Notes: generated by a model from the letters alone, not told the origin. A stretch of 64,000 nt of DNA from Hamiltosporidium tvaerminnensis FI-OER-3-3 (GCA_022605425.2 CM061246.1:1-64000), one strand, 5' to 3'; shown: positions 1-64,000, counted from the first letter of the stretch. A program made the numbers and translations.

Positions 1-846
1 CCCTAACCCTAACCCTAACCCTAACCCTAACCCTAACCCTAACCCTAACCTCTAACCCTAACCCTAACCCTAACCCTAACCCTAACCCTAACCCTAACCC
101 TAACCCTAACCCTAACCCTAACCCTAACCCTAACCCTAACCCTAACCCTAACCCTAACCCTAACCCTAACCCTAACCCTAACCCTAACCCTAACCCTAAC
201 CCTAACCCTAACCCTAACCCTAACCCTAACCCTAACCCTAACCCTAACCCTAACCCTAACCCTAACCCTAACCCTAACCCTAACCCTAACCCTAACCCTA
301 ACCCTAACCCTAACCCTAACCCTAACCCTAACCCTAACCCTAACCCTAACCCTAACCCTAACCCTAACCCTAACCCTAACCCTAACCCTAACCCTAACCC
401 TAACCCTAACCCTAACCCTAACCCTAACCCTAACCCTAACCCTAACCCTAACCCTAACCCTAACCCTAACCCTAACCCTAACCCTAACCCTAACCCTAAC
501 CCTAACCCTAACCCTAACCCTAACCCTAACCCTAACCCTAACCCTAACCCTAACCCTAACCCTAACCCTAACCCTAACCCTAACCCTAACCCTAACCCTA
601 ACCCTAACCCTAACCCTAACCCTAACCCTAACCCTAACCCTAACCCTAACCCTAACCCTAACCCTAACCCTAACCCTAACCCTAACCCTAACCCTAACCC
701 TAACCCTAACCCTAACCCTAACCCTAACCCTAACCCTAACCCTAACCCTAACCCTAACCCTAACCCTAACCCTAACCCTAACCCTAACCCTAACCCTAAC
801 CCTAACCCTAACCCTAACCCTAACCCTAACCCTAACCCTAACCCTA
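1..846 (-). repeat. Telomeric repeat array (TTAGGG)n, about 140 units; chromosome left end
   Basis: Uninterrupted CCCTAA repeats from base 1 to 846 with one variant unit CCTCTAA at 49-55. The C-rich strand at the 5' end of the + strand is the orientation expected at a true terminus. Confidence 0.99.
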
Positions 847-899
847 TTTTTTAAGTTTAACTATAATATGTTGGCTTTTAATTAAAGAAAAATATATTT

Positions 900-914
900 A
901 TATTGTAAACTCGT
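900..914 (+). repeat. Target-site duplication, left copy (right copy 3325-3339)
   Basis: ATATTGTAAACTCGT is identical on both sides of the element. Confidence 0.95.
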
Positions 915-3281
915 AAACTTACAACTCTTCACAAATATCTTTATGATATTGTGAAAGTTATATGTTTAGAAGGAACACCTCAAGCTGATTGGTTTTACTG
1001 CGGGCTTACGTATTTGATACCGAAAGGAATTCCACGAAGAGGCTCTGACTACAGGCCAATCACTTGTATGTCCAACCTCTATAAGTTAACGACAAAGTGT
1101 GTAACGAAAGTCGTTCAACTTGAAGTGGAAAGGCGAGGGTTGCTTGCAGAGAACCAATTAGGGGCGGTAAGAGGTGTGCAGGGAGCGAAAGAGCAGGCTC
1201 TACTGAATATTGCCTTAAATAAAGAGTATGGAAATAATCTTAAGGCAACATGGATTGATGTTAAAAAAGCTTATGATTCAATAGATCATGCTTATTTAAC
1301 TCAATGCATTGAAAACCTTAATTTACCTGATTGGATCCTGAAATTTATTGAGGTAATTATATCAAAATGGAAAATTGATATATCAGTAGGGCCTGAAAAA
1401 ATCATGAGCAAGAAGATTGATAGAGGGATTCTACAAGGAGATAGTCTGTCACCTTTGTTATTTGTGTTGTGTATGGATCCATTAAGCCGAAAGCTTAATG
1501 AAAAATACACAAAAGTGACAGTACAAACAGATGCAGAATCCCATTCTACTAATCATCTCTTGTTTATTGACGATCTTAAGCTCCTTGCAAAAGACAGCTC
1601 CACATTGAGTGCTATGACAGGCGAGGCAAAGGAATTTTTAGAGGTGATTGGCTTAGAGATTAACAAAGAGAAGTCAGCCACAAATGATACGTGTTGTGAA
1701 GATACTGCTACTCTTCTAGAAGGTGTTAGTGTTTACAAATATTTAGGAATAATAGAAGATAGCAGAGGAATCCCAACACGTAGCTCATTTGAAGAAGTAC
1801 AGAGCAAACTTATATCAAGAGTTGAAAGACTTTGTCACACTAGATTAAATGCAAAAAATTTATTTTCTGCAATCAATCAACATGCGATATCGTTAATCAA
1901 CTACCACATAGGAGTACTTCGACTTGAACCGGCTGACTTCTCTAAGTTAGATGATGCAGTGCGTGCGGTGTTGGTTAAAAATAAGATACATCTCCGCCCA
2001 GGATGTAAAGAGCGGTTGTATCTTCCTAGAACAGAACTTGGAAGAGGCCTACATAGTGTTGAGTTGCGAAGCGAACATATGCTTCTGCAACTCTTGGATT
2101 GTCTGGAAAAAAGTAAAGAAATATCAACTAGACGAGCAGCAATCCTCAAGGTGGAGAATAATAATAAAACCCATCTTGCACTAATAAAAGGCTTCTTAAA
2201 AGTAAAGTACAGGTTGGTAGAAGAAGTCACTAAGAAAAGTTTAGAAGAAGCTCAACTTGCAAAACTATATAACGAAATAGAAAAACGAAAACTCCATTCA
2301 AAGCTATATAATGCAAGAAAAAATGAGCTTGTGAGTGTTAGTGACTCTTCAAGATGGCTAAAGAGAGGAAATATTAGGCCACGAAATGAAGCTGTGTTCT
2401 GCTATATCCAGGATAGAAATGTATTCTGGGGAGCAGATGGTGTGTGTCAACATTGCGGGAAGTCTGGTAAGACTGTAGATCATCTAGCAACTAGATGTGA
2501 AAAAATGCTAGGCCATGATTACACTAGACGGCATAATGAAGTGGTTAGATGCCTACACCTTCTCCTTCTAAATAGATATAAGTTTAAGTCTTCAAAACGA
2601 ATAAGGAGCCACTCAGTTCAAGAAATTCTTGATAATGAGTATGCAGAGATAAGAGTGGACACCAGAATTAAAACTGATGTTAAAATTCGGAATAACAGAC
2701 CGGACATATTTATTTTAGATAAGAAGAAGAATAAGATAACACTCATTGAAGTAGGAATCACTTCCCAAGATTCACTTCAAATAGTTGAAACTGAAAAACT
2801 TAGGAAGTATGACCTGCTAGCCAATGAGTTGGGCCTTATTTATAAGTGTAGTGTTGAGATAATCCCTTATGTGATGACCTGGGACGGTATTGTGACAAAA
2901 TACCATAAATCTCATCTTAAAAGACTAGAAATACCCATGAATGTAGAAGCATACATTCAGTCTATAGTACTTAAAAAGACAGTCGAAACTATTTCCTTTG
3001 ATCGACGAAGAGGACTTGAGTCAGGACTAAATGCCGAAGAGAGCTGGGAGAGAGCGTCAATGGGTGTTATTATGAGATCAGAGATGCATGAGGAACCAAT
3101 ACCCCCTTTAAAAGAAGCGAAAACAGAGGAAGATGGTGCCAAAAATTTTAAACCAAAATATAAAGCCACCTTTATTTTACAAGGAGGAACCACTTTAGAG
3201 GAACCGACCAATAACATAAATGAAGAGTCGGATTTGGAAGAAGAGACAAAAGTGGTTAAAGAGGTAGAAGAAAACATGTAA
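915..3281 (+). CDS. Reverse transcriptase + CCHC knuckle + restriction-like endonuclease, N-terminally truncated, frame intact
   Basis: RT motifs LIPKG..YRPITC, NQLGA, WIDVKKAYDSIDH, GILQGDSLSPLLF, HLLFIDDLKL, YKYLG. CCHC motif CQHC...DHLATRC, RHN motif, RPDI...IEVG...EKLRKY. The frame is open from the junction at 915, so the GTG at 951 is an internal Val rather than a true start. Confidence 0.93.
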   Translation, partial: KLTTLHKYLYDIVKVICLEGTPQADWFYCGLTYLIPKGIPRRGSDYRPITCMSNLYKLTTKCVTKVVQLEVERRGLLAENQLGAVRGVQGAKEQALLNIALNKEYGNNLKATWIDVKKAYDSIDHAYLTQCIENLNLPDWILKFIEVIISKWKIDISVGPEKIMSKKIDRGILQGDSLSPLLFVLCMDPLSRKLNEKYTKVTVQTDAESHSTNHLLFIDDLKLLAKDSSTLSAMTGEAKEFLEVIGLEINKEKSATNDTCCEDTATLLEGVSVYKYLGIIEDSRGIPTRSSFEEVQSKLISRVERLCHTRLNAKNLFSAINQHAISLINYHIGVLRLEPADFSKLDDAVRAVLVKNKIHLRPGCKERLYLPRTELGRGLHSVELRSEHMLLQLLDCLEKSKEISTRRAAILKVENNNKTHLALIKGFLKVKYRLVEEVTKKSLEEAQLAKLYNEIEKRKLHSKLYNARKNELVSVSDSSRWLKRGNIRPRNEAVFCYIQDRNVFWGADGVCQHCGKSGKTVDHLATRCEKMLGHDYTRRHNEVVRCLHLLLLNRYKFKSSKRIRSHSVQEILDNEYAEIRVDTRIKTDVKIRNNRPDIFILDKKKNKITLIEVGITSQDSLQIVETEKLRKYDLLANELGLIYKCSVEIIPYVMTWDGIVTKYHKSHLKRLEIPMNVEAYIQSIVLKKTVETISFDRRRGLESGLNAEESWERASMGVIMRSEMHEEPIPPLKEAKTEEDGAKNFKPKYKATFILQGGTTLEEPTNNINEESDLEEETKVVKEVEENM

Positions 3282-3324
3282 AAATGGTAAAAAATATTTT
3301 AACCCAGAATTCTATTAAATAAAA
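915..3324 (+). mobile_element. 5'-truncated RLE-type non-LTR retrotransposon (R4/Dong-like), copy 1, recent insertion
   Basis: Flanked by a perfect 15-bp duplication ATATTGTAAACTCGT (900-914 and 3325-3339). Ends in ATTAAATAAAA. Its first bases AAACTTACAACTC match the interior of copy 2 at 34100, so about 1.4 kb of 5' sequence is missing. Confidence 0.95.
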
Positions 3325-6096
3325 ATATTGTAAACTCGTTATTTTACATCATTAGTGGTAGATTTCAGTTGCTATTTTGTCACGTAAGTTTATATTGTAT
3401 AAAATCTGTCTAGTCTTTTCTGTAATATCAACTAGTATATATTTCATATTTTATGTTCTATATGAAATTAGTATTGTTTATAGCTGTTAAGATAAATATT
3501 TCTTTTTTACAAAAAAAATTGTACCATTTCAAATTTTATTTACAATTATCGAACTTTTATTCTTTTACGTGGAAAATTTTAGTTAGGTATTTATTTTATT
3601 AATGTTTTTTTAGTTTTGAATTTTCACTTGTATAGAGTCGGTTAAGATAAAATGTATTTTAATTCTATTTTTAATTGCTTTTTTTCATATTTCTTGTTTT
3701 GTTATTTTAATTTTCTGTTTTAAATTGTTCCTATATTTTTTACATATTTCTTTTGTTATTCCTTTACCAAGTTATAATGGTTGCTCATGCAGCAGTTTTT
3801 CTAATTATAAAACAATTCTGGCTACTTTATTCTTGCTTGTTTCTAGTAAAGTAATACTTAGTTCTAAATATATTATGATTTTGCTATAGTTTGATGTAAT
3901 ATATAAATTTTATGTAATTTAATATTAATTTACCATTAAATTCTGTGATTCATATCAATATGTTATATTCGAAGGTATACGTTATTATTTTCTTCTCTTG
4001 TATGATTTTAAGGTGTTAAGTCTAATAAGCTTATAAATTTACCATAATTGGAAGTTTCTGAGTGTAAGGTATTAAGTGCTTTTTTATGGTCATTTAGAAC
4101 ATTTTAACTATTAAACCCTTAACTGATTATCTTTGAATAATATTTTTTAAAATTAGTCATAATACGTTGTGTTTGACCTAAATATGGCCGTATTAAATTT
4201 TGTGAAATTGTTTTTAAAAGCCTTCAGTATATTGATTGAAACTTTGATCATATAGGGTATTCATACATAGCTTTGGATTTCCATATAACCTCATATTAGT
4301 TACCTTTCCTAAAATTGAGCAAACCGCTTTGTATTATATATGTATTGCTTTTTGGTTTAAAAAGAATATAGAGCTAAGTAAAAGAAAGATATCGTGCGAA
4401 AAGATATTTACATTGCATGTATAATAATTTCAAGAAAATTTATTAAAAATGTAATACTATTGAATTTGTTGAAATAAAATGCTATTTTTTAGATTTATAT
4501 AGTCATTAAGTTATTTTTACTAAATTATATAATTCTATTAGAGAATTTTGAAATTTGATTCATCCCAATATATTCATATAAGAATTTCGTCTTAAACTAT
4601 TAACTCATATTCGACAAATTTAGAACATAAATTTTTATATTTGTAAAGATATTACTAAGTTTTCTATTATTTTATATTTTTATTAGACTTAAGTAATATT
4701 TTACTCTAATTATCTAAAGAATTAAATTTAAATAAATTGTATAGTACATTAATATGTCTCGAACTGATAACTTTGTTCTGATTATACTACCTCAACATTA
4801 AAACTACATTTCATTATCTGTTTCTATATTAATTGTTTGCACATTTCAATGTTTTTAATTTATGTACCCAGTTTAAATACAATTTCTATAACTATTTTAT
4901 AAAAGGTATGGTTATCTATATTTTCTTAGATTTTTTAGATCTTTGACTTTCTTATGGAAGCAATTCAGATTCACACGAAAAACAAGCCAAATAAAGAATA
5001 ATTTAGATAATATTTTAATTTGGTATAAATATAGAATGAATCTTTAATAAATATATTTAACTATAAACTAAATTAATTTAAATCATTTTTAATATTTACT
5101 TTGCTAAATAGATATAAAGTTACCTACAATTCTTTACATCATTAAGAAATACCTATACTGGTGGGAATTACAAGATATTAATATCACTTTGATATCTAAT
5201 TATATTTATAGATGGATATCAAAGCAAAAGTTTTAAACTTAGTCTTATAATTAATAGAAACAAGTATTTGTAATTCAAAAATAAAATTTCTATGATTGTG
5301 TTTGTTGGTTTAGAGATTATACTATCAAAATATCGATTTGTCTATTAAAATAAAAAAAGAAAGACAACTGACCATTAAAAATTACAAAAACTATAAATAG
5401 TGTTATATTTTTTATGTTGTGACATCTTCTACGAGTGATTCATGAATAGCTTGGTATGAAACTTAATACCTCTTTTATTTTAAAGAATTGAACCTAAATT
5501 TGAAGCCATAAAAACATATGCCACGATCAACTGATATAATTACTAGAATATTCAAAGCAGATTTTTATATCTTACGGACCTAGGCTGTTTTGGGTTGAAG
5601 ATTGGGCTTTGTAAGTTTAATTAAATGTATTCTTATTATGATTCAAACGATGGTGTCAAAAAACTTATAAATCCTGTTTAAAGTCGGAGGTACACGTTAG
5701 TGAATGAATTCACTTAGAATATATTGCTAGATAACCTACCAATATCATTAACTTTAATTGCAATTACAATAAGCTAAAGGCAGAAAGCTTTTTATGGAAC
5801 GCAATTGCTAATCTGAAGAATCGCTGTGAAGATGTATATCATAACGAAGAAAAGATAAATTAATGTCTTTAATTTGTAGGTATACTTTTTAGAAAACCAA
5901 TAACTTTTATTTACTTTTGATAAAAACACGTTATTCTGTTAAATTATTTGCCTATTTCTTGTAAAAGTATAAAAAAAATTATTTGTTCTTTTATGATATA
6001 TGATTGAAGTGTAGGCTCTAACATATAGTTGTATTATTTTTGAATAAATATGTTTTTCTGTTTTTTTTAGCAAAAAGTTTATTTATTGATTAAATT

Positions 6097-6418
6097 ACAT
6101 GTCGGTGCGCACAAATGAGACAATGCCGCCGTATACATATGGATGATGCACTTTACATCGATGAGTAGAAAAGAAGCAGACCTTGGTCCCCCACTGACTA
6201 AATGGTAAATTATGGAGGCACTAACAGCTTTTATTAAATTTATTGATAGGATTATCTTATGCTAAAGTACTAGCCCACAAAGCGCGTTCGAAATATACCG
6301 AGTCATACCGAAGTGGAGGGAGTAGATGTAGTTCTTTCGCGGGTGCTATGTTTATGGAGTTCTGGTATGTTTAGAAAACTTCAATCTTTTTAAATAAAAT
6401 TATCTATATCCAAACCCT
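6097..6418 (+). mobile_element. GC-richer island ending in the LINE 3'-terminal module; probable solo 3' stub of the APE-LINE family
   Basis: TTCTGG-TATGT-TTAGAA hairpin (6360-6376), TTTAAATAAAATT (6389-6401) and CCAAACCCT (6410-6418) have the same order and similar spacing as 62377-62435 and 63298-63354. Confidence 0.55.
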
Positions 6419-8699
6419 GCTTGAAATAAATAGAAGCTATAATTAAGTTTGGTGATGATAAATAGGTGTAAAGACATTACGAGAATATAATTGATTTGAA
6501 AAACAAAAGAGGTGTTGCAGTGGAAAAAAATTTCGAATTTAAGAAGTTCGGAACATGAAAAGATAATTAAAGCTTACTGCTACCTTAGAAAGAGACTTTA
6601 CAAACTTTCGCTGTTTTACACTAATATTATTTGTTATATACCGAAGTGTAGTATATTAACAGAAAATTATTTAAGATATTTTCCTTTGGGATTCAAAAAA
6701 AGGCAATGTAGAAAGTGAAATAATTTATTAAAGTTTGGCATTTTATTATATTTTTATTTTATTCCATCATATTTTTATTTCTTAATTTCAGAAATTTTAT
6801 TTCTCAAATTCTCATAAATTATTTCTAAACTTTTTAAATTTTTTCTACTTTTTTTTCTTAATTCTTTTTTTCTTAGATTCTATGTTTTAATTTCTTGATT
6901 TTTTCCTAAGTTTTAATTTTTTTATTTTGAAATTAATTTCTCTATAAATTTTTTTTCGTTTATAAAAAATTCTAATTTAAGTAGTTCAAATGAGACAAAA
7001 GTTATATCATACAAGTAAAAGTAAAAGTAAAAATTTAAAAATTGAAGAAATAAAGAGTTTAATGAAATATAATTAATGCTAAATTGTATTTTATTCTCTT
7101 TTTTTCTTTTATTTTACTATACCACACCAAAAAAATTATAGAAGCAATACAATTTAAGGAAATAGAAAATTAGTATTACTTTCCGCGGCACATATTCTAA
7201 TTAAAATATTTCTCCATTCTTAAAAAAAAACTTCAGAACGTTTTTTTTTTTTCTAAAATTAAGATTTCACCAAGTCAATGAAGGTTTTCTATAAAATGCC
7301 ACAACCGAAATGTATTATTTGTTCTACATATATCAAAAATTATATAAGCAGAGAAGTTGAGGTAGTGTTTTATAAATCTACTTTGTTTCTAAGTATATAT
7401 TTGGATAAAATTCTGTTTTATGTAGATATGCTTTATCACTTTGTTCCTATTGCGTTGTTCAGAGGTCTTTTACTAAATATAATCTACTTTTCTTTTCTTA
7501 AATAAATTCGGTTTGTATTTAAATGGGGTTAAAAGGATTATTTTATAATAGATTTGTAGTTAATCTATTTTTTTACGTTTTTGGTTTTTAAAAACTTTTC
7601 GTTTGTTATATGAAACCAGTAAAAATTGTAAAAAAATGCAAAAATAAAAGAAAAACTTTAATAAAATTTAAATTTTCAAATATTTTAGAAAGAAAAGAAA
7701 ATAGATTTGAATTATATTTTATTTGAAGACATTTATTTAAAAATATTAAGAATTGCTATAGCTCAAACAACTCTTCTCTGAAACTATTCTAACAAAAAAT
7801 AAGCGAAAATTTAAATTTGATGTTTTATGAGGACAAAAAGAGCGGAATGCGGAATTGGTCATCTTAAACCTTTACTTTGGGTTTGCTTGGGAATTAACAA
7901 AGGTTTTTTCCGCAATTTTAAATGTATAGTAGAACTTGTATTGAAATATCTGTGTGAGGGTGTATTGATGAAGAATTTTGAGGAAATGAAAGTGGTGCGT
8001 ATTGCAAGAATAAATGTTTTTTTAACTAAACTTAGAAATAACAGGAAGTGGGTATTATGGTCTATTCTTTTTTCTTCGTTACTTCATGGGGTTAAAATTT
8101 TAGTTCAACTAATTCTTATTTGTACTTTTATGTTTTTTTCAAAGAAAAAATAAATTGTGAATAGCATTTCTGAAGTAAGTTCAACCAGTAATTTTATTTT
8201 TAATTTCTATTTAGATGTTTTTTTTATAAACAATATATCAAAGTACGTGAAAACTTATTTTATTCAGATAAAATAAAAGAAAGTTGAATTAAAATTTTAT
8301 AAATTAAAGACTTTGCTGTTAAAAAATAAGCTTTGTATATAGCACTATTTTCTTTTTTTAAAAAATTTTATAAAAAATAATATATCAGTTATTTTTGTTT
8401 TAAAAGAAATTTGGCTGTAATGTTATTCTAAGACATACTTTTATAATTAATTCACTATAAAACATGTGCTTTGATCATTTTTTAGGTTGGTAGTAATATC
8501 ACATTAAATTTAGGTTCGATAAGAGGAAAATATTTAATTTGGTTTTCTTTTATGTCACAAATCATAAATAAAAAATTTTACTATAAGCTTTAAATACAAT
8601 ATATGTTTACGGTTCAATGGATATCGCGATACAAAAAAATTTTAATCTTAGAATGCATGAAATCTTATTAGGTTCTGATTCCTGCCGGTTCTAAGTACT

Positions 8700-11300
8700 A
8701 CTAGGATTTAGCGTCGGTTTCGAATCCAAAAAAGATTTTGCAGGTATATGTACGCTGCAAATTAATTAATATGGAAAGTTCCGAAGGATCGAAAGCTTTT
8801 GACGAAATAGAAAAACAAAGAATAAAATTGGTGATCTGGAATGGAATCAAAGGTTTTCCTATCCAAAACTAGAAAGGTGATAATTGATGAAACCCAAACT
8901 ATTATGTACATAATAAGCTTCTTTAGAATGAGCAATAAAAGTACGGGAAAAAACCCAAATCATCTTCGCACTTATTGCAGCAATTGTAGAAGATTATTTA
9001 GCAGAGAAAAGCGAAAAATATTTGCAAGGTGTTACTTAAGAGAAAAAAAGAGCCAGTAAAAGTAACAGACCCAGAAATCACTAAAAAGACAGTGGGAAAA
9101 GCTGTATAAATAATAAAGGCACCCAAAATCTATGAGAAGAATTAGGTACGGATATAATCGAAAGTAGTTACACGAGGGTGCGATCGCACAAGTTTTAACT
9201 AGGAATCTTTTTTTCAAATCAATAAATATATTTTTATATACTTTAGGGTATTAGACGGAATAGAACATTGATATATAGCCTATCTTTCAGATCCATTGAT
9301 TAATAAATTAAAATATGTGATAAATTAAGATTTTCTGAGATAAAAAATATTCGAGCCTATATAAATAATAAATTTAAAAATGATGTATTGATATTTTTAA
9401 AAGACTACCCGCGCACCTATTAAGAGAGAGTCCTGGATCAGATAATAGAAGAAACCTTATTTGCTAAACTTAAAGGAAGAATGGAAAACATTTTTAAACG
9501 AAATAAAAAAAATATAAATAAAAAGTTAAAAAAATTGAAGTGAGATTATTTAATTTTCAAGGGTAGAACTTGTGAGTTTCTGGAAAACGCTAATATAAGA
9601 ATTAGAAATATTAGATCGGGTCAAAAAATATTAATAAAATTACTTTTCACAATATTGGTCGTATTTCTAATATACAAATTTAAAAAAAATAATTTAATTA
9701 TTCAGTGTAAATAATTTTGGCATAGTAGCATCTGCTGGAAAGTGGCGCTACACGTTAGAAAATTAAAATCCAGATTATATGGTAATTGCCTGTAAGATAT
9801 CTAAAAAAAAATAATAAAACACGGTTTCTAATTCCGAGGAAATGTTGGTGTTATCGGATAAATTAATTTAATAGTATAATTAAAGATTTGACTAAATTCG
9901 GTGTTTGTATCAAGGTACAAAAATATATTTAATTTTCATTTACAAATCACGTTTAAATAATGCATTACATTTACTTAAGGCTAAAATAAGAAAATTTGCT
10001 GATATGAAGATATTAAGCTAGGAGGCTACAATCTGGAGAATGCAGTAACATTCGAATAATTTGTTCCCGACAAGCATTCGGAGTTGGGATTATATGAAAC
10101 AAAATTTGAGTCTTCTTTTTTTAAGCTCGAGAATAATGTTCTACCCTAGCATATGTACTTTTCAAAATTTAAGGTACGACCGGAACTTCATAAAATTAAA
10201 ATTTTTATTACAAACTGATAAATGTGTTTTTGAATAAAGCTAATTTTACATTAAATTCTATGTTTAATATCAATTAATTAAAAGATAAGACGCTAAAAAA
10301 ACCTTTAAGCAATAAAATTTAAGTTTTAACTTCTAGAAATGAATTCTGTTGAATAAATTACCGAATAAAGAAAAACTCGAATTATTGCAAGATATTTAAA
10401 TTGAAGCTTCGAGGAGTTTGCAAATAAAAAGACAAGTTTCTCATAAACTGCACAACCTTATCATAGCTAATTTAAAAAGAAATTGAACGAGCTGTGAGAA
10501 CGATAACTGACTTTAATTTTAAAGAAATTTAAGAGTTGATCAAAAAAATGAAAGGAAGATTAGTTATTTAGATAAAGCCAATTCTAATATTAGAATTCAA
10601 ATCTTGTTAACGATTTGGTTTCTAAAGTTGTTCCATGTAGTAAGAACGGAATGCGTGTGTTTGTAAATATATACGAAGCTTTTGGTTCAGTAGTGAGTAA
10701 CAATAATTCAGTATTCTGTTGACACTATATAAAGATAAAGTTAAAAAATTAATGACAGTCTTAATTATCAAAGCGATAAAGAAGATAGTTTAGTTAGTAT
10801 AATCTTATGTTAAATTTGAAAAGGGAAATAAAGCCACTACGGCCAATTAGTCTGGGTGATTTTAGAGAGAAAAAATGCACTTGAATAAACATGTTCATAG
10901 ATATATTTCGTTCATTTAAATAATTATTTTAATTCTTTTATTTTTTTGCGAGAAGTACCAAAGGCGTATAACTAAATACAATGACAGCAATAAAAAAGAG
11001 AAATAAATTATACGGAATCTCGCACTAATGAAAAAACTTGTAAATTGTTTGAAAAGAGCATATTTACGAAATTCGGGTTCGTTTTATAAAAGAAAAAAAC
11101 CAGTTACACACGGAATAACATAACCTTTACCAATAGCCTCCAGATAGAACATATTTTAGAAAGTAGTAGTGATATTTTCCGTAACGATCAATATGAAATC
11201 AGCTATGAAACGATCAAAAAAGAAGTTTGTAAAAGAACCTTATCTTGTATCAAGAGTTTATTCCGATGGATACTCTATTAATTGCAGAATTACTTTAGAA
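8700..11300 (+). mobile_element. Heavily decayed Ty3/gypsy LTR-retrotransposon relic; the integrase is best preserved
   Basis: Remnants in the expected order: LNEL*E (~10483, resembling ELWEID), AFGSVVSNNNSVF (~10678, SDNG-like), KAYN (10961), KKFVKEPYLVSRVYSDG (~11220-11270, GPY/F-like). No LTRs recognised. Confidence 0.45.
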
Positions 11301-11989
11301 TAAAAAATATTTATTGATAGAGTATAATCGAAAAAGAGAATGTACTACTTTTTGCAAAGAGTTACCACAAAGAACTGGGATATTCTTAAGTTTGTTCAAT
11401 ATTGTCCTTTATTATTTGATTTTCTATATCTCTTCTCATCTGAGGAATAATATATTTAGCTATGCAGAAGATCTTTTGCTTTATAGCAGTAGTTTGAAAC
11501 AGAGTAAGAAGAATATCAGATGCATTCAAAGCCCTTCATCTAATAATGCATATATTTTGAAAGCAAAGAACTACTCTTATAATTGCTGAAATGTGATTAA
11601 AATATATATTAATAATATTAGTGTTGAAAACCAATACCTTTTCAAGTATCTTAGATATTTCTTTTGTTTAAAAGGCGTTGATACGAATTTTACTGTCAGA
11701 CAACCAAGAAAAAAGGCTTTAAAAGCTGCAATTGTATTAATAAATATCTTCTGAGAAAAAAGGCGAAAATAACAGCAAAGTCTTCTAAAGTCGTGTTGAG
11801 AGGCTATGGTGGGCATGTTAGACTTATATTTGATTATCGATTGTTAATTTTCTAGGCTTATAACACGTTTTTCTTGGCAACGGAGTGAATTAAAAAAAAA
11901 GGTTGAAGTACTGTTTGAGGATATTTTATAATACACCCAGTATTTTTCCATATGCTCTACTACTATAGAAACAACTTAGCAAAGGTCAG

Positions 11990-12415
11990 TGCGTCTACTC
12001 TTTCCCTTGGCTTTATATTTATTTACGATAAAAATAAAAATATGTTTAAGGAATTAATGGAAAATAATACTAAAATTATTGTTATATTAAAACTACATAT
12101 CAATATTATTTCTATAATACTAAAGTGATTCCTAAGTAAATGTTGAAGGATTTTAAATAAGCGTGATTTCTGGGAAACAAAAGAATATTCAAGGATATCA
12201 ACATCGTGCGTTATTATGATGTAAAGAGAATTACTAATTGTGGCTTTAAGGCATTTATGGAATATGTAAGAAGACAAAATAGAATGATTTTGACGCTGTT
12301 ATTCGTTTCTTCAGAAAGAAAGACTGGAAATTACTATTTTTTATGTTGGTATCATGCTCTACTAACATGGAACGTGTCTAATTTATTTAATAATACGAGA
12401 TTTGAGTTTTAAATA
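11990..12415 (+). pseudogene. Family C paralog (short unknown protein)
   Basis: TTTAAGGCATTTATGGAATATGT (~12245) matches TTTAAAGGTTTTGTGGAATATGT (~20668). Both are followed by a TATCA(T/C)GC (Y-H-A) motif. Confidence 0.4.
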
Positions 12416-12419
12416 AAGC

Positions 12420-14855
12420 TAAAGCGTGAAGTATTTATAATTTTTCTAGTGGTCTAAATGTTTCTTATTAGGTTCCTAATATATTTCTTCTTTAATATGC
12501 TTTTTTCTATTTTTTAATTTCCGGTTTTGTTTGTGACAATTTGCTTAAATTATTATTCTACTAAGTTATTATTTTAACAATCACTTTAGTATGCTATCAT
12601 TTTTTAGATCTAACATCCATTTCTATTTTCTATGTTACTTGACACTCATGCAAACAGTTTTTTCTCAACTAAAGCAAATCTGGTTAATTTAATCTTTAAT
12701 TTAGAGATTAGAGTTACCCTTTTCAAACTAATGTATAATTTTATTTTTTTTTGAGGAATTAATTTTATTTTTTAGTCATCTATTAAAATTTTTGTATTTA
12801 TTTCAAATAGTTTATAAATAACATATAATTTAGTAGTATTACTTCTCATATGATTTTAAGGTGTTAAGTCTAACAAGCTTATAAAATTTACCATAATTGG
12901 AAGTTTTTTAGAATAAGGTATTAGATGTTTTTTTATAATTATATAGAACATTCGGGCTATAAAAAACTTATTCATATTCTAAAAATACGATTTTGTAATC
13001 TTGTTCATTATATGTTGTGTTCAGCCTAAATATGGCCGTATTAAATTTTTGTAAATTGTTGTGAAAAAGCCTGAGTATATTGATGGAAACATTGATTGTA
13101 TAGGGATTTCATACGTAACTTTTGATTTCTATTTAACCTTATACTATTCACTTTTCGTTTAATTTCACAAACTGCCAAACATTTTTATATTTCTATTGTT
13201 TATTTTACTTGACAAGAATATAAATCTAAGTAAAATAAAGATTTCATGTGAAAGAGTATTTAAACATTATATATACTACCTATAGGTGAATAAATCAGAA
13301 AAGTAATCATATTGCCTTTCTTAAAATAAATTTGATATTCTTTTAGATCTTAATTTATGCGGTCTTTAATTTTTTATAAATATGCAAAAAATCTATATTA
13401 GATGATTTTAAGATTTGATTATTCTTACTATATCGATCCTATACATAAATAGTTTATTTTTATTCTTTAGTAAGATTTAACTAACTTAAATTGCTATATA
13501 TAATTATTTTATTGTAAAAAACTAAATAATTATATATAATCGTAAAATTTTGTATATCAAAATTTCTTAAAGTAATAAATTTGTTTTTTCTAGCCTATTT
13601 TTATATTAAAAATATATTTCCATGATAATTCTACATTAATTATTTGTTTATTTTAAAGTTCGTAATTTATCTACCTATTTAAAGACAAACAATACACCTA
13701 AATTTTAAATGGTAGGGTTATCTCTTTTATAGTTTTCCTAGATCTTTAATTTTCTTCGGACCAATACGGATTTACACAAACAATAATTCAAAGAAAAAAA
13801 ATTAAATAATATTTTAATTTACTATTAAGATAGGGAATTTTTAACAAATATATAGTTTAGTCTAAACTTAATTTTTTAGTTCATTTTTTAATGCATATTT
13901 TCTTAATCGAGCTTTACACCGATGAAAAAATCTTCAAAGATGAAGAAACACCTATAATGATCTGAATTAGAAGATATTGATAATATTTTTATATCTAGAT
14001 ATATTTATAAGTGGATATTACATCATAAAGATTAAAAAGGAAATAAATTTTAGGAAAATAGCCTATATTAAGATTCAGCAACTGAAATTTTTATAATAGT
14101 GTTTGTGGATTTCTAGATTATCAATTCGAAAGTTTTATTTTTCTTATTTAAAGAGACAGAAAGGCAATTGTTATTAAAAATTACAAAAACTATAAATAGG
14201 GCTGAGTTTTTAATGTCGACCAATCTTCTACAATTAAATTAGAACCATCTTATTAAGAATCTAGTATATCTTCCTTCTATTTATAAGGAATATTCCTAAT
14301 GTAGAAGCCGTATAAACAAGTGCCCCAATCAACTAATATTTTTACAAGAAATTCGAAGGTGAATTTATATATTCTAAACATCCTAAGCTGATTTGATTAT
14401 AAAAGTGTATCGGTAAAGCCATTTACATCTGTTACAACTATGATCCAAAGGGTAGTATCAAAGAACTCATCCGATCTTGGTTAAAGTCAGATCTACTAAA
14501 TAAGTGAAAAAATTCACTTATAATATATTAGTAGAAAGCCATACCAATATCATTAACCTAAATACAATAACTCTAAAGCAAAGAGTCTAAATATGAGACG
14601 CAATTGCCTATTTGAAAAGATTCGAAGTAAAGATATATATCATAACTATAAAAAAGGTTAAAATAATGTGCTGTGGTTCATAACCCAAACTTTTTAAAAA
14701 TCAATTACCTATATTTACTTTGGAACTCAAAACGTTATTCTTATCAATTAGCCTGAACTATTTTTATAAACGTAGAAAGAACCTATCTGTTCTTTATGAT
14801 ATATGAGTCTGGTGTAGGCTCAATGATTGAGATGTTTTCTTTTTGAATTATGTGT
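12420..14855 (-). pseudogene. Family A paralog 2
   Basis: Colinear shared blocks with paralog 1 (AAATATGGCCGTATTAAATTTT at ~13028; AAAAATTACAAAAACTATAAATAG at ~14176; TTTATGATATATGA..GTGTAGGCTC at ~14793). Stops and frameshifts present. Confidence 0.8.
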
Positions 14856-14869
14856 TATACCCAATAATC

Positions 14870-16472
14870 ATTCAAAACCACTTCAAATCCAACTTTTCGA
14901 TTTTCGATTTTTACTTGTTTGATCAATTTTAGATTTTTGCCCATCATAATTTAGCATCATTTTAAAACATTAATAGATTTGTTAGAAATAAGAATAAATA
15001 ATTTTTTTTGTATACTAAATAAATTTTTGCACATCCGTAGTTTTGAAATTTCATTATCTATTTTAAATATATATTTCTAAGGATTTGAAAAAACAACTAT
15101 TTTAACCTTAGACGTATGTGCAATTGTATATTTGAACTTATTTTTTATTTCAATAAATTTTCTAGATTTTTCTTTGAAAATTAATATCTTTTTGCATTTT
15201 AGAAACATTTCATTTATTTTTTAGAATTTCTAGCTTATAATAGAGCACAAAAATATTAAGGTGATGCTCCAGCTTATCAGTAGTCTTTGTTATATAAAAA
15301 TTTATTACATACATGTAGTGAGAAAATTGTATACTAGTAAACTATAAGTAATTACATAAGAGCTAATATAAAATAGAAATAGAAATTCCAAAGTTAAAAT
15401 AAAAAATAAATAATGGGCTTACACATTTATTAAGAAATTCATCCGAAAAATAACGAAATCTACTAAATTATAATATATTGGTATTTTATTGCTACCACAT
15501 GTTCACTTAACACAAAAACATAGCTGTTTGGGCCATATAACCATTGCAAGCTACAAATAAAACAACTTTTATACAAGAACGCATATCTATGGAACTAAAA
15601 TAAAAAATCTCTGTGGTTTGACACCCTGCATCTACTTTATTTTTTAATCATTTTCAGTGTCACACAGTTTTCTTATTTATTTGAAAATTTTTTAAATAAT
15701 TCTTATTCTGATCTTAAATGAGATCTAGTAGAGAACAAAAAGTAAATAGATTACCTTAGAGTTATTATAAACATAATTCGATTTTTAAGACCTATCTTTT
15801 AATACTTCAATTTGTTATTTAAAAGCATAAAAATTTTCATTTTGGTATTTTTGTAAAGTCTATTTATCTTATACTGTATAGCTGTAAAAAGAAGAGATGT
15901 ATCATGTTGGAAATCATACAAAGCTTTTTAAATACAAGTACAACCATTTGATATATAAGTATTTAAATCAGAATATTAAGCAGAAGTCTTAATAATTCAT
16001 TACATTTTAGAAATAAGTCTTTCCTTTTGAAAATTACAAATAAATCAGGGTTTAAATAAGATATGGTATATGAATTAAGACTTTTCATATATATCTCGCA
16101 TTCTTAATATATATTTTTGCTTAGGTTTATAATATTTTTTATTTATATTACGATTTTTTTATGTCACGAAAGATAATTATTTTCATTAATTTATAAACTT
16201 CGAATCTGTTTCAAATGTTACAGGATAAATATTTGACAAAAATATATTTTTGAAACCATTTTTTTAAATTAACACTGTAATGAAGAACCTCTTAAAAAAA
16301 GTAGAGCTTAAAATATTTTTTTATTTATTCCCAAAAGCTAGATGTATTTGTGTTAACACTTAATTGAAGCTGATAAATTTATATTCAAATATATCTAATT
16401 GGCTTTTATTACATCCATGGAAGGAAATATGTTATGATATATAAATATAAAATTAAATTTAAATTGTTCTAT
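14870..16472 (-). pseudogene. Family B paralog 1 (possibly the N-terminal part of the same gene as family A)
   Basis: Colinear with 49860-51530 (CATCATAATT.AGCAT; TTATTTTTAGA.TTTCTA; ATGTCACGA.AGAT; AAATTGTTC). Disrupted frames. Confidence 0.7.
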
Positions 16473-18270
16473 TAAATCATATATGGGATTTATGCGTACC
16501 TCTGGATTTCTATATAACCTCATATTAGATACTTTCTCGAAAATTGAGCAAACTGCCAGGTATCGTTAGGTATTATGTATGCATTGCTCCTTTAGCACAA
16601 AAAAAATACAAATATAATATGAAAGAAATATATACAAGTGAAAAGGGTATTTGAATTTTATTTATACTACTTTTACGAAAATTTAGGAGTTGTGTAATAT
16701 TATTGCTAGTGTCAATTTTATTGTGATATTCTCTCAATCTATACAGACATTAATTTTTTATTCATATGACTATAAACCATATAAATTAACTCAATATGTA
16801 GTTCACCTTAATATATCCATATAAAAAAATCCTTTGTTTTTCACTATGTAGTCTTATTGTGCTGACATAAATTATTTTTATTATAAGTATATTGATTGTT
16901 TTTAATAATCTTAATTCTCTTTTTTTGAAATATATAGTATACAGTAAGATATACAAAATAAATTCAAATAAAAATATAGTACGATAGAATCTCTTTCGAA
17001 AAATGTGTTTATATACCAATTATATACTGAAAGCAAATTTAAATAAAAGTTTTTACATTAAGTATTTGTATATTTTAATTTTCTTAACCCTATTTCTTTT
17101 GTTTAAACAAATTCTACAACTAATCCTTAAAATAGTTTAATTTTGTCTAGTTTTGGGTGTTAAATTTGTTTATACAGTCGTGCATATAATACAAAAAATA
17201 TTTTACCTGATATTTCAAGTTTATTTTAAAAGTAGATAAACCTTAAACAAAGTTGTTCATTTAAAACTAAATTAAATACTAGTTTTTTCCATATAACTAA
17301 TATAAATAATATTTCTTGTTTATATGTAAAGCTAAGAATTTATTTTCAAACTTTTTGGAAATTAATTTGAATAAAGTAATATAATAGAATCAAAGATACA
17401 TTTATTTCAAAATGTATTTATAGATGAATATTATACTGTAATAAGTAAAAAATCAAGTATGTTTATTAAAGTAGACGTTTATTCTAATTCACTAAATAAA
17501 ATTTTTGATTGGGTTTGTTGGTTCAAATATCATATTATAAAATTAAGATTTCAAGACTTAAAATATAAAAAGAAGCACAATTGGTAGGTCAAAACTTCAA
17601 TATGTAGGAACAATCTTGGATTTTTTATCATCTGGAATCGTATACATGTGACCTAGCACTATCTTATCATTAAACTTCTATTACCTAACCAACTGTATAA
17701 AGGTTACACCTAATTAAACGAAAGAAACAAGTTCCACAATCAAGTACAATATAGGTTCCAAAAAATTTGCAGCAAATTTATACTTTTTAAACTACCTAAT
17801 CTGATTTGTATCATGAAAAGAGTATGTAAGATTTTTTTAATATTTAGCTCCTATAGAATATAAAAGGCAATGTGTAAGAACTCAAGCGATTTTTTCCAAG
17901 TCGGATTTAACCAGAAAATTAAATTAGAGCACTTAGTATACATCTATAAATAATTTTAATGATATCAGAAATACTTTTACATAATCTGAAATACAAATGG
18001 TTACCTTCATATACAGATTTATTTATTAGCAAATTTTTGGAGTAAATAACTATACGATAAAGAAATCTATAAAATATTAGTTAAGTTTTAAAAAAAAAAC
18101 TTTCATTAAATTCAATTACTATATTTAATCATTAAAAATAATACTTTATGTCTCAAACTATCTCTTGTATTTTATATATAACTACACATGAAATCTTGAT
18201 GATATATAAACGAGTTAAGGTTTTAAAAACTGATATACTCTTATCGAACAAATGGGTTATTCCTAAGCTA
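16473..18270 (-). pseudogene. Family A paralog 3, more diverged, 3' part missing
   Basis: GGATTTCTATATAACCTCATATTAG..AAATTGAGCAAA (16504-16552), GTTTGTTGGTT (~17513) and AAGTCGGATTTAACCA (~17898) match the other copies. Confidence 0.7.
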
Positions 18271-20289
18271 TATTTATTCTAGAATTAAGTAACAGTTATA
18301 TACTTTAAGATATACCTTACTGGGCACACATTGAATATATTATGAATTTTCTATAACACTTCTATTAGCAAAGATCGATTGTACTTTTTGAGAAAATAGA
18401 ATACCATATTCATAACTAAATAAAATATTTTTCGGATAGACTATTTCGAATTAAATTTATGACACCAAGAAATATATTTACCCATTTAAGGTTTATGTTT
18501 TTAGAATAGCAAATTTATAAAACATACCTTAGATATTAAACCAAGAAATATAAATTACTAATTGCAAAAAATAGAAATATTTAAATTAGATGGGAGCTGA
18601 TAACAAATAGAAGTGTTTAATAGAACAAAGAAGTGCAAAATTTAATTTAAAAAAATTATATTCTTTTTTTTATATATATAAATACAAAGTAGATATTATA
18701 AACCAATTTTAAAATATTTTATTTTTTTATTTATTGTAAATCATTTAATTTCTTTAAAATTTCTTCCTTATGAAACAAACGAATATTTCTTCTTGTTCTA
18801 AAACTTATTTCAATAGAATCCGAAGTAATTTACTGCAATTCTACAATTATGATATTCTAAATATATCCCATAAGTTATTTTAATTCAAATTTATGATAAT
18901 ATCTATATTTCAAGCAGTTTTAAAAAATATATCTAGTTCAATAAAAACTTTATATCTTTTTCTTATCTATAGAAACATAGAAGTATTCTTTTCTGGAATT
19001 CAATTTGGGGAAATTCATTACTTCGAGAAGTCACACCCTGAAAACTTTTATATTTTACAATTAGACTAAAAAAAATTCTATTTGTGCTCCGTTGTAGCCG
19101 AATTACAAATAGGTAAGTATACTGTCAAAATACAATCCAAAATCATTCAACCACTTCCAAACACACTCTCCATAAACCCCTAGAACAAATTTTATCTAGT
19201 TAACCAAATATATATCATTAACTTACATACCACCCAGTACCTCTTCTTTTTTTTTATCAAAATCGTAAAAAGAAAAATTTTGTTCAAATTAAAAAGAAAA
19301 GGAACTCTTAAGATAGAAGCCTCCTTTTCCATAAAAATGGATTTCAAAATAATATAATCAAATCAAACTAAAATTCCCAATCATTTGTTTTATAATAAGT
19401 TTGAGGCGTTGTGCTAGATATCTAAAAGTGCCTTAATATATTTCACTTTCTCATAATTTTTCTATTATTGAAAACAACTTTTACCAAAAAATTCATTTTA
19501 TGAGTAATTCATTGGGATTTTGAAAACAAATCAAACATCATAAACTATCACTGTTGCTGTTATTAAATCTATTATCATCTTTTCTGTTCATATTTTCTGA
19601 TTTACAGCTTCATTTCTTTTTTCGATAAAAAATAGATTTTGATTGAAGAAACGTAGGGTAGAAGTTTTTAAAAAATATAAAGAAATTATTTTTAGAAAAA
19701 TTTATTTTATTTTATTTAATGCCAAGTGAAAGCATAAATGTTAAAAAGAAGAGGGGTATTATGAACTTTTACTTTTTTATTGTCTTGCTTCTATAATTGC
19801 CCATTGTAGCATTATAATATTATTTTAGTAATTCAACATCCTGTATGATTATTATTACAGTTTATCTTTTTTAATTCTAATTTTTTAAATTATGTTTTTC
19901 TGCTAAAGACTTATATTTTGAAACGTTTTATCTGTTCGGTGTTTGTAAAATCTTTTAAATATCTCAAAAAATTTCTAATTCTCATAAAAACCTCTAACAT
20001 GATCTATAAAATCATTTAAATGTAATTTTCCAACAAAATAACAAAAATTTAAATTTTTCAATGTATAAGGGTAAATAATTTATCTTAACTTACTTGTAAT
20101 TTTTATTTAATTCATAACGTCCTAATATATAATCAGAATTTAAAAACTGAAATAGCAAAAACAAAAAAATTATTCATAGAATTAAGAAACAGAAAAAAAG
20201 TATTTATCAACAAGTTTCTGAAAGTAAATATAAATTTAAATGGAAATTAAATGGAAGAAATTGTTAAGTATGAAATATTTGAATAAAAA

Positions 20290-20825
20290 TTTCGATATAT
20301 GAAACCATTTAAGATCCATCAAAATAAAATTTTGCCAAACTAATTTTCTACTATTATCTTTCTGATAGTTTTCTTTATTCTTGGTATATATACTCCTTCT
20401 AAGAAATTTTAATAAGGGGAAACCTATATTTAATTATTTTAATTATTTAATTTCTACCAATAAAGCCAAAAGATATTAATACGAACCAATATCATAAAAA
20501 TTATCGGCATTAAATTTGCAGTATTATTTTGTAGGAAAACTGGGCAGCTTTTTAAAACAAAATATGGGCTATTTTTAAAGCATTAAAGATAGTCAGGGTT
20601 TATATAAAACGCCTTCTTATAATTCTATTCGTATCTTTAAGGCTGACTACATTATAAAGCTGTCTTATTTAAAGGTTTTGTGGAATATGTTTAAAACAAA
20701 AGGCAGTTATTCTAAAATAATTTTTCTGTTGAAATATGATTGTTGGTTTGATTTCACTTTAAAATATCACGCGTACACATCCTTTTATCGCTATACCATC
20801 TTATATTTTAGTATATCTTCATTTA
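20290..20825 (+). pseudogene. Family C paralog
   Basis: Local homology to 12200-12400. A weaker match lies near 24580-24740. Confidence 0.35.
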
Positions 20826-23800
20826 TAAAGTAACCCGGAGAATACCGAGAGTTTATTTGGGCAAAAAATGTTCTATAAAAAGACATAAGTGGTTATATCG
20901 TTCCCTAGATCATTAAAGATTTGCATTTTTCTATCTTCCAGCACCGGGTGTTAAAATTTGGTTGCAAAATCACCGGTTTTGAGTTTAAATACTATTGCTA
21001 CATGCTCTATCGCTTTTACATTTCGTTACATGAACACTCAAAAAGATCAAGAAAAAAATTCGCATATTTAGGCTGTTCTTCCTAGTACCAACTATTACAG
21101 AGCAGCCGAGGATGTAGTGAAGTTTAATTCTTACATAAAAGACAAATTATGATCTGTACCAAACCTTTATGTCTAAATCTAGCTGTTTCTTATTACTGTT
21201 GATATTTTAACACTACCTCATTCCAAAAATAAATTTTCTCAATATACTAAAGGGTTATTTGTCTTTGTAATTCTGGATGTTTCTAAAATTAGTATTTTTT
21301 GAAGTTTTAACTAATTGTATATGTCGTTCTTGAATTATCATATGTAAATAATGGTTCATGTTTGACGCAGAAAAGAAAATTCACACATCACGTTAATTTT
21401 CTTAAATTTTAAAATTTTAATAGAAACCAAAAATTTTACATTCCGCTATATTTCTCAGATAGTATAGTTTGATTTTTGGTATACTTAGTAAAATTATTAA
21501 GGGTTTGCAGATATACTTACATATAATAGAAGTTTAATATTTCTTTGTACCATAAATATTTTAATTTTATACTTAGTTACCATATAGTCTCCGCAAATCG
21601 ACAATTTGCAGTTTATTTAAATTTCGGAATAGATTATCAAATAAAATATGCAACCGTTTCAAGCAAAAAAATATTTTGTGACTATATTAGAATATGAACC
21701 TAATTCATATAAGCTAAATTCTATATGATCACTGCTTTTTTCTCGACGGTTCAAACCCCTTATTCTCATCATTTTTACCTTAAAACAATTTTTAATTCCG
21801 ATTTTATCTGTCATAAGAATGTTATGAGTATTTTATAAACTAGTTTGAAGGCTTTGGATTTACCTTTAATGCCTATTAAAAATCTGTAATATGCTGATAA
21901 AAAAAATCGGTAAGTTACTTGTATTCTATAACTAATAAATCTATTCTAAAAAAAGTCAAAAGATTTAATTGAAAAATATTTTTTTTAGAAAGATGTTCAA
22001 TTTTTCAAAAAAATATTTTTATCAAAAAAAAAAATCAAAATATTCCGAAGATATTTAAATTTACCCAATTACTTTTTTAAAGAAAAAAAAAGAATGCCTT
22101 TGAAATTTTAGAATTATTTCTTGATTTACATTTAGTTTTCTTTATATTAAAAGCATATATCCGTTTACTATGTTCCTATTTTCTTGGTGCTATATTAAAT
22201 AGATATTACTTATACTTTTTCTTTTTGTTTTCTCAAAGCGGATAACAAATTTTGGTTCCAAATAAGTATTGTAAGGCTTATAAAAGTTTTTCTTGGTATA
22301 TACCCACTCGGTTTAAATATGTAATTTTCTCAACATAAATGATAGAAAAAATGACTTTTCTGCTGAAGACGTTCTGATGTAGTGCTAATGCCAAATCTGG
22401 GAAGAAAATTAAATTCTCTATTTAGGTTATAATTTAACCCTTGTTGTATCTTTATTGTAATCTTTAATAAATTATGCCTTTTTTGACGATTTCGAGACAA
22501 ATTTGAAAATCTAAGAAATGTAATTTTGAGATATAAGATATGTAAACGGAAATTATATATTTTTTAAAAAAGTTAAGAAGGTAAATTTGCTGCAGGAAAT
22601 ATTTTCCTTAAATTTTTGTAGGATATACGGTTGTGTCCAAGATAGTCATCCTTTTTTTAAATTAAATTTTAGGAAATATATCTTGTGATAATAGCTGTCT
22701 AAAAAGTTTATATTTTTTATCATTATTTCCATATAAAAGTATTTTTTATCGTTTAAAAAAGAAACGTTAAGTGAGGTTTAAATTTTGTTCTTCGTGTATA
22801 TATTATAAAATTTTAACCTCTTTTATGTAAATACATTATAAGTTAAAAAAGAATTTTATTGAAAAGCTTAAATTTTCAACGAAATATATTTTTATTCTAA
22901 GATGAAAAGGGTATTATGAAAGTGAAGATAATTGCGTTATATAGCAGGGTTAGAACACAATTATTCTGGTATAAGTATGGAGACCAACAAAAAAATTTTA
23001 ATTATGCCTATATTGCAAAATGTTTAAAGATTAAATATATATAAGACAATTGGTAATTTTATTTGCGCCAAAACAAAATCGCAGATCTTAAAAAAATATT
23101 GACTATTAATTTTTTTTGTCAGAAATTAAAAAAAACGTTTTTTTGTTCGGGAATTACATTGAAACTAAAAAAATAATAATAGAAAACCCCCGAGCCGGTA
23201 TTACTCAGGCTCTAAACTAGGATAAGCACTCGTACCAAAAAATGTAAATATATATAAAAAAACATAAAAATATTGTATGCTTAACCTCATATCAATACAC
23301 CATAGGAACAAAAATAGATCAAATTTTATATTTGAAATGACCTTGTCATTATATTACAAAATTTACTTTTACAATTTATTTCACTTCTTTTATATTACAA
23401 TTTACAAGCCTTACTTTATTTAAATATTTTAAAAACCTCCATGTTATAATTAATTCTAAGGGAGTTATATACCATGCAATCGTCTTTATAGGTTTTTTTC
23501 TTTTCTGATGAATCAATAATTGTAAAAGTAATTTCTGTATCCCACTTTCTAATATATATAGCATTTAGAAGGTTCTTAGTTTAAAAAGCGAATTTTCTGA
23601 TATTTTAATTTAAATCTTAATTTTATGATTTTTTTTGTTTTAAATTTGACTACAAAAATAAAACATCTAAAAATATTCTTTAAACTAGTATCTTCTAAAT
23701 GTCATATACAAAAAACTGAGGATAAAAAATTCTTCAAACAAAACGTTTCAACTAAAAAAGAAGTAGATCTTTCGATTGTTGCATGTTCCTATAATTTTGC

Positions 23801-25479
23801 AATTGCATAAAGACAGTTTTAAAATGCAAATATCAGTACATTTTGAAATGTAAAAAAGGATGAATCCATTGGTCTGTTCTATTTAAATTACATTCCGTAT
23901 TTTTAATCATCTTGTTTCTCTTTAACTTTTCAAAAAAAATAAAAATGATACGTTTCATCAGAGAAAAAGGGAGCTATATTTCATAAGGAGGAAGAGTTTA
24001 AAAAATATAAATTCTACTTTTTTTTTCTAAATAAGTTTCAATTGGTTAATTTATTTTTAGGGTAACTTATTTAAATTAAAATAAATTTTCATCCAATTGC
24101 TAATTCTAATTTCTTAGAAAATTTGCAAGAGTAAAATATTGTATAACTATAGCTTTTTATAAATGTATAAAAGATATTTAGATTTTTAAGAATATCCTTT
24201 GTAATAATATTGTAAAGTTAATAAAAAAATTAACTATGTGTATTTTGTTATTGTATTACTTTGTTAAAATCTGAAAATTTTTGTCATTATAATTATTATG
24301 TAGAATTAAGTCGAAAAAAATAATTTTAGTTCTTTTGCTTTAAACAGTTATGAACGGACAGAATAGGCGAAATTTAAATTATTCTTTTTATAGCGGTAGT
24401 TCTCTTTAGAAATGTTTTTCAATGAGCTATTAGATTATTTTATTACCATTTTAAATATTTTTATTTCAAGCTAATTCTAAACATTTATTTCTACTTGATT
24501 TTAATCAAGATTTACTTCGGTATTTTTGTAGGGACTTATCCAAAAAGCATTTTTGTCATTTAAGCGATCTGAGAATAATAGATAGATTGTAATGTTAGGC
24601 CTGGGAAAAGCGTTTTTATTGAACTATATTGAATGTACAGCAGAATATGATTTACGTCTTATACCCATAATGACGCCTTTATAACGCAATTCGGTTTGAG
24701 TAATAATCGTTGGATCCTGCTATCATATTCTTTATTTAGTTTTATAACGGTAGAATTATATTTTGATATTTTTTCTCGGAAATCTTAGCTTTATATTATA
24801 TATTAAATTTTGACTTATAAATGTTTTATATATTTATACGAAGAAATTACTATATCTATAACGTATTTAGAATAAACTTACAAGTTTTCAACGTATTAAG
24901 CGCTCGCTTATGGAATACATTTATTAGTTATTTGGCTTTTTAAAAATTTTTATTTCTGATATTTAATATTTCAAAGCAGACTTAGAAATTTATTAAGACT
25001 TTTGATTTATCTATTTAAAAACATATTTTATTTTTTAGATCATAATAGCTTTCTAACATATTATGTGTTATATAGAAATTAGAATATTGTAAGAAGTAAT
25101 AAACTTTTTAAGAAGAAATTTTTTACTTTAAACTTGATGCCTTGACTGTTTGAATGGATTCTTCATATATTTTCATGTATCGATATTTTAACATTCTCGG
25201 AAAATTATTCTTTTTAGATTTTATATTTATTAGTAATACTTGTTATTAATTTTTTTCTCTCTTCTCAAAATTTTATTCTAATAAAAAACTTGCATCTAAA
25301 AATCTTACTTTCTTTATAAATTTTTTTAATTTTTGAAGTAATAAGAAATAAATAATTTGTATCTATCAGTTAAAAATAAATATTTTTGTATTTCTGCTAA
25401 GTAGTATTTTATTTTCTCACGGTCGTTTAGAATGTATTAAAAAATTACCTTACTTTTTTTTTCATACACATATTTTTTT

Positions 25480-26800
25480 TAGGTATAATTGTTATGAATA
25501 TTTCATAATAAGAAAGCCTCGGGAGACTATCAAAATATATGTTCGATATTATTTCGACTTAAAAGAATCATGTATATACAAACTTTTGGATAATCTTTGT
25601 CATTATTAAATATCAAAGTAGATGTAACGAACTAATAAATCTGTATATTAATATAATAGATTTATATTTTGAAGAATTATAGTTGGAATCTATTTTTGTA
25701 AAATTTATATTGTAATTTGTGTAACAGTCAATCAAAGAAATATTTTAGTAAAAAAAGTTGCTTTTTTTGAATGAAGTATTTTTCAAGAGGTTTATAAAAA
25801 AAGCGTAAAAGTCTAAAAAATACATATACCCTCACCGGCACAATCTATAACTATTATATAACAAACTTATTCCAAAGACTATAATAAGCTCGAAATAATA
25901 GGCATATGTCTGTAAAAATTCTCGGAAATGGCAGAAGAATGAGAAATTTTGGGCATAAAAACTAAAAGTCGTTCTGCAGTAAATATTATATAAATTTATT
26001 AGATACAGATAGAAATACTCAAAATTTAGAATTATCTAAGGTATTTTGAATTTTATGAGTCAATGTAATAGAATGTCTAAAATAACTTATTGATTCCATT
26101 AATTTAACTCTTAGATAACTGCTATGCACATAGTCACTAGATAAAAACCTAATCTAAAAACAGATGTAAAGTCAATATATTAAAGAAATTCTCGGATATG
26201 TTTATCATACCTCAAAATATGTACCACATCAAATGATTCTGCCAAACCCTTAACAAATGAACAGAAATGCATAATTTACGATCTGAAGTAAAATCTATTG
26301 TAAGAATGCTACAATTCAAACAACAAGATACTCTTTCGTAGTTTTGAAGAGAAATGCAGGCGGTGCTTTACTATTCCTAAGTGATTCATTGTGAATGAGC
26401 ATATTTATGGAACTCTTAATTGGAAAAAAATTGCCGGGCAAGACAAAATACTATGAAAGCACGATGAAAAAACTCTAAAGATCTATTTAGAGATAAGCTT
26501 ATTTATAAAATTTGTTCGTAAATACCCTAAGCATTTATCTCAATCATACAGCAAACTGAATTTAAAATATTCTTAATGAACCAAGATAGCTTAGATATTC
26601 TATAAAATGAGCTAAAAGTAATGGCATGCATTTTTGCGATTAAGTCAATATTCATCGAATAGGCGAATTGATATAGAAGTAAAATAAAAATTACAGAATG
26701 TTTTATAATTAAAAAAATTGGTATCGACAACATTTGGCAGCCGAAAATATTATACGATAGTAAAAAGCCAGGGTAGTTAAATTTTAAGGAGACAATTAAG
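25480..26800 (+). mobile_element. Possible very old Ty3/gypsy pol relic
   Basis: Weak remnants in the expected order: FDLKES (~25552), NFGHK (~25945), FIVNEHIYGTLNW (~26386). No intact motif. Confidence 0.25.
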
Positions 26801-29800
26801 ATAATATATAGTACGAAGAAAAACAAATGTTTAATCAAAGCATATAAACTATAAAAACTTGTAATATTTATTAAACTAAGTATTTAGAACCTTTTACTTC
26901 AAAATCTTTTATGAATAAAATCTTATTTTTAAGTTTAGAAGGAATTATATGCACAATTTTTTTCTGTTGATATTCTTTAAATTTTAGTGTAGCAAGAAAA
27001 CCAAACTTTCAGGTTTCTAATGTTTTTTATTTTACATGATTCTAAAATTAAGTTAAATTAAAATATAATACTTGGCTTTTTTGTAAAACTCTTTAAAGGA
27101 ATATATTTTGAGAGCATGAATTTGCAGTAAAATATTTTTCTGTATATATTTGAGAAAAACATAACAAAATATTTTTTACCACCATTTCTATGTTACTCTA
27201 TAGTACTGCTTTTAAATTTTCTTATAGTATATATCATATGTATAGTTACATTTTTTTCATAATTTCAAAGTGAGTACATATAATACTAAAATTCGCAATA
27301 TACATTAAAAATAATACATTTTTTATATCTTATATGTAGACTTATATGTATTAAGGCAATTATATTTTTATAAAAAAATACCTAACCTATATTGATCTTA
27401 TTTTCGTATTGTCTATTGATCCGTTTTAATATTGATATATGATTGAACAAGCATATTCAAGAAAATGGATTATTTAATTTAAACCCTTTCTTGAAAAAAA
27501 AAATTTGAAGAAAAATTCATTTTTCAAAATATAGTTAAACTCACAATGTAAATTAATGTTTTTTAGCTTTTAGTCTTCTTAATACAATGTAGAAAAACTT
27601 AAAAGCTAAGTATAAACTACCGAGATTATAATATATAATCGTTTGAATATATCTATGCGTCATATAGGTTTAATTAATTTTTTTTACACACTTGCAATCC
27701 AAAAGAACTTATCAATTATGATTGTACTCTATGGATTAGAGTTCTTGACTCAATTTATTATAAATTAGTAATTATAAGCAATATTTTAACAATATTGATT
27801 CTTGCATTGTGAGATTCAAGCTATCATTTTATAAACTCTTTGTATTATAGAAATTCTACTTCATTCATAGTCTTACATTCCCTAAAACCCTAGAATATAC
27901 AATGATTTATATCCTCTTAAGAAAAGATCACAAAAAGTTAAAATTATGCAGAAGTAAAAATAACCAATTTTTTAAAGCACGTTTTTATAAATTAAATTAA
28001 TATCTTTATTTTAATTAGTACTGTCTTCATCTAAACAATTTATTTTTCACGCTCCCTGATCTAATAATTTCTTATAATTTACAAGTTACTTTTCGCGTTC
28101 ACTTACATCTTCAAATATTTTTTAAATCAGAAACTGCTAGGTGCATATAGTTTTTATAAATTTATACATATCCGTTACTATCATTGATTGTGTTCAAAGA
28201 CTGATACTTGTTTAAATTACGAAGGTTTGTATTCGTAAACTAAAGAAAAATTATGGTCATCATATACACTTATAAATCCAAACACTATACTATTTTCTCC
28301 TCATGAATTAAATCCTTATAACCTAGCTTAGAAATAAAGATAAGAAATTTAGAATTTAAAATGAGGGAATAAAAATTTTAATTATAGAATATCAATATAG
28401 AAAATAACTTTTTCAAAACACTATTTTAAAATTGGGTTCATTCTTTAATTAAATGTTGTATATTTTATATTTAAGAATTGGCGCATTTCATATTCTTTTA
28501 TGAACCTTCCACCGTTTAATTTTCGCGTCCAGTTCACAAATATATATCTTTGAGAATATTTTTTCAAAAACATTAAGAATATTTCTTCCAATAAAAAGCA
28601 TGAAATGTATGATTAAAAATAATAACCAACATCCACTAAATATCGTTTCACTTCAATTTATAATTTTATATCAGAAAAGCTATAATCAACGAATTTTTTA
28701 TATTTTTAAATTAAAAGTTCTACCTTCTTATCTTTTTTCATATATTTGATTCTTTTATTTGTTTGACACTCTCAAAGAATGTTTCTACTGAATCCATTCT
28801 TATTCTAATAAATTTACTTTTTTTATAAATTCCTTTCTTCAAAATCAACCTAAGACTGGCTTTTTTACAAATTATACAAAAATAGTAAAAATAAGATTTG
28901 TATTTAAAATATGGTGTATAATAGCAATAACCCTACTAATAAAATATAATTCAAGGGTAATGTTTAAATAATGATATAGTTTGAAAGGGGTTTAAAATTT
29001 AAATTACCTGTTCTTTACTTTAATTTAAGTTCTACTATTTAACTATTAAATTTTTTAAGTCGGATCTGTTAATTAAAAACCAATATAGACTTAACTATTA
29101 ATTTAATAGACGGCTTTATAAATTACTCTTGTTTCGCAGAATCATATGGGTATAAGTAAATAAAAGTGTTACTTTTCATTTATGACAATCTCTACCTCAA
29201 AAAACTTACTATTAAGCTTTACGAACATAATTTTATTATGATTTCTAACATACCTTAAATATTACCATAAAAATATACCACTGTTCATATATGCTCTTAG
29301 AAAATCATTAATATTATGTTTTTATCGAGTTTTAACATATTTTATTTGCATTTTTCGTATTGAATTTTTTAAAAAATATTTGTTACATTTTGTATATACT
29401 ATATAGAACGATTCGAATGTTATCCTCAAATATAAAATAAAAATAATAATGCTTTGATTGATGAAAAGTATTGAAAATAGATAATGTATGATTTTACCGC
29501 TTTTAAATCATCTTAAAAAATAAATTTAGCTTGCTATTAAATTTTTGATATTTTTTAAGATTATTATTGATATATTCTATTATAAATTCAAAAATTCAAT
29601 TAAACAAAATTATATAGAATTTATTAACTAAAGACTGCCAAAAATATTACATATAGCTTCTAAAGATTCGATGTATCACAATATATTTTTAATTTTTTTT
29701 GGATTTGTTTAATCGGATTTTGTATAGTCTTACACTAGATTTAAAAAAATCAAAAAAAAAATTGGGGTAAAAATAGTATCGGCTATATGCCTAGAAATTT

Positions 29801-32710
29801 CCAAAAATACATCTCATTAAACTTTTACTGTTTATATAAATGTCTACTAAAAAATCTATTTGTTTCTTTTCAATTTTTATTGCCTATTTAACAAACTTGC
29901 TTGATATATTTTGTATATGTTTTTTTAAAGAGCACCGAATTATGAAAAAATCTAGATGTAAAAATACACAATTAAACACCGAATAAAGCTCCGATTAATA
30001 TAAAAATACGATCGGCAAGCAAATTTTTACGCTTTATGATAATCGTAAGTCATTTTGAAGAATTTTTTGAGTATCAATTTTTTTGGATTTTTTAAGGCAT
30101 ATATACCTATAGTATCTCAAGATTTGTAAATTAACAAAACTACAACGAAAAAAAATTTAAGTTATGCAACAAAATCTAATTAATCTATCGAGTTGTCTTA
30201 AAATAAGCCAAGAAGTCCGTTTGGAATAAACTTCGATGTTCTGAAAGTAAATTTCTAAATTTCTTTTAGCAAATTTGTCATGAATGCATAGTATATTGTG
30301 TATGAAGTAATTTTAAAGAAGAAAACAATTTATTTAAAATATTTCCGGATTTGTATTTCTAAAACATCGCAAATATGATATATCAGTATATTATAAGTAG
30401 ATAGTATCCTTATCATATAATTTACATTATATTTTTTATAAATTCGTATCAGTATATTTTTTCATACATGTTTTATTTGTTCTGCATATAGTAGTATGAA
30501 TATATGAAAAATATAATTCGAAAATGCATATGTTCTTGCTGATAATTAGAAGGAATATAGCTGAGACCAAGGAATAATTTTTCCCATAGTTAAAAATAAA
30601 ATCTAGTAATTTTTATTAGGTTTTCATATTGCTTGATTTTTTTTATTAGGCTTAATGAAGTTACATCTAGCAGTATTAATGATTTTGAATTTCTAAAATA
30701 CAGTTTACAAAAGAAATACTATTTAATTATTTAAAAAAGTAAGAATAATACGAATATTTTTTAAAAAAATTGACTGTTGTGTTTGTTATAAAATTTGATA
30801 AAGTTTATGCTTATCTTAATTACCTGTTTTTTTGATTTTTTTCTTTCTATATTTGTATATGGTATATAAAACGAATCGAGAATTATCAAAAAATATTATG
30901 GCAAAGTATATGTTCAAATAGTTAAAAACAACTAAAAATGCAAGAAAACATCTCTTTAAGAAACAAATAGTTGTGTTTTTAATAAAATTTTACAATCTTT
31001 CAAGATATTATTTTATACATTTTTTTGCATTTTGTTAACCTATTTTGTATATAATGTGTAAGCCTTTCAAAATTTTTCAAAAATATTTAAGAGATAACTG
31101 ATTAAAAACCTGAAAATTCCTTTGAATATAACAAAATATTTTGTCATAAGTCAATAACTGTGTTTTAAATAAAATTTCTAGATGATTTTTATAATTTTCT
31201 GTGATCATAAATTCTCCAATACGGTCGATATAGTTACATATAGTCGTATTGAAATATTAATATTTGAAAAAAAAATTTAAAAATCATATGCATGAAAATC
31301 TGATAAATTATACAAAAAGACCAATAATTATCAAATCTAGTTTTTTTTCAAATTAGGTTTTTCTGAACTTTACTACTCTTCGTTTTTGAACCTTATTAGA
31401 TATGTTTTGTATATAGAATCTGAAAAGATTGAAAAATAGAAAAAAAAAATGAAATTAAGTAGTATACGAATTTTTTCTTATCGACTTATACAGATGTTAC
31501 AAATGGTTTTATATCAACCTATTAAATTTCTTTTAAATTTAAATTTTGTTTTTTATATGAATTTTATCTTTCTTTGACAGGTTTTGGGATATTGAGTGAC
31601 ACTATGATTATTATTCAAAAATATATTCGAAAAAACCTACATTTTAATATCTATAAATTATAGAAGACATATAAGAGATGTCTAATTAATTGTATTTTAC
31701 AGGATGCAATCTTTTTTTCTGATCTTGCTTCGAAGTTTTTTGATATATTCTTTTTAATTTTCAGCATGTAATGTTTAATCAAAAAACATATTAAGAATTA
31801 TAGAAAAATTTATTAACAAGATATAAGATTAACTCGTTAAAAATTCTTGCAAATAGTTGGATAAGTTTAAATAAATAATGTTTGTTTTTTTATGATTTAA
31901 TCTCGACGAATATTTCGAAATTTGCAATGCGTAAATTTTTAGTTTTAAGTAGAAGGTTTTAATATAGTGATATGATCGATTCCAAAATCAAAAGAAGGCT
32001 TATTAAAATGTATATGTTTTAACAAAAAAATCGATCAAAATACAACTGATTTTCATTATATAATACATTTCAATGTTATTATAACATTTCTGGTATTTAG
32101 GGTTTATTTTTGGTACCTGATTGGTTTTTATTAGTGTCATATATTCGTATTAAAGATTTTAACAATTAAAAAAATGTATATATAAATGTATGAAGGTTAA
32201 GATTTCATAGTTGCTCTAAAAATAACTAAAAGACTTTTAACACTCTACGATCATGTTTAAAGAAATTTAGAGATTTGATTCAAACTTCTTTTGAAGTATT
32301 TTTCTATTTAGTTAAAAATCACTATAAATTTTATCCCACATATATATTTTTTTTACTTGTATATCTCTTAATGACATTTTTATTTTACCTAAATTATTTC
32401 TCTATTTGTTATTTTAGACACTTATAATTTTATTTAATCAGAGATATTGAGTTATCACATTTTTAATAAGTTATTATGTTACCTAAAATATATTTACGAA
32501 GTTATTTTTCCTTTTTCATTTTTTATTACGTTATTTCACATTTAAAAACCAATCTTGGGTTTAGAAAGTTGTTATATATATGTTTTGTTCAGTCATTTAT
32601 AAGTTGTTATAAACTATACGTTCGGATTAACACGCTTTTTATTCATTTAAATATTCTATAAGTTCTTTTTTCTAAGATTAAAATTCTATTAATATATGCC
32701 TTTTATTTAT

Positions 32711-33979
32711 ATGGGTAGAAAGAAAAATGTTAGCAGCGAAATATCGAATAATACCAAAATAAAGGCTGCAAACGACGCTGATGAGGTGAAAAAGAGTGAT
32801 AGTGAGATACAAAAATGTAAGCTACACCCACCGGCGATTCCCCTACCTTCCTCCTCCTACACAACAATAACACCTCCACCACCAAGCCAAACATGCAGTA
32901 AAATGCAAAATAGTGGGCTTGACACCTTACCTTCGCCTAATGCACCAGTTCCCTCTTCGGTTGAAGTCTCTGCGTGCGAGCCATCGTACGACATGACAAG
33001 CCCCTGTACTCTAGCTATTCCGGAAGGTAACAGGCTAATGGCATTGCGGACGATATTCGATTCCGTAACAGCCGACCCGAAGGAATGGCCTCGAATTGTT
33101 TTTTTTGCAGTACAGACAAGGTTTGAAAGAATGCCAAGAAATGGCTGGACAGAGCTTCACAGGTACTATAATGAGAAATTCGGCTGCACTGAAACTCTCG
33201 AAGTGTTAAAAAAATTGGCACAAAGTGAGATGGGAAAGGATGTAAAATCAGAAGAGAATGGAGAGCGACGTAGAATCGCCACTTGTCTCGCTGATACATG
33301 CACCTTGACCGACACCACGGAGTACATAAACCTGAGAGATAAATTCTTGAGTAAAATCAAAGAAATCTCTGAGAACGAAATTGGAAAAGTGGTGGTCCGA
33401 ACTAGAAAACATCCAAATGAATTGGTTGATAGTAAAGTTCTGGATCTCATAAATCGAGTAGTCGGTGAATATGCAGGAGCTCATGTACCTGAGTCAATTA
33501 CGGAAGCCGCGTATATCATGCAAGCTGCGCAGGTATGCTATGACGAGGCAACACGTAAAGAGAAGCCTAGATCCGCTTGGAAGGAAAACATAGAAAGTAA
33601 AATTTCTAAGTTAGTACTTTCCAAAGATCTCCTCGAGAAAGCTCGTAAGCAGGAAAAGCTCTCCACTTCGGAAACGAAGAGCCTTAAGAAAATCATGCGA
33701 GAGTTTAATTTAAACTTGAGCAGCGTAACTGATCTTTCTGAGGCTTTAGTTAAGAAGAATGAGTCTTTGAATGTTTACGAGAAAAAAATTACGATGCATG
33801 AAAGTAGGAAGCAATTCCGAAAAGAGAATCGTATGTTTGAGCTTTTCCGAGGTCGATTTTATCGTGGGTTATCCGAGCGTGTGGAATCCGAGCATGTGGT
33901 TAGCCGTGATGAAATTATGAGTTTTTGGTCTACAATGTGGAACAAAATGATGACACAGTCACGTACGATGATTATTTGA
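32711..33979 (+). CDS. N-terminal part of the single RLE-element ORF (Pro/Ser-rich linker and basic region), frameshifted near 33945
   Basis: Open for over 400 codons, reaching EIMSFWSTMWN just before the RT domain-0 remnant (LPNWK.AGIDGI at ~34050). The ATG at 32696 lies in the host flank/TSD, so 32711 is the likely start. No N-terminal zinc finger, which fits the R4 clade. Confidence 0.8.
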   Translation: MGRKKNVSSEISNNTKIKAANDADEVKKSDSEIQKCKLHPPAIPLPSSSYTTITPPPPSQTCSKMQNSGLDTLPSPNAPVPSSVEVSACEPSYDMTSPCTLAIPEGNRLMALRTIFDSVTADPKEWPRIVFFAVQTRFERMPRNGWTELHRYYNEKFGCTETLEVLKKLAQSEMGKDVKSEENGERRRIATCLADTCTLTDTTEYINLRDKFLSKIKEISENEIGKVVVRTRKHPNELVDSKVLDLINRVVGEYAGAHVPESITEAAYIMQAAQVCYDEATRKEKPRSAWKENIESKISKLVLSKDLLEKARKQEKLSTSETKSLKKIMREFNLNLSSVTDLSEALVKKNESLNVYEKKITMHESRKQFRKENRMFELFRGRFYRGLSERVESEHVVSRDEIMSFWSTMWNKMMTQSRTMII

Positions 33980-36189
33980 TTCCATTTGTATCAGATAATC
34001 ATCCGACCACGTTCCTTCACTTGATGAATTTGTGAATATCATTAATTGGCTCCCTAATTGGAAGCTGCTGGAATTGATGGTATTTACATTTTTCATTAGA
34101 AACTTACAACTCTTCACAAATATCTTTATGATATTGTGAAGTTATATGTTTAGAAGGAACACCTCAGCTGATTGGTTTTACTGCGGGCTTACGTATTTGA
34201 TACCGAAAGGAATTCCACGAAGAGGCTCTGACTACAGGCCAATCACTTGTATGTCCAACCTCTATAAGTTAACGACAAAGTGTGTAACGAAAGTCGTTCA
34301 ACTTGAAGTGGAAAGGCGAGGGTTGCTTGCAGAGAACCAACTAGGGGCGGTAAGAGGTGTGCAGGGAGCGAAAGAGCAGGCTCTACTGAATATTGCCTTA
34401 AATAAAGAGTATGGAAATAATCTTAAGGCAACATGGATTGATGTTAAAAAGCTTATGATTCAATAGATCATGCTTATTTAACTCAATGATTGAAAACCTT
34501 AATTTACCTGATTGGATCCTGAAATTTATTAAGGTAATTATATCAAAATGGAAAATTGATATATCAGTAGGGCCTGAAAAATCATGAGCAAGAAGATTGA
34601 TAGAGGGATTCTACAAGGAGATAGTCTGTCACCTTTGTTATTTGTGTTGTGTATGGATCCATTAAGCCGAAAGCTTAATGAAAAATACACAAAGTGACAG
34701 TACAAACAGATGCAGAATCCCATTCTACTAATCATCTCTTGTTTATTGATGATCTTAAGCTCCTTGCAAAGACAGCTCCACATTGAGTGCTATGACAGGC
34801 GAGGCAAAGGAATTTTTAGAGGTGATTGGCTTAGAGATTAACAAAGAGAAGTCAGCCACAAATGATACGTGTTGTGAAGATACTGCTACTCTTCTAGAAG
34901 GTGTTAGTGTTTACAAATATTTAGGAATAATAGAAGATAGCAGAGGAATCCCAACACGTAGCTCATTTGAAGAAGTACGAGCAAACTTATATCAAGAGTT
35001 GAAGACTTTGTCACACTAGATTAAATGCAAAAAATTTATTTTCTGCAATCAATCAACATGCGATATCGTTAATCAACTACCACATGGGTACTTCGACTTG
35101 ACCGGCTGACTTCTCTAGTTAGATGAGGCGTGCGTGCGGTGTTGGTTAAAATAAGATACATCTCCGCCCGGATGTGGCGGTTGTTCTTCCTGACGACTTG
35201 GGGGTCTCTGGTGTTGGTTGCGAAGCGAACATTGCTTCTGCACTCTTGGATTGTCTGGAAAAGTAAAGAAATATCACTAGACGAGCAGCAATCCTCAGGT
35301 GGGATAATAATAAAACCCATCTTGCACTAATAAAAGGCTTCTTAAAGTAAGTACGGTTGGTGAAGAAGTCACTAGAAAGTTTGGAAGCTCAACTTGCAAA
35401 CTATATAACGAAATAGAAAACGAACTCCATTCAAGTTATATAATGCAGGAAATGGCTTGTGGTGTTGTGACTCTTCAGATGGCTAAGAGAGGAAATATTA
35501 GGCCACGAATGAGCTGTGTTCTGCTATATCCGGATGAAATGTATTCTGGGGGCGATGGTGTGTCACTTGCGGGGTCTGGTAGACTGTGGTCTCTGCAACT
35601 GATGTGAAAATGCTAGGCCATGATTCACTGCGGCATAATGAGTGGTTGATGCCTACCTTCCCTCTAATAGATATGTTTAGTCTTCAAACGAATAGGGCCA
35701 CTCGTTCGAAATTCTTGATAATGAGTATGCGGATGAGTGGACACCGAATTAAACGTGTTAAATTCGATAACAGACCGGACATATTTATTTTAGATAAGAA
35801 GAAGAATAGATAACACTCATTGAGTGGATCACTTCCAGATTCACTTCAATAGTTGACTGAAACTGGGTATGACCTGCTGCATGGTTGGGCCTTTTTATAA
35901 GTGTGTGTTGGATAATCCCTTGTGTGACCTGGGACGGTATTGTGCAAATACCATACTCTCTTAAAGACTGATCCTGATGTGGCACACGTTTGTCTAAAGA
36001 CGTCGACTTTTCTTTGATCCGGACTTGGTCGGACTAATGCCGCTGGCGTCATGGGTGTTATTATGGATCGATGCATCCCCCCTTTAAAGAAGCGACGGGT
36101 GGTGATTTTAAACCTTAGCCCTTTTTTACAAGGGGACCCTTTGGGACCACCATCATAATGAGTCTTTGAGAGTGGTCGTGAACATGTAA
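33980..36189 (+). pseudogene. Frameshifted RT-RLE region of copy 2
   Basis: ORF fragments 34146-34466, 34783-35019 and 35586-35813 reproduce copy 1 peptides. About 280 bp is missing relative to copy 1, as scattered small deletions. Confidence 0.85.
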
Positions 36190-36599
36190 AATGGTAATAT
36201 TTTAACCCAGAATTTTATTAAATAAAAAAATTGCCTTTTATTTTAATTATTTAACAAACTTATATAGTCTATATTTACAAAAAAAACACTTTTTCTTTTT
36301 ATTTATGATGTTTTTAGTTTATTTACAGGTTTTCTGAATATTGCAATTTCAAACACGTGATAAATATGATATACATCTTGCAAAATCATTTCAGATAATT
36401 TATTTGATTCTACACACAAAAATTCCATTTAAAATTAGAAATTGTTATTCCTAATAAATTAATATTACAATACTATGTAATTTTAAAAATATATTCTTCA
36501 AATATAATGCATTAGATAGTTGTTTATTTACATTATTATTATTATTCGTCTATTTTTGATTAGTAAGTCATAAAATTATTGTTGATTGAAAAGTATTAC

Positions 36600-39570
36600 A
36601 TCAATAGTTTTTTGTAATATTTTTTACATACAATACAAAATATTATTTGATTCCGTAATTTTTAAGATCACTTATTTTTATATAACATAATTTGCACAAT
36701 ATTTAAATCCTTACTTTTGAAACATGGTTTTGATTTATCAATTCTGTTTTCTATTTATTTATTTTGGTTTTATAAACGCTATATAGTTTTAAGGTTGAAA
36801 TACACTATTTCAGGTTCCTTTTTAGGTTTAATTTGAAGTTTCTTGTATGTAATTATCTTTTATTTAAACCTTGGCTTCTAAATAAATAATTGTATTACAT
36901 CTATATTTTAATAAACATTTTTCTTCTTTAGATTTTTTTAATTGAATATTGTATTTTGTAATAATTTTACTTATTTTTACTAAATTTAGAATTTCTACTT
37001 ATATTTAATATGTTTTACTTCAAAATATTTTAATATACCGTTATCTATATTTTTAGATCATTCTTTTGTTATTCATCTACTAAGTTAAGTGGTCACTTAT
37101 GTAAGCAGTTTTTCTACTTATGAAAGAAGTCTAGTTATTTTAATCATAAAGTTATAGAATAAAGTAACATTTTATTTTCTAATAAACTATAATTTTATTC
37201 CTATTTAATGAATTTTTAAAAATTTTATATTCATCTATCTTATAATTCCTTTAATCATATCATTTTGTTACATTGGAATATGTACTGTAGTATTTTCTCT
37301 TCCTATATGATTTTAAGGGGTTAACCTTAATAAGCTTATAAAATTTACCATAATTAGAAGTTTTTGAGTGTAATATATTGTAGGTTTTTTTATGTTCATT
37401 CTTTTTATTCAGACTCTTAAAACCTTATCTCGATATCTAAAAACATGTTTTTGCAATATTGGTTATTATACCTTGTGTTCAGTCTAAATATGGGCGTATT
37501 AAATTTTGTGAAATTGTTCAGAAAAGCTCTCGGTATATTGTTAGAAACATCAATCATATATGGTATTTATGCGTAACTTTAGATTTCTACATAACCTCAA
37601 ATTACAGACTTTCCCTTAAATTGAGCAAAATGCCAGGCATTATTATAAATGTATTGTTTATGTTACTTAAAAAAACATAAATATATTTGAAATAAAGATG
37701 TACATGTTAAAAGGTATTTTAATATCATGTATAGAAGTTTTAATCGAATTTATCAGAAAATTAATACTTTTGTCTTTCTTGAAATAGATAATATTTTATG
37801 GATTTAAAAGAGATTAATTTATTATGTGTAATACAATCTATAGGCAGTAGATTTTAATATTTCATTCGTCTCAATATATTCATATAAATATAAATTTCAT
37901 TTCATAATATATAGCCAGAGTGAACAACTTAAATTTTTATAGTTATAAATGTATTAAATTGTTTTTAATTTTGTAAGGTCTTCTTATTAGAATTATATAC
38001 TATCTTACTGCAAAGATCTAAAGAATTAAATTTAAATGAATAGGATAGTATATTAAAATATCTCAAACTGGTAACCTTGTTCTTATTATACTATTTCTAT
38101 TCCAAAACCAGATTTCAATAACTGTTTTGAGATTAAGTAAATGATAATTTTAATGTGCTTAAATCATTTATCTATATAAAAGAAAATCGCTACAACTGAT
38201 TTTTAATTAATTTAGAATCTGTATTTTTTTGGTTTTCTTAGATCTTTAACTTTTTTATAAAGCAATGCGGATTAACAAAAAAAGTAATTCAATGAATAAA
38301 AAAACATATAGATAAAATTTTAATTTAGTATAAATATAGAATGAATCTTTAAAAGATATATTTCAGTATAAACCAAATTGATAACTATTTTTTTAATATG
38401 TATTTTGCTAATTAGATATAAATATAATAAAAGTCTTTACATAATGAGGAACTACTATACTAATTTGAATTGGGAGATATTGATAATAATTTGATATCTA
38501 AATATAACGTATGGAGATTAAATGAGAAGTTAAAAAACCATTTTTTTAATGAAATCAGTCGTGTATTGTAATTCAACAAATAAAATATCTATGATTTTGT
38601 TGTTTCGTTTAGAGATTATAATATCAAAATCTCGATTTGTCTCCTTAAATACAAAAGAAAGACAATTGAATGTTAAAAATTACTAAAAACTATAATTAGT
38701 GTCTGAGGCTAACTGTTGTGGCATCTTTTACAAGTTATTTATGAATATCTTAGCATGAAACCGAATACTTAATTTATTTCGAAGGATTGAGCTTAATGTA
38801 AAAGCCATATAAACATAGGCCACAATCAACTGATATATTTTATTAGAATATTTAAAGGTGAATTATTACTTCTTACGGTACCTAAGCTGATAATGATTAT
38901 CGAATAGGCATATGCAAGGTTATTTATATATGTTACTAGTATGATTCAAAGGGTAGTATCAAAAAAATCATCGAGCTTCTTTAAAGTCGGATTTAACCAA
39001 ACAAGTGAATGAATTTACTTAGAATATATTTCTAGACAACCCAAAATATAATTAAATTTAATTACAACTACAATAAGCCCAAAGCAAAGAGCCCAATTAT
39101 AGAAGCAACTGCTAATTTGAAAGGACTCGGTATGAAGATGTATACATAAAGAAAATTATGAAATAATTTACTGAAATTACGACGAAAAAGTTTAAAAACT
39201 AATAACTTTTTTTTAATTAAATCAAATACGTTATTCTTGTCATTTATCTTGACCTGCTCCCTATTAACGTAAAAAAACACATTTTTTATTTCTGATATAT
39301 GAGTCAGGTTTAGGCTCTAGGATTAAGTTGATTTCTTTTTAAATAAATATTTTTTCTAACCTAATTTCATAAAAATTGCAATAATTTGTTTATTTTATTT
39401 CTTTCGAACAAAAAAGAAATTCGAAATCTACTAAACACTAGAAACTGTACCTTTACAAAATCTTTATTACCAATATCAAACATTTTCTTACAAAACCTCT
39501 TAATTTCATTTTAATGTGACTATAAAATAAAAAACCTTTTTAACCAAATTTTTTTATGATTTAGAACGAT
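36600..39570 (-). pseudogene. Family A paralog 4
   Basis: Minus frame NILHSKTSNYGKFYKLIKVNPLKSYRKRK (~37295-37380). ORF 39068-39280 is a surviving fragment. Closest to paralog 5 in the 37050-37950 region. Both ends approximate. Confidence 0.8.
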
Positions 39571-42500
39571 GTGTAGGGTTTTTAAAGAAGGTTCAAGCAT
39601 GAAATTTATCACAAATTTCTAATACTTCATATGAAAAATATATCCTAATATTATGAGTTTTTTCTCGGCGTTGCTGTCTCTTATATTTCCTCATTAAAAG
39701 ATTCTCGAAGAATGTTTTAAAAGAAAGCAAATTGCAATTATTTTTTATTTCAAAGATATCTTACTTTCATACCTATTTAGTATGATGTATATCCAGAAAA
39801 TAAGAAAACTGTAAAATAGTTAAAAGAAAAATCTAAATTTGTACTAAAAACTTTAACTACAGCTTATCTTATGAAATAAAAACCTTCGGATTCATTGTAT
39901 ATAATTTTTTTTTATAAAATTTTCATTTTTTTTCTTCGTATTTTAAAATCGTTACAATTTTACTTTTAAGAGTTTTTATAAGTACGAACAAATATTAACT
40001 AGTATATGTATAAAATTAAATGTTTTCTTGTTTTAAATAGAATATTTCAAGTTTCATTTACCTTTAATTTAATTTTTTGGCATTTTTGGATTTCTTTATA
40101 GCATTTATGTATTTAATATATAATTTTTATTTTGTAATTGCTAACTTTACTTTATATAAGCACTAATAAGACGAAATTATTTTGAGTTTAATGTTTAAAA
40201 ATCGCATCATTTATAGACAAATATAACTTAACACATTTTCATCAAATTTCAAAGAAAAACAAATAGATAGAACACGTTGGTATAATATCATAATTATCCG
40301 ATAAAAATGTTAATCTAATCTTACGTTTCACAAGCTATAAGATGTACCTTTATTTTGTAAGTTCAAATGGCTACAGCCTTAAGTCTTATAACAATAGAAG
40401 GTTAGTCGGGAAACGTTCCTTTTAAGATAAGTTATATTTCCTTTTCTGATGTGGAAACTAAGTCAAAACAAATACGAATAAGAACTAAAAAAATAAAAGG
40501 TTAAGAATAAAATTAATTCAAACTTGGACTTTTAGTATATTTTTATAAATTGGAGACAATATTTTTTTAATTACACCTCTAAATTATCGAGCTATGAAAT
40601 ATAAAAGAGAAGCCTTTTAAAGATACCAAATTTTAATCTTAAAGGAAAGTAGGTTTAACGTATAAATTCATAGCACAAACAAGAAAACCATGAAAAAAAT
40701 AAAATAGAAGAATTATTTTTTATTTAAATAGATTGCAATTTTATTAAGCTTAAAGAAAGTATGAAATATGTTTCCCAAATTAAAAAGATTCTTTGTCAGT
40801 CATCAATCTGTATATTCATTTTCATACTGCTTAAACAGTTCTTTCTACGTTCTATATAAATAATTTCTTTAGATGAGTGATAAATTATTTGTTCAATAAG
40901 AACACATTGCATGAATTCTTTATATATTTCTTAAATTTTGTCTAAATTGAATTTTAATATACATTCCTTATGAAATTTTGAAAAATAAGTTGTTATGCAA
41001 AACCTTACAACCATTTAAATCTTTAGTCTATAGAACAAACCTTTACAGATATTTTTGAGGTTCGATTCTATTGCAATCATATCAATCATCAAGTATTTTT
41101 TACTACTTTTCATTTTAAAATTGAAATTAGAAAATCATGGAAATAATTTGCTTCACTCTGCTCTTTTGTTACAAAATAGCAAAACTCGAAATTTCTCATC
41201 AAAAACACTTTGAAATTATCAAAAGAAAAATGATTTTGAAACATTGATTAGATCATGATGTATATAAATAAAACCCATTAGACATCAATCAGCTTAACTA
41301 CATATTCTTCCTTTTTCCTTGGATCAGTTCCTTTCACAAGCCAAAAAGTTTTAATTCAACACAATTTGAACTCGTTTTAGGATTAGATATATTTGCAGAA
41401 GGGATTGTATAAATAATATAAGTGTCAATGAGGTAATTCTATTTATCCCATTATATTATTTCCAGGGATTTAAAACTTGAAATTTACATTTTAAATCTAT
41501 TTCCATTGTAAATATATCAACCAAGAATATTTTTATGTGTATTTAAAAGTGAAAAAGCCTCTTATTACACGAATAAACTAAATACTATTGCATTATCCCT
41601 GATTCACATGCTATTCACTTATTCTACTGCTTTACATTTTCTGGTCATATTGTTTGATTCATTCCTTTGTATTAACAAATATTTAGATATTGAAACCGTT
41701 AGGGTAAAAATTTGTAAAAAATAAATAGAAAAAATTTAAAAAGCCATTTCGAAATAGAGAATAATCTCAATACAAAATAAAAATGAAATTTTATTCTATT
41801 AAGAAATCTTTTACAATTAATTTCTGGCTTAATATATTGCCTATACTATTTAAGACCTTTTTAGGAATATAATTTGATAATAGGTATTTCAATAAATATT
41901 AAATTAAATATTTTTGAATTTTAATTCTAAAATTTAAAAAGGTATCATCTTTTAGAAACGACTTCTATACTTTAAGCATTTCAAAATCAAAAAAAAATCG
42001 AATTATTATCTGTATATATTATTTTAAAATGTGCAATTTGTTCTAAAATTAATAACGAATTTTAACTTTATAATAAAATCATTTCAATGAATCTGTGGTA
42101 TGAAATACGTTATAAGAATTTAAATTATATATCTCAGTCGTAAAGAAGAATTTTTAGTCTGTTTAAAATTTCTTTAAATTAATAAATTTTTAATAAATAG
42201 TTCTAAAAAAAAATTTAAAATTTCAAAAAATATATCTTACAAATATTAGAATTTTATTTTTTGAATTTGCAAACGAATAAAAATTATATGTTTGGAATCT
42301 TTTGATTTCAAAAAGTAATTTCGAATAGAAGACATACTTTCTATATGAGAAATTTAGATTTTGATTTCCGCTCTTGTAACAGTCATATAAGATTCTTTGT
42401 AATTCAAAAACGTTTTAAAAATATTTTAAGGGTATAAAAATAACAGGTTATCGATTCATCGTATTGATTTTGGACATATAATCATGAATAGTACTTATAT

Positions 42501-44299
42501 TGTTTTTAAGAGCTATGATTTATTGATTCTGATTGTATAATTTGTTTCAGTAGAGCAAATAATAAAATTATGAATACAAAATATTTTTAAGAGTTACATT
42601 CATAAAACCATGCAATCCTAAAAAATGTAAAATTTAATGAGAAAGGGTCTTCTTTGTCTCTTTTCTAATAATATAGATATCAATACATGATGATGCCAAG
42701 CCATATGTTTAGAGGCAAAGCCATTTGTATAAAGATAAATTAGTGATGCTGCTGAGTAATTTTAATTTTAAATTGTCATATTTGCAAAATATCTGTCAAA
42801 TTTAAATATATAGGCGTACCAGTAATATGAAGATTCAAAATTTTTCATTTTCTTATAATCTGATTAAAAGTATGGTTCTGGGTCAATCATCGAAAAAAAT
42901 GTGTCCAGAGATTGTTTAGTTGCCGACAAATAATCATTCATAAACTTTTTAGTTACAAAATTTAGAGTTTTTATAGATTTTATATTTGGTTATATCATAT
43001 TATATTTGCTCTTATATTTTTAAATAAACCCATGTATGTATTCGCAACTAACACTATATTATTGTTTTAAACCTGCTTTAAGAAGAATCTATTAAATAAT
43101 AAAAATAATTCATGCGATAAATTTTGCGACAAAAAAGTTATTTTAAATGTCTTGGAATTATTTTTACTCTTATTAGCCTAAAGCATCCGTTATTGGTTGA
43201 TTTTCGTTCCAAACATATATAAAACCCAAAGAATTGTTTTCTTGACTTTAAATGATATCGCCTTTATAATAAAAATTATGTGAAAATATATTTTTTCAAT
43301 TAAAAATCTATATCACCATATTCCAAAAACAAATTAATATGTTATTACTGAAAATCAAGTTGCTTTTAAAAGTATGTTTTGAGAATAATTAGAAAGAAAT
43401 AAACTAGATTTTATTAAAAAATATATTGTAAACATTACTATGATGATAAAATAAAAATGTTTGAAACAACACTTTATTGTATTTCTATTTTAAGATGTCA
43501 TGTTAACACATATTTGTAGGTTTGCAATAGCAATCATCAAAACAGACTCTTTTACATTTTTTACTGCTTCTGAAAATAGCATATTGAATCAAACCAAGGG
43601 AATAGTATTTTTTATAAAAATATTTGCTATAGCTTTTGAAATATTAAGGAAAGATATATAGAAAGATACAGAGTTCTCTCGTTAGAATATATGAATTCTA
43701 AGATTTAATACAATTGATTTAAAATATCTTAAATCGTTAGAATTATGAAATTTGCTTCTACAGTAGATCTATGAATCTATTTCTTTTTTAAATTTTCGAA
43801 ATATTTAGTTCGTTTACACATAAATTCCTGAATGTAATATATGATGATTTAATTTTGAAGTAAATAAAAAAGAGGAGTATAAAATTAAAAAACTAGATTT
43901 TAAAAAATTAGTTATACAATTTTTTTCTTTTTTGAATTTCAATATTCTTTAAAAATCAAAAAAAATATACTCTTAGCATTCCTATAATTGTAAAAGTCTA
44001 AAACCTTAAGGTTAATAAGCCCAATTTATTTAAAATCTTTGGAAAAAATCGATAGGATTATTACTAAAAAATAATTTATTTATTTATATTAATCAGGTAA
44101 AATTGAAAAAAAGACTTTTAGTGATCTATAGAAAGATTTCTTAGGTTTGAACGAAATGCTTGAAAATTTTTTATTAAAAACAGATATTCTTTTATTTGTA
44201 ATTTTCTATATGGTGTTAATCAACCTTATTCAAAATATTGCCTAATTAATTTAGAATACGGCTTTTAATCACTTGCTCACTTTTTCTGAAAGGAAATAA

Positions 44300-45720
44300 A
44301 ACATATTAGACATTACTGTTAATAATATCTCTTTTCAGCAAAAAGTGGTTTGTTTTTGTTGAAAAATCCATTTTTTGCAAGTTTTAATGAACTACTTAAT
44401 TCTAAATGGATAAGTTTTTATATAAGAAAAATTTTCCTCTTCCAACTAAATTATTAATAAGCATTCGAAAAAATAATAGAAATCTGGTACTCTTTTTTCT
44501 CAGAATTTTAGATTCTATCGAAGTAAAGGGACATGGCCTTAAGTCTGTATCTTATATTATTTGATTTCAAATTTGGCTTTTTTATGATAAATGCTCTCTT
44601 GATTCTAGAAATATAAAAAAAATTTGTCTAGTCTTGCAAACTCCGGTGAAAAATCACAATCAAGACATTATTTTTAATGTCTCGCATCTGGTTAAATTTA
44701 GAACGAATTATAATAATAGTTTTCTTGGAATAAAATAGATTAGAAAATTATTTTCAAAAAATTTCTAAGTGTTACAAAGTAGTTGGTTTAATATTGAAAC
44801 GGCTAGAATGAGCAGAAGGTAATACAGAAAAGATCGGGGAAATCGAACTTAGTCATGAGCAGTATAACTGTTTAGATATCTTCATCTAAAATATAATATC
44901 CGATAAATTTAGGAGTTATTATTTCTTGGCGATTATATGGCAATATACTGATTAAATTCGAAACAAATCTTGTTATAATCTAAATATTCACTATAAAATA
45001 AAAAGAACGCATGAAGAACTTCTATCGAAATTACTCGTTGTAAATTTACAATGAAAATATAATGTTGAAAATTTAGTTATTATTTCTACGAAAAAAAAAT
45101 GATTTTCAAGGCATTTCCGTGCAATCTAGCATATATGCAACTCTAACCTAGTTTTTACTATTTTCTGGTTATGCTGCTTTATTTTTTCCTCGGGCACTAC
45201 TGTCAATTCAACTCCTTCTAAAATTAAAACTTTGTAATCTTAGAATGAATATAAAATATATCGAATTTCTTTATATCATAATTTGGTATATTACGCTCAA
45301 ATCAATAATGTTTTTAACATGAAATGTTTCAACATACATACATCTGAATTAGATCCGAATCTAATATTAGTATTGCGACCCTATCTGTTTAAGGGCCACG
45401 TGTTATTTGTGTGATGTTTTTTTTCTAATAAATGTCTTACTGGTTGTACATATATTTTAGAACATATTACACCTAACACTTAAAGGTTTTTTGATAAATA
45501 CTTTCGCAAAGAACTCTTACTAAATTTCTGAGCATTATTTACTCTTGTAAATTTTACATTCCTTAGATTTACTTTGCAAAAATCTATTGCGTAGAAATGA
45601 AAACATTGGATTATATTTATATTTTCACTTTTTATTATTTTTTTGGTGGTACCTTAGTGGTATTTGTACTCATATACTTACTTCTTCTTTCTTTTATAAA
45701 TTTTTTTTTGAAAGTAAAAA
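44300..45720 (-). mobile_element. Decayed, internally deleted Ty3/gypsy relic (gag knuckle, protease, RT end, RNase H)
   Basis: Minus-strand remnants in correct order: RCNMF*NICTTSKTF with CX2CX4HX4C spacing (~45430-45477), ILILDSD (~45355), KFIGYYI (~44900), SEKKE...LVGRGKF..KT (~44420-44505). Confidence 0.4.
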
Positions 45721-45899
45721 TTCTATCTTGTTCGAACTCATTTTACGGATTAAATAAATTATATTTATAAATTGAATTTGTTTTAATTATTTCTTAGTTT
45801 ATAGCAAATTTTTTGTGTTTTGTACTGATTGAAAAAACTGAAATATTATTCTTTAATGTACGTTTAATTAACGAAAGATGTTTTAATTGCGCATTATAG

Positions 45900-47650
45900 A
45901 GTTTTTGTTCTATGAAATATTTCATTAAATTTCTTTCTGATCTATCCAAAATATTTTGACTTGTAATTTAATATTGTATATTCGCAATAGATTAGCTTTA
46001 AAAGCTAGGAGGCCATGTTTAGCATTTTATTAGAGTTATCTTAAATTTTCTTCCATAAACATGTAAAGAGAAATTGGCTAACTTTTTATTCTAGTTTCTT
46101 TTATATACTATATACTCCAAAGAATATAGCTTTTTGATTTTATGGCATTTTAATTTGCCCAGAATTCTATATTTTTAATCTAAATAAACTAATAGATTCC
46201 TTTATAGTATATTAAATTATAGGAATTACTGTTATATAACAAATATATTTTATAAAGACCATCATATATTTGGCGTATTATGTAAGACTATAAATAATTT
46301 AATAAAAGTAATATTGGAATCTTAGTTGAGAAATCTAGCCATAGTAAGAATCATAGGGTTTGCAATAATAAAAAATGATGTTTAATTTTATTCGTGCTGA
46401 TTCGCAAGTAAATAAACTCAGATCATACTTTTTGAAAATGTTTCTTCTCAAGCAAATAAAATTTACAGCTGTTAAAATTCATACGGGTTAAAATATTTTC
46501 TATTAAAATAGACTCTACTATAGAATTTTTCTTTAAGTTTAAAATTTATATATTATATTCTTATAATAAAGTTTTAAGGATTTTAATTAAATGAATTCAT
46601 TTTCTTAAATCTCATTTCAAAATATAAAACTATCTAAACTAAAAAAATTGTTAATTATTTTAAATCAGTTAGCTTTCTCTCTTTTGAACAAATCCTTGCA
46701 AGGTTTTATAAATATTACAACAGTCAGAAAAATCTTGAAATAATACGTTAAAGATAAGAACGATAATATAGAATCATAATATTTTTTAGAAATTAAATAT
46801 GAAGAATTTTCGTACTCATTTTGCTTAATAATTTAAGTTAACCAAGAAAATATAAATGTAAAATATTATTCACTTGGAAATAATAGCAAAAAAAGATATA
46901 GAATGGTATATAAATATTCTTTAATTTATTTTGAAGGCTCAATCTGTATTTTGATGCACGCTTTTAATAAAAGCAATTTTACTGCCAAATTTTAAGCATT
47001 TAACTAAATCTACTTTACTAGGATAGTATCCTTATTACATAGAAGTTTCTAAATTTGAAATTTTTTATTTATCTTGCTGACTTATTTGAAAATACTCAAC
47101 ATGATAATTTTACGAGTATCAAATCTTCGTTACATCTAAATTTGAATATTCTTATGCTATAAATACCTGTATTCAACTCAAGTTTAGACATCATCTAGAA
47201 TTAAAATGTGTAAGGTACAAAAATTCTTTATTAAAATGTCTGATCTAAGATTATTAAGGTTTACAGCTACAATGTTGTTGGTATTTCGCCCGCTACTAAA
47301 TTACTAGTTATATAATAACTTTTCGATTTTTCTTTACCATCTTTTTAAGAGACTTCTCAATATTAATCGCATTAAGAAGGTAATCATTTTATATTCTATA
47401 CAAGAGAAATTTTATTAGAATCTTAAATACCTTTTCTTGTATTATTTCTACTTTTCTTAAACAAAAAACTCAATTTCCATAATAAAATATTCGGTTTATC
47501 GCACACATTTAAAACGTACGCCATTAATCTAATATTATTCATATTCTTCATTTTATATTTGTTGTACAGAACTTTCTATTTTTCATTTATATTTTCAAGA
47601 ACCAATTAATATCATTTAAGAAATTTTAAAATTTCGTTTTATTACATTGG
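45900..47650 (-). pseudogene. Decayed gene with leucine-rich-repeat-like segments
   Basis: Minus-strand fragments FCTLHILILDDV (~47185-47222) and KKISNLET (~47045-47068) fit LxxLxL periodicity. Many stops; boundaries guessed. Confidence 0.3.
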
Positions 47651-49859
47651 CATGCTATAATATTTTATAAAAAAAATTAAATAAAATATTTTAATCCGTT
47701 TAAATAGATTGGTAAATTTGAGGGTACTTAGTATCTTGTTAATTCATTAGTTTTTCTTTGGTAAATGCTATATAATATATATTTAAAATTGGGTCAGGAT
47801 ATACAAAAGAAATATGAGTTTTTAATTATTTTGATTTTATAAAAGATTTTTAGCAGTACAGAGTAAAGGGTGATGTAAAATATATAGGGTTATTTTAGAA
47901 TTAAAAGAGAATTACGTAATTATTAATATTGGCTTTTCATTTAAAAATTGATCTTTAACTAAAAAAAAATGTTCTAAGGATTATTAGATTTATCAGTGAA
48001 ATTCGATTTAAGTATTTTTTATTTCTTTTAGATTAAATCATTCATAAAGAATATAATATTTTAGATTATTTTAATTTTAGTTTCTTCTGTTTTTACCTAT
48101 TTTGGTCTGTATAGCGTTTTTTAAAATGAATTTGGGTTGAGTTTAAATTTTATACTTTCCTTCATTACATGTTTTTTTTATATAAGCCCAATTTTAAATT
48201 CTTTACAGATATCTAAATTTATGGTAGCCCATCTTAGTGCACTAATGACCGTAAAATTATGATATAATAGGAAAGATGATATATGTCGAGAGATATCGGA
48301 TCAAATAAATTTATGAAGCATTTTTTGGGTGATTCCTTTTGAAAGAATCAATATTTGTTCAAAATTTAGAGACATAATGCGAAGTCGAATCAAACATCAA
48401 AGTTATTCTAAGAAGATTACACCTAATTGTACATAAAGGGATATTAATTTTTTATTATCAGATATATATCTTTTTTGTTTTAAGATTATCCATTTAGTCG
48501 TTGCTAACTTTTTTTTAAGAATAAATGCTATATATATTTGCTGTATCATAATTTATTTTGTAACTATCATATATAATTTAAATTTTAATTATGTGGAATA
48601 ATGTTTTGAAATTTAAATTTTCATGTCCTGGGAATATATTAAACCGAATTCTAAATATTTTTAATTGTTTTGCTTTTTATAATTTACCCTTAAAATCGCT
48701 ACTAACTAATTTAATACATTATAGAAGCAACTGGGAAAAATATAAATCTATATATTAAACCAATTTACAAAAAAAATATATATTTTATTTATTATTGTAG
48801 TATGAAACGAGTTATTATAGATACTGAAAAATATTAATTAAGTTTATGAAATTGATTTTTATTAGAGTTTTTGCTTTAAATTTGTTGATTAAACAAATTG
48901 ATCAAAAAAGAGATTTACTAAATTCCGAGTATCTCTTCTATATTAATATTCTTAGTGTATATCTTTATATAAAAATTTGAAATAAGTTTAATTTATAACT
49001 GAATAGTTTCTGGTATTGTCTTTGCTTATTTAGGTATCATTGCAGATTTTTACCTTTTTTATATAATTTTTTAGTTCTTTACGAAATCTAGAGTTAATAA
49101 ATAAATTTACTCTAAATGTTTTCTTATAAGCAAAAAATGCACCTTAGATGAAAATAAAATATTATTTTTATACCTTATAAAGATATCATAAATAAATTGG
49201 TCAATACTCTATTTTTTCTATTATATATTCATTTCTAGATATATAAGTATCATTTTTGATCCTTTTTATATCTACTAAATTAAAATAAACAATTTGAAAT
49301 GGAAATTTCTTTTTGTATCTTAAAATTTTTCTGTTTCAGATTTTTCTTATAAAAAAAATAATTCAAAATGTATATTTTAAGAAATGTTTAAATGATCTCT
49401 TTTCTTTTATAAAATATATAAATTTTTAAAAGTTACTAAATATAACTTTAAATAAATTACTTTTTTAGTCATTTTAACATTTGAATTATCTAACTGCAAG
49501 TTACATTTGTTAGTATTTTAATACTAATCGTACAAGATATTTTTTTCTAATAAAATAGGAATTTTAAATACTTCGTAGCAAAGAATCAAATTTTATTTTT
49601 TTGTAATTTAAATCCAAGGCAAAAGTAGTTTTAAAAGCAATCAAAAACTTTAACTTTTTATACAAAGCATACTTTTATGTTATCAATCTCTCATTGAAAA
49701 TCGATGTTCTAATTGATTAAAATTTTTTTTAAAATTGTATTTTTTAAAAACAAAAAAAAAATCAGATTTGAATTTTTATATTTGTAAATTCAGAATTTTA
49801 TTTACTCAGCATAAAAAAACTAATCTAAAAAAATAAGGGTCAAGAGACATTATATTCGT

Positions 49860-51575
49860 TTTAAGCTGTTTCAAATCTAATCTTAGTAAATTTTTATCTT
49901 TTTTAACTTTTTTGATGTCTATTCTAGATATTTTTTAAACATCATAATTCAGCATTATCGTAAACTTATGAAAATTTAAAGTAATTTGCAAGAAATAAAC
50001 AAGAAAACTTTTTTATTGAAGTTTTTCTTTTGAAAACAATTGTGTGTATATTAAAATAATTTGTGACACATTCTTCTGTTTTAAAAATTTGCTTTATCAA
50101 CTTTAAATATATATTTCCAAGAATTTAAAAAAACCTATTATTTAACTAGTAAAAGTATGAGCAATTGATAATTGAAACCATTTTTTATTTTAATAAGTTT
50201 TTTAGAATTTTCTGTTGAAATAAATGTTTTCATTACTTTTTGAGAATATTTTCATTTATTTTTAGATTTTCTAAATTTTAATAAAGTAAAAAACTATTAA
50301 GGTAATTTTCAGACGTATCATAATTCAATATCATATAAAAATTCATTACTTAAATGTAGGTTTAAAATTTTATATTAGAAATACTATAATTAATACACGT
50401 AAAACCCAATATAAAATAGAATCAAGATTTCTAAGGTTAAAATACACAATACTTGACTATTTTTTCATTCCTTTGAATATTTAATTGAAAAATAAAGAAA
50501 TGAAATAAATTAAAGCATATGTAGTCTTTTATTTTTAAAAATATGTTCGCTCCAATAAAAAAACATAATTATTTGAGCCATAAGGCTTTGCAAACCAGAA
50601 GTAACATAAAAAAATCATAACTGACATAAGACACTCATCTATGCAGTTCAAATATCAAAGCTTAATACGAAGAAACTTGTAAATCTAATTTTTTCTAAAA
50701 TATTTTTAGTTTCAATAGTTTTCTGGTTTTTATTGAATGGTTTTAGAAAAAATTAAATTTTACCTTTCAACGAGAGCTCTATATACAATTAAAGTAAAAT
50801 GTATGACTTTAGCTTTGATTAAAACGAACTTTATTTTTTAAAATTATATTCATATACGTCTAAATAATCTTTAAAAAGCAAATATAGGATTTAATTGCTT
50901 TTATTATTTACTGCGCATCATCTATTTACTGTATATCCGTAAAAAAAGGACATTCATCCTATTGTAAATCATCCAATGCTTTTGTGAAACTGAGAGATAG
51001 CTACTTTCGTATTGTATTATCTAGGAAGATATATTAAGATGAATGCAAGTAAGTTCATTATATTGTATATCAAAGCATATCTTTGCATATATCTTAAATA
51101 TCGATCTCAAATTACATATTGTGATGCATGTTAGACAAGTTCATATATATCTTGCATCCTTTATGGGTATTTTTAGTCTAAGTTTATAAATTTTCTACTT
51201 CTATTAAGATTTTTATATGTCACGATAGATTTTTTTAATTATTTAGAAACTTCAAATCTCGATCAAATGTTGAAGGGTAGACACTGTGAATAGTAATTTA
51301 TAAATGAGAATCGTTTAATTAACTTAAGGCTGTGTAAATTTCTGTTATAAAAGTTTGTGTAAAAGGTTTTATGTAGATTTATTTTAAAATTTTCAAGTAT
51401 TATTAGTTTTGGCTCAAAGTTTTTGTTGGATTTGTTTACATCAAATATATTTATATATAGCTATAAATCATGCAAAAGATAAATTTCCTGTTCTTATAAG
51501 GATACAATATAATTAAAATTGTTCCATAGCTTTCTAAAATAATGAAATAAATTCATGGTACATAAAATTTTAAAT
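49860..51575 (-). pseudogene. Family B paralog 2, with weakly BTB/POZ-like N-terminal segments
   Basis: Colinear with 14870-16472. Candidate ATGs at ~51567 and ~51574. ITIHSVYPSTFDRDLKFL (~51245-51297) and DIYELV*HASQY loosely resemble BTB helices (inference). Confidence 0.65.
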
Positions 51576-54377
51576 TTTTTAAAAAAAGTCTCATTTATTA
51601 AAGAATAGGATAGTTTGTTATCAAACTAACGAATTTTAATTTTTAAATTTAAATGAAAATTATTTTATTAATAATAAATTATAAAATTATGAACCTTAGA
51701 CACTATTCTTTTACTGGATAATTTTAAGTACTTAGCTATTCTCTTTAGATTTCCTACAACAGTCACAATGGATAAACTTATATTAAAACATTAAATATAA
51801 ATAATTCATAAAAAATTTACAATAAAACTTTATCATATAAAAGAAAAATTAAAATCTACAAAAGAATTTAAAAATATTGGTTTTTTTGCTCTAATTTTTT
51901 TACAGATTTATAAATTGTCAAAAATAAGTTTACAAAAAATGATATGTTCTGCAAATTTACCAATGCTTAAAGAAAGGAACTACTTTTTATAAAACTTTTC
52001 AGAATAAAATGAGATAACAAAAGTTCCTTAACTTGTATCTTGCTAAAAAATGTATGAGGAAATAAATATAAGTGTTAAAGGCGTAGTATAACTAAATTTA
52101 ATTTGAAGAACATCTTTATGCGATTATTCTACAACCAATTAAACTAAGTTTTTTCTTCGGATTTTCTTATTTTTTATGAATGTTTTTTGCTTATTATACA
52201 CATGTTACTTAAAAGTCTTAATTTGTTATTAAAAATTAAAAATAAAATTTTTAATGTCATGCAAAGATAGTATTTCTATTTTTCCGTTTTTAAAGGAATC
52301 ACTTATAATTAATTTTTTAAAAACAAATTTTTTTTTAAAGCATTTTATTAACTTGTGAGCCATATGACCACTGTTTTTTTTGGTCTTACTCGAAAATTTA
52401 TAATCAAGTTTTTTAAAAACGAGTTAGATAATTTAGAATTTTCATATTGATTTACACTTAACAATTAAATCTTTCGCACCAAATATCAACCATCCTATAC
52501 AAGTATCATAAAACAGATCTATCAGGTGATGTTTTATTAGAATTCTTTAATTCACTTTTAAAGCCTTCTCCCTGTCCCCTTGTGCGTAAAAATTTTCTTT
52601 GTTAATAATATAACAAATTTTGCACTATTTTAAAAACCAAATACATTAATAATATAGTTTCTAAGATAACTTAAAATCCTTGGTGCAACTAACTATTGCG
52701 ATGCCTTACACGAATACACCTCATGTTATTGTGTTTCAAATCGAGCCTTCAATCATTGCTTAAAATCATTAGGCGCCCAATGCCAATTATCTACATGTGT
52801 TTAAATCATATCTGAACACCCATACCTTATAATCTATGTTTATACTACGATATTATCAACATATATTCTTCTTTTTAATATATTCTTTCTCTCATTTTAA
52901 GTTTTTCATTCTTACATCTTTCCTTTTCATAATTCTCACCTCACTCTTAATTTAATTTTTCTATAAAGGAAGATCTATTAATATTCAAATCATAGTGAGT
53001 AAAAATTTGCAAAAAAAAAATATAGCGATCTTTAAAAACAAAAATCATTCTTAAGCAGATTTTCCCTGCAATAAAAATCCTAATATTTTACATATAATTC
53101 TAAAGCTTATAATATTTGTCTTTTTTTATTGTTTCTACAATAAGGAAATTTACAGAAATGTAATTTCAATATATCTGCTTTCCATAAATGATCCCAGTTT
53201 TTTTTTAACATTGGCAAATTTGAAAATTCACTAAATAATTAACTTCTAAAAATCCATTTGTATTGTAAGAGATCTTTAAAATAGAAGAAAATTTTTTTCT
53301 TAATTTTTTTAATTTATATCTTAGACGTAAATTTTCTTTTATATCGAAAAACCATTATTAAATAGAATGGCAAAATACTTAGTGTGTTTGTATTGTAAAA
53401 TACTCGCTAGAAATACATCTTTTATATTTTGCTGTATGTAAGAGATTTTGGTCTGATTTGGATCTGTATTTTAATTAATAATTTTTCGAAAAACTTTACT
53501 TTGTTATTCCTCTAACAGAATATACATTAAAAAGTTATATGTTTATAGTTTACCAGAAACATATGGGAAGATGACTTTATTTCTAAAGTAGATAAACAGA
53601 TATTCAAAGTTCGAGAAAATATTTTAGCTAAAAAATATTCAATTTAATTTCAAGTTATTAAAAACGTATATATTTTTATATTCGGTTTAGAACATTTATA
53701 AACTATATAAAATACTTGGCAAAATATTAATCTTTGTTTTTAATTTCTGGTATGAATTTAAATATTTAAGACTTTTTTATCATTAAACGTTAATAGATTG
53801 TTTTTTAGTAGTATAATCAGATATATTAATTTAAATATCAAAAATTCTAATGTAAGCAATAATGTATGGAAATTTGAATTAAGTAGATGATTTTAGTAAA
53901 GGTAGACTTTATTAAAAAAAAAGGCAAAATTCAATGTAAATATCACGATTATGACACCATCATATGATGATAGGTTGACATATGTCCAGGTAAAAAAAAT
54001 TTGAATAAATATTATAACAATGCGATGCTTGCGAGATTAAAAAAAGTATTTTACAAAAAACTGGTGAGGGAAATAACCAAAAAATACTTTTGCTTGAAAA
54101 TAAATATTGAAGGTTTAGTTGTACAATATTTTTTTAGTTTTTAGGTTGATATAGATCTGCATAAAATATTCTGTTATTTGGTAGTTGGTTGTTTTAAGAT
54201 GTAAAGGATTTCGAAATGCAAAACTTTTTCAAATCTGTTTATATTTTTTTTATAATGTAACTAGATTTGTAGCTGCAGCTTAATTTTTAGTCATTCGCGA
54301 AGAAATCTTAACTTTTATCACTCGAATTTGAGACTTAGCACTTGGAAAAACACAAATAAAAATTTTTAAAGTTGAGG

Positions 54378-54690
54378 AACCTAAGATGCAGGTTATACCT
54401 ACCGTATGAAAATGCTAGTTTCGGTAGAACCCATGTAATTCGCTGGGCTATATCTTAGATGTAGTCAAATAGAGTGGTAATGCTAAAGTAAGTCTGAAAT
54501 CGGCATGGTCTTAGAGATACATGGGATAGCATTTGACTTACGATCAAATCTTAGTCAAGGGACAGCAATAAATATTTGCAGACTGCATTTGGAAAGAATT
54601 AGGTTTTTCTACGCGTTTTACGTGGTAATTCTTTTGATCTAAGAACAATTAAAGTACCGATAAAGTGTTCGAGAAGCAGTCACTTAGGTT
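54378..54690. other. GC-richer, highly self-complementary island (structured ncRNA or small TIR element candidate)
   Basis: Terminal AACCTAAG/CTTAGGTT pair plus at least six internal complementary pairs of 6-10 bp. No ORF. Confidence 0.45.
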
Positions 54691-55449
54691 AAATTTTGAA
54701 CTTGTTACATTTAATTTGGCTAATTATGCATGCTTCGGGTACAAAAATATGTGATAGTTCAAAATCTGTTTTATGCTTAGCAGATACATTTATTACATAT
54801 GTTTCTTTTATTGCGATTTTCTGTATTTTAAATACCTTTTGGTTTTCTTACGGCTTTATTCGACTTAATTTATATTTTTTTTATTTTTTATGCAATTAAA
54901 ATTCTTTTAGAAAACCTGATTCCGATTCAATAGATTCATAATCTTTTACGTTAAAATTAGTAGTGATATTTTTTAGAAATACTACTTTAGAACACTAGGC
55001 TCTTTTTTAATTTGAACATCTTATACTCTCTTTCACTTCCTTGAACTGAATTATAATCTTATAGCTTTCTATATAATATTTACAAAATTATACGGTCTAA
55101 ATTTACAAAAAAACTTTTCAAACTTAATATTCATATTAAAATTTATTTTTTTATCTTATTTGGCTTTTACTATTTTAAAAATTGGTATTTGATATATATT
55201 CAAACAAAATGTTACTTTTCGTTTGTATTTGCACAAAAATTCTATCTAAAATTAGAAATGTAAATTTCAATTAATTTAATTGTGTAGAATACTTTTTACT
55301 TTGGCCAAATACATCTTTTTAAATATACATCTTACTTAAGTTTTTTTTATCTATTTTCTCAAATACTCTGTCTATTCTTCAGTATTAATTCTGATATATT
55401 AAGGTAAGTTCAATTGTATTGCATATTAGCAGTAGAATTATAATGACAT

Positions 55450-58220
55450 ACTTCAAAATAAATATTTATTTTTTATATGTAATTTTAAATTTAACTATCT
55501 TTGTGTTTGTTTTCCTTTTCATAAAAATATATTTCTTAGCTAAGTCTTTATTTCAGATACATAGTTCAAATTTATTAGTTAGTTTTTTATACTAACCCTT
55601 ATACTGTATAAATAATATAGTCTTTTCATCGATATAAACCATTTCTGGTTCGTTTTTATGTTTAATTTGAATTTAATATAATTTATATGTGATAAATTTT
55701 TAATCTGTCTCTAATATAAAAATTTGCATCATATTTTGACTTTTATTTACCTTTTTTTCATCTTTAAGCTTTTTAGTTGAATTTTTTAATTTATTATTAT
55801 TTTTAGTTAAATTTTCTAACTACAGAATGGTTCTTATATTTAGTTTGTTTTTTTTTCAAATTTCATTTGTTTATATCTTTTTACTTCTTATAATTCAAAG
55901 TTTTTTATTCGAATCCACATTTCTTTTGATTGCTTAAATTTATTTTCGGATTATTCCTTTGTTACTCATTTACTAAGCTAAATTGGTTACTTATGCAAGC
56001 AGTTTTTCTACTCATAAAACAAATCTAGTTCTTTTAATCTTAAAGTTATAGAATAAAGAACCATTTTATTTTCTAATAATCTATAATTTTATCTTGTTTT
56101 ACTCAAATGCTTTTATTTTATAGTCATTTATCTTAAAATATATAAATTCATTTCAATATGTTATATTTAAAAATATAATTAAGTATTTTCTCTTCTTATA
56201 TGATTTTAAGGGGTTAACCTTAATAAGCTTATAAAATTTACTAAAATTGGAAGTTTTTGAGTGTAAGGTATTGAATGTTTTTTTTGTGTTTTTAGAATAT
56301 TTGGACTATTAAAACCTTATATCAGTATCTTAAAATAAGATTTTCTTATCTTGGTCATAGTACGTTGTGTTTAACTTTAATATGGCCGTATTAAATTTTA
56401 TGAAATCGTTTGGAAAAGCTCTCGGTATATTGTTAGAAACATTAATCATATATGGTATTTATGCGTAACTTTAGATTTCTATATAACTTGATATCATCAT
56501 CCTTTCCTTAAATTGAGCAAAATACCAGTCATCTATTATAAATGTATTGTTTATGTTAGTTAAAAAAACATAAATATATTTGAAGGAAAGATGTACATTT
56601 GAAAAGGTATTTTTATCATGTATAGAACATTTCAATGAATTAATGAGAAAAGTATACTTATTCCTCTCTTTAAATGGATTTATTTTTATAGATTTATAAG
56701 ACATTTATTTATTATTCATATGTAATACAATCCATAGGCAGTAGATTTTAACATTTAATTCTTCTCATTATATCCATATAAATAAATATTTCATTTCAGA
56801 ATATATAGCAAGAGCGAACTAAATTGAATTTTTATAGAATAAATGTATTAAATGTTTTAATTTTATAAAGTCTTTTTATTAAATCTATATACTATCATCT
56901 TAGTGCTTAGTTCGAAAGTATTGAATAAAAATAAATAGTACACTTAGAAAAACCTCTTGAAGTGATAACCTTATTTTACTTATATTACTTTCAATTGTAA
57001 CTCACATTTCAATAACTGTTTATGCATTAATTATTTGTTAATTTCAATGCGCCTGATTTATCTACCTAGGTTAATGACGATGGCTATAACTATTTTTTAA
57101 AAGGTATGTATATCTATATTATTTTGGTTTTCTTAGATTTTTCACTTTCTTTGAAGCAATACGAATTAAAATAATTTGAATAATATTTTAATTCTGATAT
57201 AAAGACAGAATAAATTGTTAATATATAGTTCAGTAAAAACCATTATAATATAACTCATTTTATAATATATATTTTGACAATTAATATAAAGCTCGAGCAA
57301 ATCTTCAAAAAATAAAGAAATGCCTATATTGGTGTGAATTAAAAGAAATGATTACATTTTGATATCTAAATATATTATAGATAGATATTAAGGTAGAAAA
57401 TTAAAAAAATAGTCTTATAATTTAATGAAACAAGTATTTGCAACTCATCAAATAAAATTTCTATGCTAGTATCTTTTGATTTATAAATTATCATATAGAA
57501 CTTATATCTGTCTAATAAAAATAAAAAAAGAAAGACAAATGGATATAAAAAATTAAATAAAGTGTGAATAGGGTTAAAGGTTAAGGCATCAGCTACGAGT
57601 GAGTTAAGACCATCTTAGTATGAAACTTCTGATTCTCCTTTATATAAATAAAAAATAAATGTATAGTAAGGCAATATAAACAAAAGTCACCATCAACATA
57701 TACATTTACTGAAAAAATCGCAACTGAATATATTTTTATCTTACACAACCTATGCTAATTTGTATTATAAAAGTACATATGTAAGAATAGTTACACGTGT
57801 CGATACTATGAACCAAAGGGTAGTGTCAAAAAACCCATCCGATCTTGATTAAAACCGGATCTACCTAAATAAGTGAATAAATTCAGTTAAAATATATTAA
57901 TAGAAAGTTATACCAATATCTTAATTAAAATACAAGAACTCTAGGATAAAGAGCCCAAATATGGGATGCAAATGCCTATTTTAAATGACTCAAGGTGAAG
58001 ATATATATCATGAAGATAAAATAATTTACTGTGATTAAAACTAAACCTTTAAAAAACCAATAACTTTTATTTATTTTTGCTGACAAAACGTTATTTTTAT
58101 CAATTATCTTGATCAATTTCTTTTAAACGTGTAAAGAACCTATCTATCCTTTATGATATATAAGTGAGGCGTAGGCTCTTAGTTAAATTGCTTTCTTTTT
58201 GAATAATTGTGTTTTTCATG
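55450..58220 (-). pseudogene. Family A paralog 5
   Basis: Minus frames FNTLHSKTSNFSKFYKLIKVNPLKSYKKRK (~56186-56275) and IPYMINVSNNIPRAFPNDFIKFNTAILKLNTTYYDQ (~56350-56458). Colinear with paralog 1 right up to the telomere junction. Confidence 0.8.
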
Positions 58221-59048
58221 TTGAAACAAATGCTACTGTAACATTCGGGAAGGCCTTTATCTTAACATAATTGATCGGTCAATCCTTAAAGAGGCAGAAA
58301 AATCTATTGTTAATTGTTGATGATCCAATAACACTCTCTATATCTCGCACGAAGCCAAAGGGAACTTTAAAATAAGAAAAACAAGAGAAGTAATGAATAA
58401 TAGGAACAAACTTAAGGTTAAGATTAAAACGCTTATGGAAAGAATAATACGGTACCGGAAGACACATAGTAACCATCAAGAAATAAACACAAGAAATAAT
58501 AACTAAAGATAACAAAAATGAAAGAAAACAAAGGAATAAAGAAGAGAGGCCAATCATTTTGAATAGTGAGCAAATAAAGCAGATAATAATCGGAAAGTTT
58601 CTCTTTAAATAATAGCAGATACATATTTCTCTGGTTTACAAATATTTTTACCAATACTGTGAAATTTTATAAATTGGCAGTGGACAGCCTAGAACCTGGC
58701 ACATCTAAGCATATCATTAACATAGACTTCATTAACATTAACACTGCCGAGGTGATATACCAAGAAGAAAAAAATGTAATCATAAGAACCTTAACGAAGC
58801 TGCCTGCCAAAGAAATGATGAACTCCCCAGAAGTAAATCAGAGCGGAGTATCTAATGCGTATAATTTCAAGAACAGATGCGCAAGATTAAAAACTGATCT
58901 AGAAATAACAATAATCGTCTTATTAAATTGGTGATTAAACTGATACAATGTCGGGTAAGAGACTTTCTGGGTATGTTAGAAATGCTTGAAATTCGGTCCA
59001 AATAAGTTAAGGAAGAAAATTCATCCGAAATCAACTAAAATATAACAT

Positions 59049-61910
59049 ATGGATTTTAAATTAGGTTATATTAACCTAGAAGGCTTATCAACAATTAAAA
59101 TTACTAAAACTCATAGCTTACTACGATTAAAAAAGCTAGATATCTTAGGTGTTATAGAGACATGGCATGATGAAATAAATTTTCTGGATGCAACCAAAAG
59201 ATTCTGGCAAAAAAGCAATCAATAAGAGTAGACAAAAGGTATTCTAACAAAAGAGAAATAATAGTTATAACGCGGAAAACATTAAGAGAGGTGATTGAAG
59301 AGATTACGGATTTTGGAATTTCAATAAAATACGATAACAATCTACTTGTTTTGATTTAGTGAAACCTTTCTAGCAATGATCGTAATATATTAAAACCTGC
59401 AATACATGAGTTCACAAATCAAAAAATAATAATACTTGGAGATTATAACCTCGAGCAAACTCGTGAATTGGAAGACAAAGTTTTGAATAATCATATGAAC
59501 TATGGTCTATACGAATTATATCTCTATGCAAACACATACAAACATCAGAACAAAATATCTTCACCTGATAAAATTTTTTCTAACACCCCAATAAGAACTG
59601 ATGGTATAGAAATTATAACAATAAACCATAAATTGATAATAGCAGAGACCTTTGAATTGTCTACTTCAGCTATTCCCGGGTATAAAATAAATCTAATAAA
59701 AGATAACAAAATAAGAAGTAAAATAACAAAGAGAATTGAAAAACTTGTTACAAAAAATAAAGTTATATTGCAAAACCTAAATATTGAGGAGAGATGTAAC
59801 TTCCCACACCATATATTACTGAATGCCACGAGAATAATTCGGATCGTAAATAAGAAAACAAAAAGAGGTAATCCAATAATTCAACACACAAGACAACAAC
59901 GAGAAGCCACAGAAACATACACACTGAAACTTATAAGAAACTACGCTCTGACGTTAAAAAATTAAGAAGAAACTTTTTGAGGAAGAAATGCCCTTGCGTA
60001 ACTTAAAACATGTTGGTTTAGAAGCATGCGAAGTGGAAAAAATAATAAATCTCCACGGAAAGGCTCAACCGAGAACAAATCTTTACCCTAAAGACTTGAT
60101 AGACAAATTTGTTCTAGATGGAAGGTACAATAAAGTAGAAAACACAATACAGGAAATTGAAGATTACTACAGTAAAAAGATTTAAAAAGGAGAATTTCGT
60201 GAAAACAACATAACAGAGATCACGCTAGAAGAAGTTCTTAATAATATTAAAAGTCTTAAATTAGGCAAATCGGAGGAATATCGGGTATAAGGAATGAATT
60301 TCTTTAAATATGCCCTAAAAACTTTGTTTCCGAACTTACAGATTTATTCAATAAGATTTTAGTAGATCAATGAATTCCATCGTCATGGAAATTTCATCGA
60401 ATACAACCGGTACCGAAAGGAAACGAAAACTTCAGGCCCATCGCTTATTGAAGAAACAAAAAAACTTTTGAAAAAATCATTTTAAGCAAATTTGATGTAC
60501 ATCTTCATAAGCAACAGGCTGGTTTTAAGACAGGACATTCATCACTTAACCCCGCGCTTGCACTCGACACACTCTTAAGACATAGCAACGGCAATATGAT
60601 AAATGTAACACTCTACATTAAGAAAGCTTATGATTCAGTTGACAGAAATAAACTTTACTGGAAACTAATAAAACTGCAAAAATTTTCTATCAGAGACACA
60701 AAACTTATAGCTCACCTTATAGAGAATAACAAATACACTCTGTGCTCAAACAAAGCCACATCATTAGTAAAGACTGCATCAATAGGACCACCAAAGGGTA
60801 GCATTATTTCACCAAAATTGTTTAATATATTTATTGATGATATAATTCACTTTATACAGAAAAGATTTAGACATATGGTATTCCTATATGCTGACGATAT
60901 TCTAATATGGCCCACCAACGGTCCAAATTGCCCAAAATATCATATTAGGAATGGAAAGGCACTCAACGATTAATAATTACAGATTCAATCCGGATAAATG
61001 TTACTACAATACAACAAAAGATATCAGTATCAAAGTATACAACACTAATTTTACAAAACAGAGCCCTTAAAATACTTATGTTTCTTTTTTATAAATAGAG
61101 GGGCAGGAGTGTCCAAATCGACCAAGATCATAAAACAGAAAGCTGTTAGGGCTGCGGTAATAATGAATAAAGTCATGACAAAGAGCATATTTTACAGAGA
61201 AGAAAATAAATACAGAATGAAACTAAAAGGATATACTACGTTTGTGAGACCATACATTGATTACTTTTCGCAACTATTAGGCTTTCAAAAAACCTTTCTT
61301 GATCAGAAAGATAGAATTTAGAAAGGTATAATAAAAACCTATTTAAGATTTACTATCGAACACCCTCAAAATTTACGCACTTTTTCCAATAGAAAATGCT
61401 TATCAAAGAGCAATGTGATTGAGGTACAATATCGCGTATAAACTAAAAAGAGCAAAAAACACAACTATTAGAAAACTATACTTTAGGTTTAACTCAAAGA
61501 ACCTGAAAACCCTGAAAAACAATTATGTCAGAGACCAGAAAATTTACAAAAATGAAAGCTTATAGACTAAATTCAAGAGAATTTTAAAAGAAAAATTAAG
61601 GTTAAACTTCAGAACATTTAGTTGGAGTAACACACTAAAAAAATACAATTTCCAAAAATGCACCTAAGATGAATTCTCACAGATTTTAAATGTTATACAA
61701 ACAGAATACAAAAGAAGAGATCTTGGTGATATTTTATTAAAATTTATCTTGATATACATAAGCCTCCCACATTATAATGAAACAAATGACTATGGCCTAG
61801 TTAACCTAAAACACACAAAAAAAAATCAAAAACAAAAGGCGGGGAGCCAGAAATGAACGATACCGCCATATTTAAATATTTGGCTAGATTTACACTGCGA
61901 GAAGAGATGA
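59049..61910 (+). pseudogene. ORF2 of element A (AP endonuclease + reverse transcriptase), multiply frameshifted
   Basis: ORF fragments 59468-59965, 59988-60185, 60596-60973 and 61109-61321 are pieces of one APE-RT frame. No RNase H or C-terminal CCHC recognised. Confidence 0.88.
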
Positions 61911-62376
61911 GGGACTATTAACGAGCGCGAGTTGGCCATTGGAGTTAGCCCCCCCCCCCCCAAAGACACAGTTGCATTAAAGGGGGTCTTATTGCATATA
62001 GGAGCGCGGATCATTAACACTCTTTATGTAAGGGCTACAACAGTAAGAGATAAGTCAATCCTAAAGGGGTGATACTTTTATTATAAACTAGCAGTGAGCA
62101 TAAAAGATGATGGGGACTGACGAGTAGATAAAGGATGTTGTTTTCTTGCCTATTTAGGATTATGTATGATGATCGTTAGGGAGTTTTAGATTGATTGAAT
62201 ATAGCCTGAGCCTAAAAGAAGTTAATTCCTGCAGGATAAAGTATGACAATAGGACCCCCTTGTTTGATATATAACATAGTCATCGGGTGGCCTTAAGGCT
62301 AGGAGAGTAGTTCAGTTAGTTTAAGACGTGTTAATAGAGACCCTAAAACTCTATAGTAAAGGTTAGGGTTAATCAT

Positions 62377-62435
62377 TTCTAGAACTTTCTAGAAACATAA
62401 AAATATTTAAATAAAATTTCTTTTTCCTAGCCTAA
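62377..62435 (+). other. Conserved LINE 3'-terminal module (hairpin or HSE-like palindrome, AATAAA, pyrimidine tract, telomere-like tail); second copy at 63298-63354
   Basis: TTCTAGAA-CT-TTCTAGAA versus TTCTGAAA-TT-TTTCAGAA; 22 identical nt TAAAAATATTTAAATAAAATTT; tails CCTAGCCTAA and CCTAACCCT. Confidence 0.75.
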
Positions 62436-63354
62436 TACGGTAATAATAACCTGCAATATTATCAATTAAGGTTAAGAATGTATACTAAATTTATACGCCC
62501 TCATATAGATTATTATACCAGCTGCTCGGTTGTAATAAAAAGTTTAATGAAGGCACTGATAGGATACAAAAAGGCATAATAAAATATCTATATAAAATTT
62601 ATTTCAAAACGCCAACGAAGATCTTATACGCATTATTTCGCTTGGAAAATACAAAGCAAATAGCGGATAGACTCAGGAGCAATGTTGCTTATATGATCAT
62701 ACACACAAGAAAAACACTTTAAGATGGATATTCAAAACGAATAAATCCAAAATATAAAAAATTTAAAGAAAAATTACAAGTATATCAAGAATATGGTTCA
62801 GGGAAATGAATTTAAAGCCAAATATAATAGATGGCAAAAAGAAAATTTGCGTCTTAATTCCCATATCTTTAACTCTTTCGAGAATCTAAGGCAGTACAAA
62901 TCCAAAAGGATTCCAACAACAATATTTAAAACTTTTTTAGATATTATTATTCCAGAACATAAAAGAGAAAATATAATTGAAATTTTAGTAAAATTTATTC
63001 AGCATAATATAGATCACCCTAACTTAGCGGGGTTTTTATTGGCCTTATTAATCCACAAGATACGAATTAGCAGGTACGTTAAGGCAGGATTCCCACAAGG
63101 GACGTTACTGCCATATTTAAAAATTTTTTACCAGATAATATTTTAAAGCTGATTAGGTTAAGAAGATGCCAATGAAACAAGACAATCTGGAACCTCAAGG
63201 AATTCCATATGAGGCTTCGTGAAAGTATAAGGGCAGATGAAACTGTAGTAACGGGTGTTATTAATGATACCAGGAGGAGGGGTTAATTGTGTGTAAATTC
63301 TGAAATTTTTCAGAACTTAAAAATATTTAAATAAAATTTTCTTTTCCTAACCCT
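62436..63354 (+). mobile_element. Element B: 5'-truncated, diverged relative of element A (ORF2 C-terminus and 3' UTR)
   Basis: RLRMYTKFIRPHIDYY..LLGCNKKFNEGTDRIQKGIIK aligns with A's KLKGYTTFVRPYIDYFSQLLGFQKTFLDQKDRI*KGIIK. The C-terminal KAG...T..PYL.I is shared, as is the terminal module. Confidence 0.85.
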
Positions 63355-64000
63355 TAAATTCCATTTCAGACAAAAACACCAAAAACAATAAAGAAAAACA
63401 AATGACAAACCAACAACTCGAAGAATAGTACACGAAAGAACAGTGACAGAAAACAAGACAAATTATTCAACGTGCGTTGGATGCAAGACTACATTAAAAA
63501 GCACAATCATACATCCTCAGAAGACGACAAAGACCGCAGATACAGGTATAGAGGGCCATAATAGGATCAGAATCATAAATAAGGAAACGGGGGGTAATAA
63601 CAAGGAAACAACAACAGATCTATCAGGTAATAGCCAGCCTGGTAATACAAGGATACCTTCTAAGGAACATAGTGAGACATAATCTGATCAGATAACATCT
63701 ACATGTAACTCAAGTTTGACAGCAGATCAAGAAAAAAAGTCGAAAATATCAAGGTCTCCAGAAACAATAAGGCTTTCATGGATATCAAAGCTGTCACCCC
63801 ATCCTTTTTTTCAAGACATATAAATAATACTCAAGAACACATTGTCTAAGACACGGGAGAAATAAATTTAAGCTTCTGATTAAGAATGAAAGCAGTGAAG
63901 ATGATAATACAGAAAAAAAGAGTAGGGCAATAAATGACAATAATGAAGAGGAAAAGAACAAGGTAGTGGAAGGAGATAAAAACATCCTAAACACCAAATG
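63355..64000 (+). mobile_element. Element C: probable ORF1-like 5' region of a third LINE, running out of the window
   Basis: Same strong A-rich + strand skew as element A. ATG at 63402, low-complexity hydrophilic peptide, and NKFKLL (~63861) resembling the NRFxxL motif of LINE ORF1s. No catalytic domain visible. Confidence 0.5.

What the first reader, a model, noticed from the sequence alone, without database searches (positions are those of the whole stretch)
58240..64000. Head-to-tail array of APE-RT LINEs ending in telomere-like tails: candidate telomere-primed retrotransposon system and fossil chromosome end
Seen: elements A and B and a probable third element C abut without spacers, all on the + strand with 5' ends toward the telomere. 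A and B have no poly(A) tail and end in CCTAGCCTAA (62426-62435) and CCTAACCCT (63346-63354), which resemble the C-strand of this chromosome's own telomere. B's ORF2 homology starts immediately after A's tail, so A's 3' end is fused to a 5'-truncated relative. No TSD is evident. Established: this polarity and tandem 5'-truncated layout characterise Drosophila HeT-A/TART, Giardia GilM/GilT and bdelloid Athena elements, and TRAS/SART are APE LINEs that target telomeric repeats. Inference: the RNA 3' end pairs with a TTAGGG 3' end to prime reverse transcription, and this array marks a former terminus now buried under 58 kb. I know of no such family described in microsporidia-like genomes. Caveats: the tails are only 1.5-2 units long and there is no telomeric remnant at A's 5' junction.
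Basis: partly seen in the sequence, partly recalled or inferred. Interest (0 to 1): 0.85.

Follow-up and report, generated by a model that had tools for sequence, protein, structure and literature searches.

The report
Telomere-tailed LINE array in microsporidian subtelomere
Three decayed jumping genes of the water-flea parasite Hamiltosporidium tvaerminnensis lie head to tail near a chromosome end, each ending in a few bases of the telomere repeat instead of poly(A); their family occurs only near chromosome ends and always points the same way, which suggests but does not prove that it copies itself onto chromosome tips.

Summary
The genome is H. tvaerminnensis and the window is the left end of contig C1.

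Layout:
- Element A (58223-62435), a 5'-truncated element B (62436-63354) and element C (63355 to C1:68689, beyond the window) abut without spacers on the + strand.
- A ends in CCTAGCCT(AA) and B in CCTAACCCT. Neither has poly(A). C's tail has decayed.

Family identity: intact relatives encode ORF1 plus a 916-aa ORF2 with a LINE-type APE endonuclease fold and an RT domain.

Support for telomere direction:
- 24 of 25 genomic clusters of this clade lie within 184 kb of a contig end with the 5' end toward it.
- An unrelated RT family in the same genome is dispersed on both strands.
- 13 of 15 distinct 3' junctions carry 4-15 nt of C-strand telomere repeat.
- Decay rises toward the centromere in three arrays.
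- The window's array sits at the border with single-copy DNA.

Limits:
- Priming on a G-strand end is inferred, not shown.
- A ≥12-kb block shared by five ends stops exactly at a B tail, so DNA-level copying also shapes these regions.
- A noncoding repeat shows the same polarity.
- No RNA data were obtainable.

Earlier follow-ups of this scan reported the same system on other pieces of this genome. I found no published description for microsporidia. I class it as a new variant of a known kind.

The parts
1..846 (+). Terminal telomere tract (CCCTAA)n of contig C1. It is context for the finding: it gives the C-strand sequence that the LINE tails resemble.
   Evidence: Sequence read. Repeat counts.
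55599..58222 (+). Copy of noncoding subtelomeric repeat R, directly upstream of A. This copy's own tail has decayed. Some other R copies end in a LINE-like 3' module (TTTAAATAAAT..TTTTTCTAACCT).
   Evidence: at least 48 matches, all near contig ends and all with the same polarity; no ORF of 120 aa or more in 12 copies; 3' ends.
58223..62435 (+). Element A, a decayed APE+RT LINE. ORF1 C-terminal remnant at 58614-58934, ORF2 remnant at 59049-61772, 3' UTR at 61773-62435.
   Evidence: 92% identical to C9:4542-8069; tblastn coordinates and stops. Pfam on the intact relative.
62426..62435 (+). A's 3' tail, CCTAGCCT(AA). It is a variant C-strand telomere motif. The last AA is shared with B's first bases.
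   Evidence: B homology starts at 62434.
62436..63354 (+). Element B, a 5'-truncated LINE. It holds only the last ~180 codons of ORF2 plus the 3' UTR.
   Evidence: 91% identical to the 3' 920 bp of longer copies; matches ORF2 residues ~728-908.
63346..63354 (+). B's 3' tail, CCTAACCCT, equal to 1.5 C-strand telomere units.
   Evidence: The same tail is seen at three other distinct junctions of the B family.
63355..64000 (+). 5' part of element C. The element continues to C1:68689 in locus L001. It is the most decayed of the three, and its 5' region (63355-64723) is single-copy in the genome.
   Evidence: the 5' region is unique.
62356..62425 (+). Conserved 3' module of A: a G-rich patch (GGTTAGGGTTA), a short hairpin (TTCTAGAA/TTCTAGAA), the box AAATATTTAAATAAAAT and a T-rich run before the tail.
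   Evidence: alignment of 16 3' ends, with 12 invariant columns in the box; fold of A with z = -2.9.
6339..6418 (+). Orphan decayed LINE 3' module ending in CCAAACCCT, with the same polarity, 6.4 kb from the telomere.
11218..11778 (+). Decayed RT fragment of the same broad clade, with the same polarity.

Best explanation
A, B and C are old, inactive copies of a Hamiltosporidium-specific clade of non-LTR retrotransposons.

Anatomy:
- Members encode ORF1 plus an APE-endonuclease/RT ORF2.
- The transcript does not end in poly(A). It ends in a conserved 3' module (hairpin, AAATATTTAAATAAAAT box, T-run) followed by about 1.5 units of the C-strand telomere repeat.

Proposed mechanism (inferred):
- The telomere-complementary RNA tail is positioned on G-strand telomeric DNA at a chromosome end whose telomere is nearly lost, or at the base of the tract.
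- The RT extends that DNA 3' end. The new copy then lies with its 5' end outward and its tail joined to whatever formed the old end, often an eroded, 5'-truncated older copy.
- Telomerase caps the new end.
- Repetition builds head-to-tail arrays that grow outward.
- The window's array is the innermost and oldest layer of the C1-left subtelomere.

Shown: domain content, tails, junction anatomy, distribution, polarity and the decay gradient.
Inferred: the priming step, the role of the endonuclease and the timing.
For: Identity of the genome:
- Close relatives are named only from H. tvaerminnensis and H. magnivora.
- Assembly size, contig number and N50 match PMC10542269.

Domains:
- RVT_1 hits at E about 1e-31.
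- The N-terminal 215 aa fold with pLDDT 93. Their best structural matches are human L1 EN, R1Bm EN and TRAS1 EN, with TM about 0.7.
- The catalytic N, E, Y, D-x-N, D and H columns are kept.

Distribution:
- 24 of 25 clusters lie within 184 kb of a contig end with the 5' end toward it.
- Every tblastn hit in about 200 kb of held subtelomeres has that polarity.
- As a control, the RLE-type RT family of window 951-3281 is dispersed on both strands throughout the chromosomes.

Tails:
- 13 of 15 distinct 3' junctions end in 4-15 nt of C-strand repeat.
- Tail length varies within families. Family X has CCCT(AA) on C9 and CCCTAACCCC on C5. Family A has 10 nt versus about 5 nt. One junction on C11 has CCCTAACCCTACCCT.

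Junctions: a tail is fused directly to a 5'-truncated relative in the window (A|B), on C9 (X|A) and on C11 (B|F1).

Terminal copy: on C9 the telomere tract sits directly on an ORF1-truncated copy with an intact ORF2.

Age gradient: stops per 100 codons rise inward in three arrays.
- C1L: 1.4 then 4.5.
- C11R: 0.1, 0, 0.8, 1.9.
- C7L: 0.2 then 3.1.

Position: DNA on the centromere side of C is single-copy.
Against: - No RNA evidence was obtained. The two RNA runs laid gave zero reads and are no test.
- Polarity is not specific to these LINEs. The noncoding repeat R and a 1.2-kb repeat have the same end-directed polarity, so exchange between subtelomeres could preserve orientation passively.
- A ≥12-kb block shared at 92-93% by C7L, C11R and C1R (and by C4L and C15R) stops exactly at a B tail. 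RNA-mediated addition cannot carry such a block.
- Most tails are a constant 9 nt in a fixed phase. That fits a tail encoded in the RNA and copied whatever the target was.
- The APE domain is conserved, although pure end-priming would not need it.
- Of 13 left ends inspected, only C9 has a member of this clade directly under the telomere.
- The C7L B|G junction is also present in H. magnivora, so the arrays are ancient and current activity is not shown.
- Most of the 58 kb on the telomere side of the array is not recognisable retroelement DNA.
Confidence: 0.58

Rival explanations
1. Endonuclease-dependent, sequence-specific insertion, in the manner of TRAS/SART or Tx1. The APE nicks telomere-type sequence, either the innermost repeats of the telomere tract or the telomere-like tail of a resident copy. 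The RNA tail anneals at the nick. Arrays would arise because each copy brings a new target.
For: - The APE fold and most catalytic residues are conserved in intact copies.
- The tail phase is constant.
- Junctions carry only 4-15 nt of repeat, as expected for a defined cut site.
- The architecture produced would be the same as observed.
Against: - No copy is embedded in any of the 13 terminal tracts inspected, and no junction keeps a long repeat run. TRAS/SART are flanked by repeats on both sides.
- Insertion at a resident's tail predicts that the inner element is the younger one. In three arrays the inner elements are the more decayed.
- The Asp of the SDH motif is Asn in most members.
Confidence: 0.25
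2. Ordinary LINEs that merely survive in gene-poor subtelomeres. Polarity and stacking would come from segmental duplication, break-induced replication and ectopic exchange between chromosome ends. The telomere-like tail would be an incidental part of a conserved 3' end that later serves as microhomology for DNA repair.
For: - A block of 12 kb or more ends exactly at a B tail in three different contexts.
- C1R, C15R and C4L share at least 19 kb, including the flank on the centromere side.
- Noncoding repeats share the polarity.
- The B|G junction is shared with H. magnivora.
Against: - A 9-nt telomere match at the exact terminus recurs in lineages that are only 27-50% identical in ORF2, and its length varies within families. 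CCTAACC is otherwise rare, at 3 occurrences in 63 kb.
- There are different 5' truncation points and different neighbours on both sides for families A, B and X.
- A second abundant RT family in the same genome is not confined to ends.
Confidence: 0.12
3. Chimeric cDNAs. During one integration event the RT jumps from an internal point of one LINE RNA to the 3' end of another. This would produce tail-to-truncated-relative junctions in a single event.
For: The junction geometry (a complete 3' end followed at once by a truncated relative, with 0-2 nt of microhomology) is what template switching gives.
Against: - Neighbours within an array differ strongly in decay. A has 1.4 stops per 100 codons and C has 4.5. 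On C11 the range is 0.1 to 1.9. They are therefore not of one age.
- It does not explain the confinement to chromosome ends or the polarity.
Confidence: 0.05

Closest known systems
Athena / Coprina endonuclease-deficient Penelope-like elements (bdelloid rotifers, fungi; Gladyshev & Arkhipova 2007, as cited in PMC10088271 and PMC8557442)
   Same: They are subtelomeric, sit with the 5' end outward, form 5'-truncated head-to-tail stacks under telomerase caps, and have short stretches of telomere repeat at the 3' ends and junctions. The proposed mechanism, pairing of the RNA 3' end with the G-overhang, is the one inferred here.
   Different: Those are Penelope-like RTs without an endonuclease. These are LINE RTs with a conserved APE domain and an ORF1.
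TRAS / SART of Bombyx and other insects (R1 clade)
   Same: They are APE+RT LINEs tied to the telomere repeat. TRAS1 EN is among the structural matches of the APE model.
   Different: TRAS/SART insert inside long telomeric arrays, are flanked by repeats on both sides and carry poly(A) (established knowledge; PMC10088271). Here junctions hold at most 15 nt of repeat, none of the 13 terminal tracts inspected holds a copy, and there is no poly(A).
HeT-A / TART / TAHRE of Drosophila
   Same: Head-to-tail, 5'-truncated terminal arrays with the 3' end toward the centromere.
   Different: Drosophila lacks telomerase, and its junctions are oligo(A). Here telomerase repeats cap every complete end, and the junctions are telomere-like.
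GilM/GilT (Giardia), Zepp (Chlorella), MoTeR (Pyricularia), Tx1-1_ACar (Anolis); from my own knowledge also Cnl1 of Cryptococcus
   Same: Retrotransposons concentrated at or in telomeres of telomerase-positive organisms, several of them in tandem 5'-truncated arrays (list in PMC10088271).
   Different: GilM/GilT and MoTeR are placed in the CRE clade in PMC10088271; that this clade carries a restriction-like rather than an APE endonuclease is from my own knowledge. Zepp stacks through poly(A). None of these is reported from Microsporidia, and none is an APE LINE with a fixed 1.5-unit telomere tail.
LINE repeats flanking telomeres in Microsporidia sp. MB (PMC13174016)
   Same: A microsporidian in which LINE repeats of up to 10 kb lie next to the telomeric repeats on most chromosomes.
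   Different: That report is descriptive only. It gives no tails, polarity, stacking or mechanism. Its telomere repeat is TTAG.

Membership tests
APE-type non-LTR retrotransposon (LINE) | Reverse transcriptase domain of the LINE type | tested here: met
   RVT_1 at E about 1e-31 in four intact relatives. A's remnant aligns to residues 4-916 of the intact C9 ORF2.
APE-type non-LTR retrotransposon (LINE) | N-terminal apurinic/apyrimidinic-like endonuclease | tested here: met
   Pfam Exo_endo_phos scores only 18-20 bits, below its cutoff, and a sequence search of the PDB is blank for this domain. The AlphaFold model has pLDDT 93, and its best matches are L1, R1Bm and TRAS1 endonucleases at TM about 0.7. 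Catalytic columns are kept, except that SDH reads INH in most members.
APE-type non-LTR retrotransposon (LINE) | Variable 5' truncation with a constant 3' end | tested here: met
   A starts at 58223 in the window and at the equivalent of 58904 on C9. B is 0.9 kb here and about 4.6 kb elsewhere. X is truncated in ORF1 at the C9 telomere.
APE-type non-LTR retrotransposon (LINE) | Target-site duplication | tested here: inconclusive
   Every 5' side examined is another element or the telomere, so no pair of flanks could be compared.
TRAS/SART-type telomeric-repeat-specific LINEs | Insertion inside telomeric repeat arrays, with repeats on both sides | tested here: not met
   Junction repeats are 4-15 nt. 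None of the 13 terminal tracts inspected is interrupted by a copy. There is no repeat at A's 5' junction.
TRAS/SART-type telomeric-repeat-specific LINEs | Poly(A) tail | tested here: not met
   No A-run is present at any of the 16 aligned 3' ends.
TRAS/SART-type telomeric-repeat-specific LINEs | R1-clade RT phylogeny | not tested
The nearest relatives outside the genus are unnamed APE+RT proteins at no more than 37% identity.
Drosophila HTT-type telomere-forming retrotransposons | Head-to-tail terminal arrays with the 5' end outward | tested here: met
Drosophila HTT-type telomere-forming retrotransposons | Elements replace telomerase repeats as the chromosome terminus | tested here: not met
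   Of the 17 contig ends inspected here (all left ends except C14, C16 and C17, which were also read, plus the right ends of C1 and C11), the 13 that reach a telomere carry (CCCTAA)n or (TTAGGG)n tracts.
EN-deficient Penelope-like elements (Athena/Coprina) | Penelope-like RT without an endonuclease | tested here: not met
   An APE domain is present. The architecture is ORF1 plus APE-RT.
EN-deficient Penelope-like elements (Athena/Coprina) | Short telomere-repeat stretches at 3' ends and junctions of subtelomeric stacks | tested here: met
   13 of 15 distinct junctions.

The most novel reading that the evidence does not exclude
This LINE clade, possibly with the noncoding repeat R as a passenger that shares its 3' module, builds the large polarised subtelomeres of Hamiltosporidium chromosomes. 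It would do so by reverse-transcribing onto ends whose telomere is almost gone, acting as a back-up to telomerase. The telomere-like tails it leaves inside the chromosome would later serve as seeds for break-induced replication or healing. That would explain multi-kb blocks that end exactly at a tail.
Probability: 0.25. Interest if true: 0.8.

Novelty: new variant of a known kind. Interest (0 to 1): 0.6.

Why it matters
Retrotransposons that work at chromosome ends are known from a handful of lineages (PMC10088271). They bear on how telomerase and retroelements are related and how each can stand in for the other.

An APE-bearing LINE that carries a telomere-complementary tail instead of poly(A) would add a fungus-related, intracellular-parasite lineage to that list. 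It lives beside an active telomerase in a microsporidian with unusually large subtelomeres. It would also combine features so far seen separately: the APE LINE body of TRAS/SART and the telomere-repeat 3' end and stacking of the endonuclease-less Penelope-like elements.

There is a practical use as well. It would explain much of the repeat structure at the ends of the H. tvaerminnensis assembly, and it gives simple sequence markers (the 3' box plus the tail) for annotating it.

Tried and rejected
- **'B is part of A or an internally deleted element'** was rejected. A's tail is the true end of an independent A copy on C9, which is followed by unrelated DNA. B aligns to the 3' end of longer copies that have their own ORF2 upstream.
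- **Chance resemblance of the tail** was rejected on its rarity and its recurrence.
- **Pattern search** was mis-specified (TTTCCYTA) and found only family X. It was corrected.
Several intact copies (C2, C3, C4:6456, C14, C16, C6) could therefore not be read, and their tails are unknown.
- **Sequence search of the PDB** gave RT hits only and no APE hit.
- **RNAalifold** predicted no consensus structure for the 3' module. Single-sequence folds show a hairpin in most lineages, but only A (z = -2.9) and B (z = -2.0) stand out from shuffles. The hairpin is therefore weakly supported.
- **RNA runs** X20 and X8 gave zero reads, so expression and the RNA 3' end remain untested. Short-read contigs break at the repeats and do not span A|B.
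- **RT clade assignment** was not possible without named reference sequences. The protein atlas returned only generic APE+RT clusters.
- **Element C's 5' boundary** could not be checked against relatives, because 63355-64723 is single-copy.

Full report
**What the window is**

The window begins with 846 bp of (CCCTAA)n. It is the left end of contig C1 of a 21,638,905-bp assembly in 17 contigs. Close relatives of the ORF2 studied here are named only from H. tvaerminnensis and H. magnivora.

**The observation**

The region 58-64 kb is richer in G+C (30-33% against about 22%) and strongly A-rich on the + strand (AT skew +0.21). Three elements abut.

- **Element A** runs from about 58223 to 62435.
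  - It has an ORF1 C-terminal remnant at 58614-58934 and an ORF2 remnant at 59049-61772.
  - It is 92% identical over 3.5 kb to C9:4542-8069, whose ORF2 is open for 916 codons.
- **Element B** (62436-63354) is 91% identical to the last 920 bp of longer copies on C4, C7, C11, C15 and the right end of C1.
  - In those copies the family's own ORF1 and ORF2 lie upstream.
  - B is therefore a separate element cut down to its last ~180 codons and its 3' UTR.
- **Element C** starts at 63355 and continues beyond the window to C1:68689.
  - Its ORF1 is at 64735-65157 and its ORF2 at 65159-67851, with about 37 stops.
- **Tails.** A ends in CCTAGCCT(AA) and B in CCTAACCCT. Neither has poly(A). The last AA of A's tail is also the first two bases of the B homology.
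- **Rarity of the motif.** CCTAACC occurs three times on the + strand in the 63 kb outside the telomere tract. One is B's last nine bases. Another (17684) lies about 30 nt beyond the detectable end of a partial copy of repeat R, so I only suspect it is that copy's tail.
- **Assembly support.** An independent short-read contig of 13.2 kb crosses the B|C junction. None crosses A|B.

**What the elements are**

Intact relatives carry RVT_1 (E about 1e-31) and a weak Exo_endo_phos match below Pfam's cutoff. A sequence search of the PDB found only RTs.

An 18-sequence alignment of the N-terminal 215 residues keeps the N, E, Y, G-D-x-N, D and H columns of the endonuclease family. The Asp of the usual S-D-H motif is Asn in most Hamiltosporidium members. 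The AlphaFold model (pLDDT 93.3, pTM 0.90) matches LINE endonucleases best. The top matches are human L1 EN, R1Bm EN and TRAS1 EN, with TM about 0.62-0.73.

ORF1 has no Pfam match, and only its C-terminal ~165 residues are conserved between lineages.

These are therefore ORF1 + APE-RT LINEs. Outside the genus the nearest proteins are unnamed APE+RT sequences at no more than 37% identity. I could not assign an RT clade.

**The 3' module**

I aligned sixteen 3' ends from lineages whose ORF2s are only 27-50% identical. They share these parts, in order:

- a G-rich patch;
- a short inverted repeat, TTCTAGAA/TTCTAGAA in A and TTCTGAA/TTCAGAA in B;
- the box AAATATTTAAATAAAAT, with 12 invariant columns;
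- a T-rich run;
- the tail.

RNAalifold gave no consensus structure. Single-sequence folds show the hairpin in most lineages, but only A (z = -2.9) and B (z = -2.0) beat shuffles.

Counting junctions with distinct flanks, 13 of 15 end in C-strand telomere sequence:

| Junction(s) | Tail |
|---|---|
| B on C1, C11 and the C15 group; F3 on C11 | CCTAACCCT |
| B on C7 | CCTAACC |
| F2 on C11 | CCTAACCCA |
| F1 on C11 | CCCTAACCCTACCCT |
| X on C9 | CCCT(AA) |
| X on C5 | CCCTAACCCC |
| A on C1 | CCTAGCCT(AA) |
| A on C9 | CCTA(C) |
| C13 copy | CCTAA(AC) |
| window 6418 | CCAAACCCT |

C and the 'D' module have AT-decayed ends. The tail is thus a family character. Its length varies within families.

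**Distribution**

A protein search of the whole genome gave 57 scored matches, which merge into 25 clusters.

- 24 clusters lie within 184 kb of a contig end with the 5' end toward that end. The exception is a distant 31%-identity hit in the interior of C1.
- All hits in about 200 kb of held subtelomeres have this polarity.
- Only 50 of 379 first-look candidates were scored, so this describes the clade's closest members.
- The control is informative. The RT element that abuts the telomere at 951-3281 belongs to a young family (97-100% identity) that is scattered along all chromosomes on both strands. From my own reading of its C-terminus it looks like an R4/Dong-like element with a restriction-like endonuclease. 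This is not tested.

**Junction anatomy elsewhere**

- On C9 the telomere tract sits directly on a copy of family X that is truncated within ORF1 but has an intact ORF2. X's tail is fused to a 5'-truncated A copy that also has an intact ORF2.
- On C11 four elements are stacked. The B tail is followed within a base by RT residue ~625 of the next element.
- In three arrays stop-codon density rises from the telomere side to the centromere side: 1.4 then 4.5 per 100 codons on C1L; 0.1, 0, 0.8 and 1.9 on C11R; 0.2 then 3.1 on C7L.
- The 5.3 kb on the centromere side of C is single-copy apart from a 135-bp dispersed repeat.
- No R copy or LINE of this clade was found further in on C1 among the matches that were scored; both searches scored only part of their first-look candidates.
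- The window's array is therefore the innermost layer of the subtelomeric repeat domain seen here.

**Complications**

- Polarity is not unique to the LINEs.
  - The noncoding repeat R has at least 48 copies, no ORF of 120 aa or more in 12 copies, and five copies in the window. A 1.2-kb repeat behaves the same way. Both are confined to ends and polarised.
  - Some R copies end in TTTAAATAAAT...TTTTTCTAACCT(AA), which resembles the LINE 3' module. R may be a passenger of the same machinery. This is not established.
- A block of at least 12 kb is shared at 92-93% by C7L:5787-17912, C11R:777-12871 and C1R:5691-17810, and also by C4L and C15R. It stops exactly at the B tail.
  - The flanks on the centromere side are three unrelated sequences.
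  - That is DNA-level copying. It could be break-induced replication primed from a nearly lost telomere on the interstitial telomere-like tail. It could instead be independent B insertions followed by homogenisation of everything on the telomere side of B.
- The C7L B|G junction is present in an H. magnivora contig (L061:4873). These arrays therefore predate the species split.
- Of 13 left ends inspected, only C9 has this clade directly under the telomere. No terminal tract is interrupted by a copy.
- Most of the window between 3.3 and 55.6 kb is low-copy, ORF-poor, AT-rich DNA without detectable retroelement homology.

**Mechanism**

The anatomy fits a model that grows outward. A new copy is attached at a chromosome end with its tail toward the old end. 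The end is then capped by telomerase. Erosion and repetition stack the elements.

The short junction repeats (15 nt at most) argue that attachment happens where very little telomere is left, or at the base of the tract. They argue against attachment on a full-length overhang and against insertion within a long tract as in TRAS/SART.

The pairing step itself is inferred. The mostly constant 9-nt tail in one phase is equally what one expects if the tail is encoded in the RNA and simply copied. The conserved APE leaves an endonuclease-dependent route open. The inward rise in decay argues against a model in which new copies insert at the tail of a resident, because that would make the inner element the younger one.

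My odds:

| Explanation | Odds |
|---|---|
| End-directed, tail-guided model | about 0.58 |
| Endonuclease-dependent site-specific variant | 0.25 |
| Passive accumulation plus DNA-level exchange | 0.12 |
| Template-switch chimeras | 0.05 |

**Comparison and novelty**

In behaviour the closest system is the endonuclease-less Penelope-like Athena/Coprina group: short telomere repeats at 3' ends, 5'-truncated subtelomeric stacks and telomerase caps. In protein content the elements are APE LINEs, like TRAS/SART. They fail the TRAS/SART features of insertion inside repeat arrays and of poly(A). They fail the Drosophila feature of replacing telomerase.

A review table of telomeric retrotransposons lists no microsporidian (PMC10088271). 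The two Hamiltosporidium genome papers do not describe such elements (PMC10542269, PMC12449221). A 2026 paper notes only that LINE repeats flank the TTAG telomeres of Microsporidia sp. MB (PMC13174016).

Earlier follow-ups of this scan reached the same reading on other pieces of this genome (s1-599448, s1-605084, s1-605112).

- the dispersed-family control;
- the decay gradient;
- the border position of this array;
- the block that ends at a tail;
- the shared junction in H. magnivora;
- the LINE-like end of repeat R.

**Limits**

- Several intact copies were not inspected.
- No RNA evidence was obtained.
- No RT phylogeny was made.

Noticed in passing
window 847-3281 (ORF 951-3281, +): A 5'-truncated RT element with an open 776-aa frame abuts the telomere tract directly. 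By eye it has a C-terminal zinc-knuckle and a PD-(D/E)xK-like motif, so it looks R4/Dong-like. Its family is young (97-100% identity) and dispersed on both strands across all chromosomes (58 matches scored of 2983 candidates). This end therefore looks like a break inside an ordinary dispersed element that telomerase healed.
   Followed up: partly
window 55599-58222, 37045-39362, 12643-14856, 3390-6062, 16475-17651: Noncoding repeat R is about 2.3-2.6 kb with copies roughly 70% identical. It has at least 48 copies genome-wide, all near contig ends and all in one polarity. Some copies end in TTTAAATAAAT..TTTTTCTAACCT(AA), like the LINE 3' module, so it may be a non-autonomous partner.
   Followed up: partly
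L017/L008/L014 (C7:5787-17912), C11:663702-675796, C1:1955420-1967539: A block of at least 12 kb is shared at 92-93% by five chromosome ends and stops exactly at the CCTAACC(CT) tail of a B-family LINE. The flanks on the centromere side are three unrelated sequences. On C11 the telomere is attached directly to the block's outer edge.
   Followed up: partly
L061:4845-4880 (H. magnivora contig PITI01000105.1): The sister species carries the same tail|next-element junction (..TTTTCCTAACC|GACACACAA..) as C7:17912 of this genome. It also has two head-to-tail ORF2s. The arrays are therefore older than the species split.
   Followed up: partly
L022:1-1200 (left end of C5): After only 13 and 7 perfect units, the telomere tract degenerates into hundreds of bases of variant repeats (CCTAGC, CCTGGC, CCTTCA). 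The CCTAGCC variant is the one seen in A's tail.
   Followed up: no
window 62361-62376: A's 3' UTR holds a G-strand telomere motif (GGTTAGGGTTA) about 60 nt upstream of its C-strand-like tail. The two pair in the predicted fold (z = -2.9). Other lineages have GGGGTGTTAAC at that place, which resembles the GGGTGTTA core of a minisatellite family noted elsewhere in this genome.
   Followed up: partly
window 32696-33979 (+): This is the only long ORF (427 aa) between 3.3 and 58 kb. It sits in an island of 34-40% G+C and has no Pfam match.
   Followed up: no
L001:4221-4573 (C1:68221-68573): A tandem duplication of about 180 bp (75% identical) lies inside element C's 3' UTR.
   Followed up: no
L001:5668-5804 (C1:69668-69804): A dispersed repeat of about 135 bp (72-81% identical) is found in chromosome interiors on both strands. 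It may be a small non-autonomous transposon.
   Followed up: no
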